A DNA stretch of 64,000 nucleotides from Thermodesulfobacteriota bacterium. Lineage in GTDB: Bacteria > Desulfobacterota > Desulfobacteria > Desulfobacterales > SURF-7. The notes under the pieces were generated by a model. It ran no database searches. It worked only from the letters and a program-made list of their open reading frames with translations, and was not told where the DNA came from. The stretch lies in assembly GCA_049320885.1 (NCBI GenBank), contig JBMORA010000001.1:50612-114611 (forward strand), written 5' to 3'. The position numbers were made by a program, and so were the translations under genes. Positions 1 to 64,000 of this stretch are shown in pieces. Numbering within the stretch: position 1 is the stretch's first letter; each line of letters begins with the position of its first letter.

Positions 1-657
1 GGAGGCCGCGCTCATGACCGTCAGGATGAAGCGGGTCTGACGCCGGGCTCCGGTGGCCTCCAGAATCTCCGAAAGTGGAGTGGACAGCCCGATGGTCCAG
101 ACATGGGGACCGAAACGCACCGGTGTCCAGGCTGCGATTTCAGGACCTTTTTCCGGTAACCAGACATACCAGCCGACCCCTTCGGCCGCATCGGTCACGT
201 TCCGGCACATCTCTTCATAATGGCGGGCGCCGTTACGAGCCTGGAAGGCGAAAATCTCCGCCATGCTCTTGCCGCGGTATTCTTCCGGAAAATCGGAGCT
301 GAGATCGAAAACCACATGGTCCGGCGCGTAAATCCAGGCATCCCCGTTTGCAAGGAGGCGCACCGGTTCGACAAAACGACGGAAAATCTCCTGCTCGATC
401 TTTTCGATGGACCGGCCGCGTTCCAGTTCATACCGGACGTAGGAAGCCACGCTGCGGGACACCGCCCGGACGATTTCGAGCTGGGTTTCCTGGTAGGCGC
501 GGGTGACGGCCTGCCGCACCGTCACCTGGTACCGAATGGCGACGAACCATCCCAGGGCCAGAACCAGGACCACCAGAAAAACCAGGGTCGGCTCGAAAAT
601 TCGCAGCAGGTAAGCGGGGCGGGGTTCATCTTGTCCGGGAATCGCGGGCGTCGGCAT
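1..657 (-). CDS. Membrane sensor protein with extracellular Cache-like domain (probable histidine kinase or other signal transducer); 5' part only, runs off the window
   Basis: Hand translation of the minus strand from ATG 657 is open to position 1 ([44 protein letters not shown]...GDAWIY...EGVGWYVW...[20 protein letters not shown]...[10 protein letters not shown]). Layout is TM helix, periplasmic Cache-like region, start of a second TM helix. Missing from the ORF track because it has no stop in the window. Confidence 0.7.
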
Positions 658-798
658 GAGGGATGGTCACAGCTCCTTTTCCGTTCCGGCCGCCGCTGCC
701 GCGGCAACCGGGCTGGGCGAGACATCTGGATCTCCGTTCGGGCGGCATGCGCCGCCAGAATACCGGAATTAATACGAATTTCCTAATAATGCCATGGA

Positions 799-827
799 AG
801 TATATGCAATGGGTATCCGGGTGTCAA
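799..827 (-). promoter_or_regulatory. sigma70 promoter for the sensor gene
   Basis: Minus strand TTGACA-N17-TATACT. Confidence 0.65.
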
Positions 828-828
828 G

Positions 829-858
829 ATGATTGCCCATGCCATGATTGCCCATGCC
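829..858. repeat. Perfect 15-bp tandem direct repeat ATGATTGCCCATGCC x2
   Basis: Copies at 829-843 and 844-858, directly upstream of the minus-strand -35 box. Confidence 0.9.
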
Positions 859-1069
859 CGTTATCATTGTCCGGCATATTCCACCGAGCCGGATCTGCCC
901 CTGCGGCCATCGGCCTCGGCGGCGGATCAACCCTTTTTCCGCCCACGGACGACGCGGATTTTCCCGGATGAGAAAAAATACCGCAAAAAAATGAAACTTT
1001 TTGCCACCTACCGGGTTTAACTGTCTAAACGGCAACCATGTTTAATTTACCCGAAAAGGAGACTGAAAA

Positions 1070-1630
1070 ATGAAAAGATCGATGATGATGGTATTGGCGA
1101 TAACCCTGCTGATGACCCTGGGCCTTGGCGGCAACTCGTTTGCCGGTAACGGCAATATGCGCTCCGATGGAACTGCCGCCGCTATCCAAAACGGTAACGC
1201 GGACAATCCCCGGGGTGTTCTCAAAGAACAATTCCGCCATTGCGCCCGATGGCATCACCGGCCGGTTCTGAACCGGTTGTTCCACTGCATGCAGGACCTG
1301 AATTTGTCCGACGAAACCCGACAGGCCGTCCGGGATTTGCTGGCGGCGTATAAAGAATCCGCTGCGGCCCGCAGGGAAGCATACAACCAGGCGCGGATCG
1401 CCTACTGGGAAGCGCTCACCGCCCCGGTGCTGGATGAAGCCGCCCTGGCTGCCGCTGAAGACGCCATGCTGGCTCTCATCAACGAGGGGATGAATGCCAA
1501 ATTCGATCTGGCCTATGCCATCCGGGGTCTGCTGACGGATGAACAGATCGCCCAACTGTCAACCTGTTTCGATTTTTCGGTTGATGACGATCAGGACGAT
1601 GAGCCTGCGGGCGATCTGGAAAACGACTGA
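1070..1630 (+). CDS. Spy/CpxP-like periplasmic chaperone or periplasmic heavy-metal sensor family protein
   Basis: Signal peptide; LNLSDETRQ and LLTDEQ (LTxxQ-like) motifs; helical; AAGGAG RBS. Confidence 0.7.
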   Translation: MKRSMMMVLAITLLMTLGLGGNSFAGNGNMRSDGTAAAIQNGNADNPRGVLKEQFRHCARWHHRPVLNRLFHCMQDLNLSDETRQAVRDLLAAYKESAAARREAYNQARIAYWEALTAPVLDEAALAAAEDAMLALINEGMNAKFDLAYAIRGLLTDEQIAQLSTCFDFSVDDDQDDEPAGDLEND

Positions 1631-1677
1631 GTCATCTCTTCCACATCTCCTCCAACCCCAACCAGAGGTAACCGAGT

Positions 1678-1702
1678 AAGGGAGGGCAGGTCCCTCCCTT
1701 TC
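1678..1702 (+). terminator. Intrinsic terminator after spy/cpxP-like gene
   Basis: AAGGGAGGG-CAGGT-CCCTCCCTT hairpin followed by a short T-rich tract. Confidence 0.6.
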
Positions 1703-1768
1703 ATATTTGCGGGAAATGCAGAAATCCCTCGAACTGTACGCCAGCTTATTTTGCTATAACTGGCTTTA

Positions 1769-1802
1769 AATACTTGACATAAAAAATTTCATCAAGTATT
1801 CA
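1769..1802 (+). promoter_or_regulatory. Candidate promoter with overlapping inverted repeat upstream of the IHF gene
   Basis: TTGACA(1774)-N17-TATTCA, overlapped by perfect IR AATACTTGA-N14-TCAAGTATT (1769-1800). Confidence 0.45.
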
Positions 1803-1910
1803 CAGTAATTATGATACGCCTTTGCATGACCATACCCCGTCAACCCCTGTTTTTTTTCTTCAATATCAACATATTGGCCATAAAATATTCCATAATAACA
1901 GGTAAAAACA

Positions 1911-2186
1911 ATGAACAAGCTTGAATTGATCGAAAAATTTCGCTCCGAGGCGAAAATTTCAAAAGCGGAAGCAGCTACAATTGTAGACCTCTTCTTCAAT
2001 TCCATGTCGGATGCCCTGGCAAAGAGCGGCCGCGTGGAAATCCGCGGGCTGTTCAGCTTTTACGTGAAACAATACAAATCCTACATCGGCCGCAACCCGA
2101 AGACCGGTGAAAAGGTACCCATCAAACCCAAGAAGCTGCCATTTTTCAAATGCGGCAAGGAACTGAAAGCGCGAGTGGATTACTGA
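1911..2186 (+). CDS. ihfB: Integration host factor beta / HU family DNA-binding protein
   Basis: MNKLELI...GRVEIRG..SF...GRNPKTGEKV..KPKKLPFFKCGKELK signature. Confidence 0.85.
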   Translation: MNKLELIEKFRSEAKISKAEAATIVDLFFNSMSDALAKSGRVEIRGLFSFYVKQYKSYIGRNPKTGEKVPIKPKKLPFFKCGKELKARVDY

Positions 2187-2261
2187 TACCGGAAAAATCG
2201 TTTTCGGTGACGATCACGCCAGTCGATGCTGGCAATCAACCCTGAATGAAAGGAGCATCCC

Positions 2262-2486
2262 ATGGCCAATCAGATTGAAAAAGGAATCAAATCGATCAGA
2301 AAAGAGATTGACAAGGTGTTGGACCGGCTGGAAAAATTTATGGTAGAGATTTCCAAAATGGGACAATCAAAACCGGAAAAGAAATCGGCCTCCAAAAAAG
2401 CCCCTGCAAAAAAAGCAGCTGCAAGTAAAAAGAAAGCGGCGCCGGCAAAAAAGAAAACCGAGAAAAGCGACACGCTGAAGGATTGA
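2262..2486 (+). CDS. Small Lys/Ala-rich histone-like protein, possibly C-terminally truncated
   Basis: AAAGGAG RBS; N-terminal coiled-coil-like segment followed by KKAPAKKAAASKKKAAPAKKK. Confidence 0.65.
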   Translation: MANQIEKGIKSIRKEIDKVLDRLEKFMVEISKMGQSKPEKKSASKKAPAKKAAASKKKAAPAKKKTEKSDTLKD

Positions 2487-2552
2487 TCGCGGGTAAGCTG
2501 GGGAGCAACCGCTCAAGGGATAGCCGGATTTGGGGGGCTTGAAAAAGCCCTG

Positions 2553-2590
2553 GAGGGAAGCGAATGCACAATTCGTTTCCCTCTTTTTTT
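2553..2590 (+). terminator. Intrinsic terminator
   Basis: GAGGGAAGCGAAT-GCACA-ATTCGTTTCCCTC followed by T7. Confidence 0.75.
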
Positions 2591-2661
2591 CAAGGCAGAC
2601 CTGGCAGCGGTGGCGTAAGCATGGAAATATGTAAATTTTTTAAGTCATATTAAAGGATTGC

Positions 2662-2690
2662 TTGACACACTGGCAACCGATACATATACT
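2662..2690 (+). promoter_or_regulatory. sigma70 promoter of the biosynthetic operon
   Basis: TTGACA-N17-TATACT, about 50 nt upstream of ATG 2743. Confidence 0.75.
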
Positions 2691-2742
2691 CGGCAGCGAC
2701 TTGGCACTCCCGACCCTAATTTCTGACTGAATACAATTTTGC

Positions 2743-4143
2743 ATGAATATCTTATTGATTTTTCCAGCGCCGGAACGATTCCCCATCAGTGTATACCAGT
2801 ACCGCAACGTATCCATCCCCGCTTTTCTGACCCACATGGCAGCGCTCACTCCCAAGGAACACCAGGTTCGCCTGGTCGATATGATGATGGGCGACACCGT
2901 TCCCTACCACGACCGTTTTGACCTGGTTGGCATTACCGTCCGCACGCCCATGGCGCCGGTCTCCTATGCAATTGCCGACCGTTTCCGATCCATGGGAACG
3001 AAGGTCGTTCTGGGCGGGGCCCATGCCTCGGCGCTGCCCATGGAGGCCAAAGGCCACGCCGACGCGGTTGTCATCGGCGAAGCGGAACAAACCTGGGAAA
3101 TGGTTCTGGAAGATGTCCATACCAACAGCTTGCGCGACTTTTATGTCTGCGGGCCCTTTCCATTGGACACGCTCAGCGGCGATTTCCGCCACGTGCCCCA
3201 TCGGCCGGACCTGAAAGATCTGCCGGCACCACGATATGATCGGCTGGATTGCAGTCGCTATATCATGGGAACCTTCTTCACCACCCGCGGATGTACCTAT
3301 GGATGCAAATTCTGCAACGTGCAGCCGTTGTTCGGCGCCCGGACAAGGCACCGCCCCGTCGACCAGGTCATTGGCGAACTGTCAAAGGCCCCCAGACTCC
3401 TGCTGTCGGTGGACGACAATATTTTCGGCGCCCCGGGGGATGTCGATTACTATATGGAACTTTACGGCCGAATGAAAAAGCTCGGGAAATACTGGGCGGG
3501 CCAGGGTTCCCTGGCGGTAACGACCTATCCCCGTGCGGATGGGTTGCTGCAAACAGCAGCGAAAAGCGGTTTATCCCTGCTAACCGCCGGCATCGAGGCG
3601 CTGGACAGCGACGGTCTTGAAGAAAGCGGCGCCTTTCGGAAGCTCGGTCTTTCCGCGCCCGCTAACATCACCACGGACCAGGCCAGGGAAAGCATCCATA
3701 AAATTCAACGTTACGGCATCAACCTGCTGGGCTATTTTATCATCGGTTTCCGTCGACAGACCCCGGCGACCTTCCAGGCGATTCTTGATTTCTGCGACCG
3801 TTTCGCCATCATACCGGTACCGATTCTCCTGCACCCATTGCCCGGCACGCCCCTGTATGAGGAGTACCGGGCGGAAGGCCTGCTGCACGCTCCGCATGGC
3901 TGGGAAGCCTTCGACGGCGCGCATATGGTGGTCCGCCACCCGGAATTCGATGTCGCGGATACCGAACAAAAATATATCCAGACAGTGATGGCCGCCAACA
4001 GCAACGGCCGAAGAGTCTCCCGGACATTCCAGCGCTTTATCCGGAATCCCCGGATCGACAGCTTGATCAATTTTCACAAAACCCAGGGGGTCATGCAGAA
4101 GGGGATCCGGGAATATTTAAAGGAGCGGCGATCGTCTCCATGA
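2743..4143 (+). CDS. Cobalamin-binding radical SAM protein (class B methyltransferase-like)
   Basis: N-terminal B12-binding domain (DLVGIT..VVLGGAHAS..DAVVIGEAE), RGCTYGCKFC (CxxxCxxC), DDNIF, FIIGF, PLPGTPLY. Confidence 0.9.
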   Translation: MNILLIFPAPERFPISVYQYRNVSIPAFLTHMAALTPKEHQVRLVDMMMGDTVPYHDRFDLVGITVRTPMAPVSYAIADRFRSMGTKVVLGGAHASALPMEAKGHADAVVIGEAEQTWEMVLEDVHTNSLRDFYVCGPFPLDTLSGDFRHVPHRPDLKDLPAPRYDRLDCSRYIMGTFFTTRGCTYGCKFCNVQPLFGARTRHRPVDQVIGELSKAPRLLLSVDDNIFGAPGDVDYYMELYGRMKKLGKYWAGQGSLAVTTYPRADGLLQTAAKSGLSLLTAGIEALDSDGLEESGAFRKLGLSAPANITTDQARESIHKIQRYGINLLGYFIIGFRRQTPATFQAILDFCDRFAIIPVPILLHPLPGTPLYEEYRAEGLLHAPHGWEAFDGAHMVVRHPEFDVADTEQKYIQTVMAANSNGRRVSRTFQRFIRNPRIDSLINFHKTQGVMQKGIREYLKERRSSP

Positions 4144-5678
4144 AACCAGCCATATTATTGACCGGTGCCACCGGACTCGTGGGCGCCAGCCTGTTGCGTG
4201 CCCTGATAGAAGAAGATTATCCGGTCATCTGCCTGGCCCGCCCCAGGAACGGCCATTCCCCGGCAATGCGGATACAACATACCCTGGCGGCGCTGTCCCC
4301 TGATCTGACGTCTCCCCGGAAGATCAAAACCCACGTCGAGACCTATTGCGGGGACATCACCCAGCCGCAACTGGGCCTGTCCCTGACGGACTACCGCCAT
4401 CTTGCCCGGACCGTCACCCATGTCTTTCACAGCGCCGCCGCCATCCGTTTTGCGGCGGCCGACACTCACAAGGTTCGCCTGACCAACATCGGCGGCACGG
4501 ACAATCTCCTGGCCTTCTTGCAGGACGCCCCTGCCGTTGAAGGCCTGCATTATATCGGCACAGCCTATATCGCTGGCGACCGGGAAGATCGGGTTTACGA
4601 AGACGATACGGATAAAGGCCAGACATTCAACAACGCCTACGAGGAAAGCAAATTCGTCGCTGAACTCCGCATCCGGGAATTTCAGCGCCGGGCGCTTTCG
4701 AAAGTGACCATCTACCGGCCGGGCATCATTGTGGGGGATTACCTTACCGGCACCACCATCCGGTTCAATACCATGTATCAGTTTCTCAAGGTCCTGCACG
4801 TCCTGAAATCCTCCTACCGCCCCGACAGCAGCGGGAGAACCCACATGCCCATCCGGGTTCTCGCCGATCCCCGGACCACCAAAAACTTTGTCCCCATTGA
4901 TTATGTGGTGAAACTGGTCATGAAAATCTTTTCCGAACCGCGGCTCCATGGCAAAACCTATCATCTGGTCAACCACCAGCCGCCCACCATGGCCCTGATC
5001 CGGGAAGTCATGCTGGACGTGCTGCAGATCAGCGGCCCCACCTTCGTCCCCCCCAAATCCTTCCAGGAAAATCCGCCGGATGAAATCGAACGGGTTTTCA
5101 TCGATGAAACCAAGATCTACACGCCCTACCTGTTGAAGGAACCCGCATTCGACAACACCCATGTCCGCGACATCGCCCCGGGATCCGAATATCTGTGCCC
5201 GCCCATGGACCGGGAGGCCCTGCTCCGGCTTTTCGAATTTGCCGTCCACTCCGGCTGGGGTCGCAACATTTGGAAGCGGGTGCTCAAACCCGCCGAGAAT
5301 GCGCAGGGAAGGACCCAACTGATTCGCAGCTATTTCAACGACTTTTTGCCATCTGTCATGGGCCGGTCGATTTTTGCCGACCTCGACAACCTGAATGCCT
5401 GCATCGGTTTCCTGTTCACCGACAGCCGGGAAAAGTGGACGATTGAAATCAAAAACGGCAAGTTGCAACAAATACGACCACTCCTGCCGGATCGCAGCCA
5501 GGTGAACTATGAACTGGGGGATGACACCTTCGCCCACATCATATCCGGAACGCTGACCCCCCAGGAGGCTTTTTTCACCAATAAATCGAAAATCAAGGGA
5601 GATGCACTGAAAGGTTTGAAGCTTGCAGCCATTTTCGACCGGTTCATCAAGCAATACCCGTATCAAGGCCATGATTGA
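4140..5678 (+). CDS. Extended-SDR acyl-thioester / fatty acyl-CoA reductase-like protein (NAD_binding_4 type) fused to a C-terminal SCP2 lipid-binding domain
   Basis: LLTGATGLVG, GDITQPQLGL, HSAA, NIGGT, YEESK, YRPGIIVG. The last ~105 aa (WTIEIKNG...FAHIISGTLTPQEAFFTNKSKIKGD) fit the SCP2 pattern. ATGA overlap with the upstream gene. Confidence 0.8.
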   Translation: MKPAILLTGATGLVGASLLRALIEEDYPVICLARPRNGHSPAMRIQHTLAALSPDLTSPRKIKTHVETYCGDITQPQLGLSLTDYRHLARTVTHVFHSAAAIRFAAADTHKVRLTNIGGTDNLLAFLQDAPAVEGLHYIGTAYIAGDREDRVYEDDTDKGQTFNNAYEESKFVAELRIREFQRRALSKVTIYRPGIIVGDYLTGTTIRFNTMYQFLKVLHVLKSSYRPDSSGRTHMPIRVLADPRTTKNFVPIDYVVKLVMKIFSEPRLHGKTYHLVNHQPPTMALIREVMLDVLQISGPTFVPPKSFQENPPDEIERVFIDETKIYTPYLLKEPAFDNTHVRDIAPGSEYLCPPMDREALLRLFEFAVHSGWGRNIWKRVLKPAENAQGRTQLIRSYFNDFLPSVMGRSIFADLDNLNACIGFLFTDSREKWTIEIKNGKLQQIRPLLPDRSQVNYELGDDTFAHIISGTLTPQEAFFTNKSKIKGDALKGLKLAAIFDRFIKQYPYQGHD

Positions 5679-6360
5679 AGAATCTGTTTTTTTCCGCTCG
5701 GATCGCTTGAACCTTCACGGCGTTCTGTCATACGCAGAAGATCTCTTCCTCGCGCCGGCGGTCCTGTTGTGCCCGCCCCACCCTCAGCTGGGCGGCAACA
5801 TGGACAACAACGTCATCCGCGCGATCCACAATCTCCTGGCGGCGAACGATTTTGTCAGCTTTCGATTTGACTACCGCGGTGTCGGCAGGAGCGAAGGTGA
5901 TGCTGAAATGGAAGTGGACAGCCTCAAGGCCTTTTGGGAAGATTCCCACAGTCCCTTGGACCTGCCCCGCCAGCAGGATGCCATGGCCGCCTTCGATTAT
6001 TTGCGGCGGATGCCGGGAATCAACCAGCGGGAACTATCCCTCGTGGGGTATTCCTTCGGAGCCCATGCGGCCCTGCAGATCGCCGCCGACGCGCCGTGGC
6101 TCGCGGCCATGGTCCTGGTCGCCCCAACACTTCATTTCCACGATTTCGACCGGCTTGATTCCCTGACCATTCCCAAACTGATCGTCTGGAGCGACAATGA
6201 CTTCTCGTGCCCCCAGGATCATTACACCAAACGTTTCCGGGACTTCGCCGCCCCCAAGGAACACTTGGTTTTCCCGGGGGCGGACCATTTTTTCATCGGC
6301 CATGAAGCGGCCCTGAGCCACCGCGTTCTCCAATTTTTGAAAGGCAGGTTGAATGCATAA
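5671..6360 (+). CDS. Alpha/beta hydrolase (COG2945-like)
   Basis: PPHPQLGGNMDNNV, RFDYRGVGRSEG, nucleophile elbow GYSFG, GADHFF. Start at ATG 5671 overlaps the upstream stop by 8 nt. Confidence 0.85.
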   Translation: MIEESVFFRSDRLNLHGVLSYAEDLFLAPAVLLCPPHPQLGGNMDNNVIRAIHNLLAANDFVSFRFDYRGVGRSEGDAEMEVDSLKAFWEDSHSPLDLPRQQDAMAAFDYLRRMPGINQRELSLVGYSFGAHAALQIAADAPWLAAMVLVAPTLHFHDFDRLDSLTIPKLIVWSDNDFSCPQDHYTKRFRDFAAPKEHLVFPGADHFFIGHEAALSHRVLQFLKGRLNA

Positions 6361-7435
6361 CGTCCCCTGGTTTCATCAATCCGCCGATATCTGGTTGCGT
6401 CACGTGCTGTCGATCCATTTTGATCCGCAAACCGGAACCCCTTACTGGCTGGAACAGGCCCGAAAAATGGGAGTCGATGTATTGCAGCAGATCCGGTCCA
6501 CCGACGACCTCGGCATCCTGGGCCCCATGAACCCAAAGGCCCTCGCCACCCGGCCGGTGGAGGATTTCATTCCCCGCCGCTATCACCTGGAGAAGGAGTC
6601 CTTCACGCTGGGAGATACCGCCGGCACCACCGGCACCCCCAAGGTGACGGCCTATCGCAATGACGAGTTCCATGCCGCCTTTGTGGAATACTTCGGTTTC
6701 GTCGCCGAGAAGCTGGGCTTTCCCAAGAGCTTGAACTGGTTGTGGATCGGTCCAGGAGGGCCCCATATCATTGGCAAAGCCGCACGGATGGTGGCCAGGA
6801 GGATGGGCAGCCTGGATCCGTTCGCCATCGATTTCGACGCCCGCTGGATCAAGAAACTGGTTCCCGGTTCCATGGGCTGGGAGCGCTATTTCCAGCACAT
6901 TGAAGACCAGGCCCTGCACATTCTCAGGACCCAAGACATCGGCGTCCTGTTTTCAACCCCGCCGGTTCTGAAAAGGCTGGCGGATAAAATGAACCCCGCG
7001 CTACGGCGCCGAATCAAGGGGGTCCACTACGGCGGCATGGCGCTTTCCCCGGAGCTGTATCTGCGCCTGCGGAACGACTGTTTTCCCGAAGCCGTTCACA
7101 TTTCCGGATACGGCAACACCCTTTTCGGGGTTTGTCTGGAGGTCGAGTCCAACCCGGACGGGCGCCTTCATTACTTTCCCCCCGGTGTGCGCCTGCTCAT
7201 CGACATCATCGGCCCGGACAACCGGAAAGTGGATTATGGCCAACGAGGCCGGGTGGTTTTCAGTCGTCTGGATGAAAGTTTTTTAATTCTCAACATGCTG
7301 GAACGCGACCAGGCCACCCGTATTCCGGCCGGGGCGGCCGCCCGCGCCTTCGGCCTGACCCTGGACGGCTTGGCTGATCCCGGTCCGGACCCAACGCCGG
7401 ACACAGCGAAAAAGATGGCCCTGGGGCTGTATTAA
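6353..7435 (+). CDS. EhpF/LuxE/PaaK-like short adenylate-forming (ANL superfamily) enzyme
   Basis: HFDPQTGTPYWL, P-loop TAGTTGTPK, GPHIIG, IDFDARWIKK, STPPVL, GYGNT, DYGQRGRV, ERD and terminal GLY. These match my recollection of the phenazine-modifying enzyme EhpF in order and length (~360 aa). Confidence 0.75.
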   Translation: MHNVPWFHQSADIWLRHVLSIHFDPQTGTPYWLEQARKMGVDVLQQIRSTDDLGILGPMNPKALATRPVEDFIPRRYHLEKESFTLGDTAGTTGTPKVTAYRNDEFHAAFVEYFGFVAEKLGFPKSLNWLWIGPGGPHIIGKAARMVARRMGSLDPFAIDFDARWIKKLVPGSMGWERYFQHIEDQALHILRTQDIGVLFSTPPVLKRLADKMNPALRRRIKGVHYGGMALSPELYLRLRNDCFPEAVHISGYGNTLFGVCLEVESNPDGRLHYFPPGVRLLIDIIGPDNRKVDYGQRGRVVFSRLDESFLILNMLERDQATRIPAGAAARAFGLTLDGLADPGPDPTPDTAKKMALGLY

Positions 7436-7454
7436 CCGTAGGGAGGAATGCCTC

Positions 7455-9458
7455 ATGAAAGCGTCCATTTCTTCACCGAAATCCATGGAACTCCTGGCGC
7501 CGGTCGGCCGGTTTAAGGGGCTTGAACCGATCCTGGAAAGCGGTGCCGACGCGGTTTACCTGGCGGGCAAGGATTACAACATGCGCCGCCACCGTTCGGA
7601 TTTCAATTTCGATAGAGACCAGATCGCCCAGACGGCCGTGAAAGTTCATGACGCCGGCGCCAAACTGTATGTGGCGGTGAACAGCCTCTTGAGCGACCAA
7701 GAACTGGAAGGTGTCGGCGACTACCTCCGGTTTCTGCAGTCCGTGGGCGCCGACGCCATCATCGTGCAGGACCTGGGCCTCATCCGGCTGGTGAAGGAAA
7801 GGGAAATCCATCTACCCCTTCACGCCAGCACCATGATGAATATCCACAGCGCCGAGGGCGCCATCGCCGCCGCCGGACTTGGTATTGGCCGCATCATCTG
7901 CTCCCGGGACATTACCCTGGCTCAAGTCGAGGAGATGGGCCGGAAGAGCGGTCTGGAGATGGAATATTTCGTCCATGGCGATATGTGCTTTGTCCAAAGC
8001 GGCCAGTGCTATGCCAGCGGCCTGATTTTCGGAAACAGCAGCAATCGGGGCAAATGCATGAAACCCTGCCGATGGCCCTATGAATTGATCGATCTGGCCG
8101 ATGGTTCACGTCTGCCGGCCAGAATGGAAGGCAACTATCTTCTGGCCGTCAAGGACATGTGCCTGCTGCAGCGCATCCCCGAATTGGTGCAGGCCGGAAT
8201 CGTTTCTCTCAAAATCGAGGGGCGCATGCGGCCACCGGAATTCATGTCCCAAATCGTCAACATCTACAGAAGGGCCATCGACAGGTACCACACCGACCCC
8301 TTGGGCTATTCGGACAATTTTGACTTGTTCGAGGAACTCTATCGGGAACGGGTAAGGGAGTTTTCAACCAGCGTCGCCTTCCGTAGACCCGGTGCCGAAT
8401 TCATCGGTTCCACCGGAGAACGGGAACCCCTCTTCCTGAGCACCGGGGCTGTATTACCCGAGATCGACCTGCTGGACGATCCGGAAGGATTCCCCACGGC
8501 CCCAAGGGCACTCCAGAGCCCCCGGCCGGAACTGGCCGTGCATGTGGCCACGCCGCAAGCGGCCGCCCGGGCGCTGGCCGGCGGCGCTGACTGGATCTAT
8601 GTCGGTGGCGAAGTCCCCAGCCGGCATGATCATGGGTGGAACCAAGCCGCATTGGAATGCATTATCCGGGATACCCGGGCAAGCGGCAAAAAGGTCGGCC
8701 TGCTGACCCCCCGGGTCACCGTCGCCCATCAACTGCAGGGACTCGCCCGGTTGCTGGACGGCCGTCTGGCGGAACCACCGGACGCCGTGCTGGTCCACAA
8801 TCTGGGCAGTCTGCAACTGCTCAAGGCAACCACCGACATCCCCATCCACGCTGATTTTTCCTTGAATGTCATCAATGTCAAGGCTCTGGAGCTGCTGCAC
8901 AGCCTCGGGGCTGCCCGGGCGACCGTTTCCCTCGAAGCCGCCTTTGATACCGTGGCCGCCCTCGCCGCCGCCCCCCCCATGCCCCTTGAATGCCTGGTCC
9001 ATGGCCCCTTGCCCGGCATGTACGCGGAACATTGCCTGATCAGCCTGGCCCTGCGCGGAACCTCGGCCGACGAGCCTTGCCGCGGCACCTGCCGCCATCT
9101 TCGCTGTGGCCTGAAAAACCGGTACGCCGATATCTTCCCCGTGGAAACGGACCAGTATTGCCGCAGCCATATTCTCCTGTCGAAAGATCTGGCCTGCCTG
9201 CGGGTTATCGGCGCATTCTTTCACCCGGGTATAAAAAGCCTCCGCATCGAAGGGCAGTACTATGACCCGTCGCTGGTGGGGTATCTGACGGAGCTGTATG
9301 CCAGGACCATCCAGACCCCCGACGAACCCATCGGGGAAAAGGCCCTGCAACGCCTTGTGTCGCAAAGTCCCAGGGGATTCAGCCTCGGTGCCTATCCCAA
9401 AGGGATCTTTGCCGAAAGAGCGGAAGACTACAAAACCGTCAAAAAGGATATGAAATGA
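7455..9458 (+). CDS. Tandem two-domain peptidase-U32-family Fe-S protein (UbiU-UbiV/RlhA-like O2-independent hydroxylase)
   Basis: ELLAPVG..GADAVY, HASTMMN, exact CX6CX15CX3C motif, SLKIEGR. Second U32 barrel with GADWIYVG, HADFSLN, CX14CX3C and SLRIEG. GGAGG RBS. Confidence 0.85.
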   Translation: MKASISSPKSMELLAPVGRFKGLEPILESGADAVYLAGKDYNMRRHRSDFNFDRDQIAQTAVKVHDAGAKLYVAVNSLLSDQELEGVGDYLRFLQSVGADAIIVQDLGLIRLVKEREIHLPLHASTMMNIHSAEGAIAAAGLGIGRIICSRDITLAQVEEMGRKSGLEMEYFVHGDMCFVQSGQCYASGLIFGNSSNRGKCMKPCRWPYELIDLADGSRLPARMEGNYLLAVKDMCLLQRIPELVQAGIVSLKIEGRMRPPEFMSQIVNIYRRAIDRYHTDPLGYSDNFDLFEELYRERVREFSTSVAFRRPGAEFIGSTGEREPLFLSTGAVLPEIDLLDDPEGFPTAPRALQSPRPELAVHVATPQAAARALAGGADWIYVGGEVPSRHDHGWNQAALECIIRDTRASGKKVGLLTPRVTVAHQLQGLARLLDGRLAEPPDAVLVHNLGSLQLLKATTDIPIHADFSLNVINVKALELLHSLGAARATVSLEAAFDTVAALAAAPPMPLECLVHGPLPGMYAEHCLISLALRGTSADEPCRGTCRHLRCGLKNRYADIFPVETDQYCRSHILLSKDLACLRVIGAFFHPGIKSLRIEGQYYDPSLVGYLTELYARTIQTPDEPIGEKALQRLVSQSPRGFSLGAYPKGIFAERAEDYKTVKKDMK

Positions 9459-10741
9459 AACCCATTGGTCCGGAGGCCATACGCCAGAAAAAAAAAAGCT
9501 ATCTGCTCCCCTGTCTGTTTCATTTTTATCAGCATCCACCCCAGATCGTGAAGGGCGAAAGGCAGTATCTGATCGATCATGAAGGGAGACCATATCTCGA
9601 TTTTTATGCCGGCGTCGCGGTGGTCAACGCCGGCCATTGCCACCCGGAGATCACGGAAAAAACCTGCGCCCAGATCAGGACCCTCCAGCACACCACCACC
9701 ATTTATCTCACCCAGCCGATAGTGGATATGGCGGAAAAAGTGGCAGCGATCGCCCCGGCGGGACTGGATAAATGTTTTTTCTGCAACAGCGGTTCAGAGG
9801 CCAATGACGGTGCCCTGATACTGGCCCGTCTGGCGACAGGGCGTCACGGCACCATCAGCCTGACCCATGGTCTCCACGGAAGAACCTATCTGACCCTGAG
9901 CGTCACGGGGATCCCCATGTGGCGGACCGACAATGCCCCTTACAAGGAGGCCATGCTCATCCCCGGCCCCAACTGCTATCGCTGTCATTTTCAAATGCGC
10001 TATCCGACCTGTGACGTTCATTGTGCCCGCAACCTTGAAAAAGCGATCACGCCGGATACGGCGGCCTTCATCGCGGAACCTGTCGCCGGCAACGGCGGCA
10101 TCATCGTTCCGCCGCCCGAATATTTCCCCATCATTCGGGAGATCACCCGTAAAGCAGGCATCCTCTTTATTTGTGATGAAGTTCAAACCGGCATCAATCG
10201 CACCGGGAAGATGTTCGCCATCGAACACTGGGGAGTGACCCCGGATATCCTGACCATGGCCAAAGCCCTTGGCAACGGGGTCCCCGTAGGCGCTTACGTC
10301 ACAACGGCAGCCATCGCGGCCGCCCATGTCAAACCCGGCGCGTCGACCCTGGGAGGAAATCCGGTGACAGCGGCGACTGTGATGGCCACCCTGGAGGTCC
10401 ATGAAAAAGAAAGACTCCAAACGCGGGCCCACTCCCTCGGCCTCTATTTCAAGGAGCAATTGAAGGCCTTGCAGGAGAAGTATCCGATCATCGGGGATGT
10501 CCGCGGCATCGGTCTGATGCTCGGCGCCGAACTGGTGAAAACAGACGGAAGCGCCGACGCGGAAACCTGCGATCGGATCCTGGAATCGATGAAGGATGAC
10601 GGCGTCCTGATCGGCAAGACCGGTATCGGCAGAAACGTGCTGACGTTCCAGCCGCCGTTGATCGTGACAAAAGACAATATCGACGAGGTGCTGGGCAAAC
10701 TGGACAGCGCGCTCATGCGCAACCACCCGCATGCTTCCTGA
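9455..10741 (+). CDS. Class III PLP-dependent aminotransferase
   Basis: [40 protein letters not shown] (PLP Lys), [13 protein letters not shown] overlap with the U32 gene. Confidence 0.92.
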
Positions 10742-10825
10742 CAAGCAGAAGATTCGTCGCCCGCCCGTTTTGGGTTTTCCTGGCGGGCGGCCTGCTTTCG
10801 GCGGCCTGCGATGATCTGACAGCAG

Positions 10826-13039
10826 ATGAGGTTTATCGTGGCGGAAATCTTTCTCCTTTGGATCCTGCGGAATTCTGGCAAAGTCTGGATTGTCCTGATG
10901 GCGCTTGCCGTGGTGTTCGGCTACAACGCATCCAAAGTGCGCATGGACAACTCCATGGAAGTATGGATCCCCCTTAAAAGCCCGATCAAAACCCAATATG
11001 AACGTTTCCTCCAGGAGTTCGGTTCCGAGGAATACATGCTGGTCGCCTTTCAACTCCCTGGGGGACTGAGCCGGGACCATCTTGTGATGACCGGCCGATT
11101 GAGCCGCGCGCTGAAAAAGGAATCCGGAATCCGCAGCGTCTGGTCCCTGACGGAAATTTTCGATCGACCAAGCGAATACATCGATCTTTTCAAGATAATG
11201 ATCCTGTCGTCGGGTTTTGCAAAGCATCTGCTCATCGCGCCGGATGGCAAGGCCGCCGGCATCATTGTCCTGCTTTCCGAAGGAGGCCTTCGCGACAGAG
11301 GCGGTGTGCTGAAGCGAATCAAGGAAACCGTGGCGGCAACACTGCCCCATGGCCCCGAGGCCTTTATCGCCGGCCCATCCGTCATCAACGCCGAACTGGA
11401 CCATATCTCCCAGCGGAATGCGATGATCTATTACCCGATCCTGTTTGCCGCCTGTCTGTTTATGCTGCTGATGATTTTCAAGTCCTTGACCGGCGTCGTT
11501 GTGCCTGCGCTGATGGCGGGCTTCGCTCTCATGCTGACGGTGGGCTGGATGGGAATTCTGGAAGCCGAACTGAATGTCATCACCATCGCTGTGCTGCCAC
11601 TGGTCATGGTCACATCGCTGGCCTATTCCATTTATTTTTACAACGATTATGAAGGGCATGGGGAGCACCGTCCTCCTGCCGCCGTTGGAAGCCATGAGTC
11701 CGCTGTGATGAAGGCCTATAACAATATCCACCTGCCCTTGTTCCTCAGCGCCCTGACAACCGTGATCGGCTTTTTATCCCTCATGGCCAGCGATATCGGG
11801 CCTGTCAGCGACCTGGGGCTTTTCGTCGCCCTGGGGATCGGGTCGACCTTTCTCTTGGCCATTTCATTTCTGCCCCTGCTCCTGATGCGATTTCCCCGGC
11901 CGCATCCAAAACCGCGGCCGTCGGAGCCCCTTCATGGGCCGGCCGGTTTTTTCCCACGCACAGGACGTTTCGTCCTCCAATCCAAAAGATGGGTCATCGC
12001 TATCTTCAGCCTCGGCATGATCCTGGCCGGCATCGGCATGAGCAACCTCAGCATCGAAACCGACGCCTTGATGTTCTTCCCGGATGACTCGCCCATCGTG
12101 GCCGCCTATCATTTCATCGAGAGCCGTTTCACCGCCTTGGCGCCGGTGGAAGTCGTCATCACGGCCCAGGATGCGCCATGGGAAAACCACCTGCCGGATT
12201 ACGACACCCGAATGAAAATAAAAAGCTTCCAGGAAGACATTCTGCAAAATCCGGAAATCGTCACCTCCAAATCCATCGTGGACATTTGGGAAGATACCAT
12301 CAGTGCCGAACTCATGGAAACCAGCGCCATCCCGAATCAGCGCCTGCTGCAGAGTCTCGAGACGGCAAGCCGCTATTTCATCAACGACCGTGGAACAACT
12401 ACCCGCATTTCCGTCCGCGTCAAGAGCCTGGCTTCCAACCAGTTCCAAACCATCGTCACCTATATCGAAGCAAAAGCCCGGGAGCATTTCAACGGCTGGC
12501 GGGATGTTTATATAACCGGAATCGTTCCTATTATCGTCGACATGCAGAACCAGCTGCTGCAGAGCCTGATGAAAAGTTTCCTGATCGCGTTCGGCATCAT
12601 ATTCGGGGTCTTCCTCCTCCTGTTGAAATCGATGAAAAAGGCAGCCATCTGCATGTTCGTGAATCTGCTCCCGATCGTCGTCATTTTCGGATTTATGGGC
12701 TGGATGGACATCAAGCTGAGTGTGGCCACCGTGATGATCGGGAGCATCGCCATCGGGATCTGCGTGGATGACACTGTCCATTTCATCACGCGCCTGAAAC
12801 AGGAAAGCTACGGTACCGCCGACCTGCATGGGCCGCTCCTGATAACCCTCGCCGCCACCGGCAAATCGATCGCATCTACATCGCTGGCCAATCTATCCGG
12901 ATTCATCGTGCTCTGCTTTTCCGGTTTTGTTCCCATGCAGCAGTTCGGTATGTTGACCGGCATCACCATTGTCATCGCCATGCTGGCGGATCTGCTGCTC
13001 CTGCCAGCCTTGCTGGCGTTTTTCCGGATCAGACTTTAA
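10826..13039 (+). CDS. MMPL/RND family exporter
   Basis: Two TM-periplasmic-5TM halves; FLSALTTVIGFLSL; AIGICVDDTVHF. Confidence 0.88.
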   Translation: MRFIVAEIFLLWILRNSGKVWIVLMALAVVFGYNASKVRMDNSMEVWIPLKSPIKTQYERFLQEFGSEEYMLVAFQLPGGLSRDHLVMTGRLSRALKKESGIRSVWSLTEIFDRPSEYIDLFKIMILSSGFAKHLLIAPDGKAAGIIVLLSEGGLRDRGGVLKRIKETVAATLPHGPEAFIAGPSVINAELDHISQRNAMIYYPILFAACLFMLLMIFKSLTGVVVPALMAGFALMLTVGWMGILEAELNVITIAVLPLVMVTSLAYSIYFYNDYEGHGEHRPPAAVGSHESAVMKAYNNIHLPLFLSALTTVIGFLSLMASDIGPVSDLGLFVALGIGSTFLLAISFLPLLLMRFPRPHPKPRPSEPLHGPAGFFPRTGRFVLQSKRWVIAIFSLGMILAGIGMSNLSIETDALMFFPDDSPIVAAYHFIESRFTALAPVEVVITAQDAPWENHLPDYDTRMKIKSFQEDILQNPEIVTSKSIVDIWEDTISAELMETSAIPNQRLLQSLETASRYFINDRGTTTRISVRVKSLASNQFQTIVTYIEAKAREHFNGWRDVYITGIVPIIVDMQNQLLQSLMKSFLIAFGIIFGVFLLLLKSMKKAAICMFVNLLPIVVIFGFMGWMDIKLSVATVMIGSIAIGICVDDTVHFITRLKQESYGTADLHGPLLITLAATGKSIASTSLANLSGFIVLCFSGFVPMQQFGMLTGITIVIAMLADLLLLPALLAFFRIRL

Positions 13040-14443
13040 CAGCACCCGCAGCTTTCTGGTGATTCCAAGCAGGTACGCATGCTTCCACACCGGACGGAAT
13101 CGAAGCCTCCGGGCCAATTGTTGCAGCAGTACATTAGCGGGCCAATACCAGTCTTCGGCGCTGCTCCAGGTCAGCTCGGGATAACAAAACCGGTCGACGT
13201 CCGTTACATGCTGGATGCCCATGGCCTTGGACAGATAGCAGACCGGCCGTAAAAGCCCTGCCTCATCGGACAGGAGGCCCTCTTTTCTGGCAACGGCCTC
13301 CAGTTCGGTCCCTGGATAAATTCGCATGCCCAGATTGAACAAAACCTGGTTGGGTTTTTTGATCGTTTTGAGGAAAGCGACGGTTTCCCGCATGGTTTCC
13401 TTGGTCTCGCCCGGTCCACCCAGCAGAATGCAGAATAAAAACGGAATCCCGTGTCGGGAATACAATTCGGCGGTATGGGCGATATCGCTTTTTGCAAACC
13501 GTTTTTTCAGATTCTTCAGCATGACCTCCGAGGCCGAATCGATGCCGACTTCCACCCCGATGCATCCGGACGCCTTCATCAACGCTACAAGGCCTGCATG
13601 GATACCGCGGGGGCTGGTCATGGCGGACCAGTGGATCCTCAGCTTGCGCCGGACGATTTCCGCGCATATGGCTCTTGCATGCTGCTCCGGAAATGAAAAA
13701 ACGCTGTCGACAAAATAGAAATGGGCAACCCCTTGGTCCCGATGCAGCCCCTCGATCTCATCCACGACAGCGGCGGGAGCGCGCAGACGGTAGCGCCGGC
13801 CTTCGACGAGCGGATAACAGCAGTAAATGCAATTGAAGGCGCAGCCGCGCTTTGTCTGAACAGCGGCGTAGCCGCCATGGCGGAGATACGCTTTCAGATC
13901 GATCAAATCCCAGGCCGGTCTCGCCAGCGCATCCATTTCACTGAATTGCTTTCTATTATTGGTGATGTAACGATTTTCCCGGGCATACACCAGCCCGGGA
14001 ACCATGGCAATATCTTCCCCGTTCCGGTGTTTCTGAAGAAACGAAAGAAAGCTTTCCTCCCCTTCACCGACGATTCCATACGAAAGTCCCAGATAGTGCA
14101 AAATCCCTTCCGGGCAACTGGAAAAACCGGCCCCGCCGATGATGATGTCTCGATTGGTTGCATTCTTGACAGTATCAACGACGGTCTTGACTTCTTCCAG
14201 ATAGCTCCTTGATCCGATACAAGTGGAATTATCCAGGTTTCTAAGCGATATTCCGATCAGATCAGGCTTGAAGTGCGTTACAGCCTCGCGAACCTCCTTT
14301 TCGCCATGGGCTGCAAAACACAAATCCAGCAATCTCACGGTGTATCCATTCTCCCGGAGTGTTCCCGCGATGTACGCCAGCCCGATGGGCGCCACAGGAA
14401 AAGGCAGCATTTCCCGGCTGGTTGAAATCAGCAAGATCTTCAA
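12893..14443 (-). CDS. Cobalamin-binding radical SAM protein resembling the lipid-biosynthesis-associated (ladderane-island type) family
   Basis: Probable TTG start at 14443 after GGGAGG. KILLIS...PFPVAPIGLAYIA, LIGISLRNLDN, QTKRGCAFNCIYCCYPLVEG, FYFVDSVF, LLGGPGET, RIYPGT. The last 147 nt overlap the MMPL gene. Confidence 0.85.
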   Translation of the reverse strand: MKILLISTSREMLPFPVAPIGLAYIAGTLRENGYTVRLLDLCFAAHGEKEVREAVTHFKPDLIGISLRNLDNSTCIGSRSYLEEVKTVVDTVKNATNRDIIIGGAGFSSCPEGILHYLGLSYGIVGEGEESFLSFLQKHRNGEDIAMVPGLVYARENRYITNNRKQFSEMDALARPAWDLIDLKAYLRHGGYAAVQTKRGCAFNCIYCCYPLVEGRRYRLRAPAAVVDEIEGLHRDQGVAHFYFVDSVFSFPEQHARAICAEIVRRKLRIHWSAMTSPRGIHAGLVALMKASGCIGVEVGIDSASEVMLKNLKKRFAKSDIAHTAELYSRHGIPFLFCILLGGPGETKETMRETVAFLKTIKKPNQVLFNLGMRIYPGTELEAVARKEGLLSDEAGLLRPVCYLSKAMGIQHVTDVDRFCYPELTWSSAEDWYWPANVLLQQLARRLRFRPVWKHAYLLGITRKLRVLLKSDPEKRQQGWQEQQIRQHGDDNGDAGQHTELLHGNKTGKAEHDESG

Positions 14444-14620
14444 GTCCCTTCCTCCCAGTTGCCGTTGAACCAAAGTCCACCCCCAAACCGATTATCAAAC
14501 TATCCGGCACCAAAGCAACCATAACTACTCCACCCTGGCCGAAGCGCGCATCTGCGTCCTGCTCCGGCTTGTTCATTTACTTTTCAGGCGTATGGTTGCA
14601 TGCTATGGAAAATTTTTTGC

Positions 14621-14649
14621 TTGATTTTTTTGTTTAGCTTGTATACTAT
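14621..14649 (+). promoter_or_regulatory. marR promoter with overlapping operator copy 1
   Basis: TTGATT-N17-TACTAT with ATG 7 nt after the -10; GTTTA-N5-TATAC at 14632-14646. Confidence 0.55.
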
Positions 14650-14655
14650 ACTCTC

Positions 14656-15120
14656 ATGAACGCCAAGACCCAAACCATTGCCCAATTGATGCTGCAGTTT
14701 TACCGGATCGTCAACAAGATCACGGAACTGGAAAAAACGCCCTATGATTTCGGTGTCGGCGAAAAACTTTATCCATCTGAAATTCATACGATACAGGCCA
14801 TCGGCAACAACAGCGGCATCAACGTTACCGAACTGGCCAAAAATCTCGGCATCACCAAAGGGGGCGCTTCCCAAATGATATCCAAACTCAAGAAACGTGG
14901 CTTCATCAACAAAGTCAGAAGCATGGAAAACGACAAGGAAGTGCTTCTGATCCTGACAGCCAAAGGCCAGACCGCCTACAACGGGCACGAACAATTTCAT
15001 GCCGACCTGTATATCGACTTTGTCGCCTACATGAATGATATCAGCCGGGAACAGATCGATATATTTAAAGATATTTTAGAAAAAATAGAGTTTTATGTGG
15101 ACCGGTATCGCATAGAATAA
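14656..15120 (+). CDS. MarR family transcriptional regulator
   Basis: LYPSEIHTIQAIG...NVTELAKNLGITKGGASQMISKLKKRGFI...DKEVLLILTAKG winged helix. Confidence 0.9.
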   Translation: MNAKTQTIAQLMLQFYRIVNKITELEKTPYDFGVGEKLYPSEIHTIQAIGNNSGINVTELAKNLGITKGGASQMISKLKKRGFINKVRSMENDKEVLLILTAKGQTAYNGHEQFHADLYIDFVAYMNDISREQIDIFKDILEKIEFYVDRYRIE

Positions 15121-15137
15121 TTTTTTTTGCCATTATT

Positions 15138-15152
15138 GTTTAGTTCATAAAC
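15138..15152. promoter_or_regulatory. Palindromic operator copy 2
   Basis: Perfect GTTTA-N5-TAAAC upstream of the gene at 15177. Confidence 0.55.
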
Positions 15153-15176
15153 CTTAATATGAATTGAGCCGACACC

Positions 15177-15866
15177 ATGAGGATCTGGTCACCCACCCAC
15201 GGCGAGCCGCCAAACGAAAAATACCGGGAACTGCTTCACCGATTCGGGGACAAACGGAAGAAAACGGTGATTTTTCTTTCCCACTGTATTCTGAACGAGA
15301 ACACCCGGTATCCCGGCGGTGCCTGCCGGGCAGGCTGCCTGGCGGAAATTGTTCATCAGTGCATCGACCACGGGCTGGGAATGGTTCAGCTGCCCTGCCC
15401 GGAGCAATCTGCCTGGGGCGGAGTCTCCAAACGGTTGCTGTTGATGGCATATGGTGCCGACGGAACGATTTTATTTACCCTTCGGCAGTTCGCTGTGCCC
15501 TTGATTCGGATTTATTCCCGATGGATGAACGGTCGAATCGCGACCCGAATCGTCCGCCATATCCAGGACTATCTCGATTCCGGCTTCAGCGTTCGGGGCA
15601 TCGTCGGCATTGACGGTTCGCCCACCTGCGGCGTCGACAAAATCCTGGATTTCAGGAAATCGTTTGAAGTGCTGGCCTCCATGGATATCACTGCCGTTAC
15701 GGCGACGGATGCAGGTAAGGTGGTGCGGGAATGCCTGGTGGATGGGGAAGGTTTTTTCATTCAGGCCCTGCGAACCAAACTGAACCGCAGAAGACTATTT
15801 ATCCCTTTCCTGGGCCACAATCTGATTGCGGAGCTGGCTGGGGAAAAGAGCAATGTGATCCTGTAA
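15177..15866 (+). CDS. DUF523/TudS-related putative Fe-S desulfidase
   Basis: FLSHCILNEN, QLPCPE and GIDGSPTCG cysteine motifs. Confidence 0.7.
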   Translation: MRIWSPTHGEPPNEKYRELLHRFGDKRKKTVIFLSHCILNENTRYPGGACRAGCLAEIVHQCIDHGLGMVQLPCPEQSAWGGVSKRLLLMAYGADGTILFTLRQFAVPLIRIYSRWMNGRIATRIVRHIQDYLDSGFSVRGIVGIDGSPTCGVDKILDFRKSFEVLASMDITAVTATDAGKVVRECLVDGEGFFIQALRTKLNRRRLFIPFLGHNLIAELAGEKSNVIL

Positions 15867-16106
15867 AATGAGGACAAGTACCATGCAGAACATATCTCGT
15901 GCAGAAATGGGCGCTATGCCCCAGGTCAAAGCAGCTGAACGGCCGGGGGTGTCGGAATGAAATGGTTTCCAATCCATCGCACTCCGCCGAAACCGGTTGA
16001 TTTCCGTTGCAAATCAGCCCCACAGCACCCCTATAACCATCCCCCGGCAAGCCCTGAGCTATCAGCGCCCTCATACGGAGTCGTCACTCGGGACAGCAAC
16101 GGCCAA

Positions 16107-16790
16107 TCCTGGCGCTTGGAATCCCTGCGATGGTACGACAAATGGCTGAAGGGGAAGAATACCGGAATCGAGCAGGATCCGCCGGTCAACATCTGGATCA
16201 TGGGCCGCAACCAGTGGCGGGCGGAAATTGAATGGCCCATCGGTCGTACAAAATATGTCGATCTCTACCTCCGGCCGCAGGGGATGCGCGGAGGCACCGG
16301 CAGGCTCTGCCAGGAGCGACCCGAAACAGCCGAAAGAAAAATGTCCTATCTGTCCTGGCCCTTTTCTCCCGGAATAATCGGCCGGTCGCAACTGGTCTAC
16401 CGCAGTGATATTCTTTGTTCGGAAGTGGAGGTCACCGGGCACATCGTGCTCACCCTATATGCCGCCTGCATCTGGCCGAACGCGAATCGTTTCCTTACTG
16501 GTCATCGGATTCGGTTGGAAATCGCCTGCACCGAGTCGATTTATCATGATTTCCCCTATGTCCACTTCTCCGCGCTTTCCTGCGGCAAGGTCAGCGTGAT
16601 CAGTTCACCGGAATATCCCTCAAAGCTGACCCTGCCGCTGGTGGATTCCAGCCTGGAATTCAACGGCGATGATGCCGGCATCCAATTCGAGAAGCATCCA
16701 TCCAATTATTTCGCCACCAACGGGAAAGCAAGACGATTCGGGTGCGAGAAGGAAACATCCGTGGAGATGCTTGAAAGGAGTGTGCTATGA
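16107..16790 (+). pseudogene. C-terminal fragment of a CocE/NonD family hydrolase with an internal deletion
   Basis: LRWYDKWLKG...PPV.IWIMG.NQWR.E.EWP...LYL, EVTGHI.LTLYAA, GHRIRLEI, YPSKLTLP. No catalytic N-terminal domain, and the segment normally between LYAA and IWPxAN is absent. Confidence 0.7.
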
Positions 16791-17272
16791 CGAATAAAAT
16801 GACGAAGTGGGGCTGTGGACCACGATTCGGACTTTATTCCGCTTTCTATTGCATCCTGATGTTCGGTTTGACGATATATTTTGAGCCGCTCTTTACCATA
16901 GCCTTTATACCATACGGATTTTCGAGATGGCTTGCTATCGCTCCCCTTATCCTGGGAATCCCTTTCTATCTCTTTTCCCTTGTATCCGTTATGCGCGCCT
17001 TTAAAGCCGGTAAGCTCGTTACCAAAGGTGTATATGGTATGTGCCGGCATCCGGTATATTCCGCCTGGATCCTATTTTTCATTCCGGGTCTCGCTTTGCT
17101 TCTCAACTCCTGGGCGCTCTTGTCCGCTTCCGTTGTGCTGTATTTCCTGGCAAGATTCATGGTCAGGGAAGAAGATATGTATCTAGAGATTATGTTTGGC
17201 GAGGAATATTTGAAATACAAATCCGAAGTTCCGGCCATCCTGCCATACGGCTGGCAAACGCGTCACAAATGA
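16787..17272 (+). CDS. ICMT/PEMT family membrane methyltransferase
   Basis: LVTKGVYGMCRHPVY, EEDMYL..FGEEY..YK..VP; multiple TM segments; AAGGAG RBS. Confidence 0.85.
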   Translation: MTNKMTKWGCGPRFGLYSAFYCILMFGLTIYFEPLFTIAFIPYGFSRWLAIAPLILGIPFYLFSLVSVMRAFKAGKLVTKGVYGMCRHPVYSAWILFFIPGLALLLNSWALLSASVVLYFLARFMVREEDMYLEIMFGEEYLKYKSEVPAILPYGWQTRHK

Positions 17273-17370
17273 GGGCATACCTGATGGGTATGGGAGATGG
17301 GAGCCTCCTCTACCGGATAAGTCTTTAAAAAAATAGGATCATATCGTCCCAAAAAGATAAGGATCAACAA

Positions 17371-17844
17371 ATGATTACATTAAAAACAATCGTGAAGGTC
17401 AAAGGGATTACGTCAAAGGATATCTATGATTTCATGCTCAATTGCACGGATGCGGACTATCAAAGGTGGTGGGCAGGCACGCACCTGGTTTGCCATACGG
17501 TGAAACACTATCCCGGCGATATCGGCAACATCATCTATGCAGATGAATTTGTAGGTAAATATAGGGTAAAGGGACACGCCGTCATCACCAGGCTGGTGCC
17601 GTACAGCGAAATGGTCTACCAGATCAAGAAGCTCATCAAATTACCCGCATGGTTCACCATGATATTCGAAGAAGTGGATGACGGTCTCAACATCGTCCAT
17701 ATCGTGGAGGTGGGGTTCCATGGTATCGGGAGGATCATCGATCCCATCATCCGGTTTTTTCTGAATGATGATTTTGAAAGCGCGTTAAACGCCCATGCCC
17801 ATGAAGAATTCCCCAAGTTGGCCAAGATGTTGGCGACGCAATGA
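17371..17844 (+). CDS. Hypothetical protein, possibly SRPBCC/START fold
   Basis: IYDFM...YQRWW..H, beta-rich middle, C-terminal helix HAHEEFPKLAKML. Confidence 0.55.
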   Translation: MITLKTIVKVKGITSKDIYDFMLNCTDADYQRWWAGTHLVCHTVKHYPGDIGNIIYADEFVGKYRVKGHAVITRLVPYSEMVYQIKKLIKLPAWFTMIFEEVDDGLNIVHIVEVGFHGIGRIIDPIIRFFLNDDFESALNAHAHEEFPKLAKMLATQ

Positions 17845-17973
17845 AATTACCACTGATCCTTCAATGGGCCGTAAACAGGCCGCCTTGACAAGCCTGCCCG
17901 CAGGACAAATGTTATCTCAGTCACCATTACCGGATCACCGGGCATTCATCATACGGCTGCGGAGGAGGATGCC

Positions 17974-18180
17974 ATGATATATCATATTGACGCAATTATC
18001 GGGAAGTTCGACTATCTGGACAACCGGGCGCTGGGGGAACCTGGCCCCGGCCACCCGGGGAAACAGACGCTCGCCTTGGGCCGGATCCGAAAACGGATCA
18101 ATGGATTGGGCGGCAGCGCCAACAACTATATTCTGAAAAAGATGGGCCTGCAATTGAGCGACATGCTGGACATGCTCTAA
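17974..18180 (+). CDS. Small hypothetical protein
   Basis: Strong GGAGGAGG RBS; 68 aa; no family recognised. Confidence 0.4.
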   Translation: MIYHIDAIIGKFDYLDNRALGEPGPGHPGKQTLALGRIRKRINGLGGSANNYILKKMGLQLSDMLDML

Positions 18181-18469
18181 AAGACAGCCACGCCTCCTGA
18201 ATGGCCCCTCGAAAGCCCCTCCGCGCCTAACCGAAAGAATGGGCCGGCAAGGGGCTTTGGTTTTTCATACGGGGAACCCCGGCCCCGGGGGTTCCCTTTC
18301 TGCCACACGACTCTTCGCCGTCCGCCTCCCATTTGTTTCAAGGCGTAAGTGCTCCGGTGGCAGTTCTCAATTCTCCTACGATGGGTTTTGAAAAAAGTTG
18401 AAGGCTTTTAGCAGCCTATTCAATCAATAAAATAAACCTTGAATCCAATGAATAATCATGGGATATACA

Positions 18470-18503
18470 GGCGTTGGATAAGTCGGCGGACTTATCCAAC
18501 GCC
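18470..18503. repeat. Perfect 15-bp inverted repeat
   Basis: GGCGTTGGATAAGTC-GGCG-GACTTATCCAACGCC. Confidence 0.85.
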
Positions 18504-18638
18504 ATCTTGTGCCCGTCAGGGTGAGATGGTGGGGGGGTATTGCCAGTGATGCCGGCGTGAAGCTTGCCGCCCAGAAACAAGCAGCCTACCTAAAATCACA
18601 GATGGGCACAATTTTGGGCACCATTGCAGATTTTGAAC

Positions 18639-18668
18639 AAAAAAATAGGCCAGCCGAAACGGCTGACC
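18639..18668 (-). terminator. Terminator downstream of tRNA-Arg
   Basis: Minus strand GGTCAGCCG-TTT-CGGCTGGCC followed by TA-T7. Confidence 0.7.
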
Positions 18669-18680
18669 CATAGAAATCAT

Positions 18681-18757
<77 letters not shown>

Positions 18758-18871
18758 TGAAAAGAAAATGGCTTTTCGTATCACATGAATTGTGAGATTG
18801 TCCACAGAAAAGAATTCCCGGCCGTAGCGGGAAAGAAATGGGGATCGATTATCAAGGAAACATCAAGCCGC

Positions 18872-19822
18872 ATGGGAAAAGAAGACAACAAGCAGCCGAA
18901 TCAGGATCATACGGGGTCGGAGCCGAATAGGAAAAAAGCCGACCCTGTCTATGACAACAGTCTGGTAAAATTCGACCCGCTCCAGCGCTATCTCACGGAA
19001 ATCAGCCAATACCGGTTGCTTACCCGGGAACAGGAACAGGTCCTCGGCAAACGGGTGCAGGAGGAAGGAGATACGGAGGCCGCCTATACGCTGGTGACCG
19101 CGAATTTGAGGCTGGTGGTGAAAATCGCCCTGGAATTTCAGCGTGTCTGGATGCAGAATCTGCTGGATCTGATCCAGGAAGGCAATATCGGGCTCATGCA
19201 GGCCGTCAAAAAATTCGACCCGTATAAAAACGTCAAATTCTCCTACTATGCGTCTTTCTGGATCAAGGCCTATATCCTGAAGTTTATCATGGACAACTGG
19301 CGGCTGGTGAAAATCGGAACCACCCAGGGCCAGCGGAAACTCTTTTTCAAACTGAAAAAAGAAAAACAAAAGCTGATTGAGCAGGGATTCGATCCGAAAC
19401 CCAAATTGCTCTCCCAGCGGTTGGGGGTGACGGAACGGGAAATCGTGGACATGGACCAGCGCCTGGACGGCTGGGACGTATCCCTGGATGCCCCTCTCAA
19501 GGAAGATTCCGACACGGAACGGATTGAATTTCTGAGCACGAACTCCGATTCGGCGGAAGAAAAAATGGCAAAAAAGGAGATTGAAACCCTTCTGCATAAC
19601 AAGGTAGAGGATTTCAAGAAAACCTTGACGGATCGCGAACTCGAAATTTTCGAAATCCGGATCTTCTCCGACAAGCCGATAACCCTTCAGGAAATCGGGG
19701 ATCAATACGGAATCTCCCGGGAACGGGTCCGGCAGGTGGAAAAAAATATCATGAAAAAGATGCGAGACTTTTTCAAGCGGGAAATCCCTGATTTCGAGGC
19801 CTATACCATCGACAGCGATTAA
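18872..19822 (+). CDS. rpoH: RNA polymerase sigma-32 (RpoH-like) factor
   Basis: NLRLVVKIA, DLIQEGNIGLM.AV.KFDP, RpoH box NWRLVKIGTTQGQRKLFF, ISRERVRQ. Confidence 0.85.
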   Translation: MGKEDNKQPNQDHTGSEPNRKKADPVYDNSLVKFDPLQRYLTEISQYRLLTREQEQVLGKRVQEEGDTEAAYTLVTANLRLVVKIALEFQRVWMQNLLDLIQEGNIGLMQAVKKFDPYKNVKFSYYASFWIKAYILKFIMDNWRLVKIGTTQGQRKLFFKLKKEKQKLIEQGFDPKPKLLSQRLGVTEREIVDMDQRLDGWDVSLDAPLKEDSDTERIEFLSTNSDSAEEKMAKKEIETLLHNKVEDFKKTLTDRELEIFEIRIFSDKPITLQEIGDQYGISRERVRQVEKNIMKKMRDFFKREIPDFEAYTIDSD

Positions 19823-19902
19823 CCGGCGGACGCGCCTGCCGGCCCAATACGTTGTGGATCAATCATTTGTCGTCCGGAACATTCCAGATGCTGACCATCC
19901 TG

Positions 19903-21840
19903 ATGAAAAACAAATCGTTCCTTTCAATTGTGCATTTCTGGGGCCTGATCTGCGGCCTGCTGGTGAGCGGCTGCATCCATGCACAAAGCCCGGAGGAACC
20001 CCGGGTGACCGGCCCGGCGGCAAACGGAGGCTCCGGGAACAGTTATTATTTTTACACCACATCTCAATTGCAGAAAAATAACGGGAATTTGACCCAGGCC
20101 CTGGCGGATCTGCAGACCGCCATCCGGCTGGATCCCGAATCCCTTTTCCTGAAAAAAGAACTCGCCCTGATTTATCTCCAGCAGGGTAATACCGATGAAG
20201 CCCTGCCGATTGTGCAGGAAATCCTGAAAAAGAATCCGGACCATGCCGATGCGCTGATCATGATGGGCAGCATCGAGCAGAACCGCCAGAACAACCGGGC
20301 CGCGCAGGAAGCCTATGAAAAGGTTCTTGCGGTCGATCCGAAACAGAAAAGCATCTACCTGGTCCTCGGCACCATGTACATGGAGGAGAACCGTCTCGAC
20401 CAGGCCCGGACGGTTTTCGAAAAACTGGTGACCGCCTTTCCGGACGCCTATTTCGGCTATTTTTTCCTCGGAAAAATCCACAAGGACCAGGGGCGGATTC
20501 CGGAAGCCGAAAAAAATTTCCTGAGAACACTGGAGTTGGAGCCCAAACTGCTGGAGCCGCGTTTCGAATTGATCGAAATGTATGAGAAGGAAGTTTTTTC
20601 CCATATCAAGGCGGCTGATTTCGACATCATCGATATTCAACCAGGCGATACCATTCGGCAAATCGCCCAGAAGCGGTACCGCCATTTCACTCCCCTGATT
20701 GAATCGGCGGTGATGACCGTCAACCCGACGCTGGTATCCCTGGACGCCATGCCCGTCGGCTTCCGGCTCCGCCTGCCCAAGGCCCGACTCATCGAGGAGA
20801 AAGCCGATCAGGTAGAAAAAATAAGCAAAATCAGCAATATGTATCAGGGAATTCTGGAGGCTGCTCCGGAAAACGACCGGGCAGCCATCGAATTCGGACT
20901 GTTTTACACAAAAATCGGCCTCACCGAGGAAGCGGAGGATTTCTTCAAACAAATCGCCGAAAAAAGCCTTACGGACCAAAGCATCGCCGACAATATCGTT
21001 TTTCTGTTCTTTGACCAGAAAAAATACAGCGACGCCATTGTCGTGCTGACGGGCATGTTACAGGCCGCGCCGCAGAGTTCCGATCTGAATTATCTAACCG
21101 GCGCCGCCTATAACCATATGGAAAAATATCATGAAGCCATCGGTTATTTCCAAAAGGTGAAGGCCGACTCCCGGTTCTATGAAAACGCCGTGATTTATAT
21201 CGCCTATATCTATCAAGCCCAGAAAAAAAACCAGGAAGCCATCGATCATCTGCGGCAGGCTATCCAGCAATCTCCCATGAGAACGGAATTTTATCTCTAC
21301 CTGGGAGCTTTTTACGAAGAATCGGAGCAGTACGATCAGTCGGAATCGATCCTGAAAGCGGGTCTCGACGTGAATCCCAACAATACCCGGCTGCTCTTCC
21401 GTCTTGGAGTCGTTTATCACAAGTGTAATAAAAAAGACGACTCCATCGCCCAGATGGAAAAAGTCGTCCAGCTGGATCCGGAGGACGCCCATGCCCTGAA
21501 TTATCTCGGGTACACCTACCTGGAGCTGAATCGCAAGCTGGATCAGGCGGAAAATTTGATCCGCAAGGCGCTCGAACTCCTGCCGGACGACGGCTATATC
21601 ACCGACAGCCTGGGATGGCTCTACTTTAAGCGCGGTGAATATGAAAAGGCCGTCGAGATCCTGAGGAAAGCGGCAGACCTGGTGCCGGATGACCCCATCA
21701 TACTGGAGCATCTGGGAGATGCCTATTTAAAAACAGAAAACCCGGAGAAAGCGCTGAAATCCTATCAACAGGCGCTATCCTCCTCCAAGAAAAAGGATGC
21801 CGCCAAACTTGAGACAAAGATTCAGGCTCTGTCCCGCTGA
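19903..21840 (+). CDS. TPR lipoprotein (LbcA/PA4667-like) with an inserted LysM-like domain
   Basis: Lipobox LVSG-C; many TPRs; C-terminal ALNYLGY...DSLGW...EHLGDAY; internal IQPGDTIRQIA...NP..L..L..G..L.LP. Start could be 19888. Confidence 0.8.
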   Translation: MKNKSFLSIVHFWGLICGLLVSGCIHAQSPEEPRVTGPAANGGSGNSYYFYTTSQLQKNNGNLTQALADLQTAIRLDPESLFLKKELALIYLQQGNTDEALPIVQEILKKNPDHADALIMMGSIEQNRQNNRAAQEAYEKVLAVDPKQKSIYLVLGTMYMEENRLDQARTVFEKLVTAFPDAYFGYFFLGKIHKDQGRIPEAEKNFLRTLELEPKLLEPRFELIEMYEKEVFSHIKAADFDIIDIQPGDTIRQIAQKRYRHFTPLIESAVMTVNPTLVSLDAMPVGFRLRLPKARLIEEKADQVEKISKISNMYQGILEAAPENDRAAIEFGLFYTKIGLTEEAEDFFKQIAEKSLTDQSIADNIVFLFFDQKKYSDAIVVLTGMLQAAPQSSDLNYLTGAAYNHMEKYHEAIGYFQKVKADSRFYENAVIYIAYIYQAQKKNQEAIDHLRQAIQQSPMRTEFYLYLGAFYEESEQYDQSESILKAGLDVNPNNTRLLFRLGVVYHKCNKKDDSIAQMEKVVQLDPEDAHALNYLGYTYLELNRKLDQAENLIRKALELLPDDGYITDSLGWLYFKRGEYEKAVEILRKAADLVPDDPIILEHLGDAYLKTENPEKALKSYQQALSSSKKKDAAKLETKIQALSR

Positions 21841-22633
21841 ACGGGACCGGCAGCCCTTATCCCCCCTGCTTCCATGGATATGCCTTCTTCTTGCAACGGC
21901 GACGGCCGCCGGATGCGCCACCCTTGCCCGAAGAGTCGCCGCCCCGGTGGAAGCCGAAACCGGCGCCGCCGACCTGTTGCGGCAACTTACGGAGCACAAC
22001 AAGGGGCTGACAACGTTCAAAGGCATCGGCCGGATGAAATGGAATTACCAGGGATCAAGCCAGCACGCCCGTATCGCCTGGCTCGGGGAAACGCCGAAAA
22101 AACTCCGCCTGGAAATTCTGGACCTGACCGGAAGGCCGGCCCTGTCGGTGGCCTGCGACGGCGACCGATTGTATTTTTTCTCCCACCCGGACAAGCGTTT
22201 TGAAACAACGAGCGCCGACGACGCCGATGCGGATCTGGAGGCCTTGATATCCATCGCCATTCCCATCCGGGATATCATTCAGCTGCTCACCGGCCGGGCC
22301 CCGCTTCCGGAAAACCCCATGGATGCGGCCATCACGCCGGATTCAACGGATGACCCCGCTCTGATCCTGGATTCCGGCTGGTTCAATGGACACCGCAGGC
22401 TATACCTCCGCCCGGACCGGTTGTCCCTTGCCGCCTGCGACGTATTCACCCCTCTCGGCGCCCTCGCCTACCGGGTCGATTTCGAAGGCTGCCTAACGGT
22501 CCGCGAATTCTCGGTTCCCCGCCGGATCACGATTTCCGGCGGGAACGGAGCTGTCTTCACGCTCCACATGGAACGGTACTGGGCCAACATATCTGTTCCG
22601 CCCGATGCGTTTACCCTTGACCCTCCGGAATGA
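21797..22633 (+). CDS. LolB-like / DUF4292-like outer-membrane lipoprotein
   Basis: Lipobox AAG-C; beta-rich (KLRLEILDLTGRP); lies after the TPR gene as lolB does elsewhere; start uncertain. Confidence 0.6.
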   Translation: MPPNLRQRFRLCPAERDRQPLSPLLPWICLLLATATAAGCATLARRVAAPVEAETGAADLLRQLTEHNKGLTTFKGIGRMKWNYQGSSQHARIAWLGETPKKLRLEILDLTGRPALSVACDGDRLYFFSHPDKRFETTSADDADADLEALISIAIPIRDIIQLLTGRAPLPENPMDAAITPDSTDDPALILDSGWFNGHRRLYLRPDRLSLAACDVFTPLGALAYRVDFEGCLTVREFSVPRRITISGGNGAVFTLHMERYWANISVPPDAFTLDPPE

Positions 22634-22639
22634 CGGCAA

Positions 22640-23830
22640 ATGATCCCCTTTCCTTCATCAGACGAATTTTCTTTCCGGCTCGGCGAACTGAAAAAAGCGC
22701 TGGATAGCCGTGAAAACGATATTCTCAGCCCCATGGCCGCCCGGAGCAACCGGAGCAGCCGGCGCCGGACGGAGAACCGTCTTGCGTCAAGCTACCGGCA
22801 GGATTACGCCGTGGACGGCGACCGGATTCTCCATTCCCTGGCGTACACCCGCTATATCGACAAGACCCAGGTTTTTTATCTCGTGCGCAACGATCATATC
22901 ACCCATCGTGTGCTCCATGTTCAACTGGTTTCCAAGGTGGCCCGCACCATCGGACGCTTTCTGGGTCTCAACGAGGATCTGATGGAAGCCATCGCCCTCG
23001 GTCATGACATCGGCCATCCTCCTTTCGGCCATGAGGGTGAAAATTTCCTTTCCCGGCTGTGTCTGCGGGAAGGAATCGGACACTTCCACCACAATGTGCA
23101 AAGCGTGCGCTTCATGGAAAGCGTGGAACGCAAGGGTCTCGGCTGGAATTTATGCCTCCAGACCCTGGACGGCATCCTGTGCCACGACGGCGAAACCCAC
23201 AACCGCCGCCTGGAGCCCCAATGGGACAAAACGTTTGCCACCCTGGATCAGGAGATGGCAGCCAAGACAACCCAAACGGGCGTCGCTCTCCGACCCATGA
23301 CCCTGGAGGGTTGCGTGGTCCGCATGGCCGACACCATCAGCTATATCGGACGCGATATCGAAGACGCCATCCGGCTGGGACTGATCACCCGCAAGGACCT
23401 GCCGGGGGAATCGGTTCAAATTCTGGGCGACACCAACGGCACCATTGTGTACCAGCTGGTGACCGACGTGATCGCCAACAGTGTCGAGCAGCCCTACCTG
23501 GCATTCAGTCCTGAAGTCTCCCATGCGCTGAAAACGTTAAAAAAATTCAACTACGATCGAATTTACCTGAATCCCAAAATCAAGCGGGCATCCGACACCA
23601 TCGGCCGATTGTATGAATACCTTTTCGATTCCTATCTTGAAGACATCCGGAAGGAGAATCTCTCCTCGGTGATCTACACTCATTTTCTGGAAAGCATGTC
23701 CTCGGCCTATCTGGAAAACCGTCTTCCCGCCGAAATTGTTCGCGACTTCATCGCTGGAATGACCGACGGGTATTTCCTGGCCCAGTGTCCGGAATCCATG
23801 CGGCCCACCATTCTGGAAAACTGTTACTAA
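22640..23830 (+). CDS. dGTP triphosphohydrolase-like HD-domain protein
   Basis: DRILHS...KTQVF...HR..H, GHDIGHPPFGHEGE, ADTISY..DIEDA, DFIAGMTD. Confidence 0.88.
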   Translation: MIPFPSSDEFSFRLGELKKALDSRENDILSPMAARSNRSSRRRTENRLASSYRQDYAVDGDRILHSLAYTRYIDKTQVFYLVRNDHITHRVLHVQLVSKVARTIGRFLGLNEDLMEAIALGHDIGHPPFGHEGENFLSRLCLREGIGHFHHNVQSVRFMESVERKGLGWNLCLQTLDGILCHDGETHNRRLEPQWDKTFATLDQEMAAKTTQTGVALRPMTLEGCVVRMADTISYIGRDIEDAIRLGLITRKDLPGESVQILGDTNGTIVYQLVTDVIANSVEQPYLAFSPEVSHALKTLKKFNYDRIYLNPKIKRASDTIGRLYEYLFDSYLEDIRKENLSSVIYTHFLESMSSAYLENRLPAEIVRDFIAGMTDGYFLAQCPESMRPTILENCY

Positions 23831-23875
23831 ACCGGCATGCCGATATCACCCCCCATCCCCATGGCCGCCGCCGGC

Positions 23876-24601
23876 ATGAAACATCGGGAGCGGACCTACC
23901 GCGATACCATGCGGCATCCGCATCTGGTCGGATTTCAGGTGACCGTCAAGGAAACGGACCTCCACATTCAGGCCGAAAGGCAGCTTACCGATATCACCCG
24001 CGAACTGGTCATGGAATATCGGGGCTACATCGAGGCGTATATTCAACAACACCCGGATTTCGTCCGGGCCATGACCCCCTGGCTTCATCCTTCCCCTGCT
24101 CCGCGGATCATTCAGGCAATGGCAACCGCCGCCGGAAAGGCCGGAGTCGGCCCCATGGCCGCCGTGGCCGGCGCCATTGCCGAAAGCGTGGGCGCCGACC
24201 TGCTGGCGCATTCATCGGAAATAATCGTCGAAAACGGCGGAGATATCTTCATCAGGCTCAACAGCCCGGCCCTTATCGGTATTTATGCCGGCTCATCGCC
24301 GCTGAGCATGAAAATCGGCATCCGTCTCGCGGCGCGCCCGGATCCGGTTGGCATCTGCACTTCCTCGGGAACGGTGGGGCATTCCATCAGCTTCGGCTCC
24401 GCCGACGCGGTTTGCGTGATTTCGCCGTCCTGCGCGCTTGCCGATGCTGCGGCCACGGCTGTCGGCAACCGCGTGTGCAAGCCCTCCGACATCGGGCCGG
24501 CGATCCAGTGGGGACAACGGATTCAAGGCGTGGACGGTATCGTCATCATCAAAAAAGATAAGATCGGCGCCTGGGGGGAAATCGAAGTGGTGCCTCTTTG
24601 A
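23876..24601 (+). CDS. UPF0280 / ApbE-superfamily protein
   Basis: ERTYR, KETDL, VGPMAAVAGAIAE, ENGGDI, CTSSGTVGHS, ADAAATAVGN; start may be 23837. Confidence 0.85.
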   Translation: MKHRERTYRDTMRHPHLVGFQVTVKETDLHIQAERQLTDITRELVMEYRGYIEAYIQQHPDFVRAMTPWLHPSPAPRIIQAMATAAGKAGVGPMAAVAGAIAESVGADLLAHSSEIIVENGGDIFIRLNSPALIGIYAGSSPLSMKIGIRLAARPDPVGICTSSGTVGHSISFGSADAVCVISPSCALADAAATAVGNRVCKPSDIGPAIQWGQRIQGVDGIVIIKKDKIGAWGEIEVVPL

Positions 24602-24714
24602 AACCCGCGGAGTCGCATGCCCGAGCGTTTGAAATTGATTTTCCTGACCGGAATCAGTATGCTGAATCCAGTTGTGAATCCGGATGAATACCGAGACCCG
24701 AAAGGAGGAACCCG

Positions 24715-25056
24715 ATGAAAGCCGTCAAAATAACCCTGCTGGCGATCCTGTTGCTGTTTCTATTGGTAGCGGCCTATCAGAATCGTGAATTCCTGCTGGA
24801 AACCGAAAACCTGACCATTGAACTGTTCGCCTTTCGATACGAATCGCCGAAACTGCCCATCGGGATGATGTTCTCCGTCTGTTTCCTGGCGGGGATGCTG
24901 CTCGCTTATTTTTTCACCCTGCTGTCGCAATATCAGGCCAGCTGCGCCATCAAATCCCTGGATCGCATCCGGAACGAGCAGACGAAAACCATCGCCAACC
25001 TCGAATCCCGTCTGGCCGCTTTGCAGACCGACCCGCCGGCGGTAAAAGACCGGTGA
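24715..25056 (+). CDS. LapA (lipopolysaccharide assembly protein A) family protein
   Basis: Two TM helices with QN motif, followed by a coiled-coil tail; AGGAGG RBS. Confidence 0.75.
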   Translation: MKAVKITLLAILLLFLLVAAYQNREFLLETENLTIELFAFRYESPKLPIGMMFSVCFLAGMLLAYFFTLLSQYQASCAIKSLDRIRNEQTKTIANLESRLAALQTDPPAVKDR

Positions 25057-25126
25057 AAACCGGCAAGTCGGGAAATCCGCCGCCTTCCAGGGCGCTCTCT
25101 TGTGCTCGGCCCGCGGCGCGTCCGAT

Positions 25127-25540
25127 CTACGGTTGCCCCTTGGACGCCGCCGTCGTTTCGTTCTGCTGCAGATACAGTTTCGCCCGCTTGTCGATGTTGA
25201 CGAGCTGACGGATATAATCATCCGGGTATTCCCTGGCCGCGTTTCTTTTGATCATGATCATTTCCTGGGAGGGAATCTTTTCGTTCGCGAACTCGATGAC
25301 CTTGAAATAGGCCCTGGTCTGGGTGTCGATGGTGTTCTGACGTAATAAATCGTTGCCCGGATAGCGTTTCTCGGCATTGGCCTTGATCTTCGAGAACACA
25401 TCCTCCGGCAGTTTCTGGGTGGGTAGCTTATAATGCGTTCCGGCTTTGACATATTCGGCCGCGGCTGTCGAAACATAGGCCGATACGGATAGAAGCACCG
25501 CGACAAGCAGGGCCCATTTTTTTTTCTGAAACCGGTTCAT
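25127..25540 (-). CDS. Secreted hypothetical protein with internal duplicated motif
   Basis: Signal peptide; IKANAEKRYPGND / IKRNAAREYPDDY repeat; AAGGAG RBS. Confidence 0.6.
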   Translation of the reverse strand: MNRFQKKKWALLVAVLLSVSAYVSTAAAEYVKAGTHYKLPTQKLPEDVFSKIKANAEKRYPGNDLLRQNTIDTQTRAYFKVIEFANEKIPSQEMIMIKRNAAREYPDDYIRQLVNIDKRAKLYLQQNETTAASKGQP

Positions 25541-25826
25541 CTTTTTTTCTCCTTATTGGTTGTACCTGCCTGTTATGATGAGGGGGGAATCCCTTATCAG
25601 ACGTCCTGCGACACAATTTTCCATTCCATAGCACAGAAACCGGTCCATACTCAAGGTGGTTGCCGATTTCCTTCCGGAAGGCCGCAAAACGCGGCCAGGG
25701 GGGCCGCCATATCCGGTATACCGTATCAGGTGTTGACAGATTATCGGGACATTGTATATTGTTTTACAATCGTTATGGGTATACCATATATGCCGGTACC
25801 AGGGTTCCAGGGCTGAAGAAGTTTAC

Positions 25827-28493
25827 ATGACGGAGATATCGAACGCTAAAATGACCCCCATGGTCCGCCAATACCTTGCCATCAAGGAACAGTATGCGGA
25901 CGCCATCCTCTTTTATCGCATGGGGGATTTTTATGAAATGTTTTTTGAAGATGCGGCCGTCGCCTCCGGCATTCTGGAAATCGCCCTCACTTCCCGGAAT
26001 AAAAATGATGATGAAGCCATACCCATGTGCGGCATCCCCGTGCGGGCGGCGAACGCCTATATCGGCCGGCTGATTGAACAGGGTCACAAGGTGGCCGTCT
26101 GCGAACAGACCGAAGATCCGAAAACGGCCAAGGGGCTGGTAAGACGCGAGGTGGTGCGGGTCATTACACCGGGAATGATCATCGACAACGAATTCCTGGA
26201 CGAGAAAACCAACAACTATATTCTGGCCGTCCACCGGGTGCGGCAAGCCGTCGGGCTTGCCTTCCTGGATGTTTCCACCGGTACCTTCCGGGTGGCGGAA
26301 TCGGACAACATGGATGCCATCGTGGAAGAGGCCCTGCGGATCAATCCCAGGGAAATCCTCCTGCCGCAATCCTTTCGCGATGATGCCGAAGCAATGGCTC
26401 TGATGGGCGCCTTCCCGGATCATTTCAAGTCCTTCCCGGATGAAAAAAACTTTGCCCCGCACGCGGCCAAAAGGCTCCTGATGGATCAATTCAACACCCG
26501 CAGCCTCGAGGGGTTCGGGTGTGAGAACGCCCTGGCCGCCATCGGGGCGGCCGGCGCCCTGCTGGCCTACGTGCAGGAAACCCAGAAGCAGAAAACCGGT
26601 CATATCCTCGGGCTTGAGACCTATTCCCTGGATCAGTATCTGCTCATCGACGAAACCAGCTGCCGCAATCTGGAATTGATGGGCAGCCTGCGCTCCGGTT
26701 CCCGCCGCGGGACCCTGCTGGAGATCCTGGATCAGACCCTCACCGCCATGGGAGGACGCCTGTTCAAGCAATGGCTGCGGTATCCCCTGCTGGATCCGGC
26801 GGCCATCCGCCTGCGTCTGTCGGCGGTGGCGGAAATCAAACAGCATGCCGATCTGCGCCATGGGTTGCGGGAACAGCTCCGCCAGGTCTTCGACCTGGAA
26901 AGACTCACCGGCAAAATCACCCTGGGACGCGCCAACGCCAGGGATCTGACGGCCCTGAAAACGTCCCTCTGGAAAATACCCGATATCCTGGCCAGCCTGG
27001 CAACCCTGTCGTCGGAACTGTTTGTCCTTTCCCTGCCGGCGGATCAACCGGATCCGCGCCATCTGCAGGAGCTGGCCGGGCTTATCGACGCCGCCATCCG
27101 GGAAGACGCCCCCCCCACGATCCATGAAGGCGGCATCATCAAAACCGGTTACCATCCGGAGCTGGACGAACTCATCCAGATCAGCACCGACGGCAAAAGC
27201 TGGCTCGCCAGGCTGGAAGCCGATGAAAAACGAAAAACCGGCATCGGCTCCCTCAAGGTGAAATACAACAAAGTCTTCGGTTATTATATCGAGGTCCCCA
27301 GAAGCCAGACGGAATCGGTTCCAGCCCATTACGTGCGCAAACAGACCATCGCGAACGCCGAACGCTATGTCACGGAAGAACTGAAAACATTCGAAACCAA
27401 TGTTCTTGGGGCCCAGGAACGGATGGCGGCCCTGGAATACCGCCTGTTCAACGAAATCCGCGAGCGGGTGGTGGAAAACAACCACTGTATCCTGAAAGTG
27501 GCGGCTTTCACGGCACAGCTGGACTGCCTGGCGAGCCTGGCGGAAATCGCGGATCAGAACGGTTATGTTCAGCCGGACATCAACCACGCCGGCGTCATCG
27601 ACATCACCGACGGTCGCCACCCGGTGGTGGAAAAACTGATTTCCGGCGAACGCTATATTCCCAATTCCATCCGCCTGGACAACGATGAAAACCAGATTCT
27701 GGTGATTACCGGCCCGAACATGGCCGGAAAATCCACTGTTCTGCGCCAGACCGCCCTGATCGTGATCATGGCCCAAATGGGTGGTTTCGTCCCTGCCGCC
27801 AAGGCCTCCGTCTGCATTACGGACCGGATCTTCACCCGGGTGGGCGCCCTGGACAACCTGTCTTCGGGTCAAAGCACTTTCATGGTGGAGATGGAGGAGA
27901 CGGCCAATATCATGAACAACGCCGGGGCCGACAGCCTGGTGATCATGGATGAAATCGGCCGGGGCACCAGTACCTTCGACGGGTTGAGCATCGCCTGGGC
28001 CGTGGCCGAATACCTGCATGATCTGAAAGGCTGCGGCGTGAAAACCCTTTTTGCCACCCACTATCACGAGCTGACCGAACTGGCCCGTGCGAAACCAAGG
28101 GTCAAGAACTGCCATATCGCCGTCAGGGAATGGAACGACGAAATCATTTTTCTCCGGAAACTGACGCCGGGAAGCACCAACCGGAGCTATGGCATTCAAG
28201 TGGCACGGCTGGCCGGACTCCCGGAATCCATTATCAAAAAGGCGAAAAAAGTGCTGGCGCGGATTGAAAACGGGGACTCGGTCCTGTCCCTCGCCGGGGA
28301 TGGTTCCGGCGACGGGGATCGAGCCGGAAAAAATAAACATTCCAAAAAGCAGGTTCAGCTTCAGCTTTTTCGAAAACCGGAGGAAATCATCGTTGACATT
28401 TTAAAGCAGCTGAATATCTCCGCCATGACGCCCATCGAAGCGATCAACCAGCTGAACGAACTGAAGCAGAAAGCGAATTCGGTTTTGAATTAG
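25827..28493 (+). CDS. mutS: DNA mismatch repair protein MutS
   Basis: TPMVRQY, FYRMGDFYEMF, ITGPNMAGKST, STFMVEM, DEIGRGTST, FATHYHEL. Confidence 0.98.
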   Translation: MTEISNAKMTPMVRQYLAIKEQYADAILFYRMGDFYEMFFEDAAVASGILEIALTSRNKNDDEAIPMCGIPVRAANAYIGRLIEQGHKVAVCEQTEDPKTAKGLVRREVVRVITPGMIIDNEFLDEKTNNYILAVHRVRQAVGLAFLDVSTGTFRVAESDNMDAIVEEALRINPREILLPQSFRDDAEAMALMGAFPDHFKSFPDEKNFAPHAAKRLLMDQFNTRSLEGFGCENALAAIGAAGALLAYVQETQKQKTGHILGLETYSLDQYLLIDETSCRNLELMGSLRSGSRRGTLLEILDQTLTAMGGRLFKQWLRYPLLDPAAIRLRLSAVAEIKQHADLRHGLREQLRQVFDLERLTGKITLGRANARDLTALKTSLWKIPDILASLATLSSELFVLSLPADQPDPRHLQELAGLIDAAIREDAPPTIHEGGIIKTGYHPELDELIQISTDGKSWLARLEADEKRKTGIGSLKVKYNKVFGYYIEVPRSQTESVPAHYVRKQTIANAERYVTEELKTFETNVLGAQERMAALEYRLFNEIRERVVENNHCILKVAAFTAQLDCLASLAEIADQNGYVQPDINHAGVIDITDGRHPVVEKLISGERYIPNSIRLDNDENQILVITGPNMAGKSTVLRQTALIVIMAQMGGFVPAAKASVCITDRIFTRVGALDNLSSGQSTFMVEMEETANIMNNAGADSLVIMDEIGRGTSTFDGLSIAWAVAEYLHDLKGCGVKTLFATHYHELTELARAKPRVKNCHIAVREWNDEIIFLRKLTPGSTNRSYGIQVARLAGLPESIIKKAKKVLARIENGDSVLSLAGDGSGDGDRAGKNKHSKKQVQLQLFRKPEEIIVDILKQLNISAMTPIEAINQLNELKQKANSVLN

Positions 28494-28498
28494 GGATA

Positions 28499-30223
28499 AT
28501 GAATACATCTACTCGAAATACCCTCATCACGGCTCTAATGCTGATTCTCTTTTTGCCGGTCATGCCGGCGGACGCGGGAGAAGCCGGCAAGGCGGAGTAT
28601 CTCCGGGCCGAAAAATCCGCCAACCGTCTGTTGAGTGACGTCCGCAAACAGCAATACCGGCACAACTGGCTGGAATGCATCGACCAATACAGAAAAGTGG
28701 TCGCAAAAGCCCCGGAAGGTCCCTGGGCCGCGGCCGGGATGTATCAGGTCGGCATGTTGTACCACGGCCTGTACCGGCGCTCCTACCTGAAAGCCGACCT
28801 GGAGGCGGCCGTCGACGCTTATGAAAAACTGATCCAGAGATATCCTGGCAGCAAATATCGCCGGCAGGCCCTGACGGAAATGCAGAAAATCGGCGCCCCG
28901 GTCCCCCGCGCCGCCGTCGCCCGGCCACCCTATCACAAGAAACGCGCCCTGACGAAAAAGAAACCGCCGGCCGCCGCGCTGCCCGTAAACGCTCCCGGTC
29001 CAGCCACCGCCGACCCGGCGCCCGGCAATCCTCCGCCCGAACCTGCTCCACCTCTCCCCGCAGCGGACAACCTGGTTACGGATCTCCGGTTCTGGTCAAA
29101 CCCCAACTATACACGGGTTGTCGTCAGCACGGATCATGAAGTGCCCTATTCCCATCATCTGCTGAAAAAAGACCCGGCCCTGAACAAGCCCGAGCGTCTG
29201 TTCATCGATCTGAACCAAAGCAAGCTTTCCAAGGATCTGCGTCAGCTAGTGCCCATCGACGACAACCTTCTCGAGAACATCCGGGCCGGGCAATACACCC
29301 TGGATACGGTCAGGGTCGTCATCGACATCAAGTCCTTCGATAATTACAAGGTGTTTTCCCTGAACAACCCGTTTCGCATCGTCATCGATGTCTGGGGCAA
29401 AGGCCATGCGCAGATGACGAGCGCACCTCCGCCGCCGCCGCCTTCCGCCGTTAAAACCGACAAGGGGAGGCCGGTCAGCGCCATCGCCCGGCAGCTGGCC
29501 CTGGGGGTACGACGGATCGTCATCGATCCGGGACACGGCGGAAAGGATTTCGGCGCACCCGGTTACCTCAAAGGCGTGCATGAAAAAGAAATCGTGCTGC
29601 AGATCGCCAAAAAACTGGCCGCCCGAATCAGGACCGAATTGAATTGCGAAGTCATTCTCACCCGCAGCAGCGACGTCTTTCTGACGTTGGAAGAACGCAC
29701 GGCCCTGGCCAACACGCAAAACGCCGATCTCTTTATTTCCATGCACACCAATGCGTCGCGGGACAAACGCGCCTACGGAATCGAAACCTATTTCCTGAAC
29801 CTTGCCACCGATGAAGACGCCATCCGCGTGGCGGCGGCGGAAAACGCCACCTCCACCAAAAATATCAGCGATCTGCAGTCCATCCTCCAGGATCTGATGC
29901 AGAACGCCAAAATCAACGAATCCACGCGCCTGGCCTCCCGGGTCCAGGAATCCATGTGTGCGGGTCTGCGAAACAACTATCAGCAGATCAAGAACAAAGG
30001 GGTCAAGCAGGCGCCTTTTTATGTCCTTCTGGGCGCCCAGATGCCGGCCATCCTGGTCGAAACCGGTTTCATCAGCCACCCGCGGGAATGCCGCTGGCTG
30101 ATCGACCCCAGATACCAGGACCGGTTGTGTGATGCCATCGTCGCCGGCATCCGTCATTACATGCGGGAAACCAATCCCACCGCCTTCATGGAACGCCGGC
30201 CGGCCGGCCGGTCCAAGGGATGA
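28499..30223 (+). CDS. N-acetylmuramoyl-L-alanine amidase (TPR-like N-terminus, Pro-rich linker, AMIN, Amidase_3)
   Basis: Signal peptide; RVVIDI; IVIDPGHGGKD..EK; FISMHTN; AILVETGF. Confidence 0.92.
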   Translation: MNTSTRNTLITALMLILFLPVMPADAGEAGKAEYLRAEKSANRLLSDVRKQQYRHNWLECIDQYRKVVAKAPEGPWAAAGMYQVGMLYHGLYRRSYLKADLEAAVDAYEKLIQRYPGSKYRRQALTEMQKIGAPVPRAAVARPPYHKKRALTKKKPPAAALPVNAPGPATADPAPGNPPPEPAPPLPAADNLVTDLRFWSNPNYTRVVVSTDHEVPYSHHLLKKDPALNKPERLFIDLNQSKLSKDLRQLVPIDDNLLENIRAGQYTLDTVRVVIDIKSFDNYKVFSLNNPFRIVIDVWGKGHAQMTSAPPPPPPSAVKTDKGRPVSAIARQLALGVRRIVIDPGHGGKDFGAPGYLKGVHEKEIVLQIAKKLAARIRTELNCEVILTRSSDVFLTLEERTALANTQNADLFISMHTNASRDKRAYGIETYFLNLATDEDAIRVAAAENATSTKNISDLQSILQDLMQNAKINESTRLASRVQESMCAGLRNNYQQIKNKGVKQAPFYVLLGAQMPAILVETGFISHPRECRWLIDPRYQDRLCDAIVAGIRHYMRETNPTAFMERRPAGRSKG

Positions 30224-30297
30224 TTCCAATATGGAAGGCCATGAGCCTCCCCGGGCCGCCGGCGTGAGTAGGCGGATTGCCGCGGTCCTGGATGGCG

Positions 30298-32211
30298 CTA
30301 CGGCTCCTTGAGGTTCTCCATCAGTATCCGCCGGACTTCCTCTATGGTTTGCGGCTCGTCCTGGGCGGAATGACCGGAATGAACCACGAGTTCCGAAGTC
30401 GCGCCCTCAATATGGGCGCTCCGGTAGGTCACCACGCCGTCATCCCACTCTTCCCTCGTTTCCCCGGGATTGTCCACGGCGATGATGGAATGGGTTCCGA
30501 CTCCCGGCGCGATGGGCAGGGTTGAAAACGTCCGGATAAATTCGCTGTCCGGGGCCATATTGTCCGTGCTGCGGGGAACCCCCTCCTCCAGAGATCGCCG
30601 GGCGATGGCCTCGGGGCTGTGCCGGAAAATTTCCTCCAGCGGATCAAGCAGTTCAAACGGCAGCGAAATCATTTTCTGGAACAGATACCGGACCTGCCCG
30701 CCCACCAGAAAACTGCCCCGGTGAGGGGTCGCGATGAAGACGACCCGCCTCACAAACGGAAGGGGCCGATAGAAAAGGCTGCGCTGCAGCAGCGCCCGTG
30801 TCCGGGGCGAAACCGAAAGACGATCCATGGGAACCGCGAACGTGTTATCCCAGAAGCGTTCGCCACTGTCGGTGACGGTGAGTCTTGCCAGCAGCCCCCC
30901 CTGGCTGTGGCCGATGACGACCATTTTTTTCAGCGCTTCGTCCCGGCCTTCCGGATCCAATTCCCGGACCACGTTTCGCAGGCCCTGAACGAGGATGCCA
31001 CCGGAATACAGGATCGGATTCCCGGTATTATAGGTGAAGAGCCAGACCTGATAGCGGCGGCCCAATTCCCGGTCATTCAGGATTTCGTTCAGCATCTGGG
31101 CCCAGCGCGCCGGGCTGGATGCCGTTCCGTGAACGAAAACCACGGGAATCCGGCCGCGGCGGTACGGTGCCAGGAGAAACACATTGTCCCTGAAGCGGGC
31201 CGTTTTTTTGATGAGCTGCAAATCCCCGGAAAGCAATCCTTTCAGCTCCAGGTCATATACCTGGGACCCTTCCAGGGTATATGCCAGGGCGGCGGTGGTT
31301 CTGTATTCCAGAGGGGCGTCACGACCGTTGACCTGGATCGACATTTCCTCCTGACCCGTATACAGCGTCAGCCGGCCCTCCAGTCGTCCGCTCCGGAGTC
31401 CTTCCGTGACGTCATCCAGCTGAAGAAAAGCGGTGGCAGCCACTTTCAGGATCGACGGCACTCGGGCGAAATCCCGATGCTGTTGCCCCGGCCGGGGTTT
31501 CAGGGTGGCGACCAGCGCCGTCCCGATTCCGGGCCAGCGGTAATCATTCCGCAGGCCGCGGACCTCGAGTTCCGCGGCATCGATGAAATTTTCCAGGCGG
31601 AAAGGGCCCCAGAAACATGTTTCCGGTTCCATGCGCACCACCAGTTCGCCGAACGGCAGCCGGTATGTCCCCCCCTTCAGCATCACCCCGCGGCCGGATT
31701 CCGTCGCCGCAAATCCCCGGGCGATCCCCTGGTTATACAAATCCACGGCGGTTCGCAGCCGGGGGTCCAGTTCTCCAGGGGAATCATCGGGGTTCCGCGG
31801 GAAAATGAAGGCATAGGCATATACCACTGCGGCCAGAAAATACGAACGGTCGTCGTTCCTGGCGGCATGGAGAAAACAAAGCTCCGCCAAGGCGAAGAGG
31901 CGGTCCGCCTCCCTCGCGGTGGGCATCCCCCGATGCAGGGATGCAATCACTTCCTCCGGATCGTCCAGAAATCGTTCCGCCAGGCCGGATCGATTGAGAA
32001 TCTGCATGGTGGGCGCGCTCAGGTCGTCGCCGGACAGAACGCTCCGGGTGAGACCCTGCCGGGCATCCCGGGGGTCCATGAAGCGGACCCCCACCGGCGT
32101 GGCGCAGCCATGCAGGCATGCCAGCACCGCGACGAAAAGCCCGAAGGCTGCCATCGCCGCCCGGCCGGCCCCCATCCGCGATTGTGTATATTGGAATTCC
32201 ATGCGCAACAT
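30298..32211 (-). CDS. Alpha/beta hydrolase (esterase/lipase) lipoprotein
   Basis: Lipobox LHG-C; VVFVHG, GHSQGG, FIATPHRGS, DGVV, SGHS; start uncertain. Confidence 0.8.
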   Translation of the reverse strand: MLRMEFQYTQSRMGAGRAAMAAFGLFVAVLACLHGCATPVGVRFMDPRDARQGLTRSVLSGDDLSAPTMQILNRSGLAERFLDDPEEVIASLHRGMPTAREADRLFALAELCFLHAARNDDRSYFLAAVVYAYAFIFPRNPDDSPGELDPRLRTAVDLYNQGIARGFAATESGRGVMLKGGTYRLPFGELVVRMEPETCFWGPFRLENFIDAAELEVRGLRNDYRWPGIGTALVATLKPRPGQQHRDFARVPSILKVAATAFLQLDDVTEGLRSGRLEGRLTLYTGQEEMSIQVNGRDAPLEYRTTAALAYTLEGSQVYDLELKGLLSGDLQLIKKTARFRDNVFLLAPYRRGRIPVVFVHGTASSPARWAQMLNEILNDRELGRRYQVWLFTYNTGNPILYSGGILVQGLRNVVRELDPEGRDEALKKMVVIGHSQGGLLARLTVTDSGERFWDNTFAVPMDRLSVSPRTRALLQRSLFYRPLPFVRRVVFIATPHRGSFLVGGQVRYLFQKMISLPFELLDPLEEIFRHSPEAIARRSLEEGVPRSTDNMAPDSEFIRTFSTLPIAPGVGTHSIIAVDNPGETREEWDDGVVTYRSAHIEGATSELVVHSGHSAQDEPQTIEEVRRILMENLKEP

Positions 32212-32428
32212 GCCGATGCGTTATCACACTTTTCGTCTGCTGTCCAAGTCCGGTGACGCGCGCGGGGATGACGGCAACGGTTCCGGAAGGCGCCTGGGAG
32301 GCAATCAGGCGCGGATAAAAAACCGCCGACCCGCTTTCCGTGTTTTTTAGGTTTGACAAAGCGGCCCACTTGTTTTAATCCACCTGATATTCTGAAATCC
32401 ATGGCACTTAACGATTATGGAGGCCCGC

Positions 32429-33220
32429 ATGACATATGAAAACATCCTGTTCACCGTCGAAAAGGCGGTGGCGTTTATCACCTTCAACCGTCCGAAATCC
32501 CTCAATGCGCTCAATTCCGTATTGCTGACGGAGTTCCACCAGGCCCTGGATGAAATCGATGCCGATGAAAATATCCGGGTGCTGGTTCTCACCGGCGCCG
32601 GTGAAAAAGCCTTTGTCGCAGGCGCCGACATCAGCGAACTGGCCACTTTCAATCCATTGCAGGCGAGAAAATTCGCGGAAAACGGTCACCGGGCCATCGG
32701 CCGGCTGCAAGCGCTTGCCATCCCGGTCATTGCGGCGGTGAACGGATTCGCCCTGGGGGGCGGCAACGAGATCGCCCTGGCCGCTGATTTCATTTACGCC
32801 TCGGAAAACGCCAAATTCGGACTCCCGGAAATCAATCTCGGCATCATTCCCGGTTTCGGCGGCACCCAGCGATTACCGCGGCTGGTGGGTAAAAACCGGG
32901 CCAAGGAAATGATTTTCACCGGCAGGATGATCTCCGCCCGGGAAGCAGCCGAAATCGGCCTGGTGAATCTCGTGACCTCGCCGGACAAGCTGATGGAAGA
33001 AACCATCAAAACCGCCAGCATCATGGCCGCCAAAGGCAAGGCGGCCCTGCGCGCCGCCAAGCACGCCATCAATAAAGGTACGGATGTGGACCTTGAAACC
33101 GGTTGCCGGATCGAAATCGACGCCTTCGCCCTCTGCATGGCCAGCAGCGACGCCGGAGAGGGCACCAGGGCTTTTCTGGAAAAACGACCGGCCGAATTCA
33201 AGGGCCGTTTGAACGAATAG
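32429..33220 (+). CDS. Enoyl-CoA hydratase (crotonase)
   Basis: AFVAGADI, NGFALGGGNE, GLPEINLG.IPGFGGTQRL; GGAGG RBS. Confidence 0.93.
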   Translation: MTYENILFTVEKAVAFITFNRPKSLNALNSVLLTEFHQALDEIDADENIRVLVLTGAGEKAFVAGADISELATFNPLQARKFAENGHRAIGRLQALAIPVIAAVNGFALGGGNEIALAADFIYASENAKFGLPEINLGIIPGFGGTQRLPRLVGKNRAKEMIFTGRMISAREAAEIGLVNLVTSPDKLMEETIKTASIMAAKGKAALRAAKHAINKGTDVDLETGCRIEIDAFALCMASSDAGEGTRAFLEKRPAEFKGRLNE

Positions 33221-33271
33221 AATCAACGATGCCACTGTTGTCGATCACCGCCGGTGGAAGGAGAATGGAAG

Positions 33272-34573
33272 ATGATTTTCAATATCGAATATGAAACCAT
33301 GCCGCGGGAAGCGCTGGAAGCCATCCAGCTGCGGCGGTTTCAAACCACAATCGAAAGGGCCTATGCCACGGTTCCGTTCTATCGGGAACGCTTTCAGAAA
33401 GCCGGCGTCTCGTCGGCGGATATTAAAACCCTCGACGACCTGAAGAGAATTCCCTTCACCACCAAACAGGATCTGCGGGACAATTATCCCTTCGGCATGT
33501 TCGCCGTGCCCATGAGCAATGTCGTCCGCATTCATGCCTCCTCCGGCACCACCGGTCAGCCCACCGTCGTCGGTTACACCGCCCGGGACATCAACACCTG
33601 GGCCGAACTGATGGCGCGTTCGCTTTCAGCCGGCGGCGCGACCCGCGAGGATATCATTCACAACGCCTATGGATACGGCCTGTTCACCGGGGGGCTGGGG
33701 GTGCATTACGGCGCGGAAAAACTGGGGGCGTCCATCATCCCCGTCTCCGGGGGTAACACCAAACGGCAGGTCATCATCATGAAGGATTTCGGTCCCACCA
33801 TTCTCACCGCCACTCCCTCCTATGCCCTGCATCTGGCGGAGGTGGCCATTGAAATGGGGGTTTCCTTTCAAAACCTCAAATTCAAATACGGCATTTTCGG
33901 CGCCGAGCCCTGGTCGGAAACCATGCGCCGGGAAATCGAGAACAAACTGAACCTGAGTGCCGTGGACATTTACGGTTTGAGCGAAGTCATCGGGCCGGGG
34001 GTTGCCATCGAGTGTCATGAAGCCAAAAAAGGCCTGCATGTTTTTGAGGATCATTTCATTCCGGAAATCATCGACCCGGCCACCGGCGATGTGCTGCCCT
34101 ACGGCGAGACCGGCGAGCTGGTCTTCACCTCCCTGACCAAGGAGGCCTTTCCGGTGATCCGCTACCGCACCCGGGACATTTCCACCCTGAACCCCGAACC
34201 GTGCATCTGCGGCCGGACCCATGTCCGAATGAAACGGGTCAGCGGCCGCACCGACGACATGCTCATCATCCGGGGCGTGAACGTATTCCCGTCCCAGATC
34301 GAAAGCGTGCTCATGAATGTCGACGAAGTGGAGCCTCATTACCAGCTGCTGGTGGACCGCAAGGACAATCTCGATATCCTCACCGTGCGGGTGGAAGTGG
34401 GCGAGCGTCTCTTCTCCGACGAAGTCAAGAAACTGCAGTCCCTGGAAGCCAAAATCGAGAAGGATATCAAGGAATATCTGGGTGTTTCCGCCAAGGTCAA
34501 ACTGGTGGAACCCAAAACCATTGCCCGCAGCGAAGGCAAGGCTGTTCGGGTGATCGACAATCGGAAAATATAG
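33272..34573 (+). CDS. paaK: Phenylacetate-CoA ligase family protein
   Basis: [48 protein letters not shown]. Confidence 0.9.
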
Positions 34574-34580
34574 GAGCATT

Positions 34581-35018
34581 ATGATGCGTGTTGAACAAAT
34601 CTCCGTATTTTTGGAAAACAAATCAGGGCGTATCGCCGAAGTGACCGGCGTGCTCGCCAAGGCCGGCGTCAATATCCGCGCGTTGTCCATGGCCGACACA
34701 TCCGACTTCGGCATCCTGCGTCTGATTGTGGACAATACCCGGAAAGCCGAGGAAACCCTGAAGAGTCAAAATTTCACCGTGGGCAAGACCGATGTGGTGG
34801 CGGTGGAAGTCGAGGACAAACCCGGCGGTTTGCATCGCATCATGGAAATTTTGAACCGGGCCGACATCAACGTCGAATATATGTATGCCTTCGTCAATCC
34901 AACCGCCGGCAACCATGCGGTCATGATATTTCGCTTCGAAAACCTGGATGCCGCAGTTACCATATTGGAACAAAACGGTATTCGTGTGATCGAGGGGCAT
35001 CGGGTATACACCCTGTAA
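34581..35018 (+). CDS. Tandem ACT-domain protein
   Basis: [11 protein letters not shown]...DFGILRLIV...DKPGGL...NVEYMY; usual paaK partner. Confidence 0.9.
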
Positions 35019-35148
35019 AAATCGGGCATTGGCTGCACAATCCCCTTGACAGGCGAGGATCAAAATTGTATTTATGCTTGTTTTGCAATTGTATCCTGAC
35101 GGACAGGCTTAATGGAAAACTCATTGGAATAAAAGGAGCACGAAGGCG

Positions 35149-35415
35149 TTGGCGAATCACAAATCGGCTTTAAAGAGAGTCAAGCAGAGCGAAAATCGGC
35201 GGTTGCGCAATAAAACCGTGAAAACCGTCGCGCGGACCTTTGTCAAGAAAGTCCGTTCCACGGTGGCGCAGAAATCAAGCGAAGCGGCGGTGGATCAATT
35301 GAACCAGACGAAATCCATTATCGATAAAGCCGCCAAAAAGGGTGTCATTCACAAAAGAGCGGCGTCCAGAAAAATTTCCCGTCTGGCGAAACTCGTCAAT
35401 TCGATCGCGAAATAG
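35149..35415 (+). CDS. rpsT: 30S ribosomal protein S20
   Basis: MANHKSALKR...IDKAAKKGVIHK..ASRK.SRL; TTG start. Confidence 0.97.
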   Translation: MANHKSALKRVKQSENRRLRNKTVKTVARTFVKKVRSTVAQKSSEAAVDQLNQTKSIIDKAAKKGVIHKRAASRKISRLAKLVNSIAK

Positions 35416-35493
35416 TCGATCACGCAAGCGCCGACCACCGGACAACCACTCCGTCAAAGGCCTGATACGGGGCCTGCCGGAAACGGCGGGCTC

Positions 35494-36000
35494 CTAAAAA
35501 TCCATGGTCAATTGCTGAAATACCTTTTCAGCGAAACGCCTGGCCACCGCTTTCAGCTTTTCGCGTTTATTCACCTCCACATCCCCCGCCAGCAGGTAGG
35601 TTTCCTGAACGGAGATGCCGTTTCCTTCCCAGACGGTTTTACCCGCCGCGTTGGTCAGTTTCGCCTGCCCGTAAACGCTGATCCGCATCTCGGTGGTCGT
35701 CTGCACACTGACGCGGGATGCGGTGGTCACCTGCAGGGATTGGATCGAACCGGAAAGAACCGCTTCGGCCCGTTCCTCCTCCACCAGTTCGGCGATATGG
35801 CTGCGGGTGAATTCATAGATGACGGCATTGGTGAACACCTGTTCGAGTCCCGTTTCCGCCGTCCGGTTGGAAAACATCCGCACGGTGATCCGTCTCAGCC
35901 CGCCCGGAAGGCTGCCGCCTTCCATAAAACGGTACCCGCAGGCCGTTGGAATAACCACCAGCAGCAGCATCCAGATGACGGCGCCCCGTTTACTCCGCAT
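35494..36000 (-). CDS. lptE: LPS assembly lipoprotein LptE
   Basis: Lipobox TA-CGYRF; directly downstream of leuS. Confidence 0.85.
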   Translation of the reverse strand: MRSKRGAVIWMLLLVVIPTACGYRFMEGGSLPGGLRRITVRMFSNRTAETGLEQVFTNAVIYEFTRSHIAELVEEERAEAVLSGSIQSLQVTTASRVSVQTTTEMRISVYGQAKLTNAAGKTVWEGNGISVQETYLLAGDVEVNKREKLKAVARRFAEKVFQQLTMDF

Positions 36001-36006
36001 ATCCGC

Positions 36007-38601
36007 TCACGCCGCCACGATATTGACCAGTTTGTTTTGCACCACAATCACTTTCCGGATGCTTTTGCCGTCGATGAATTTTTTCACCTGCCCATCGGCC
36101 AAGGCCCGCTCCTTGATGAGCTCCTCACCGGTGCCGGCGGTCACGGCGAACTTGCCCCGCAGCTTGCCGTTCACCTGGACAACGATCAAAACCTCATCGG
36201 CGGTCAGGGCCGCCTCATCGTACGCCGGCCAGGGCACGTCGATGATGCTGGGGGGATTTCCCAGCGCGGACCACATTTCCTCCGCGAAATGCGGCACGAT
36301 CGGTGAGAGCAACAGCACCGCGGATTCCATGGCGAAACGCATGACGGCGGGACCCTCGGGCAGGTTTTCGAAGGCCTCCAGGCCATACATGGCGTTGACC
36401 AGTTCCATGACCGCGCTGATGGCCGTGTTGAAATGAAAACGCGCATCGATATCGTTTGTGACCCGTTGGATGGTCTGGTGGGTTTTCTGATACACCTCCT
36501 TCAGCCGGCCTTCCAGGCCATGCCAGGAACCGCTGTATGGTTTCACCCCGCCGATAACCGGCAGACATGTCGCTCCCAGACGCCAGACCCGGTTCAGGAA
36601 CCGGTAGCTTCCGTCCACCCCCTGCTCGCTCCATTCCAGATCCCGCTCCGGCGGGGCCGCAAACAGACAAAACAGGCGGGTCGTATCCGCACCGTATTGG
36701 TCCAGCAAGGTGTTCGGATCAATGACGTTTTTTTTCGATTTGGACATCTTTTCCACCCGGCCCACCGTCACCGGGCTTTCGCATTTGGAGCAGTAAACCC
36801 CTTTGTCGCCCGTTTCCGCCTCTTCCGGGAACAGAAAGCCATGTTGCGGACAGGCCATGGTTTCCTTGCAGACCATGCCCTGGGTCAGCAGGCGGGTAAA
36901 CGGCTCCTTGAACCCCACCAGGCCGAAACTCTCCAGCACCCTTGTGAAATATCGGGAATACAACAAATGCAGGATGGCGTGTTCCACGCCGCCTATGTAT
37001 TGATCCACCGGCATCCAGTATTCCACCGCGGCGCGGTCAAAAATGCCGGTATGGTAATCCGGGCTGCAGTAGCGTTCGAAATACCAGGAGGATTCCATAA
37101 AAGTATCCATGGTATCGGTATCCCGACGAGCCTCCGTGTTGCCGCATTGCGGGCAGGTGGTCCGCATGAAAGCCGGCAGGGCCGGCAGGGGGGACTTCCC
37201 CCCCTCCAGCAGGCCGGCATCCTCCGGCAGCAGGATCGGCAGATCCGACTCCGGGACCGGGACGATGCCGCATTGCTCACAATGGATCATGGGAATGGGC
37301 GCGCCCCAATAGCGCTGCCGGGAAATGCCCCAGTCGCGCAACCGGAAACTGACGGTCTTGCGGCCCAGACCCTGCTGTTCCAGGTAGCGGGCGATCTCAT
37401 CCTGGGCCGTCTTGTTGCCGAGCCCGTTGAATCGATCCGAGTTGACCAGAATCCCTTCCCCGGCATAGGCTTCGGTCATGGTTTCCACCTTCAGGTCCAT
37501 ATCCCGCGGCTGGATGACGACGATGCAATCGAGTCCGTATTTCCGCGCGAATTCGAAATCCCGCTGATCGTGGGCCGGAACGGACATGACCGCTCCGGTG
37601 CCGTATTCCATCAAAGCGAAATTCGCGGTATAGATCGGCATCCGCCTGCCGGTCACGGGATTGATGCAACAGGCGCCGGTGAAAACCCCTTCCTTCTCGT
37701 AGCCTTCCAGGGCTCTGCTGGAGCGGTCCTGGCGCGACATTTTCTCCACAAAGGCCTCCACGTCCCCTGCCTGGGGCTTGCCGGCGGACAAAACCGGCAC
37801 CAGGGGATGCTCCGGCGCAAGACACATGAAGGTCGCCCCATACAGGGTATCCGGCCGGGTGGTGAAGACGGCGATGGTTTCCGGCGAATCCTCCACGGCG
37901 AACCGGATTTCCGCGCCGATGCTCTTGCCGATCCAGTTTTTCTGCATGGTGGTCACCTTCTCCGGCCAGCCGGGGAGCAGGTCGCAATACACCAGCAGAT
38001 CCTCGGCGAAGTCGGTGATTTTCAGGAACCATTGTTCCAGCTTTTTCTGGCGGACCGGTTTTCCGCAGCGCCAGCACATCCCGGCCTCCACCTGCTCATT
38101 GGCGAGCACTGTCTGGCAGGGATCGCACCAGTTGACGAAGGATTCCTTGCGATAGGCCATCCGTTTTTTATACATCTGGATGAACAGCCATTGCTCCCAG
38201 CGATAGTATTCCGGCCGGCAGGTGGCGATCTCCCGGTCCCAGTCATAGCTGAAACCCATGCGTTTCAATTGGTTGCGCATGTAGGCAATGTTTTCGTAGG
38301 TCCATTTGGCCGGATGGGTCTGATGGGCGATGGCCGCATTCTCCGCCGGCATGCCGAAAGCGTCCCAGCCCATGGGATGGAGCACATTCAATCCCCGCAT
38401 CCGCTTGTAGCGCGCCACCACATCCCCGATGGTGTAATTGCGGACATGCCCCATATGGATTTTACCCGAGGGGTAGGGAAACATCTCCAGCAGGTAATAT
38501 TTTTCCTTCCGATGATCTTCCGTGACCGCGAACAGTTTGGTCTGATCCCAATAGGCCTGCCATTTGGATTCGATCGATTTCGGATCGTAGCGTTCTTCCA
38601 T
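36007..38601 (-). CDS. leuS: Leucyl-tRNA synthetase
   Basis: [46 protein letters not shown]. Confidence 0.98.
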
Positions 38602-38884
38602 TTTCGTTTTATCCTTTTTACACGAGGGTCCGGTTATATGGATACCGTCCGCGACGACGGAAAACTGTCCGGAAAGCCGGCGCCGGAGGCGATCGGCTGC
38701 CTGGATCTTATGCCACCATCACCGTCAAATTGCAAGCCGCGGCATGCAAATTCCCCCGGTGCCGCCGCCCTCCATGAATGGGCTTTCCGGAATGCTCCGG
38801 CTCCAAAAATCATTTGACTTGAATCGGACAATTTCATATGTAGATTTCAACACTTCAAAGGATATTATCCGAACCCCGATAATT

Positions 38885-40345
38885 ATGACAAAAAAAATCA
38901 TCATCAATGCCGTCGACCACGAAGAAAACCGGATTGCCATCATCCAGGACAGCAAGCTGGAAGAATTTCATATCGAAACCGCCTCCAAGACCGTAACCAA
39001 AAGCAATATTTATAAAGGCGTCATCACCCGCATCGAACCGAGCCTCCAGGCCGTCTTCGTGGATTACGGCGCCGAACGGCATGGCTTCCTGCAAAAAAAC
39101 GATATCCACAGCGATTATTTTCAGGACAATGCCACGGGAGACCGCTCCCTGAAAAAAATCGTCCGGCGCGGCCAGGAAATCATGGTGCAGGTCACCAAGG
39201 ATTCGATCATGAAAAAAGGCGCCATGCTCACCACCTTCATTTCCCTTCCCGGAAGGCACATGGTGCTGATGCCCGGCAGCAACACCAACGGCATTTCGCG
39301 CAAAATCGAGGACGAGGAAGAACGCAAGCGCCTGAAGGACATCATTGAGAAGCTGAAACTTCCCGAAGGGTTCAGCCTGATCGTGCGCACCGCCGGCGAA
39401 GGGTGCACCAAAACGCAGATCGCCAGGGATTTGCAATACCTCATGCGGGTATGGGAAAGCATCATCAAAAAAGGCATGCAGGAAAAGGCGCCGGTGCTGT
39501 TGTACAAGGAAAGAAACCTGGCCCTGCGGTCCATCCGCGATTATTTCACCCCCGACACCAAGGAAATTCTCATCGACGACCCGGCGGTTTACAAGGAAGT
39601 CAAGAATTTCGTCAACATCATTTCGCCCAAACACTCCCAGATCGTGAAACAATTCACGGAGCCCAAACCGATTTTCACCAAATACCAGCTGGAAGAGCAG
39701 ATCGCCTCGATTTTCGAAAGCCGGGTGAACCTCAAATCCGGCGGTTCCATCGTTCTGGATCAAACCGAAGCCCTGGTGGCCATTGATGTCAATTCCGGCA
39801 AGGCCACCTCCGGCGAAAACATCGAGCAGACCGCCTTCAACACCAACCTGGAAGCGGCCGAGGAAATCGCCCGCCAGTTGCGGCTCCGCGACCTGGGGGG
39901 CCTGATCGTCATTGATTTCATCGACATGCGGGACGCCAAGCACAAGGCCAAAATCCTGAACGCGATGAAAACCTTTCTGAAGGAAGACAAGGCCCGCACC
40001 AAAATCGGTCAGATTTCCCGCTTCGGCCTGATGGAAATGTCGCGGCAACGGATCCGGGCGTCCATCGAGAGCGGCAGTTTCAACACCTGCGAGCATTGTC
40101 AGGGTAAAGGTCTGATTCCTTCCACGGAATCCCTGGGATTGGGCTTCCTGCGCAAACTCCGCCTGGAGACCCTGAAAACCGACATCACCCAGGTCAGAGG
40201 GCTGGTCCCCCCCCCGGTGGCCACCTATATTCTGAATAAAAAACGCAGTGAAATCCTGGAACTCGAAACCCGCCGCGATATCTTGATCACCATTGAAGGC
40301 GACCCGGCCATGCGGCCAGGTGAAAGCCGGATTATCTGCAACTGA
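38885..40345 (+). CDS. Rne/Rng family ribonuclease (catalytic domain only)
   Basis: NIYKG...EPSLQAVFVDYG, QVTKD, IDVNSG, RLRDLGGLIVIDFIDM, CxxC. Confidence 0.92.
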   Translation: MTKKIIINAVDHEENRIAIIQDSKLEEFHIETASKTVTKSNIYKGVITRIEPSLQAVFVDYGAERHGFLQKNDIHSDYFQDNATGDRSLKKIVRRGQEIMVQVTKDSIMKKGAMLTTFISLPGRHMVLMPGSNTNGISRKIEDEEERKRLKDIIEKLKLPEGFSLIVRTAGEGCTKTQIARDLQYLMRVWESIIKKGMQEKAPVLLYKERNLALRSIRDYFTPDTKEILIDDPAVYKEVKNFVNIISPKHSQIVKQFTEPKPIFTKYQLEEQIASIFESRVNLKSGGSIVLDQTEALVAIDVNSGKATSGENIEQTAFNTNLEAAEEIARQLRLRDLGGLIVIDFIDMRDAKHKAKILNAMKTFLKEDKARTKIGQISRFGLMEMSRQRIRASIESGSFNTCEHCQGKGLIPSTESLGLGFLRKLRLETLKTDITQVRGLVPPPVATYILNKKRSEILELETRRDILITIEGDPAMRPGESRIICN

Positions 40346-40476
40346 GCGTCCGGCGGCTTTTTTCGCCCCGCGTCATTTTTCGCTCCGTGTATTGATGCTT
40401 CCGTATTGACACGTCAATTTGATTCCTGTATCAGTGGGATCGTCTAAAAATCTTCATTACTAAGGAGGAAGTTATC

Positions 40477-40827
40477 TTGATGGATATCGCATACGCCATG
40501 GGCCAGGGCGGCGCCCCCGCGGGGCAGGGGGGCGGATTTACCGCATTCGTCCCGCTGATTCTCATGTTCGCCATTTTTTATTTTCTGCTCATCCGTCCCC
40601 AGCAGAAAAAAGCCAAGGAGCATCGCGAAATGCTCAACCAGCTGAAAAAAGGCGACCGGGTGATCACCAGCGGCGGCATTCACGGCACCATCACCTCGGT
40701 GGACGATACCGCCGTGACCCTGGAGATCGCCGAAAAGGTCCGGATCAAGGTCGTGCGCGGCAATATCGCGGCCCTCAACCAGCCGACGCCGGCGGCGCCG
40801 GATAAAAAAGCCAAACCGCAATCCTGA
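40477..40827 (+). CDS. yajC: Preprotein translocase subunit YajC
   Basis: IFYFLLIRPQQKK...LKKGDRVITSGGIHG. Confidence 0.96.
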   Translation: MMDIAYAMGQGGAPAGQGGGFTAFVPLILMFAIFYFLLIRPQQKKAKEHREMLNQLKKGDRVITSGGIHGTITSVDDTAVTLEIAEKVRIKVVRGNIAALNQPTPAAPDKKAKPQS

Positions 40828-40897
40828 TACACCGCCGCCGCCGCGGCCGGCGCATGCGCCGCAGGTTATCATAACTACGGAGAAAGGATATCGAGCT

Positions 40898-42493
40898 GTG
40901 AAGAATCTCTCATGGCGAGCAATAGTGAATTTGGTCGTGGTTCTCGTCGCCCTGGTGTATCTGTTTCCCACCTTAGAAATGAGACTCAACCGCAAGGACA
41001 AACCGGAGCTGTGGCCCCATAAGCAGATCAATCTGGGACTCGATCTGCAGGGCGGCATGCATCTGGCGCTGGAGGTGGATGCGCCCAAGGCCGTGGAAGG
41101 CCACATGGAACGCCTGATCCAGGAACTGCGCTTGCTGCTGCGCAAGGAGAACATCCGCAACCGGGGCATCGCCGCTCTTCCCGGCGCCAAGGCATCGGTC
41201 AACATCAGCGGCGAGGATCTCGACCGCTTCAACACCTTTCTGGACCGGGAATTTCCGGACCTTCACGTGGAAACCGAGGAAACGGAAGGCCTGACCCGCT
41301 TCATCCTGTCCCTGCCCGAGGCCGAGGCCAAATATCTGGAACAGATGGCCGTGGATCAGGCCCTCGAGACCATCCGGAACCGGATCGACGCCTTCGGTGT
41401 CAGCGAGCCGGACATCAGACGCCAGGGTGATAACCGCCTGCTGATCCAGCTGCCGGGCATCAAGGATCCCAGCCGGGCCAAAGCCCTGATCGGTAAAACC
41501 GCTCTGCTGGAATTCCGTCTCGTGGATGAAGACCATGATGTCAATGCAGCCCTGAAGGGCGACATTCCCGCGGGCAGTGAACTCATGTACCAGACGGTTC
41601 ATGATCCGGAAACCAACCGCATGCGGAAGACCCCCTTCCTGATCAAAAAGCGCACCGCCCTCACCGGCGCGGACCTGACCGACGCCCGGGTGCAGATCAA
41701 CCAGCAGTACAATGAACCGTATGTGTCCATCCGTTTCAATAAAAAAGGCGCGCGGCAGTTCGGCCGCATCACCGGCGAGAACATCAACAAACGCCTGGCC
41801 ATCGTGCTGGACAACAATGTATATTCGGCGCCGGTGATCAAATCCGAAATCACCGGCGGCGACGCCATGATCGAGGGGAGTTTCACCGAGGAAGAGGCCC
41901 GGGATCTGGCCATCGTCCTGCGGGCCGGGGCCCTGCCCGCACCGGTCAAGGTCCTGGAGGAAAGGACCGTGGGGCCGTCCCTGGGCCAGGACTCCATCCA
42001 GAGAGGACTGATATCCGGACTCATCGGCGGCCTGCTGGTGGTGATCTTCATGGCCGTGTACTATAAAGGAGCGGGACTCATCGCCGATGCGGCCCTGATC
42101 ATCAACATCATCCTCATCGCCGGCGGCCTCTCCGCTTTTCAGGCCACCCTGACCCTGCCTGGCATCGCCGGCATCATCCTCACCATCGGCATGGCTGTTG
42201 ACGCCAATGTGTTGATCTTCGAGCGCATCCGGGAAGAGCTGAAACTCGGCAAGACGCCCCGGGCCGCGGTGGCGGCCGGTTTCGAACGGGCGACCATCAC
42301 CATTCTGGATTCCAATATCACCACCCTCATCGCCGCCCTGGTCCTGTTCCAGTTCGGCACCGGCCCGGTGAAAGGCTTCGCTGTCACCCTGAGTCTGGGC
42401 GTGGTGTCCAGCGTGTTCACCGCGCTGGTTTTCAGCCGGCTCGTTTTCGATTATTTCCTGATCAACCGCGGCGCCAAAACCATCAGCATCTAA
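40898..42493 (+). CDS. secD: Protein translocase subunit SecD
   Basis: LGLDLQGG, RNRID.FGVSEP, LRAGALPA, VGPSLG, GMAVDANVLIFERIREE. Confidence 0.97.
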   Translation: MKNLSWRAIVNLVVVLVALVYLFPTLEMRLNRKDKPELWPHKQINLGLDLQGGMHLALEVDAPKAVEGHMERLIQELRLLLRKENIRNRGIAALPGAKASVNISGEDLDRFNTFLDREFPDLHVETEETEGLTRFILSLPEAEAKYLEQMAVDQALETIRNRIDAFGVSEPDIRRQGDNRLLIQLPGIKDPSRAKALIGKTALLEFRLVDEDHDVNAALKGDIPAGSELMYQTVHDPETNRMRKTPFLIKKRTALTGADLTDARVQINQQYNEPYVSIRFNKKGARQFGRITGENINKRLAIVLDNNVYSAPVIKSEITGGDAMIEGSFTEEEARDLAIVLRAGALPAPVKVLEERTVGPSLGQDSIQRGLISGLIGGLLVVIFMAVYYKGAGLIADAALIINIILIAGGLSAFQATLTLPGIAGIILTIGMAVDANVLIFERIREELKLGKTPRAAVAAGFERATITILDSNITTLIAALVLFQFGTGPVKGFAVTLSLGVVSSVFTALVFSRLVFDYFLINRGAKTISI

Positions 42494-42509
42494 GGAGGGG
42501 TATTCTGTA

Positions 42510-43538
42510 ATGGAGTTCATCAAATCCACACCGAAAATCGATTTTGTCGGCATGCGCAAAAAAGCCTATGTCGTTTCCGCCATACTCCTTTTGGCCAGCA
42601 TCGCCGCCGTGATCCTCATCGGTCCCCGGTTCGGCGTCGATTTCGTCGGCGGCACCCTGATCCAGATCAAATTTTCGGCCCCGACCAAAACCAGCGTCAT
42701 CAAACAGGGCCTGAAAAGCATTGGTTTGGACGGGGCTGCGGTCCAGAAATTCGGTGAAAGCGATGCTTCCGAGTTCCTGATCCGCACCAACCAGCCGGTG
42801 GACGCCTCGGAGGAATTCACCGGACAACTCGAGAAAACCCTGGGTGAAAGCACCGGCCAGACAGCCGCCATCCAGCGGATCGAAATGGTGGGCCCCCAGG
42901 TGGGCAAGGATCTGCGGGAAAAAGCGCTCCTGGCTATCTATTACACCATGCTCATGATCACCATTTACATCTCAGGCCGCTTCGAGCTGAAATGGACCCT
43001 CAGCATCATCGTGGCCGGAGTGTTGATCGGCGCGGTTTATCTGTTCTCCCTGTTTCATGTCGGCCTGGTGTTTTTAATCGCCACGGCCCTGATCGTCACC
43101 CTGGTGCTTTTCTGGTTTCTGAGCCTGAAATACGCCATGGGTGCCATCGTGGCCCTGCTCCACGACGTCTTGATCACCGTCGGCATCTTCTGCATTATGG
43201 GCAAGGAATTCACCCTGCCCATCATCGCGGCCCTTTTGACCATCATCGGCTATTCCCTGAACGACACCATCATCGTATATGACCGGATTCGGGAGAACCT
43301 CCGGAAAAACAGCAAAAACACCCTGGACGTCAATATCAACCTGAGCGTCAACGAAACCCTGAGCCGCACCATCCTGACAGGAGGCACCACCCTGGTCTCC
43401 GTAGTGGCCCTGCTCATTTGGGGCGGCGGCATCATCCATGATTTCGCCTTTGCCATGACCGTCGGCATCCTGGTGGGAACCTATTCCTCCGTTTTCGTAG
43501 CCAGCCCGATCCTGCTGGCCTATCAGGGGCGCCGATGA
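42510..43538 (+). CDS. secF: Protein translocase subunit SecF
   Basis: GVDFVGG, VGPQVG, HDV, GYSLNDTIIVYDRIRE, LSRT. Confidence 0.96.
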   Translation: MEFIKSTPKIDFVGMRKKAYVVSAILLLASIAAVILIGPRFGVDFVGGTLIQIKFSAPTKTSVIKQGLKSIGLDGAAVQKFGESDASEFLIRTNQPVDASEEFTGQLEKTLGESTGQTAAIQRIEMVGPQVGKDLREKALLAIYYTMLMITIYISGRFELKWTLSIIVAGVLIGAVYLFSLFHVGLVFLIATALIVTLVLFWFLSLKYAMGAIVALLHDVLITVGIFCIMGKEFTLPIIAALLTIIGYSLNDTIIVYDRIRENLRKNSKNTLDVNINLSVNETLSRTILTGGTTLVSVVALLIWGGGIIHDFAFAMTVGILVGTYSSVFVASPILLAYQGRR

Positions 43539-43583
43539 AACACTGCTGACCTGCAATCCATAGAATGCTGGAAGGGGGAGCGT

Positions 43584-44336
43584 ATGAAACATCCGGTGGC
43601 GATCCGCTGCGGCATCACGAGATTCTGGAAAGGCTTTTCTGTCGTAACCGCCCTTCTTGTCATGGGGATTCTCCAGGCCTGCGCCACGCAGCAGCCGGAG
43701 GAGAACCAGAGCCTTGCCCGGATGGATCAGCAAATCCGCGAGCTGGAAGACAAAATGGACGAGTCCTATCACCGGCTCTCCGTCATCCAGTTCATGGTGG
43801 ACAACCATGAGCGCCAGCTCCGGGAATTGAATCCCTCCTCCAAACCCATGCCCGGGTCTTCCGGACCGGATTCCTCCGGGACCTTCACGGAAGAAACCAT
43901 GCCCGCAGGGGACGGACCGGCGACCCCGCCCCCCTCCCCCGCCGCCGGGAACGGCGCCCCGTCCTCGCCCCACATGCTGTATAACAAGGCCCTTGCTGCC
44001 TACAAAAAATCCGATTTTACCGCCGCCGCCGAAGATTTCAACACCTTCATCCTGACCTATCCGCGGCATGAACTGACAGACAACGCCGTTTACTGGAAAG
44101 GGGAGTGTCAATACGCCCAAAAAGATTTTCCGGGCGCCATCACCACCTTCAAGCAGGTCCTGTCCCAGTATCCGGATGGCGGCAAGGTACCCGACGCCTT
44201 GTTGAAGATCGGTTATTCCTATCTGGCACTCAACGACAAGGAAAATGCGCGCACCTTTCTGAAACAGGCGGTGAAAAACTATCCTTTCAGTCCGGCAGGC
44301 ACCAAAGCGGAACAGATGCTGAAAAAAATCCGGTAA
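43584..44336 (+). CDS. cpoB: Tol-Pal system protein YbgF/CpoB
   Basis: Lipobox, coiled coil, linker, three TPRs (NAVYWKGE, KVPDALLKIG). Confidence 0.85.
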   Translation: MKHPVAIRCGITRFWKGFSVVTALLVMGILQACATQQPEENQSLARMDQQIRELEDKMDESYHRLSVIQFMVDNHERQLRELNPSSKPMPGSSGPDSSGTFTEETMPAGDGPATPPPSPAAGNGAPSSPHMLYNKALAAYKKSDFTAAAEDFNTFILTYPRHELTDNAVYWKGECQYAQKDFPGAITTFKQVLSQYPDGGKVPDALLKIGYSYLALNDKENARTFLKQAVKNYPFSPAGTKAEQMLKKIR

Positions 44337-44348
44337 CTGCCACGCGCC

Positions 44349-45476
44349 ATGGATACGCCAGCGGACAAACTTCTGCCGTGGTTCACGCTCAAGCATACCA
44401 GCGGTATCGGCAACCATCTCTTCAAACGCCTGCTGGACCGTTTCGGAACGCCCGAATCCGTCCTCGCGGCGGACAGCGCCGCCCTGGAAGGGATCGAGGG
44501 AGTGTCTTCCCGACTCGTCCGGGAGATCAAGGCACGCAAACTGGCGCCGGAGGTGAAAAAAGATCTTGAACTTGTTCTTGAAAACAAGATAAAGATCGTC
44601 ACCATGTGTGATCCGGGTTATCCGCCCCTGCTGTTGCAGATACCGGATCCGCCGCCTTTCCTGTATGTCCGCGGCTCCCTTGCGGACATCGCGGACTGCA
44701 TTGCGGTGGTGGGATCGCGGAACGCGACCCAGTACGGCCTGACCGCGGCGGAAAGGCTTTGCGAGGATCTCGCCGCCCATCGGCTCGACGTCATCAGCGG
44801 CATGGCCGTGGGGATCGACACGGCCGCGCATCTGGGCGCACTGAACGGCGGGGGACGGACAGTCGCCGTTTTGGGCAGCGGTCTGGCCAGAATGTATCCG
44901 GCCTCCAATCGTCAGTTGGCGGAGAGAATCGCCCGTCAGGGGGCGGTGGTTTCGGAATTTCCCATGCTGACGGAGCCGGAACCTTTCCATTTTCCCCTGC
45001 GCAACCGGATCATCAGCGGCATGGCCCTGGGCACCATCGTCGTGGAGGCGACCAAAAACAGCGGTTCGCTGATTACCGCCCGGCTGGCGGCCGAACAGGG
45101 ACGGGAAGTGTTCGCCGTCCCCGGAAGCATCCGGTCATTCAAGAGCACGGGGACCCACAGCCTGCTGAAACAAGGCGCCAGGCTCGTTGAACAGGCCGCG
45201 GATGTGCTGGAAGAGATTGCTCATCGGCTTTCCTCCAGTCCCGCAGCCGGAGCGGCCGCGGTCAACCCGCGGGATGGAGGGCCTAAAGGGCAACCCGCCG
45301 ACCCGGACCAAAGGCGCGTGCTGGCGGTGCTGTCGCCGTATCCGCAGCATATCGACGTGGTGGCCCAACGGGCGGAAATGTCTCCCGGTCAAACAGCCGG
45401 GATTCTCCTGCAGCTGGAATTGTCGGGACTGGTGCGCCAGTCCCCTGGAAAACTTTTTTGCATGAATGAGGATTGA
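44349..45476 (+). CDS. dprA: DNA-processing protein DprA
   Basis: YP.LL.QI.DPP, AVVGSR, SGMAVGID, FPLRNRIISG, SGSLITA, VFAVPG. Confidence 0.95.
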   Translation: MDTPADKLLPWFTLKHTSGIGNHLFKRLLDRFGTPESVLAADSAALEGIEGVSSRLVREIKARKLAPEVKKDLELVLENKIKIVTMCDPGYPPLLLQIPDPPPFLYVRGSLADIADCIAVVGSRNATQYGLTAAERLCEDLAAHRLDVISGMAVGIDTAAHLGALNGGGRTVAVLGSGLARMYPASNRQLAERIARQGAVVSEFPMLTEPEPFHFPLRNRIISGMALGTIVVEATKNSGSLITARLAAEQGREVFAVPGSIRSFKSTGTHSLLKQGARLVEQAADVLEEIAHRLSSSPAAGAAAVNPRDGGPKGQPADPDQRRVLAVLSPYPQHIDVVAQRAEMSPGQTAGILLQLELSGLVRQSPGKLFCMNED

Positions 45477-45478
45477 TT

Positions 45479-47752
45479 GTGGCAAAACCGCTTATCGTGG
45501 TCGAATCACCGACCAAAGTCAGAACCATCAAAAAATATATCGGCTCGCAATATAATGTAACCGCCACCGCCGGCCACGTAAAGGACCTGCCTCCCAAGGA
45601 AATCGGCATCGATATCGAAAACGGTTTCAAACCCAAATACATCACCATCAAGGGCAAGCAGAACATCATCAAATCCCTGAAAAGCGCGGCCGCCAATGCC
45701 GCGGACATCTACCTGGCCCCCGACCCGGACCGGGAAGGCGAGGCCATCGCTTTTCATACGGCTGATATCCTGAAACAACAGGGACGCAATTTCCACCGGG
45801 TGCTGTTCCACGAGCTGACCAAAAACGGGATTACGGAGGCCCTGAGCCATCCCCAGAGCCTGAATCAGAACAAATATGACGCCCAGCAGGCCCGCCGGAT
45901 TCTGGACCGGCTGGTGGGCTATCAGATTTCCCCGCTGCTGTGGCGGAAAGTCCAGGGAGGTCTCAGCGCCGGAAGGGTCCAGTCCGTGGCCGTCCGGATC
46001 ATCTGCGACCGTGAACGGGAAATCCAGGCCTTCGAGCCCGAGGAATACTGGTCCATCACCGCTCAACTGGAAGGAGAAAAACCCCCCGCGTTTGAAGCCA
46101 AGCTCGTCAAGAAGGACGACCGGAAAATCACCATCCCCGACCGGCAAAACGCGGAACAAATCCTGTCGGCCCTGTCCTCCGAGCGTTTCAGCGTCGATAC
46201 CGTTGTTCAGAAAACGATTAAACGCAACCCCCTGCCGCCCTTCATCACCAGCAAGCTGCAACAGGAGGCCATCCAGAAACTGCGCTTCACCGCCAAAAAA
46301 ACCATGATGGTCGCCCAGCAGTTGTATGAGGGCATCGACCTGGGGCCGGGCGAACCCACCGGTCTGATTACCTATATGCGAACCGATTCCACCCGGATAG
46401 CCGCCGAAGCCGCCCGGGAAGCCATCCAGCTGGTCCGGGACACCTACGGCAAGGACTACGCTGTTGAAGAACCGCGTTTCTTTGCCAATAAAAACAAGGT
46501 TCAGGATGCCCATGAGGCCATCCGCCCCACTTCGGTGTACCATACGCCGGAAAACATGTCGCCCTATCTCAACGAGGATCAGTTGAACCTCTACACCCTG
46601 ATCTGGAAACGCTTCGTGGCCTCCCAGATGGCCCAGGCCCTCATCGACCAGAAAACCGTTTCCATCAAGGCCGGCGTCTATACCTTCAGCGTGAGCGGAT
46701 CGACCATCCGTTTTCCGGGATACATGCGCTGTTACTCACCGGTGGATGCCGAAGGCGAAACCGACAAGAAAAAGCAGGAACTCCCGGATTTACCGGAAGG
46801 CGCCCCGCTGAACCTCCTGAAGCTGGACCCCAAGCAGCACTTTACCCAGCCGCCGCCGAGGTTTTCCGAGGCATCCCTGGTGAAGGAACTGGAGGAAAAC
46901 GGCATCGGCCGTCCCAGCACCTATGCCACCATCCTGTCCACCATACAGGAAAAAGGCTACGTGGAGCTGGTCAACCGCTACTTCAAGCCCAATGAACTGG
47001 GCTTCATCGTCACGGATCTGCTGGTTCAAAACTTCCCGGAACTGTTCGATGTGGAATTCACCGCCAGGCTGGAGAACGATCTGGACCGGGTGGAGACCTC
47101 GGAAACCGCTTTTTTGAACGTGCTCAACCAATTTTACCGCCCCTTTTCGGAAAAACTGGAACTTGCCAAGGATAGCATGCTCAGCATCAAGGGCGTGGGA
47201 GTTGAAACACCGCATGCCTGCCCGATCTGCGGCACGAAATTGCACATCAAGGTCGGCAAGAACGGACCGTTCCTGGCCTGTAACGGGTATCCGGAATGCA
47301 CCTATTCCCGGAACTTCACCAGGGATGAAAAAGGGAATATCGTTACCGTCGAGCCTTCGGCCGAGCTGGCGGACGGACGGACCTGCGAAAAATGCGGCAA
47401 ACCCATGGTGGTCCGGCAGGGAAAATACGGGGAGTTTCTCGCCTGTTCCGGATACCCGGCATGCAAAAACACCCAGTCCCTGCAAACCGGCGGGACCGGT
47501 AAAACCACCGGCGTGCATTGTCCGGAAAAAGGCTGCAGCGGCGAGCTGGTGGAACGGAAATCCAAACGCGGCACCGTATTTTACGGCTGCAACCGATATC
47601 CGGAATGTACCTTCGCCACCTGGGACAAGCCCGTGAATGAGACCTGCCCGGTTTGCGGCGCCTCCTTTCTGGTGGAAAAGACGACCAAAAAGGAAGGAAC
47701 CGTCATCAAATGCCTGGCCGAGGACTGTGATTATAAAAAATCGTTGGGTTGA
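45479..47752 (+). CDS. topA: DNA topoisomerase I
   Basis: IVESPTK, DPDREGEAI, SAGRVQ, ITYMRTDS, AHEAIRPT, GIGRPSTY, C-terminal Zn ribbons. Confidence 0.98.
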   Translation: MAKPLIVVESPTKVRTIKKYIGSQYNVTATAGHVKDLPPKEIGIDIENGFKPKYITIKGKQNIIKSLKSAAANAADIYLAPDPDREGEAIAFHTADILKQQGRNFHRVLFHELTKNGITEALSHPQSLNQNKYDAQQARRILDRLVGYQISPLLWRKVQGGLSAGRVQSVAVRIICDREREIQAFEPEEYWSITAQLEGEKPPAFEAKLVKKDDRKITIPDRQNAEQILSALSSERFSVDTVVQKTIKRNPLPPFITSKLQQEAIQKLRFTAKKTMMVAQQLYEGIDLGPGEPTGLITYMRTDSTRIAAEAAREAIQLVRDTYGKDYAVEEPRFFANKNKVQDAHEAIRPTSVYHTPENMSPYLNEDQLNLYTLIWKRFVASQMAQALIDQKTVSIKAGVYTFSVSGSTIRFPGYMRCYSPVDAEGETDKKKQELPDLPEGAPLNLLKLDPKQHFTQPPPRFSEASLVKELEENGIGRPSTYATILSTIQEKGYVELVNRYFKPNELGFIVTDLLVQNFPELFDVEFTARLENDLDRVETSETAFLNVLNQFYRPFSEKLELAKDSMLSIKGVGVETPHACPICGTKLHIKVGKNGPFLACNGYPECTYSRNFTRDEKGNIVTVEPSAELADGRTCEKCGKPMVVRQGKYGEFLACSGYPACKNTQSLQTGGTGKTTGVHCPEKGCSGELVERKSKRGTVFYGCNRYPECTFATWDKPVNETCPVCGASFLVEKTTKKEGTVIKCLAEDCDYKKSLG

Positions 47753-47755
47753 TGG

Positions 47756-47842
47756 GAAAAATGGGCGGCTCGGGGCAGAGCCGCCCGGGTCAAAAAGGAG
47801 GTAAGTGAACTGAACGTCACAGCGCTGTTTCGCTCGCTTACG
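47756..47842 (-). ncRNA. Candidate small RNA with anti-Shine-Dalgarno seed
   Basis: Minus strand: TTGACC-N16-TATATT (47848-47875), then CACTTACCTCCTTTTT, then hairpin GGGCGGCTC-N6-GAGCCGCCC with ATTTTT; no ORF. Confidence 0.45.
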
Positions 47843-47908
47843 ACCCCAATATAAGACGTGGTTTTCGAGGGTCAAGCACCGTAGGGTCAGAAAAGCGGGT
47901 GGGCCGCT

Positions 47909-48001
47909 TGATAGTTGATGGTGAATGGTTGATGGTTGAAAAAATAATAATTGATCTCAATCCTCCATTCGTAATTCGTAATTCCTAATTCGTAATTCTT
48001 A
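47909..48001. repeat. Two heptamer tandem arrays
   Basis: TGATGGT-like x4 (47909-47936) and ATTCGTA-like x5 (47967-48001). Confidence 0.8.
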
Positions 48002-48604
48002 TCAACCTTTTCTTCCAATAAGGAACATCCCGTAAGTGGCCCGCAGATTGGGCAGGAACGCGATCACATGCCCATGCCGGTCATGGTGATCGGTATTGAT
48101 GGCCACCTCCCGCAGGATGCGACAGGGCAGTTCCCGGGCGAAGCGCCTGAAATCCTTGATGGTGATCACCCGGATATTGGGAGTATCGTACCACTCATAG
48201 GGCAGCTGCCGGGATATGGGAGCTATTCCCCGCCCCAGGAGTTGCAGGCGGATGCGCCAATGGCTGAAATTGGGGAAACTGACGATGCCGAATTTCCCGA
48301 TGCGCAACAGCGACCGGATCAGTTTGTCCGGGGCATACACCTGCTGCAGGGTCTGGCTTAAAATGACATAATCAAAGGCGTCGTCCGGGTAGTCCTCAAT
48401 TTCCCGGTTGATATCCCCCTGCAACACCGTCAGCCCCTTTTCGATGCACCGGGCGACCTTGGCCTCCACTTTTTCTATGCCGGTTCCCCGCGCCTGTTTC
48501 CGGTTTTTCAGATACAACAGCAGTTCGCCTTCGCCGCAGCCCAAATCCAGCACCGTGGCGCCCGGCCGGATCCAGGAGCTGATGATCCGAAGGTCGAAAC
48601 GCAC
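48002..48604 (-). CDS. metW: Methionine biosynthesis protein MetW
   Basis: RFDL..I...VLDLGCG.G, FDYVILSQTLQ, IVSFPNF, LPYEWYDTPNIR; GTG start after TAAGGAG. Confidence 0.93.
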   Translation of the reverse strand: MRFDLRIISSWIRPGATVLDLGCGEGELLLYLKNRKQARGTGIEKVEAKVARCIEKGLTVLQGDINREIEDYPDDAFDYVILSQTLQQVYAPDKLIRSLLRIGKFGIVSFPNFSHWRIRLQLLGRGIAPISRQLPYEWYDTPNIRVITIKDFRRFARELPCRILREVAINTDHHDRHGHVIAFLPNLRATYGMFLIGRKG

Positions 48605-48611
48605 GGGCTCC

Positions 48612-49787
48612 TTATATGGCGGAAGATTCGTTTTCAACACGTTCCAGAAACCCCCTGATCAAGGCGCTGAGTCTTTCGTTGGGCAGCAGGAAGGCGTCAT
48701 GACCGCAATCCGCCTCGATTTCACAGAAACTGACATCCAGGCCGTTCTTCTTCATGGCCTGGATCATGGCCTTGGATTGATAGGTGGGATACAGCCAGTC
48801 CGACGTAAACGAGACCACCAGAAACTTGGCCCGGGCCCGGGAAAAGGCCTTGACCGCCGAGCCTTCCCCGTGTTGCCGCTCGATATCGAAATAATCGGCG
48901 GCCTTGGTGATATAGAGGAAGGAATTGGCGTCGAAGCGTTCCACGAATTTCGTCCCCTGATATCGCAGGTAGCTCTCGACCTGGAAATCACCGCTGAAAT
49001 CGAAGGAAAAATCCGTCTTGTCCTGCAACCTGCGGCCGAACTTCTGGCGCATGGCCTCATCCGACAGATAAGTGATATGGCCGATCATCCGGGCCACGGC
49101 GAGCCCCACGCCGGGTATCAGCCCGCCGTAGTAATCGCCCCTGTTCCAATTCGGATCCGCCATGATGGATTGGCGGGCGACCTCGTTGAAGGCGATGGCC
49201 AGGGCCGAATGCCGCATGGTGGTGGCCAGCGGGATGGCGGATCGCACCATGTGCGGATACCGCAGACTCCATTCCAGCACCTGCATCCCCCCCATGGAAC
49301 CGCCCACCACCGCAAGAAGACTGGTGACGCCCAGATGATCCATCAGGGCCTTCTGGGCCGTGACCATGTCGCCGATGGTGACCACCGGAAATTCGAAACC
49401 GTAGGGCCGCCCGGTTTCCGGATGGGGGCTGCAAGGGCCGGTGGAACCCCGGCAGCTGCCGATGATATTGCTGCACACCACGAAATAGCGGTCCGTGTCG
49501 ATGCCTTTTCCGGGCCCCACCATGATATCCCACCATCCCGGCTTGGCGTCGCCTTCCCGGTGATAGCCGGCCACATGGGCATCGCCGGTGAGGGCATGCA
49601 GGACCAGCACCACATTGCTTTTGTCCGCGTTCATTTGGCCGCAGGTTTCATAAGCCAGGGTGACCGGCCCCAACCGGCGGCCGCTTTCCAGCCGCAGGTC
49701 GTCCGGGGGCGCCGCGAAGGTGAAGGATCGCTGGGGGACGATCCCCACCGAAACCCCCGCTACGTCATGCTGGATATATTCGCTCAT
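48612..49787 (-). CDS. metX: Homoserine O-acetyltransferase
   Basis: HALTGDAH, GWWD.MVGPG, GGSMGG, ERFDAN, SDWLYP, GHDAFL; adjacent to metW. Confidence 0.95.
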   Translation of the reverse strand: MSEYIQHDVAGVSVGIVPQRSFTFAAPPDDLRLESGRRLGPVTLAYETCGQMNADKSNVVLVLHALTGDAHVAGYHREGDAKPGWWDIMVGPGKGIDTDRYFVVCSNIIGSCRGSTGPCSPHPETGRPYGFEFPVVTIGDMVTAQKALMDHLGVTSLLAVVGGSMGGMQVLEWSLRYPHMVRSAIPLATTMRHSALAIAFNEVARQSIMADPNWNRGDYYGGLIPGVGLAVARMIGHITYLSDEAMRQKFGRRLQDKTDFSFDFSGDFQVESYLRYQGTKFVERFDANSFLYITKAADYFDIERQHGEGSAVKAFSRARAKFLVVSFTSDWLYPTYQSKAMIQAMKKNGLDVSFCEIEADCGHDAFLLPNERLSALIRGFLERVENESSAI

Positions 49788-49799
49788 TTATGCCCACCG

Positions 49800-49860
49800 A
49801 AAAAAAAGCTGCTCCGTCAACGGCGCGGCGTTGATACCGCCGACCATGACCGGAGCAGCT
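49800..49860 (-). terminator. Long terminator-like hairpin between the porin gene and metX
   Basis: Minus strand AGCTGCTCCG...CGGAGCAGCT followed by a T run, ending about 12 nt before the metX ATG. Confidence 0.55.
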
Positions 49861-49893
49861 CGATGAGTAAAAATTTCCTGTCCTTCCGATACG

Positions 49894-51582
49894 CTAGAAG
49901 CTGTAAGTGATTTTGGCTGCGCCCAGCAGCCAGTTGCTGTCATAGCGTTCCGAGCCGTCCAGGGGGTAGGCATCCGTCGGCGCAGGATTGTCCGCGCCCA
50001 GCAGGGATGCTGCGCCGCGCATCACATGACCTTCGAGCTTGAGCACCCAGTTCTCGTTGATGTCGAACCGCAGGGTCATGCAGGTGTCCTTTAAATAGCC
50101 GCGGTGAAGCTCGCTGTCCAGCTTCTTGACGTCCCGGCGTTTGTAACCTTCCTTGTCATCCACATCCGGATAGTATTCCGAGTAATAGGCGCCCAGCTCG
50201 AACCAGTAGGTGAAGCGGTAGGTGGCGCTGCCGTACCAGCCGGCCGCCGTGAAGGTGTTGATGGTCATGGTATCGCCGGAAAAAGTCGCCGAACGGGGAT
50301 CCGCCAGGCCGGCCAGCATGCCGGCGACGGCCGGATTGGCGAACAGATCGCTTTTGAAATTGAGTTTATAGCGGGTTTCCATGTATTCACCGGCCAGGAC
50401 CAGGTTGCGGAAGGTATATTCCGCCGAATAGGTCAAGGATTTGGATTCCGCCCCGAAGGTGACCGGATAACTGGGAAGTCCGACTCCCAGCTGGTTCATG
50501 GAATCCGAACTTTTGGCGCTGTTGAAATCGGCCATCATGCTGTCGAGGTTTTGCTGGGTGGGCAGTTGCCCCTGTTGCAGGCCGGCGCCGATGGCTCCCA
50601 GTTTGGTGGACCCGTTCATGGTGGAAATGGTCTGCATGGCCTGGGTATCCAGCTTCGCCTGGGTAACGGCTTCGAAATAATACCCCCAGGCGGTAACGCC
50701 GACAACCATGCCTTCCAAAGGCGTATTCCACATCCCCTGACCGGTATAGGCGTAATCGACATCGATATCCTCCACGTCCACGGTCATAATATCGATTATC
50801 GGATCCCGGGCGGCGCCGCTCAGCTTGTTGACCTGATCCCGGGCGACAGCTGTATCATAATCGCTCAGCAGGTTATTGGCGTCCAAAGCGGTCAGCGTGT
50901 TATTCAAGGCGGTATTCAATCCGGTGATGGTCGTGCCTGCTGCGGCTGCACTTCTTTCCAACAAAGGCGTAATGTCCCGCGATTTCAAGGGCCACTGGTC
51001 TTCCGCCAGTTTGGCGGCGCCGCCGTCCTTGGGCATGCTGACGGTGCCGTACTGGCCGCTGTAGCTGAAGCTGCCCGCCGCCTTGAGAGGCAGTTCGCCG
51101 TAGAGACCGGCTCCCTGGATCAGCGCGGTGGATTCCCGCCAGGACTCATTATAAACCGACTGGGGCAGGAAGATGCTGGTGCGCAGCATGTCCACGTCGC
51201 GGGTCTCATTGTAGAGCCCGTTGACGAATTTCAGGTTGCCGATCCGCAGCCCCAACCAGTCCCGCCAGCGATAGTCCGCCACGGCCCAGTCCAGGATGAC
51301 GTCGTTGTTGCCGATATTCCCCAAATCCCGGGCGAACAGCTGCAGACCGATGCGGAGTTTCTCGGTTACGTCCGTGGAAAAGTTGATGGCGGCCTCATTG
51401 AATTGAGTCGTGCCTTTTTCCGTATCGGCGAAGAAGTTGTTTTCATCGCTTTTCAGATAGCCCTGGGAGATGAAGCCGTGAATATCCACGCCCCCCATTT
51501 CGTCGAATTCCATCGCCTGGGTACTGCCCGCACAGAGAATACCCAGCAGAACTGAAAACAGGACAACCAGTGTTCTTTTCAT
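49894..51582 (-). CDS. Outer-membrane beta-barrel (porin-like) protein with large insertions
   Basis: Signal peptide from ATG 51582 (GGGAGG RBS); IHGFISQG, LDWA..DY, GLYNETRDVD, LRFDIN.NWVLKLE; C-terminal beta-signal ITYSF. Confidence 0.75.
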   Translation of the reverse strand: MKRTLVVLFSVLLGILCAGSTQAMEFDEMGGVDIHGFISQGYLKSDENNFFADTEKGTTQFNEAAINFSTDVTEKLRIGLQLFARDLGNIGNNDVILDWAVADYRWRDWLGLRIGNLKFVNGLYNETRDVDMLRTSIFLPQSVYNESWRESTALIQGAGLYGELPLKAAGSFSYSGQYGTVSMPKDGGAAKLAEDQWPLKSRDITPLLERSAAAAGTTITGLNTALNNTLTALDANNLLSDYDTAVARDQVNKLSGAARDPIIDIMTVDVEDIDVDYAYTGQGMWNTPLEGMVVGVTAWGYYFEAVTQAKLDTQAMQTISTMNGSTKLGAIGAGLQQGQLPTQQNLDSMMADFNSAKSSDSMNQLGVGLPSYPVTFGAESKSLTYSAEYTFRNLVLAGEYMETRYKLNFKSDLFANPAVAGMLAGLADPRSATFSGDTMTINTFTAAGWYGSATYRFTYWFELGAYYSEYYPDVDDKEGYKRRDVKKLDSELHRGYLKDTCMTLRFDINENWVLKLEGHVMRGAASLLGADNPAPTDAYPLDGSERYDSNWLLGAAKITYSF

Positions 51583-51709
51583 TATCGCCTCCCTATTGTT
51601 ATCCTTCAAATAGACTGGAAGGAAATCGCCCGATGTCGTATTGCGCCGTTTTGTTCTCGCTCCTTGTATCCGCTTCATTGTTGTGCATATCATGATAGGC
51701 GCCCTCTTA

Positions 51710-52153
51710 TCAATTGCCATTAATCTTCATCACTTTAACATTTCCGGTTTTGCCGACGGAATCCGTGGAAATGTACCCTATGGCGCCGTCCGTGCCGGCC
51801 ACATATTCGATCAGGCCCTCTTCATTTTTGAAGGTCCGCGGCTTCCGTCCTTTTCCGGTAAAAATCTGCTTTTTCCAGAATCGGCTGTACTGAGCAGGCG
51901 TCCGTTTGACATAGTTCTGCAAGAACTCCTTGTGGGTTTCTCCCTCGTCCTGGATCACAAAGGTTATCTGCTCGTTCTGCCAGGTTGTTTTATTCCCGAT
52001 GAAAATATCCTTGATGTCTTCCCTTGATATTGAATCTCCGGGTAAATTGCTGTTTGCAATGATGAGAACCTCGCCGACAGATGCACTGGGGTATGTAAAG
52101 TATATCCCAATGATAACCGCCATGATTAACCCGATTGTTAACCTTCGATTCAT
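51710..52153 (-). CDS. Small single-lobe periplasmic binding protein (PstS/PBP2-like)
   Basis: Signal anchor; LIIAN..DIFIG.KT.W...FW.KQIFTGKG..P...YVA.T.GAIGYI; AAGGAG RBS. Confidence 0.75.
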   Translation of the reverse strand: MNRRLTIGLIMAVIIGIYFTYPSASVGEVLIIANSNLPGDSISREDIKDIFIGNKTTWQNEQITFVIQDEGETHKEFLQNYVKRTPAQYSRFWKKQIFTGKGRKPRTFKNEEGLIEYVAGTDGAIGYISTDSVGKTGNVKVMKINGN

Positions 52154-52726
52154 ACCTCTTCTCCTTATTCATTATGAGTTAAAGACATTCACCTCCCGGA
52201 TCGATTGTGCCGAAAATATTCTTCACCGGCATCCGCGGCGAAGGGGCCGGAAGAACCGGGCCTCCATTGGAACGAGCCGCATCCATGTCGTCGATGTTGG
52301 TTTCCTAAATATTCCGCAGGGCAGGCTGAAACCGCGCAAATGCGCGTCCCTTAAGCTGATAGTACTGAAAGCTCCCTACCACAACATGAAGTGGATGTAA
52401 ATACAAAAAACACATAATCCAGTATAGTTGACAAAACACCTTTCATCCACTCCCTTCCAGCGGCCGGTTACCTGGAATACCGGTATGTTATCCAGGCGGA
52501 ATCGGCAAATCCGCGCCATTACCGCCTTTCGGTCATCGCCCCTTCCATTTTACTTGCCATACGATGGAGAGTGTGGTATTGAGGCGGAGGATTAGTGTTA
52601 TAAATTAGATATTTATATTTTTGGCCTTTCCGCCTCCGAAAAACCGGCGTCTTTTTTCCGGGTTCAGGATTCAAGCGCCATGCGCCGTCCGGCATAGAAC
52701 GGCACCAAATGTAAGAGGTAAACCGA

Positions 52727-55700
52727 ATGCGAAAAAGCATTTTTCTTCTAGTGGTGATTCTTTCCGCGATCTTCCTTTCAGCCGGCGGACCGGTCTGGGG
52801 AGCGCCCGCCCGGAAAATTTCGGAAGCCAAACAATGGTTGGTCAAGGGCTTGTCCTACGGGAAAAAGGGGGATTACGAAAAGGCCGTCGATAGTTTCAAT
52901 AAAGCCATTGAACTGAATCCCCGCATGGACAGCGCCTACCTGAACCGGGGGATCGCCTGGAGCAAACAGAAACAATACGAAAAGGCCATCGAGGATTTCG
53001 ATAAAGCCATTGAACTGAATCCGCGAAACACCAAAGCCGGGTACTACAAAACCCTGACCATGGAAGAATTCGGCACGGCTGCCGGTGGAAAAGCCGCCTC
53101 CCCTGTTGAGACCGCCAATGACTTGTACGCAAAGGGAATGGAAAAAAAGCGGAAGGGAGAATTTGAAAAAGCCATCGCCGACTTCAGGGCCGCCATTGAA
53201 ACCGACCCGAACTTCGGTCCGGCCTATACCCAAAGGGGTCTTGCCTGGGACAAACTCGAAAATTTCGACCAGGCTCTAGCCGATTACGACAAGGCCCTGG
53301 AACTCGCTCCAAAATCGCCTGAGAATTACGTCTACCGCGGCATTGTCTGGGACAAGAAAGGCGATTACGATCAGGCTGTCGCCGATTACAGCCGGGCCCT
53401 GGAAATCCAGCCCGACAATCCGAAAACCTATACCTATCGCGGATTCGCCTATGACAAAAAAGGCGATATCGACCTGGCCATTGCGGATTACAATCAAGCC
53501 CTCAAACTGGATCCCCAATTCGCGGAAGCCTTCAATTACCGCGGTCTGGCGCTGTACAAACAAGGCCGCATCGACCTGGCCATCGCCGATTATACGCGCG
53601 CCATCGAAATCAACCCCCGTTTTGCCGAGGCCTATAATTTCCGGGGCATCGCCTGGGGTAAGCAGGGAAATCTGCAGCGAGCCGTGGAGGATTTCAACAA
53701 GGCCCTCGAGATCAATCCGGAATATGCGGCCGAAAAGCAGAAACAACAGGCCCTCACGACAACCGCGACAGTGGCGACGGACGAGCAGATCGGCAGCCGG
53801 CCGGCTGAGCAACTCAGAGCGGAAGACTGGCTGAATATCGGCATCGCCCGGATGAAAAACGGCGGCATTGATCAGGCCATCGGTGACTTCACCAAAGCCA
53901 TCGAAATGATGCCCGGCTTCACGGCAGCCCTGCTCCAGCGGGGAATCGCCTGGAATGCGAAAGGGGAATATGACAAGGCCCTGTCGGACCTGGACAAGGT
54001 GCTGACGGTGGACCCGGGACATCATGAGGCGCTGAAGCAGAAAGGCCTCGCCTGGAACCGGAAGGGAGATCCGGATAAGGCCATCGCGATCTACAATCAG
54101 GCCCTCCAGACCACCCCCCGGTCGGCGGAATTGTATACCCTGCGGGGAATCGCCTGGGACCAGAAAGGGAATCTCGATCAAGCCCTTGCCGATTTCACCC
54201 AGGCGTTGGCATTCGACCCGAATCACGCCGAAGCCTACAAGCAGCGCGGCGTCATCTGGGGTAAAAAGGGCGATCTTCCCAAAGCCATTGCCGATTATAA
54301 CAAATCCATGGCGCTTGCTGCCGACGGCAGCCGGAAACCGGCGGCTTCGACAACGGCGGCTTCGACAACGGCGGCTTCGACAACGGCGGCGGCTTCAACG
54401 GCGGCGGCTTCCCGGAAAGAAGTCGTGGCAGCCCCGGTGGGTATGGATGAGGATGCGACCATCTCCGCCAGCGACCATTTCAACATTGCCATCACCTGGG
54501 GCAAAAAAGGCGATTATGACCGCGCCATTGAAGAATTCTCCAACGCCATCAAGGTCAACCCCCGCTTTGCCAAGGCCTATTTCAACCGGGGTCTGGCCTG
54601 GAACAATAAAAACAACTATGAACAGGCCATAGCGGATTTCAACAGGGCCGTGGAACTGAACCCCCGGTACGCCAAGGCCTTCGCCCAGAGGGGAGCCGCC
54701 TGGGACCGGGTTGGGGATTTCGACCAGGCCATCAACGATTTCAACAAGGCCCTGGAAATCAACCCGCGGTATACGGAAGTGTATTTATACAGAGGCATCA
54801 CCTGGTCAAAAAAAGGGGATATCGATCAGGCGCTCGATGATTTTGAAAAAGTCCTTTCCCTAAATCCCCGCGACGCGGAAGTCTATAACCGGCGTGGAAT
54901 TTTATGGACAAAAAGAGGCGAAAAAGAGCGGGCCTTGACCGATTTCAACATGGCCATCGAACTCGATCCCAAATTCGCGGATGCCTACTTCAACCGTGGG
55001 CTGGTCTTGCTGAACTCCGGCAACCACCGCCAGGCCATAGCCGATTTTAACAAGTCCCTCGGGCTGTCGCCGAATCAACCCCAGGCCTATCTGCAACGAG
55101 GATTCGCCTGGGTCAGGGAAAGCAACTATGATCAGGCGATCCAGGATTTCACGCGGGCCATCGAACTGTCACCCCGGGAGGCGGAGCCCTATCTCCAACG
55201 AAGCATGGCCTGGATGCAAAAGAAAAACATGACCAAGGCGTTGAAGGATTTGGACATGACCCTCAAACTCAACCCGGATTACCCGGACGCCTATGCCCAT
55301 CGCGGGAATATCTGGCTTGAGAGGGGGGAGGCCGACAATGCCCTGCGCGATCTCAATCGCGCCATTGAGCTGAAACCTGATTCCGCCGAAGCCTATTGCA
55401 ACAGGGGGATTGCCTGGAGCAAAAAAGGCGACAATGAAAAGGCGATGAATGATTTCAACCGGGCCATCCAGCTCAATCCCGAATTCGCCGCGGCTTATTA
55501 CCAGCGCGGTATGTTGTCCAATAACGCCGGGCATTACTACCAGGCCATCGCCGACTATAACAAGGCCCTGAAAATCAACCCGCGCTTCGCCAAGGCCTAC
55601 AATCAACGCGGGATCGCCTGGAACAATAAGGACAATATGGACCAGGCCATTTCGGATTACAACAAGTCCCTGGAATTGGAACCGGACTACGGAGCGGCCT

Positions 55701-56467
55701 ATTTCAACCGCGGTCTTGCCTACGGCAAGAAAAACGACTTCGACAAAGCCCTCGCCGATTTTTCGAGCGCCTTGAAATGCTTCCCCAATCACGCCATGTC
55801 CTATGTCCAGCGCGGTATCATCTGGGGCAAGAAAAATGACCCCAACAAGGCCATTGAGGACTTTAACAAGGCCCTGCTGGCCGACCCGCTCTTCAGCGAG
55901 GCTTACCTCCACCGCGGTCTTGCCTATGCCTCGAAAAACGAATACGGAGCCGCCATCAAGGACTTTTCCGAAGCCATCGAAATCGACCCGAATTTCGCGG
56001 AGGCCTATTATCATCGAGGGATTGCCTGGGACCACATGGGCCAATTGGATAAGGCCGTCGCCGACAACAAGAAAGCCCGGTCCATCAATCCCAAATTCGA
56101 TGACATCTCCTATGACCAGGGGGAACTGGGCGACCAGCAGAAAGAAATGGCCGCGAAAGTCAACATCAACCCCGATGCCAAAAATTTTCTGGATCAGGGC
56201 ATGGCGTGGGATAAAAAAGGCGATTACGACAAGGCCATCGAAGTCTATACAAAAGCCCTGGAAATCAGTCCGAATTACGCCTCCGCTTATTTTTATAAAG
56301 GCATTGCCTGGTATAACAAAGGAGACATGAACCAGGCGCTTGCGGATCTCAAAAAGGCCTTGAGCCTTGATCCCGAAAACAATACGTATCAGAAAATCAT
56401 TGCCACCATTGATTCAAAGATGAAACGAAAGACCACCGAAGGGGAAGCCGGTCAGGGCGGTGTATAG
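52727..56467 (+). CDS. Large secreted all-TPR protein (about 30 repeats)
   Basis: Signal peptide; serial 34-aa AYxNRGIAW...YDxAIxDFxKAxExxP repeats; no catalytic domain seen. Confidence 0.92.
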   Translation: MRKSIFLLVVILSAIFLSAGGPVWGAPARKISEAKQWLVKGLSYGKKGDYEKAVDSFNKAIELNPRMDSAYLNRGIAWSKQKQYEKAIEDFDKAIELNPRNTKAGYYKTLTMEEFGTAAGGKAASPVETANDLYAKGMEKKRKGEFEKAIADFRAAIETDPNFGPAYTQRGLAWDKLENFDQALADYDKALELAPKSPENYVYRGIVWDKKGDYDQAVADYSRALEIQPDNPKTYTYRGFAYDKKGDIDLAIADYNQALKLDPQFAEAFNYRGLALYKQGRIDLAIADYTRAIEINPRFAEAYNFRGIAWGKQGNLQRAVEDFNKALEINPEYAAEKQKQQALTTTATVATDEQIGSRPAEQLRAEDWLNIGIARMKNGGIDQAIGDFTKAIEMMPGFTAALLQRGIAWNAKGEYDKALSDLDKVLTVDPGHHEALKQKGLAWNRKGDPDKAIAIYNQALQTTPRSAELYTLRGIAWDQKGNLDQALADFTQALAFDPNHAEAYKQRGVIWGKKGDLPKAIADYNKSMALAADGSRKPAASTTAASTTAASTTAAASTAAASRKEVVAAPVGMDEDATISASDHFNIAITWGKKGDYDRAIEEFSNAIKVNPRFAKAYFNRGLAWNNKNNYEQAIADFNRAVELNPRYAKAFAQRGAAWDRVGDFDQAINDFNKALEINPRYTEVYLYRGITWSKKGDIDQALDDFEKVLSLNPRDAEVYNRRGILWTKRGEKERALTDFNMAIELDPKFADAYFNRGLVLLNSGNHRQAIADFNKSLGLSPNQPQAYLQRGFAWVRESNYDQAIQDFTRAIELSPREAEPYLQRSMAWMQKKNMTKALKDLDMTLKLNPDYPDAYAHRGNIWLERGEADNALRDLNRAIELKPDSAEAYCNRGIAWSKKGDNEKAMNDFNRAIQLNPEFAAAYYQRGMLSNNAGHYYQAIADYNKALKINPRFAKAYNQRGIAWNNKDNMDQAISDYNKSLELEPDYGAAYFNRGLAYGKKNDFDKALADFSSALKCFPNHAMSYVQRGIIWGKKNDPNKAIEDFNKALLADPLFSEAYLHRGLAYASKNEYGAAIKDFSEAIEIDPNFAEAYYHRGIAWDHMGQLDKAVADNKKARSINPKFDDISYDQGELGDQQKEMAAKVNINPDAKNFLDQGMAWDKKGDYDKAIEVYTKALEISPNYASAYFYKGIAWYNKGDMNQALADLKKALSLDPENNTYQKIIATIDSKMKRKTTEGEAGQGGV
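54341..54412 (+). repeat. In-frame 15-bp tandem repeat (AASTT linker)
   Basis: GCGGCTTCGACAACG x3 perfect, plus two degenerate copies. Confidence 0.9.
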
Positions 56468-56487
56468 GAGTTTCCGGCACTTGCCCC

Positions 56488-57786
56488 CTATCGGGAGAGC
56501 AGCACCAGACTGATATCCGGCAGATAAGTCACCAGGGCCAGCACGACAAACATCAGCACCAGATAGGGCCAGGTTGCGCGGTAAATCATACCGACGGGCT
56601 TTTCAAACCGCAGGCTTGCAATGAACAGGTTCATTCCCACCGGAGGAGTGGAATACCCGATTTCCAGATTGACCAGAAAAATAATGCAGAGTTGAATGGG
56701 GTCCACCCCGTACGTTCTTGCGATGGGCGCAATGATGGGAACGATGATGATGATGGCCGAAAAAATATCCATGATGCAGCCGACCACCAGCAGAAACAGA
56801 TTCAACCCCGCGAGAAACAGGTAGCGGTTGTCCGTCAGACGGGTCAACAGGGTAAGGAGCCGATCGGGGATTTGCTCGTCGATCAGGAATCCGGTGAAGC
56901 CCAGCGCAATTCCCAAAATCACGATAATCGCACCGGACAACACAACGCTTTCGATGACGATGGCCGGCAGCCGGCTGAAAAACTTCACTTCCCGCTTCAG
57001 GAAACAAGCCACCAGGATCACGTAAATGACGACGATGGCCGCGACTTCCGCTATGGTGACATAGCCTCCATATACGCCGACAATGATAATGATCAGGATC
57101 GGCCAGTCCCAGGAGGCCTCCCATAACCGCCGGATCAGTTCTCTCCCGGAAAAGCCGGCGGTCATCTGCCGAGGTTCGGCGCCTCCGTGCAGGAAATAGT
57201 GATGCAGAATGATATAAGCCGCCACCAGCCCGACGGACAGGATGCCGGGAAGCAGCGCCGCCTTGAAAATGTCCTGGATGGGGACCTGGGCCACGACGCC
57301 ATACAGAATGATCGGCAGACTCGGCGGAAAGAGCAACCCCAGACTGCCGGAAGTCGTCAGCAGGCCGAGTGAAAACGTCTCCGGATTACGATTCTGCAAC
57401 AGGATCGGGTACAGAATCCCGCCCAAGGCCACGATGGTGACGCCGCTGGCCCCGGTCAGAGCGCCGAAGAAGACGCAGGCTCCCACCGCGGCCATGGCCA
57501 TGCCGCCCGGCAGCCATCCAAAGGCGGCCTGCATGCAGTTCATGATTCTTTTCGGGCTCTGGGTCTCGGTCAACAGGCAGCCGACAAAGGTGAAAAGAGG
57601 TAAGGCGACCAGAACCGGCACCGTGGCCAGACGGTTCAGCTCGATGAGGATCATCTGCAGGGACAGCCAGTCATGCTCGACAAAATACAGGCAAACGATG
57701 GACAGGGCGGCAATGACGGTAAACAGGGGGGTTTCGATGAAGAGAAAAAAAAGGATGATGACAATCAGGAGGAGCGTTGTATTCAT
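56488..57786 (-). CDS. dctM: TRAP transporter large permease
   Basis: LVALPLF, GSLGLLFPPSLPIILYG, NLEIGYSTPPVGMNLF. Confidence 0.93.
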   Translation of the reverse strand: MNTTLLLIVIILFFLFIETPLFTVIAALSIVCLYFVEHDWLSLQMILIELNRLATVPVLVALPLFTFVGCLLTETQSPKRIMNCMQAAFGWLPGGMAMAAVGACVFFGALTGASGVTIVALGGILYPILLQNRNPETFSLGLLTTSGSLGLLFPPSLPIILYGVVAQVPIQDIFKAALLPGILSVGLVAAYIILHHYFLHGGAEPRQMTAGFSGRELIRRLWEASWDWPILIIIIVGVYGGYVTIAEVAAIVVIYVILVACFLKREVKFFSRLPAIVIESVVLSGAIIVILGIALGFTGFLIDEQIPDRLLTLLTRLTDNRYLFLAGLNLFLLVVGCIMDIFSAIIIIVPIIAPIARTYGVDPIQLCIIFLVNLEIGYSTPPVGMNLFIASLRFEKPVGMIYRATWPYLVLMFVVLALVTYLPDISLVLLSR

Positions 57787-58295
57787 GATCGTCCGGGCTT
57801 GGTCGTCTGTTGCTCTTCGGAATCATTGACCGATTGACCCTGTCCGTTGAAACGAAAAACGATATCGGTGCAATAGCGGAAGGCGGCAAGGGCGAAAAAA
57901 ACCGGGAAAATGGCCGTCAACCAGCCGCGGGAACCGAAAATGGCGGCCTCGTTGCGCACGAATTCCATGGCCGCGATACAGAGCACGGTCATGACCGCGG
58001 CCCCGAAAATATCCACGGCGATGCGGGCCGCCATGCGGATTCTCCCGGAACAATATCGCAAGAAAAACTCCATCTTGATATGGCGGTCTCTTTTGAGTCC
58101 GATGGTGGCGCCGATGCATGTCATCCAGACCACCAGGGTGGGCGACAATTCCAGGATATGTTGATACGATACCTGGAAAATATTCCGCGACAGCACATTG
58201 AAGGCGATCAGGATCACCAGGCCGGAAAACAAAGCCAATGCGACAGCTTTTTCGCAGAACAGCAGGGCTTCGTCCAATTTTCTCAAAGCGTTCAT
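57783..58295 (-). CDS. dctQ: TRAP transporter small permease
   Basis: 4 TM helices; W...GA......HI motif. Confidence 0.88.
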   Translation of the reverse strand: MNALRKLDEALLFCEKAVALALFSGLVILIAFNVLSRNIFQVSYQHILELSPTLVVWMTCIGATIGLKRDRHIKMEFFLRYCSGRIRMAARIAVDIFGAAVMTVLCIAAMEFVRNEAAIFGSRGWLTAIFPVFFALAAFRYCTDIVFRFNGQGQSVNDSEEQQTTKPGRS

Positions 58296-58299
58296 TCGG

Positions 58300-59343
58300 T
58301 TATTCCGTTGCGCCGTGCGCCTCCTTCTGCCGGAAGGAAGTCACGAGCCCCTGGATTTTCTCCAGCAGCGGCCTTGAATACAACGACGGGATATTGCGTT
58401 CATAAGTCTCCGTTGCTTTCCGCCGAAAATGGGCCATCTGGGCAGGACTCGGTTTCACCAGCTGGATACCCGCCCCGGCGAGGACTCTTTGGGCTTCCAG
58501 ATTGGATTCCCGGGTGATCTTCACCAGCCGGTCACAGTGTTTTTTCACGGTCTCCCGGAGAACTCCCCGCTCCTTTTCCGTCAAACCGTCGAACAGTCGT
58601 TTGTTGACGAGGAATCCCCCCGTGGAATTGACGATGGGGTAATCCAGCATATATTGGATGCGCCAATACCATTGAAAGGAAACCGCCGCCACCGGTACGG
58701 AGTAAAAGGCGTCGATCATGCCGGTTTCCAACCCGGTGTTCACGTCGGCCACATGGAGCGGATAGGCCTTGATGCCGAAAACATCCAGAAACGTTTCCGC
58801 GATCCGGTCATTGGTCCACAGCCACATTTTGATCTTTTTCAAATCATCGGGCTCCGCCAGGCTGGTCCTGGAAAAAAAGTACACGAAACCGCCATCCACA
58901 TACCCCAGAAAAACATACCCTTCCCTGGCGAAATCGGCGGCGAAATCCTCCATCAGCTGCTCCTTCACGAAATCGACTTCCTGCAGGTTTTGAAAGAGCA
59001 ACGGTGATTCCAGAATGCGGATATGCGGCACGATCATGCCGAGACCCACCCCCGTGAAGCCGGCCGCGTGAATCCGGTTCACCCGCATTTTGCGGATGAC
59101 ATCCGCCTCGTCCCCGCTGACGCCGCCGGCATAAATCTTCATCGACACCTGGCCTGCGGTCTTCTGGTCCACCTCAGCGGCCATTTCCCGCAGAATCTGG
59201 GTCCAGGGACTTCCTTCCGGCATGACGGAGGCGACCTTCACGATGGTCCGGCAATGGCCGGTCGCACCCGCCGCCATCACCCCCAATACAACCGCGATAA
59301 AGAGGGTGAATGCCGCTTTGTTTTTCATGGGATTCATGCTCAC
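58300..59343 (-). CDS. dctP: TRAP substrate-binding protein (TatP/DctP type)
   Basis: KVASVMPEGSPW, YAGGVSGDE.DVIRKMR, LETGMIDA. Confidence 0.9.
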   Translation of the reverse strand: MSMNPMKNKAAFTLFIAVVLGVMAAGATGHCRTIVKVASVMPEGSPWTQILREMAAEVDQKTAGQVSMKIYAGGVSGDEADVIRKMRVNRIHAAGFTGVGLGMIVPHIRILESPLLFQNLQEVDFVKEQLMEDFAADFAREGYVFLGYVDGGFVYFFSRTSLAEPDDLKKIKMWLWTNDRIAETFLDVFGIKAYPLHVADVNTGLETGMIDAFYSVPVAAVSFQWYWRIQYMLDYPIVNSTGGFLVNKRLFDGLTEKERGVLRETVKKHCDRLVKITRESNLEAQRVLAGAGIQLVKPSPAQMAHFRRKATETYERNIPSLYSRPLLEKIQGLVTSFRQKEAHGATE

Positions 59344-59352
59344 GCTTTCCTT

Positions 59353-60285
59353 TCAGTTGAATAACCCGTCCGTAGCCTTCAGGTAAACCGCCGCGCGAAG
59401 CGCCGCGATCTGATTGAACAGGACATAGCGCTCCGAGTGTTTCTTCGACCGTTCCAGGATATGGTTCAGGACATGAACATATTCTTCCCGGTCTTGTTTC
59501 TGGTACAGATAATACCGGGCATAATGCAGATCCAGCAGCAGGAAATCCTCCCCGGCGATTTTCTGCTGCTCGCGATAATGGTGCAACGATCGTTCCGGAT
59601 TGCCCCCCAGCATCGGCGGCATGGAGGAATAGATGGTCATAAGAGCCAGGTGAGCGCAGCCGTAGTAATAGGAAGGATCGAGTTCCAGCACTCTCTCCAT
59701 GGCCTTGGTGGCCAGATGCAATTGCGAGACGGCTTTGACCGAATCCTGATTTAGATTGATGTAGGCGGACAGATTCATCCCATACCAAAACAGCGCGGGC
59801 ACATCTTCAATGGTGAGGCTTTTGATGAAATCCAGCGCCGTCCGGACATTCCCCAGGCTCGCCTCGCAATCGGGATGCTGGATGGCCAAGGCTTTCAACG
59901 CATAGTCCATGCCCTTCCGGTAGTGGAGACTGACCTGGTTCTTCAATTCCGCGGGATGCTCCTCCGCATCACGGTCGGCGGCATCCGCGATAAGGATGGA
60001 CTCCCACCGGACCTCTTCTATGGCATAGGTATAACTGAAATAGGCCTTGGCCAGAAAGACGAGCATGCGCTGATTGGCGGGATCATTCGCCAGCAGGGCT
60101 TCCAGGTTCACCAGATTCGCCGGCGCCGCCTGTTCCATCAATTTCAGATCATAATATTCATTCTCAAAACGGTTGAGGGCGAATTCCGCCATATCCACCA
60201 CGTCGTTGATCATGATCTTGCGATAGGAACAGGAAAATAACAGCCATACCAGCAGCAGCATGCCAGCCCAACGCTTCGGTTTCAT
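59353..60285 (-). CDS. tatT: TRAP transporter TatT component (TPAT lipoprotein)
   Basis: Lipobox LFS-C from ATG 60285; DVPALFW, ERVLELDPSYYYG.AH..L, PPMLGG; first gene of the TRAP operon. Confidence 0.85.
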   Translation of the reverse strand: MKPKRWAGMLLLVWLLFSCSYRKIMINDVVDMAEFALNRFENEYYDLKLMEQAAPANLVNLEALLANDPANQRMLVFLAKAYFSYTYAIEEVRWESILIADAADRDAEEHPAELKNQVSLHYRKGMDYALKALAIQHPDCEASLGNVRTALDFIKSLTIEDVPALFWYGMNLSAYINLNQDSVKAVSQLHLATKAMERVLELDPSYYYGCAHLALMTIYSSMPPMLGGNPERSLHHYREQQKIAGEDFLLLDLHYARYYLYQKQDREEYVHVLNHILERSKKHSERYVLFNQIAALRAAVYLKATDGLFN

Positions 60286-60487
60286 TGTCCCCCTCCGGGA
60301 AAAAATGGGAAAGCCATCGGAAGTAAGCCCCATTTTTCTATACAATAGTTTTGCGATTCGTACAACCGGCCCTGATATGATTTTCACATTCCGCTGTACT
60401 TTGGTTTTCAGGCTGTGTATGACATGTTTGGGGAACGGTTGACAACCAGCTGGAAGCGGCATCATCGCCCTGTTTGAAAGGAAAGTC

Positions 60488-61285
60488 ATGAAAATCTTGA
60501 TATGCGGCAAGGGGGGCAGCGGCAAAAGCACCATCGCCGCCTTATTGGCCCGCCATCTGAACCGGATGGGATATCGCGTGCTCCTGGTGGACGCGGACGA
60601 ATCCAATTTCGGCCTGCATCTGCTTGCCGGGGTTGGGCGTCCCGCTTCGATCATGGAGAACCTGGGGGGCAAGGCGGAATTCAAGGCCAGATTGAACCAG
60701 CCGCTTGCTCCGGGCGGCAATCCGTTCCAGGAGATGCTGACCATCGATGAGCTTCCGGAATCCTGCGTTGCCGGAACGGACAGCCTCCGGGTGACCGCCA
60801 TTGGAAAAATCCACGCGTTCGGAGAAGGCTGCGCCTGCGCCATGGGAATGCTGTCCAGGACGGTATTATCCAAGCTCAACCTCGGTGAAAACGATTTCGT
60901 TCTCATCGACACCGAAGCCGGTATCGAGCATTTCGGCCGGCGGGTGGATGCCGAGTGCGATCTGATATTAGGTGTCGTCGATCCGGTTTACGAATCCTTC
61001 CTGATGGCCGGGACCATCCGGGAAATGGCCCGAAATGCAGGCAAGGAGTGTCGTTTCGTCCTCAATAAAGTGACGGCAACGACACTGGATATCATGCTGC
61101 GGCATATGGCGGAGGCGGATGTCATCGCCCGGATTTCCCAGAGCGAACGGATTTTTCAGGACAGCCTTCATGGGAATGCCTTGACGGAAGATCTCCCGGA
61201 ACTGGAACCCCTGTGCCGCTGGGTCGCGGATAGAAAAAGCCGGCTGAATTTGCAACCCGCTTCACCGGTTGCCAATCCCTTTTAG
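60488..61285 (+). CDS. cooC: CooC/AcsF-like nickel-insertion ATPase
   Basis: GKGGSGKST, DADE, GCAC, DTEAGIEHFGR, NK. Confidence 0.85.
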   Translation: MKILICGKGGSGKSTIAALLARHLNRMGYRVLLVDADESNFGLHLLAGVGRPASIMENLGGKAEFKARLNQPLAPGGNPFQEMLTIDELPESCVAGTDSLRVTAIGKIHAFGEGCACAMGMLSRTVLSKLNLGENDFVLIDTEAGIEHFGRRVDAECDLILGVVDPVYESFLMAGTIREMARNAGKECRFVLNKVTATTLDIMLRHMAEADVIARISQSERIFQDSLHGNALTEDLPELEPLCRWVADRKSRLNLQPASPVANPF

Positions 61286-61324
61286 CCGGCGATATAGGCG
61301 CCGGTTCCGGCGGAATGACCTGGA

Positions 61325-62581
61325 TCAGTCACGGATGCTTCCTTTTCTCGCCGCCAGCATTTCCATGAAGGCATCCGCCCGGGTCTGAAACTGGGCCTCG
61401 GAAAAATTGCGGCCATCCATGTGATCGGCATCGATAAAAACGGAAGGAATGCCCAGTTCCTTTTCCAGGGCCCGTTGTATGTCCATCTGGCCCAGGGTGA
61501 TGGGCGCACAGGACTTGTTGCGATGCATGATCACCCCGTCGATATGATATTCCCGGCAGGCCTGGAGCACCATTTCCGTCCGGCGCCGGATGGAAACGCA
61601 GGAAACCATGGGATAGGATCGCAGACTTTTCAACGCCAGGGTCTCCCGGGGGTTTTCGGGATCCAGCCGCAGGGACCAGGCCGCCGAGTAAGTCTCCGCC
61701 ACCACCACGCCGCCCTCTTTTTCAAAATAATTGAACAATCCCAGATTATACCAGAGCGGAATGTTGTCCCAAAACAGCCGGATTTTTTCGTCCGGAATAA
61801 CCCCCATGCGCAAGGCGGCCCTTTCCGCCACCTCGTCACGCACCTGGGTCAGGAAGTCCACGGCCGTTCGAGTCCCCTGGCGGGTGACCATCACGAACAT
61901 GATGCCGATCTCGGCGGCGGAAAAGGGAGCTGGGATATACCGGCGGAAGGACATGATTTCATCCCACAGGGCGCAGGCCTGGTCGGACAAATGAACCACT
62001 TCGGCTAGCCGCGCCGGGTCCAGTCTGCGGCCGGTGGCATTTTCCAGAAAGGAAATCAGGCGGTCGCCCTCATGGACGGCATACGCGATATGATGGGATT
62101 CGATGTTCTCAACGGCCACCTGGGGCAGATCCCCGGCAAACACCGCCGCCCGCGGAAAGCGCCTCTCCAGGGCGTGAAAGATTTTCATCACCGGAATACA
62201 CCCGCCGCTGGGAGACAGCAGGATGTCCGGCTCCGGCAGATTCCCGAGGGGCGTGTTCTCCGACTGCATGGGACCATGGACATAGCCGATGATGTTGCGC
62301 AAATAGCCGCACAAATCCCGCGAATATCCGAGGTTTTCGGACACCTCGAAATTCCGTGGCGCCAGTCCGAATGCGGCGCAGACCGGCGACCAGTTTTCCG
62401 GAAAGACCGGCTGCAAATCCATGGCATAGCAGATTTCGATGGCTCCGTTCATGGGCGGCATCCAGACCACCGGTTTGCCGTTTTTTCGAGCCTGCATGCA
62501 TTCCAGGTAGTATTCGCCCACCACCTGGTTCAAGGCCTTGGCGGCCTTGAGTCGCTTTTTGGATTTTTGTGTTTTCTGCAT
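61325..62581 (-). CDS. 2-hydroxyacyl-CoA dehydratase / benzoyl-CoA reductase family subunit (alpha/B-like)
   Basis: PVFPENW, GYSRDLCGY, C..MK.F, DGVIMHRNKSC, IDADHMD.R. Confidence 0.85.
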   Translation of the reverse strand: MQKTQKSKKRLKAAKALNQVVGEYYLECMQARKNGKPVVWMPPMNGAIEICYAMDLQPVFPENWSPVCAAFGLAPRNFEVSENLGYSRDLCGYLRNIIGYVHGPMQSENTPLGNLPEPDILLSPSGGCIPVMKIFHALERRFPRAAVFAGDLPQVAVENIESHHIAYAVHEGDRLISFLENATGRRLDPARLAEVVHLSDQACALWDEIMSFRRYIPAPFSAAEIGIMFVMVTRQGTRTAVDFLTQVRDEVAERAALRMGVIPDEKIRLFWDNIPLWYNLGLFNYFEKEGGVVVAETYSAAWSLRLDPENPRETLALKSLRSYPMVSCVSIRRRTEMVLQACREYHIDGVIMHRNKSCAPITLGQMDIQRALEKELGIPSVFIDADHMDGRNFSEAQFQTRADAFMEMLAARKGSIRD

Positions 62582-63729
62582 CAGCCGATCATCTCCCGAA
62601 AACTTTCCAGTCGGGTCCGAAACTGACCGGAGGTGGTCCAGTTTTCATCCAGTTCCAGCAAGAGGGCCGGAATTCCGGTTTTTTTCAATTCCTCCGAAAG
62701 GATGGGAAAATCCGCCAAATGGGGGGTGCAGAATTTCTGCACCAGAAAGATGACGGCCTTCGCCCGGCCGGATTCCATCAGCGCGCGGATATAAGGAAGT
62801 CTTTGGATAGCACGGGTTCTGCTGGGGCAGGGATTCCGCCTCAGCATCCGGTCCACGATTCGATCCAGGGAATCATGGCCCTCCCCGGATACCGGCCGGA
62901 AAGGCCGGAAGCCGCTACAAAGGTCATCGGCGGCGACCCGGAAGCCGGCAGCCTCAATTGCTTCCATGATTTCCGGTTCTTCCACCAGGCTGCCGGATAC
63001 GATCACCGGTATACCTTGACGAGGCCCGGTGGTCGCCATGCCCGCCGCCAGGGATTCCAACTGTTCAAGATACAACCGGGGAGGCGTCACCCCCCCCGCC
63101 ATCACGACATAAGCCAATTCCAAGGCGGAAAGGGGCAGGCTGCCGTTCAGGCGACGCTCATGGAGGCTGTTGAGCCGCAGGCGGATATCGTCATACAGGC
63201 CAACGGCCGCGGATAAAGCGGCTTCGGTCACCTGCCCGGCGCCTGCCGACAATTTGTGCAGAAGATTCTCCAGCTCCCGGCGGAGATAGGTCCTCGCCAT
63301 GGAATTGTCATGATAGGGGAAGGCGATCTGGTGATACCGGCCCCCCGGAAAATTTTCCTTCCAGATATTCAGCAGGCCGCAGGCGACATCACAGGTGTAT
63401 GCCTGCACCACACCGTCAATATAGTCGTATTCGCCCCGGATGGCTTTTTCCAGACTGCGCTTCATGAAAGGGCAGATGAAGTCCGGGGCCAGGGAATAGG
63501 CGTTTTCCAGCGGCCCCCTGCCGCCGGTGATGCGCACGGGGATGTAACCAGCCGCGTGCAGGATTTCAATCGGGGTATAGGTGCAGAAATAGCCGATGCA
63601 TTTTTCGCCGGCCGCCGATCGGCCGCGCAATCGCTCGGCATGCTGCTGCCAATCGTCGACAAACGGTCCTGCGGCTTGCGTGCTGATCTGATCCTTCAAG
63701 CAGCCTACTCCATTTATTGTTTCCATCAT
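62581..63729 (-). CDS. 2-hydroxyacyl-CoA dehydratase / benzoyl-CoA reductase family subunit (beta/C-like)
   Basis: IGYFCTYTP.EILHAAG..P, CPF, TCD, DDLCSG.R, KFCTPH, TRLESF.EM; TGATG coupling to the next gene. Confidence 0.85.
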   Translation of the reverse strand: MMETINGVGCLKDQISTQAAGPFVDDWQQHAERLRGRSAAGEKCIGYFCTYTPIEILHAAGYIPVRITGGRGPLENAYSLAPDFICPFMKRSLEKAIRGEYDYIDGVVQAYTCDVACGLLNIWKENFPGGRYHQIAFPYHDNSMARTYLRRELENLLHKLSAGAGQVTEAALSAAVGLYDDIRLRLNSLHERRLNGSLPLSALELAYVVMAGGVTPPRLYLEQLESLAAGMATTGPRQGIPVIVSGSLVEEPEIMEAIEAAGFRVAADDLCSGFRPFRPVSGEGHDSLDRIVDRMLRRNPCPSRTRAIQRLPYIRALMESGRAKAVIFLVQKFCTPHLADFPILSEELKKTGIPALLLELDENWTTSGQFRTRLESFREMIG

Positions 63730-63939
63730 ATGATGGAGGGACCATACGATTTTCCCGGGTCCAAGTCAAGACGACATCAAGAATTTCATGGGTTATGAAT
63801 TTATTTATCCAAAAAAAAGAAAATTTCTTCATATTTTTTGGCGATTCCATGCCATAATTGAGCTGCAAATGACCCTCCATGCGCCTGTACATGTTGCCTC
63901 AAAATTTTATCAATTTGTTATCATTGTAAAAATAAAACA

Positions 63940-63955
63940 TGGCACATATCCTGCT
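63940..63955 (+). promoter_or_regulatory. sigma54 promoter facing out of the window
   Basis: TGGCACATATCCTGCT: GG-N10-GC spacing, preceded by an AT-rich tract. Confidence 0.6.
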
Positions 63956-64000
63956 AATCTTCGGTTCTGTTTCATACCGAAGAAGCGGCACAATCAGGGT

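Follow-up and report, generated by a model that had tools for sequence, protein, structure and literature searches.

The cluster at 2662–14443 of the window (the whole stretch of DNA that was analysed, 64,000 nucleotides) is, judged from sequence, a real, conserved and apparently undescribed biosynthesis-and-export gene set. In the preferred reading, given a probability of roughly 40%, the predicted operon would make and export a lipid in which an amide bond joins a fatty amine to a hydroxylated aromatic acid of futalosine origin, and this lipid would carry electrons in the membrane as a quinone-type compound lacking an isoprenoid chain. The reading is built on how the genes are arranged, on catalytic motifs that are intact, on a gene set that is conserved, and on the neighbours and fusions that recur.

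Anatomy of the predicted operon

Seven co-oriented genes with four overlaps (4140/4143, 5671/5678, 6353/6360 and 9455/9458) and one 19-nt junction had been claimed in the preliminary description, and the ORF check of the window found all seven plus-strand ORFs intact where it had placed them (Table 1). A sixth junction, the 84-nt gap ahead of the MMPL gene (10742–10825), had been left out; the hairpin in this gap is not significant (z −1.79). The promoter named earlier was located as one of the two best among 21 sites in 1–18000, where shuffled sequences give 11.5 ± 3.6, with a terminator-like hairpin upstream of it at 2552–2584. The second B12-rSAM gene is convergent, as described, running from a TTG at 14443 to its stop at 12893 with a 147-nt overlap with the MMPL 3′ end.

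Table 1 Cluster features, in positions of the window
Feature	Position	Strand	Basis and standing
Sigma70-type promoter-like site TTGACA-17-TATACT	2662..2690	+	11/12 matches; predicted from sequence
rSAM1, B12-binding radical SAM protein	2743..4143	+	Pfam; CxxxCxxC residues 184-191; accessory
NAD_binding_4 thioester-reductase-type SDR with C-terminal SCP2 lipid-binding domain	4140..5678	+	Pfam; core
Alpha/beta hydrolase	5671..6360	+	Pfam; Ser128-Asp177-His206 triad intact; core
EhpF-like short ANL adenylating enzyme	6353..7435	+	PDB match, fold; cluster marker gene
Tandem two-domain U32 protein	7455..9458	+	Pfam; 4+4 conserved Cys
Class III PLP enzyme	9455..10741	+	Pfam; K270, D241 invariant; common but optional
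MMPL/HAE3-type RND transporter	10826..13039	+	Pfam
rSAM2, second B12-binding radical SAM protein	12893..14443	-	TIGR04072 family; accessory

A Pfam scan confirmed the domain assignments of the cluster proteins and, together with the PDB matches, agreed with the earlier domain calls; PKS, NRPS, ACP and cyclase domains, said before to be absent, were not detected among the 15 window proteins scanned. Elsewhere the genome carries a separate FabF/TIGR04072 cluster (L089, on C39) and its own futalosine locus (L086), the host mqn set being spread over C30, C13 and C66. Of the largest repeats listed, none was evidently of attachment type, and the GC3 of the cluster is not unusual.

Conservation and enzymes of the cluster

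The conserved core comprises acyl reductase, SCP2, hydrolase, EhpF-like ligase, tandem U32, class III PLP enzyme and MMPL. A search for co-occurrence had been proposed in the preliminary description; the gene set does co-occur, with at least four of six partner genes kept at 40 of 47 well-flanked genome loci, and all six at 14/47. The loci keeping the core belong mostly to anammox Brocadiales and other Planctomycetota, and the bacteria in which the core genes recur as a group are, beyond anammox, mostly anaerobes; the cluster was found in none of 17 family relatives. In the anammox class, 59 of 132 genomes carry the core, each at a single locus. Universality in anammox was not supported: by hand count the ligase is present in 38 of 60 genomes that have an HzsA-like gene (7 of the 67 matches were dropped for multi-copy proteins or for unrelated ones of greater length), and no ligase match was obtained in G472 and G492, whose contigs reach megabase size. 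No description of the gene set was found in the literature searched (main texts, mostly outside subscription journals), in keeping with the earlier statement that the combination was not recognised as a described pathway.

Because each of the two radical SAM genes recurs in only 1/47 loci, they are accessories; counting them as core members of the cluster is not supported. rSAM1 is likely a C-methylase by sequence; it has four homologues at 65–68% identity, and a 66% orthologue lies inside the cluster only in L002. rSAM2 passes TIGR04072 marginally (365.4 against a cut-off of 360 bits) and aligns at 55% over 466 aa to a 471-aa homologue before continuing for about 50 residues antisense to MMPL; in L010 a 55% orthologue is co-oriented within the cluster. 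Some homologous clusters without MMPL have an ABC-transporter-like gene pair, as read from ORF lists.

The PDB matches of the reductase are R domains (MxaA R domain, E 3.6e-25), which supports the thioester reduction assigned earlier to the NAD_binding_4 SDR, and its catalytic triad T141/Y167/K171 is intact and conserved. SCP2 is fused either to the reductase, as in the window, or to the ligase (P0168, P0173, P0180). In one genome, G402, a reductase orthologue (43%, same clade in a FastTree tree, support 1.0) lies within a FabF-FabF-FabG-ACP-like-FabF-reductase-FabZ run; the ACP-like ORF, a motif reading with no family match at 1e-20, adjoins a reductase orthologue in this genome only. This operon and the SCP2 fusions favour a lipid-like product, as had been proposed. 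In G427 and G443 the aminotransferase is present and no reductase was found.

The ligase matches EhpF in sequence (PDB, E 3.5e-31) and fold (TM 0.78, 25% identity), followed among the nearest folds by PaaK-type aryl-acid enzymes including NatL2, AjiA1 and ClxA (TM about 0.63–0.67, 15–17% identity). Its motifs T89-G91-T92-G94, G252-Y-G-N255 and D307 are conserved, no Cys is invariant (C261 in 53/75), and it forms its own long-branch clade (support 0.915). It is fused to the hydrolase in P0135; a complex of the two, predicted without controls, scored 0.23 against a mark of 0.32. A sister EhpF-like subfamily adjoins an aldehyde-dehydrogenase-like gene at 33/48 short loci, a partner that neither the window nor the set of conserved neighbours contains. 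Given an acid and ATP, ClxA makes aryl amides as well as esters (PMC12519233). The EhpF-like enzyme more likely acts as an aryl-acid ligase than as an activator feeding the reductase. One EhpF structure carries a title stating that substrate is bound.

The active site of the PLP enzyme is atypical, with N213 in 51/51 and T/A/V but no Arg at 397; it lacks the usual Glu/Arg carboxylate-binding pair, whose place we take from the positions in GabT. Its nearest solved relative is ethanolamine-phosphate phospho-lyase, and in L216, L228 and L231 it stands next to an EhpF-like enzyme of another subfamily. The aminotransferase of the route first described is common but optional: in 5/5 genomes tested whose clusters lack it, no orthologue was found. 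It may not be a standard transaminase.

Quinone-related neighbours and the proposed product

In the tandem U32 protein the first Cys set (C178/185/201/205) is kept in 45/45 and the second (527/542/546/569) in 44/45, the first domain fitting the motif CX6CX15CX3C (PMC6747719); two [4Fe-4S] clusters are predicted. The UbiU and UbiV cut-offs are not reached (171.4 vs 440 and 77.3 vs 275 bits), and no related solved structure was found. U32 proteins have been implicated in O2-independent ring hydroxylation (PMC10990095, PMC6747719), and prephenate dependence in the family may be inferred from PMC10990095. A 42% full-length orthologue occurs in Sporomusa ovata, an anaerobe reported with ubiquinone (PMC9430772); a viral-contig scan queried with the Sporomusa U32 gave no match.

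Among 89 loci, 61 have U32 only, 18 an MqnD paralogue only, one (L237) both and nine neither. Among solved structures those of MqnD are nearest to the paralogue, and a second MqnD-family gene is usually present in the genomes that have it. We know of no chemistry that would make U32 and the paralogue equivalent; that U32 simply replaces MqnD in menaquinone synthesis was ruled out, as most U32-bearing genomes have an MqnD-family gene elsewhere and L237 has both. MqnA and an MqnE-MqnC fusion lie directly upstream of the cluster in L072, L073, L139, L140 and L165, MqnA alone in L162, and an Mqn-family match was obtained at 36/168 loci. An MqnP-type prenyltransferase was found at 0/168 loci and a UbiD-like gene at 3/168. 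In G441 and G442, assemblies whose completeness is not known, the cluster-side genes are the only PF02621 and CofH_C matches, and a search for UbiD and MqnP orthologues found none. There is a precedent for duplicated mqn genes that supply an acyl unit (PMC4763440).

Cytochrome b/multiheme c genes flank 45/76 long loci, and a haem-free lipoprotein with an invariant CGC motif stands in their place at 24/76, the two never together (0/76). The counts are not independent, since most of the cytochrome-flanked loci come from Brocadiales related to one another and a number of genome loci appear again among the metagenome loci. The lipoprotein has no sequence match in the PDB; its fold search gave no match at E <= 0.001, and weak NLP-fold rows (E about 0.05, TM 0.2–0.38) are a lead only. 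YceI genes occur in L003, L070 and L075.

From the recurrence of futalosine genes and cytochromes in homologous clusters an aromatic, quinone-type head group is suggested; the data thereby point to an option absent from the preliminary description and away from its purely stand-alone acid-to-amine line. The window cluster has no Mqn gene and no mqnA/E/C/D, prenyltransferase and decarboxylase set at the locus, and adjoins neither cytochrome nor lipoprotein partner; with the queries tried, neither partner was found in its genome (G000), which gave only an unrelated cytochrome b. Head group and redox role are therefore carried over from the homologues.

Under the preferred reading, the reductase-SCP2 protein would turn acyl-ACP or acyl-CoA into a fatty aldehyde, to be aminated by the class III PLP enzyme; clusters lacking this enzyme would yield an alcohol and an ester. 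For the head group, 1,4-dihydroxy-6-naphthoate or something closely related is proposed; in this genome the host's futalosine genes would provide it, in other clusters the MqnD paralogue would supply the ring, and the tandem U32 protein would hydroxylate the ring without O2. Adenylation of the aryl acid and its carrier-free coupling to the amine would fall to the EhpF-like enzyme, with the hydrolase as its partner in acyl transfer or editing and the lipid held by SCP2; the two B12-rSAMs would add lineage-specific methyl groups and MMPL would export the product. Against this amide, U32 and the MqnD paralogue are both missing at 9/89 loci and together once, the PLP enzyme has an unusual active site and a phospho-lyase as nearest solved relative, no reductase was found in G427 and G443 despite their aminotransferase, the FabF-operon evidence for the reductase comes from a single genome, and 24/76 loci adjoin the haem-free lipoprotein rather than a cytochrome.

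Tailoring of a quinone precursor at its carboxyl group appears unlikely. Here the EhpF-like enzyme would activate a (possibly prenylated) dihydroxynaphthoate, the reductase would yield an aldehyde or alcohol, the PLP enzyme an aminomethyl group, and U32 and the rSAMs would decorate the ring of a modified menaquinone that escapes decarboxylation. The EhpF pathway does turn a phenazine carboxylate into a hydroxymethyl product (PMC3175449), the aldehyde-dehydrogenase-like neighbour of the sister subfamily fits, the SCP2 and U32 pair mirrors UbiT-UbiU-UbiV (PMC6747719), and the Mqn and cytochrome links apply here as well; against it stand the missing carrier protein or invariant ligase Cys for the thioester needed by the reductase, the fatty-acid-synthase operon around the reductase orthologue in G402, and the lack of MqnP-type prenyltransferases at the 168 loci and in G441/G442. 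The LuxCDE/TamAH-like route of the preliminary description, in which a fatty acid released by the hydrolase is activated anew by the EhpF-like enzyme, reductase and aminotransferase give a fatty amine or alcohol and U32 and the rSAMs modify the chain, would lead to a non-aromatic membrane amphiphile and is likewise improbable. It draws on the SCP2-ligase fusions, the reductase in the FabF operon, the TIGR04072 (lipid-biosynthesis) score of rSAM2 and the TamA/TamH precedent (PMC9594044), and leaves unexplained the MqnA, MqnE-C and MqnD-paralogue genes and the cytochromes, while the ligase's structural neighbours mostly use aryl acids and the rSAMs are rare among loci.

That cytochrome and lipoprotein neighbours exclude each other would be expected of alternative clients, if the product were no free carrier: a lipid or cofactor made for, bound by or attached to a co-encoded periplasmic partner (multiheme/cytochrome b module or haem-free lipoprotein), or else a secreted redox-active metabolite. 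The invariant CGC motif also fits; with no such partner at the window cluster and no transferase for protein attachment evident, this is rather improbable. Hopanoid side-chain tailoring and export (HpnO-like aminotransferase, HpnN-like MMPL, HpnP/R-like methylases) has hardly any credibility: matches to the HpnJ, HpnR, HpnN and HpnA models are weak and far under cut-offs, no hopanoid gene is among the annotated neighbours, and for this genome it is largely ruled out, as a squalene-hopene cyclase was not found in an assembly 98% complete (highest score 22 bits, cut-off 431).

A bolder and improbable extension of the naphthoquinone amide reading is that, besides their usual quinone, a second one without an isoprenoid tail serves respiration in most anammox bacteria, in other planctomycetes and in a few deltaproteobacteria. 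It would be a naphthoquinone-carboxamide, hydroxylated and formed with a fatty amine that in anammox might be related to ladderanes; a carrier-free EhpF-like ligase would assemble it and a dedicated cytochrome b/multiheme c chain would use it, and the window would then hold a version gained by horizontal transfer that adds two methylations. In textbooks the lipoquinones of respiration are isoprenoids. A naphthoquinone anchored through an amide would, if true, be a new electron-carrier class and a new branch of the futalosine pathway, would give a small-molecule role to the unstudied two-domain U32 family and the MqnD paralogue, and might be a biomarker lipid. It counts against the amide that no report of one was found in the literature searched and that in Kuenenia stuttgartiensis the quinone described as most abundant is MK-7 (PMC12954380). 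In anammox bacteria the cluster usually has cytochrome b and multiheme c genes next to it; their electron transport has open energetic questions (PMC12954380). Under the rival readings too, the cluster names an uncharacterised, testable lipid pathway of anammox bacteria, and the window offers a compact single-operon version suited to heterologous expression.

Comparison with known systems

EhpF of the phenazine-tailoring Ehp system (D-alanyl-griseoluteic acid) is, like the cluster ligase, a short ANL enzyme of the same fold; the window cluster, however, has neither phenazine core genes nor the aldehyde-dehydrogenase-like partner, which we take to be EhpG, and its ligase is tied to SCP2, hydrolase and reductase. 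The thienamycin protein ThnN, named from its database label only, is set beside EhpF in this comparison. Thioester reductase plus class III PLP enzyme, as in the cluster, are likewise combined in prodigiosin PigE and myxochelin MxcG/MxcL. In tambjamine biosynthesis acyl-ACP is converted to a fatty amine by reductase and the class III transaminase TamH (PMC9594044); unlike TamA/TamH, the cluster has separate genes, no ACP or A-ACP didomain and no pyrrole genes, and its PLP enzyme is optional and without the usual glutamate-binding residues.

The O2-independent ubiquinone pathway UbiT-UbiU-UbiV shares SCP2 and two U32 domains with four Cys each (PMC6747719), whereas in the cluster the U32 domains are fused with different Cys spacing, and ubi and prenyltransferase genes are lacking. 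The futalosine branch to the naphthoquinone unit of PM100117 resembles the homologous clusters in having extra dedicated mqnA/C/E/D beside an adenylating enzyme (PMC4763440); the clusters differ in having no PKS, prenylation or decarboxylation genes and in that their MqnD is a diverged paralogue. With the anammox ladderane FASII clusters (kuste2803-type B12-rSAM) the window shares an rSAM passing TIGR04072, and the cluster is common in anammox genomes; identity was ruled out on gene content, as the window cluster has no FabF, FabZ or ACP, and the ladderane gene set of PMC2649909 differs, that paper containing neither 'aminotransferase' nor 'U32'. No benzoxazole genes are among the annotated neighbours; compared with the carrier-free aryl amide/ester ligases ClxA, NatL2 and AjiA1, the predicted partner of the aryl acid here would be a lipid amine or alcohol instead of a second aryl unit.

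Organization of the operon and family assignments

All seven plus-strand open reading frames of the preliminary description were recovered, together with their overlaps at four junctions, a gap of 19 nt and a promoter-like site. The genes run in the order B12-radical-SAM gene (rSAM1), reductase-SCP2, hydrolase, EhpF-like ligase, tandem U32, class III PLP enzyme (aminotransferase) and MMPL. A junction omitted there, 84 nt between aminotransferase and MMPL, was added; its hairpin was not better than those of shuffled sequences (z −1.79). Pfam and NCBIfam searches assigned B12-radical-SAM, NAD_binding_4 plus SCP2, alpha/beta hydrolase, a weak AMP-binding match, two U32 domains, class III aminotransferase, MMPL and a second, convergent B12-radical-SAM protein (rSAM2), and all core genes have intact catalytic motifs. 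A specific NCBIfam cut-off was reached by rSAM2 only (TIGR04072, 365.4 vs 360), followed by models of BzaD and TsrM, which are aromatic C-methylases, with scores under cut-off. rSAM2 matched a 471-aa homologue located inside a same-type cluster (L010) at 55% over 466 aa; because it extends about 50 codons past the end of this homologue, antisense to MMPL, a stop lost after rearrangement is suggested. Many B12-radical-SAM paralogues were present in the window genome, at about ten loci (contigs C9, C12, C31, C38, C39, C44, C47 and C64).

For the ligase, EhpF was the sole sequence relative in the PDB (E 3.5e-31) and the top fold match of the structure model (pLDDT 89.7, TM 0.78), followed by PaaK-type aryl-acid enzymes including NatL2, AjiA1 and ClxA. 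The PLP enzyme carries Asn213 in 51/51 sequences and Arg at 397 in none, which are glutamate-binding positions in GABA transaminases, and its best structure match was a phospho-lyase. An aminotransferase orthologue was not found in any of the five genomes tested whose clusters are without one (best match 31–39%; orthologues 43–64%).

Coordinates of the features in the window and in related loci
Feature	Location	Strand	Remark
IHF/HU gene	window 1911-2186		
Short Lys/Ala-rich ORF	window about 2262-2487		after IHF/HU gene
PLP enzyme (aminotransferase)	window 9455-10741	+	
rSAM2	window 12893-14443	-	overlaps MMPL 3' end
MarR, TudS-like desulfidase, CocE/PepX C-terminal fragment, ICMT-like methyltransferase, unknown protein	window 14656-17844		
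tRNA-Arg(TCT) gene	window 18681-18757	-	right edge of variable region
Fused MqnE-MqnC	L072:4122-6314, L073:2353-4572, L139, L140, L165		two radical-SAM/CofH domains, ~730 aa
Haem-free predicted lipoprotein	L074:13146-14243		invariant CGC motif
FabF-rich cluster of the window genome (L089)	G000:C39:63000-82000		TIGR04072 B12-radical-SAM gene (382 bits)
Broken ligase gene	G487:C1:1790510-1791606		two frames; pseudogene or sequencing error

Distribution and acquisition

Scanning 185,579 species genomes confirmed 181 relatives. Going by record title, the best 80 of these came mostly from Brocadiales, the rest being Phycisphaerae, other Planctomycetota, Hydrogenedentota, Lentisphaerae and a few deltaproteobacteria. 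Partners were counted in the 47 loci of this set with at least 5 kb on either side: reductase 41, SCP2 44, hydrolase 32, U32 34, aminotransferase 41, MMPL 35, rSAM1 1 and rSAM2 1. With at least four of six partners kept in 40/47 loci (all six in 14), the cluster proposed from the sequence alone proved to be a real, conserved set; the emphasis on radical methylation as its centre was given up, each radical-SAM gene recurring at a single locus in 47, and moved to an aryl-acid/lipid conjugate. The ligase was found in 59/132 genomes of the class of Brocadia pituitae, where an HzsA-like gene occurred in 60 genomes (7 more were dropped, their matches being to unrelated proteins that were longer or present in several copies); by hand count, 38 of the 60 also have the ligase. 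Among anammox genomes the cluster is common without being universal. Ligases of the cluster type were rare in two other planctomycete classes (9/301 and 3/301, with a clear score gap).

The ligase was detected neither in 400 sampled genomes of the host phylum (single-protein query) nor in 17 genomes of the host family (profile search), two congeners of 94–99% completeness among them. The flanking housekeeping DNA was common to forty relatives, in which the core was represented by scattered short matches among the matches listed. One contig of sequencing run X1, possibly from the source sample, joins 2597 to 18679, its short side being 29 letters, which weakly hints at the empty site of a 16-kb island. 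The cluster therefore looks acquired by the window genome; no integrase was seen in the variable region bounded by the tRNA-Arg gene. The MarR and TudS-like pair recurred in another genome (G582) at 73% DNA identity without the cluster, and the block carrying it is therefore probably a separate mobile module. The short Lys/Ala-rich ORF varied at strain level in sequencing runs X1 and X2.

In a midpoint-rooted FastTree phylogeny, cluster ligases and SCP2 fusions formed one long-branch clade (support 0.915), and the window ligase grouped with those of L002 and L003 (0.98); its placement next to anammox proteins was unsupported (0.48), and the donor cannot be named. A second EhpF-like subfamily of Planctomycetota (L209–L229, L247–L273; 30–34% to the window ligase) appeared near-core in one class, with 218/301 genomes matching and 3 cluster-type, and occurred in another; it adjoined an aldehyde-dehydrogenase-like gene in 33/48 short loci, a PQQ-like beta-propeller or sodium:solute symporter being a frequent further neighbour.

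Menaquinone, redox and lipid genes at the loci

Of the 168 loci examined, some of them metagenome duplicates of genome loci, 89 extended 5 kb or more downstream; in these, U32 alone was present in 61, an MqnD paralogue alone in 18, neither in 9 and both in one (L237). The alternation is not strict, and no single chemistry is known that both would perform. The best structures for the paralogue were AF1704 and MqnD TTHA1568; its N-terminal motif is altered, whereas the conserved HE motif keeps its His, and a second MqnD-family gene (36–41%) was usual in the genomes carrying it, in a search that covered 50 of the 80 loci. MqnA and the MqnE-MqnC fusion lay immediately upstream of the reductase at five loci, MqnA alone at one. 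In two genomes of unknown completeness (G441, G442) these cluster-borne genes were the sole ones found, and orthologues of MqnD, UbiD and MqnP were not found. The window genome has its own futalosine genes away from the cluster, which itself holds neither Mqn nor cytochrome genes. Orthologues (42–43%; P0397, P0381, P0391, P0398, P0409) of the two-domain U32 protein without DUF3656 were found in the Bacillota Sporomusa ovata, Syntrophomonadaceae and Thermacetogeniaceae, and are candidates for a fused UbiU/V-like enzyme of anaerobes.

Among the 76 loci that span 15 kb or more, cytochrome b or multiheme c neighbours occurred at 45, an association drawn largely from related Brocadiales, and a haem-free predicted lipoprotein at 24, with no locus having both; YceI-like genes occurred at three loci, and the window has none of these neighbours. 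The core domain of the lipoprotein family matched nothing in Pfam or the PDB, and its confident model (pLDDT 88.8) was weakly similar to NLP proteins. SCP2 was placed on the reductase (window), on the ligase (three proteins) or stand-alone, and one protein fused hydrolase and ligase. In G402, which carries a ligase close to that of the window (L003, 60%), the reductase orthologue, which clades with the window reductase (support 1.0), was relocated into a FabF-FabF-FabG-ACP-like-FabF-reductase-FabZ run; this fatty-acid-synthase context comes from that single genome. The reductase was not found in 2/5 genomes whose clusters are without it. The separate FabF-rich cluster of the window genome is reminiscent of ladderane-like clusters of deltaproteobacteria and could be a source of an unusual acyl chain.

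Proposed assembly and relation to known systems

An aryl-acid/lipid conjugate with a likely redox role is the proposed product, and a two-branch assembly of tail and head (probability about 0.4) is the reading that covers most parts. In the tail branch, an acyl thioester would be converted to an aldehyde and then an amine, as by TamH, for which reduction and subsequent amination of the thioester are described (PMC9594044). In the head branch, the futalosine pathway would give a dihydroxynaphthoate-type acid, a unit supplied by duplicated mqn genes in PM100117 (PMC4763440), and the two-cluster U32 protein may hydroxylate the ring by analogy to UbiUV (PMC10990095 and PMC6747719). The EhpF-like enzyme would couple both carrier-free, in the manner of ClxA, which forms aryl amides and esters without a carrier (PMC12519233); the presence of the aminotransferase would set amide or ester, the radical-SAM enzymes may add local methyl groups, and MMPL would export the product.

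The full-length U32 orthologue (42%) of Sporomusa ovata, reported with ubiquinone (PMC9430772), would fit a role of U32 on quinone rings. A non-isoprenoid respiratory quinone as the product is doubtful, and reduction of the carboxyl group of a quinone precursor is unlikely. In Kuenenia stuttgartiensis, MK-7 is described as the most abundant quinone (PMC12954380). That finding was counted against the conjugate, together with the window cluster lacking Mqn and cytochrome genes, the inexact exclusivity of U32 and MqnD, the atypical PLP residues, the Brocadiales-heavy cytochrome link and the one-genome fatty-acid-synthase context. The non-aromatic fatty amine or alcohol originally proposed is considered as improbable as the carboxyl reduction, a partner-bound cofactor or secreted metabolite more so, and tailoring of hopanoids, for which no cyclase was found, is highly improbable.

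The cluster is real, conserved and of the lipid-biosynthesis type, widespread in anammox bacteria, sporadic elsewhere and apparently undescribed: full-text searches found the gene set described nowhere, although the anammox genes may be listed in subscription journals or in the supplements of genome papers. Each known system, taken as a whole, has a defining feature on which the cluster falls short. Compared with the Ehp system, the cluster is without an aldehyde-dehydrogenase-like partner (the role of EhpG there); compared with TamH, without an ACP; with the futalosine menaquinone pathway, without a prenyltransferase; and with ladderane-type FASII clusters, without FabF/FabZ. Its U32 protein scores far under the UbiU/V cut-offs. 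It rather resembles a hybrid of TamH for the tail, UbiTUV and the futalosine branch for the head, and ClxA/EhpF for the joint.

Follow-up and report, generated by a model that had tools for sequence, protein, structure and literature searches.

RNA and ubiquinone are the only targets for which U32 hydroxylases are known, and none of these enzymes has been assayed in vitro, as stated in the accessible text of PMC10990095, which also provides the precedent for prephenate as oxygen donor; the accessible sections of a review (PMC11574389) likewise cover only these two substrate classes. RlhA, the 23S rRNA ho5C2501 synthase, carries in its Clostridia-type form two barrels separated by an insertion (RlhA1-DUF3656-RlhA2), while TrhP and the Bacillus pair TrhP1/TrhP2 produce tRNA ho5U34. 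UbiU-UbiV, together with UbiT, carries out O2-independent hydroxylation in ubiquinone synthesis and serves as a functional model for the protein described here.

A tandem U32 protein derived from RlhA

The gene considered here lies in a 64,000-nucleotide stretch of genomic DNA (the window) from a Thermodesulfobacteriota bacterium. An earlier note, made from the letters of the window, had described its product as a UbiU-UbiV-like fusion in which two U32 barrels are joined by a short Pro-rich linker. Two barrels are indeed present: a Pfam profile search of the 667-aa protein revealed two PF01136 stretches and no further family, DUF3656 (suspected by the note to be missing) and Peptidase_U32_C both being absent, and the AlphaFold2 model (pLDDT 92.9, pTM 0.93) consists of two alpha/beta barrels. 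The linker does contain proline, but "Pro-rich" is an incomplete description, as G321, E324, P325, F327, S329, and E334 are invariant or almost so across 83 sequences. The first barrel carries exactly the CX6CX15CX3C motif ascribed to it, and these cysteines, together with E170, are invariant in 232/232 family members; with its PF01136 barrel and four-Cys CX6CX15CX3/4C arrangement, the protein conforms to the pattern of the U32 Fe-S hydroxylase superfamily. In the second barrel, CX14CX3C and the lack of the UbiV N-terminal cysteine had been read correctly, the site being occupied by Pro388 (in GGEVPS) when read against UbiV C39, but a fourth cysteine, C569, had been overlooked. Because C569 is co-conserved, barrel 2 potentially holds a full ligand set without a UbiV-type cysteine; all four barrel-2 cysteines are found in 161 of the 232 members and are lost in 58/59 Paenibacillus/Clostridium-group sequences. 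From these motifs we infer that the protein would bind two [4Fe-4S] clusters and use prephenate.

A PDB sequence search with the protein returned no match, and Foldseek matches to its model were generic TIM barrels and the U32 protein Mk0906. An 827-aa, DUF3656-containing U32 protein of the RlhA type aligned structurally with a TM score of 0.87.

Phylogenetic trees place barrel 1 as the sister of RlhA1 (support 99/98) and barrel 2 with RlhA2 (99/98), whose four-Cys spacing it shares, while the tandem family forms a clade of its own (100/99); the 87-row U32 tree was computed in quick mode only. Topology tests used subsets of 31 and 30 rows under LG+G4, with four to eight references per family and RlhA2 rows that are long branches. 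They rejected the grouping of barrel 1 with UbiU (p-AU 0.018) and grouping with TrhP (p-AU 0.028), and in the second-barrel tree the UbiUV grouping was rejected at a borderline level (p-AU 0.043, with long branches). The UbiU motif CX6CX16CX38C, as given in the available part of PMC6747719, does not occur in barrel 1, which has the RlhA/TrhP form, nor does barrel 2 carry the UbiV motif CXnCX12CX3C with its N-terminal cysteine. The cysteine motifs and the trees together rule out a UbiU-UbiV fusion, and by sequence the tandem U32 is instead an RlhA derivative without DUF3656.

The family departs from its relatives in several respects. RlhA shares with it the barrel-1 motif and conserved Glu, the second-barrel C-x14-C-x3-C-x22-C, and the sister placement, whereas the tandem proteins have a spacer with a median of 50 aa in place of the ~210 aa of Clostridium RlhA, co-occur with a separate RlhA-type gene, and are found in biosynthetic and quinone contexts. 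TrhP shares CX6CX15CX3C, and the Bacillus pair a two-U32 arrangement, but the tandem U32 falls outside the TrhP/PepU32#1 pattern (a single barrel of ~410-450 aa in the TrhP clade), and its own genome has a separate TrhP/PepU32#1-type gene. The resemblance to UbiU-UbiV with UbiT extends to two barrels with likely two clusters, no DUF3656, a probable aromatic or prenyl-aromatic substrate, and, at some loci, a neighbouring SCP2 domain; in contrast, the barrels belong to separate clades, the context is that of naphthoquinone and not benzoquinone, the partner is an aminotransferase, and the SCP2 domain is optional and tied to a reductase.

The tandem gene is patchily distributed, occurring once in 401 genomes of its own phylum, and its nearest relatives include those of anammox bacteria. 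The earlier note had counted against its own reading a grouping within RlhA or TrhP in a sole genomic copy: the protein does group beside RlhA, yet it is accompanied by three further U32 genes, one of which (C29) contains DUF3656. Further U32 genes were present in 10/10 other carriers checked, and a separate long RlhA-type U32 was found in the own genome and in the same 10/10 (five by frame length only). Given the separate paralogue, the absence of DUF3656, and the biosynthetic setting, a small-molecule substrate is likely.

Operon and recurring partners

The tandem U32 gene belongs to a seven-gene operon supported by overlapping start/stop junctions (Table 1).

Table 1. Features of the operon and of the tandem U32 gene in the window
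Feature	Position	Strand	Remarks
Sigma-70-type promoter-like site	2662..2690	+	11/12 matches, 53 nt ahead of first gene; consensus match only
B12-binding radical SAM protein	2743..4143	+	CxxxCxxC at 184; predicted, likely methyltransferase; accessory
Thioester-reductase with C-terminal SCP2 domain	4140..5678	+	NAD_binding_4; TGATG and YEESK intact; SCP2 at ~residues 414-500
Alpha/beta hydrolase	5671..6360	+	GYSFG, NDF, HFF; acyltransferase or thioesterase function possible; ATG at 5671 taken as start because it overlaps the preceding stop
EhpF-like adenylating enzyme, aromatic acids (predicted)	6353..7435	+	EhpF, E 3.5e-31
Tandem U32 protein, RlhA1-RlhA2-like without DUF3656	7455..9458	+	open frame, 667 aa
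Barrel-1 motif C178-x6-C185-x15-C201-x3-C205	7986..8069	+	
Barrel-2 motif C527-x14-C542-x3-C546-x22-C569	9033..9161	+	RlhA2-type spacing
Class-III PLP enzyme, AGXT2/ETNPPL group	9455..10741	+	K270, DEVQTG; steady partner of the U32 gene
MMPL/RND-type exporter (predicted)	10826..13039	+	
B12 radical SAM protein, TIGR04072	12893..14473	-	convergent; 365 bits vs cut-off 360

EhpF is the sole PDB family matched by the product of the adenylating-enzyme gene, which a separate annotation calls ThnN-like, and the convergent TIGR04072 gene is a candidate member of the pathway only. The B12-binding radical SAM gene is found near the U32 gene in just 1/63 genome loci (L006). Two product classes were considered and discarded: hopanoids, since look-alikes of HpnJ/HpnN/HpnO score far below cut-offs and no cyclase occurs among the annotated neighbours, and phenazines, suggested by EhpF, since the subset of annotated neighbours scanned contains no phz core gene.

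An SCP2 domain in the operon, as the earlier note had observed, is confirmed; the parallel to UbiT that the note built upon it is not. SCP2 lies beside the tandem U32 in 4/63 genome loci, 0/40 Bacillota loci, and 8/13 planctomycete loci, fused to or behind a reductase, and the domain is 24% identical to E. coli UbiT over 79 residues. A complex prediction of the U32 protein with the SCP2 domain scored 0.00, evidence neither way.

The most constant neighbour is the PLP enzyme. A class-III PLP gene lies at most 428 nt downstream of the U32 gene in 63/63 genome loci, 55 of them titled Paenibacillus and hence non-independent, and next to it in 25/40 Bacillota and 10/13 planctomycete loci. Distances among U32 proteins and among PLP enzymes are correlated (Spearman 0.80, 65 loci), much of which is explained by shared descent; of 72 MqnC-positive genomes, 71 of which have no tandem-gene match, only one has an orthologue-level match to the PLP enzyme. 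The catalytic Lys and Asp (K270 and D241) are present, and 97/97 orthologues have Ala/Thr at position 397, which we take to be the site of the carboxylate-binding Arg in GABA-type enzymes. The highly conserved K388/R393 might replace this Arg. The closest solved structure is a phospho-lyase, and the enzyme may therefore be no transaminase; its single-sequence fold reached a pLDDT of 32. The pairing has exceptions. In 14/40 Bacillota loci no aminotransferase accompanies the tandem gene, which lies in the yggS-sepF-proC-divIVA-ileS region; these genomes have no PLP-enzyme orthologue, and their U32 proteins form the sister clade to the remaining family. Conversely, two planctomycetes (G027 and G060) have the reductase-SCP2 and EhpF-like genes, another class-III aminotransferase, and cytochromes without a tandem U32, and 20/80 metagenome loci, many of them incomplete, have neither U32 nor MqnD, so that the aminotransferase of the long operon may serve the reductase and not the U32 protein.

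Although the earlier note had proposed a non-quinone lipid as substrate, the recurring neighbours are genes of futalosine-route menaquinone synthesis and electron transfer. UbiA/MqnP-type genes occur near the tandem gene in 57/63 loci, HepT in 51/63, and Ndh2 in 51/63; the MqnP-type prenyltransferase, HepT, and Ndh2 make up the Paenibacillus context. The operon is headed by MqnA and an MqnE-MqnC fusion in L008, L037, and 6/80 metagenome loci (planctomycete-type), while G145 has separate blocks (EhpF-hydrolase-MqnE-MqnC-MqnA, U32-MqnB, and MqnD-aminotransferase). Cytochrome b6-like and multiheme c genes lie downstream in 8/13 planctomycete loci, cytochrome b and multiheme c genes at anammox-like loci, and the long operon is found again next to cytochrome genes in different anammox genera. 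Present in the own genome are mqnA/B/C/D/E, three chorismate mutase genes, and genes of the MqnP type and for UbiX. MqnC is enriched in Bacillota carriers of the tandem gene (25/48, compared with 71/353 other Bacillota genomes, kin being non-independent). The remaining 23/48 have no MqnC match at the threshold used and, as five of them tested had no MenB above the cut-off, the substrate in such carriers must be imported or different. The U32-PLP pair is embedded among genes of the futalosine pathway (MqnA-E, MqnP/L/M) and of FLEET loci, whose genes include DmkA, DmkB, Ndh2, and PplA (PMC10746273, available text), and these contexts point to menaquinone chemistry.

A proposed reaction and its alternatives

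The tandem U32 most likely helps to make a modified naphthoquinone carrier without oxygen in anammox bacteria, planctomycetes, and many Firmicutes. We give about even odds to its being a two-cluster [4Fe-4S] hydroxylase, derived from RlhA by loss of the DUF3656 region and recruited to a side branch of the futalosine (menaquinone) route, and it could equally well prove right or wrong that it performs a prephenate-dependent hydroxylation of a futalosine-derived naphthoquinol which, followed by amination, leads to an undescribed electron carrier. For substrate, step order, and product we infer the following. Barrel 1 would oxidise a naphthoquinol-type ring (1,4-dihydroxy-6-naphthoate or a tailed form), adding a hydroxyl from prephenate in the manner proposed for UbiUV, with barrel 2 acting as an electron relay wherever its cysteines are kept. 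The adjoining PLP enzyme would insert nitrogen, in the simplest case with NH2 replacing the newly added ring oxygen; that hydroxylation precedes amination in exactly this order is distinctly doubtful. The lipid anchor would come, in Bacillota, from an MqnP-type prenyltransferase, HepT, and UbiD/UbiX, and the head group would be made in-house or imported through an ABC transporter. For the own operon and for loci of the anammox-like and planctomycete kinds, the proposal is that the EhpF-like enzyme adenylates the 6-carboxyl, that the reductase-SCP2 protein and the hydrolase then reduce or acylate it, and that MMPL exports the product. This would be a hydroxy/amino-naphthoquinone-type carrier that serves cytochrome b/multiheme c modules or works in flavin-based extracellular electron transfer. 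Such a carrier, if real, would be the naphthoquinone counterpart of rhodoquinone.

The pairing of a hydroxylase with a PLP enzyme resembles MomA/Fur3-type naphthoquinone hydroxylation followed by oxidative transamination; the Streptomyces MomA/Fur3-type enzymes belong to other families than the U32/PLP pair and act on polyketide naphthoquinones. Mompain, a hydroxynaphthoquinone, undergoes oxidative transamination by Fur3 (PMC11969235, available text), and aryl-acid reduction has been described for GriC/GriD (PMC10179220, available text). The own operon shares an EhpF-like adenylating enzyme with the aryl-carboxylate reductases EhpF/EhpG and GriC/GriD, but its reductase is a thioester-reductase R domain. 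Lipid F of Negativicutes was considered as a product, and the literature listings searched for it contained nothing relevant.

An unlikely alternative has the tandem U32 standing in for MqnD, adding a second ring oxygen to a mono-oxygenated intermediate to yield (near-)ordinary 1,4-dihydroxynaphthoate, with the aminotransferase acting later or elsewhere. Of 80 EhpF-anchored metagenome loci, 48 have U32, 12 have a divergent MqnD in the U32 slot, and none has both, with at least three changes on the EhpF tree (43/80 loci plus query); operons headed by MqnA/E/C have U32 and no MqnD, and no MqnD match was found in G001 or G002. The MqnD reaction, however, proceeds as a redox-neutral retro-aldol, for which a hydroxylase is not required. 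Genome-wide, 20/25 MqnC-positive Bacillota carriers are without MqnD, in agreement with the MqnD gap in the available part of PMC4746308, yet the exclusion is not significant (MqnD in 5/25 carriers and 27/71 non-carriers, p=0.14), 44 MqnC-positive genomes have neither gene, and the own genome, G005, G145, G078, and five Brocadiales-like genomes hold both, leaving a general replacement unsupported.

It is quite improbable that the protein is a shortened RlhA still hydroxylating RNA at another rRNA or tRNA site, with neighbours that are coincidental or merely co-regulated. Its closest characterised relative, by the placement of both barrels, hydroxylates rRNA, the clade without an aminotransferase lies among housekeeping genes, and two RlhA1+RlhA2 proteins of Thermacetogenium phaeum and one of Jettenia caeni appear in Table S2 of Kimura 2017, so that members of the tandem family have probably been filed under RlhA. 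Weighing against RNA are the missing DUF3656, unique to RlhA according to the available text of PMC5727448, the separate long RlhA-type U32 in every carrier checked, the patchy spread, and the three different quinone-related contexts; the family's median pI of 5.9, compared with 6.7 for E. coli RlhA, is an uninformative comparison and at most a weak hint. Least probable is a non-quinone lipid (fatty alcohol, ether-lipid, hopanoid, or ladderane-related) presented by the SCP2 domain, hydroxylated, and made and exported by the reductase, hydrolase, and MMPL. The reductase-SCP2, MMPL, and B12 radical SAM genes of the operon, the convergent TIGR04072 gene, and the kinship with anammox bacteria, which have unusual lipids, fit this idea, but the scarcity of SCP2/reductase at genome loci, above all in Bacillota, an EhpF-type ligase for aromatic acids, and the extra genes of the long operon, which are mqnA/E/C/D and cytochromes, do not.

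Possible implications for quinone chemistry

In the open literature (subscription journals and bioRxiv supplements lying outside the search), no report was found pairing U32 with futalosine/menaquinone and aminotransferase genes or with an anammox cluster, nor was a U32 or class-III aminotransferase found described for the futalosine pathway or FLEET loci; "U32" is absent from the main text of PMC4746308, PMC13386864, PMC13524794, and PMC8238504. A 2026 survey (PMC13386864, available text) states that many Bacillota seemingly have no quinone pathways and that further quinones may still be found, and the U32-PLP gene pair offers a marker, with cultured hosts (Paenibacillus, Sporomusa), for seeking them. 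If our proposal is true, U32 would have been recruited to quinone chemistry a second time, independently of the first, and a single-chain U32 whose naphthoate substrate is probably soluble would allow a practical direct test of prephenate-dependent hydroxylation. On a wider and speculative view, anammox bacteria, other planctomycetes, a few deltaproteobacteria, and many Firmicutes would share an O2-free route to an amino-/hydroxy-naphthoquinone carrier, prenylated in Firmicutes and exported with a non-isoprenoid tail in the own operon and in anammox bacteria, serving dedicated cytochrome b/multiheme c or flavin-based chains; the hydroxylase would have arisen, independently of UbiUV, from an rRNA-modifying ancestor of the RlhA type that lost one domain. 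Since it is shared among anammox genera and adjoins cytochrome genes there, the long operon may bear on how electrons move in anammox.

Descent of the tandem U32 protein

In the 667-aa protein a Pfam search detected two Peptidase_U32 stretches and no other domain, which bears out the lack of DUF3656 suggested in the earlier note, and both expected barrels appear in an alignment-based AlphaFold2 model (pLDDT 92.9). All four NCBIfam U32 models score it far under their cut-offs. The exact CX6CX15CX3C motif claimed for barrel 1 was recovered (C178-x6-C185-x15-C201-x3-C205) and, with E170, is invariant in 232/232 family members gathered. The CX14CX3C motif described for barrel 2 is also present (C527-x14-C542-x3-C546) and was incomplete, C569 being co-conserved with it; these four cysteines are kept in 161/232 members, and barrel-2 cysteines are lost in 58 of 59 Paenibacillus/Clostridium-group sequences. 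Variants of 730-750 aa (locus L097; proteins P0063, P0070 and P0081), found in some Brocadiales, apparently have a longer inter-barrel region.

The initial description of the protein as a UbiU-UbiV-like fusion was not upheld. Neither barrel has a Ubi cysteine motif, because those given for E. coli UbiU (CX6CX16CX38C) and UbiV (CXnCX12CX3C) in PMC6747719 differ from both. The phylogenetic comparison proposed with TrhP, RlhA, UbiU and UbiV placed the family's first barrels in one clade (100/99) with RlhA1 as its sister (99/98; 31-row tree), and the second barrels with RlhA2 (99/98; 30-row tree). Joining barrel 1 to UbiU (p-AU 0.018) or TrhP (p-AU 0.028) was rejected in the first tree, as was, narrowly, joining the second barrels to UbiV (p-AU 0.043) in the second. 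The cysteine spacing of barrel 2 is that of Clostridium and Paenibacillus RlhA2 domains, and the nearest other ESM Atlas structure is an 827-aa DUF3656-containing U32 (TM 0.87). Trees, spacing and structural match therefore identify the protein as an RlhA1-RlhA2 descendant that has lost the middle region. That region, DUF3656, is called unique to RlhA in PMC5727448; the tandem U32 thus descends from RlhA yet lacks its defining domain, and it would work like UbiUV without being a member of that group. Proteins of this type were probably entered as RlhA in Table S2 of PMC5727448.

The best matches include deltaproteobacterial proteins (up to 59% identity), followed by Brocadiales (Scalindua, Brocadia, Jettenia, Anammoxibacter) and by Firmicutes, Sporomusa and Syntrophomonadaceae among them. 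Among the genomes sampled, the gene was found in 1/401 of its own phylum (the source genome itself), 14/301 planctomycetes and 48/401 Bacillota. For U32 and the adjacent class-III PLP enzyme alike, the nearest loci are one deltaproteobacterial and then Brocadiales-like, which fits horizontal gain of the operon. Upstream of the operon, several Brocadiales-like loci (L090-L097) carry GT2, lipid-A-biosynthesis N-terminal and ArnT/PMT-like genes.

Gene neighborhoods

Seven genes share one orientation, with the tandem U32 in fifth place; they encode, in order, a B12 radical SAM protein, a thioester reductase-SCP2, an alpha/beta hydrolase, an EhpF-like ligase, the U32, the PLP enzyme and an MMPL protein. 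Most of their junctions overlap, and upstream of gene 1 lies a strong promoter-like site. The TIGR04072 gene convergent with the operon has at least three paralogues (37-39%) elsewhere in the genome.

Coordinates of features in the window and in related loci
Feature	Location	Strand	Remark
Tandem U32	window 7455-9458	+	667 aa
PLP enzyme	window 9455-10741	+	
HU/IHF-like gene	window 1911-2186	+	recognised by eye; upstream of operon promoter
Short Lys/Ala-rich ORF	window about 2262-2488	+	upstream of operon promoter
TIGR04072 "lipid biosynthesis" B12 radical SAM gene	window 12893-14473	-	overlaps 3' end of MMPL
MarR regulator, TudS-related protein, CocE/NonD C-terminal fragment, ICMT-family methyltransferase	window 14656-17844	+	GC 0.50, below genome's
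CocE/NonD C-terminal fragment	window 15957-16790		looks truncated
Reductase-SCP2 and U32 frames	L006:4235-5847 and 9986-12033		each split in two, genuinely or through misassembly; closest named relative
Longer U32 variant	L097:8642-10882		
MqnE-MqnC fusion	L037:2306-4552		730-750 aa; heads operon
MqnE-MqnC fusion	L008:2362-4554		730-750 aa; heads operon

The quinone or electron-transfer contexts in which the tandem U32 lies are of three kinds. The PLP enzyme lies downstream, within 428 nt, at 63/63 genome loci, 55 of them titled Paenibacillus, and an MqnP-type prenyltransferase accompanies the pair at 57/63. Paenibacillus pairs are flanked by ECF-transporter genes and this prenyltransferase, and face HepT, Ndh2, an FMN-binding lipoprotein and often ApbE, a locus of the FLEET (flavin-based extracellular electron transfer) type; in Clostridium sp. 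CF012 the pair adjoins UbiD (fragment), MqnP-type, UbiX, ABC importer, HepT and Ndh2 genes. The long operon recurs in 13 planctomycete loci, eight of them also carrying genes for cytochrome b6-like and multiheme c proteins. At L008 and L037 it is headed by MqnA and an MqnE-MqnC fusion. The PLP enzyme is present at 25 of the 40 Bacillota loci fetched from 48 carriers (10 also with the prenyltransferase); at 14 the U32 lies in a yggS-proC-divIVA region without it, and at one in neither setting. Its orthologue occurs in 47/64 carrier genomes and in 1/72 MqnC-positive genomes, 71 of which lack the tandem gene. A sister clade of the tandem U32 is inserted in the yggS-sepF-proC-divIVA-ileS region (L174, L185, L187-L193, L195-L199), and no aminotransferase orthologue was found in its genomes. 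At loci L246-L249, three consecutive radical SAM genes of the MqnE/MqnC type (in L246, two MqnE-like and one MqnC) are followed by the phosphorylase; the genomes with these loci also hold the U32-aminotransferase pair.

Among the best 80 of 216 metagenome relatives of the ligase, tandem U32 is present at 48 loci, a divergent homologue of MqnD, usually occupying the U32 slot, at 12, both at none and neither at 20, many contigs being short. A quick tree of the ligase (44 rows) requires three or more changes to account for the swap. Six of these 80 loci start with MqnA and MqnE-MqnC, every one U32-type, and in genomes G145 and G078 the set is broken into blocks in which mqnA/E/C, mqnB or mqnD stands right beside the gene for the ligase, the U32 or the PLP enzyme. 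From this repeated linkage we infer that the long operon works on a futalosine-pathway product, with the U32 as one module. Genomes G027 and G060 (L354, L355) combine reductase-SCP2, EhpF-like ligase and multiheme cytochromes with a more distant class-III aminotransferase of a different kind; no tandem U32 or MqnD lies within the operon. The MqnD proteins of the divergent-MqnD operons (L307, L311-L313, L318, L320, L324, L325, L327-L329, L331) mostly share YTPDSDDAF and IHEELL, often with a thioredoxin-like gene next, and L331 also has a canonical MqnD.

Candidate substrates

That the tandem U32 supplies the head group in place of MqnD, as the swap in the operon might suggest, appears doubtful. 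In 96 MqnC-positive Bacillota genomes, MqnD (E below 1e-60, 7-row profile, hand count) was found in 5/25 carriers (with G898 a partial match) vs 27/71 non-carriers (p=0.14), and the source genome has both genes, so the role of a general substitute is not supported. Neither gene is present in 44/96, and the MqnD gap thus extends beyond the tandem U32 family; the proposed MqnZ resembles MTA phosphorylase. Of the 28 MqnC genomes with the lowest scores, 20 carry the tandem U32. MqnC is commoner in carriers (25/48 vs 71/353 Bacillota genomes), a difference whose significance kinship inflates. An MqnP-type gene is present in each of five carriers that lack MqnC, and MenB exceeded the cut-off in none of these five; UbiD is present in 5/5 of an overlapping set, and in G819 and G003 MqnP-type/UbiD genes are placed with an ABC importer. 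Such carriers thus look like salvagers of an imported head group.

Action on RNA would accord with RlhA ancestry and is quite unlikely: in the housekeeping check proposed in the earlier note, the source genome proved to encode separate TrhP/PepU32#1-type (410 aa) and DUF3656-containing RlhA (609 aa) proteins, besides an RlhA1-clade gene (724 aa), and further U32 genes are present in 10/10 other carriers checked. A non-quinone lipid, proposed from the SCP2 domain, is also quite unlikely; the domain does share the operon (gene 2), and across the genome loci the association is rare, reductase-SCP2, hydrolase, ligase and MMPL occurring at 4/63. To tailoring of a naphthoquinone-type carrier we give about an even chance. 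Barrel 1 would bind [4Fe-4S] and hydroxylate an electron-rich ring with prephenate as oxygen donor, a mechanism itself proposed in PMC10990095, and barrel 2 may be an optional relay. Judging from context, the ring would be a futalosine-derived naphthoquinol, to which the PLP enzyme may add nitrogen by analogy with Fur3, which puts nitrogen into mompain (PMC11969235). Alternatively, in the long operon it might aminate an aldehyde that the EhpF-like enzyme and the reductase would generate, much as GriC/GriD produce an aryl aldehyde (PMC10179220). Its closest solved structure is ethanolamine-phosphate phospho-lyase and position 397 is Ala/Thr in 97/97 orthologues, so it may instead be a lyase.

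No paper joining U32 proteins with the futalosine route, FLEET loci or anammox operons was found in the open-access literature. The tandem U32 is a real, undescribed subfamily of U32 proteins and, with product and steps offered as proposals, probably marks a new branch of anaerobic naphthoquinone chemistry.
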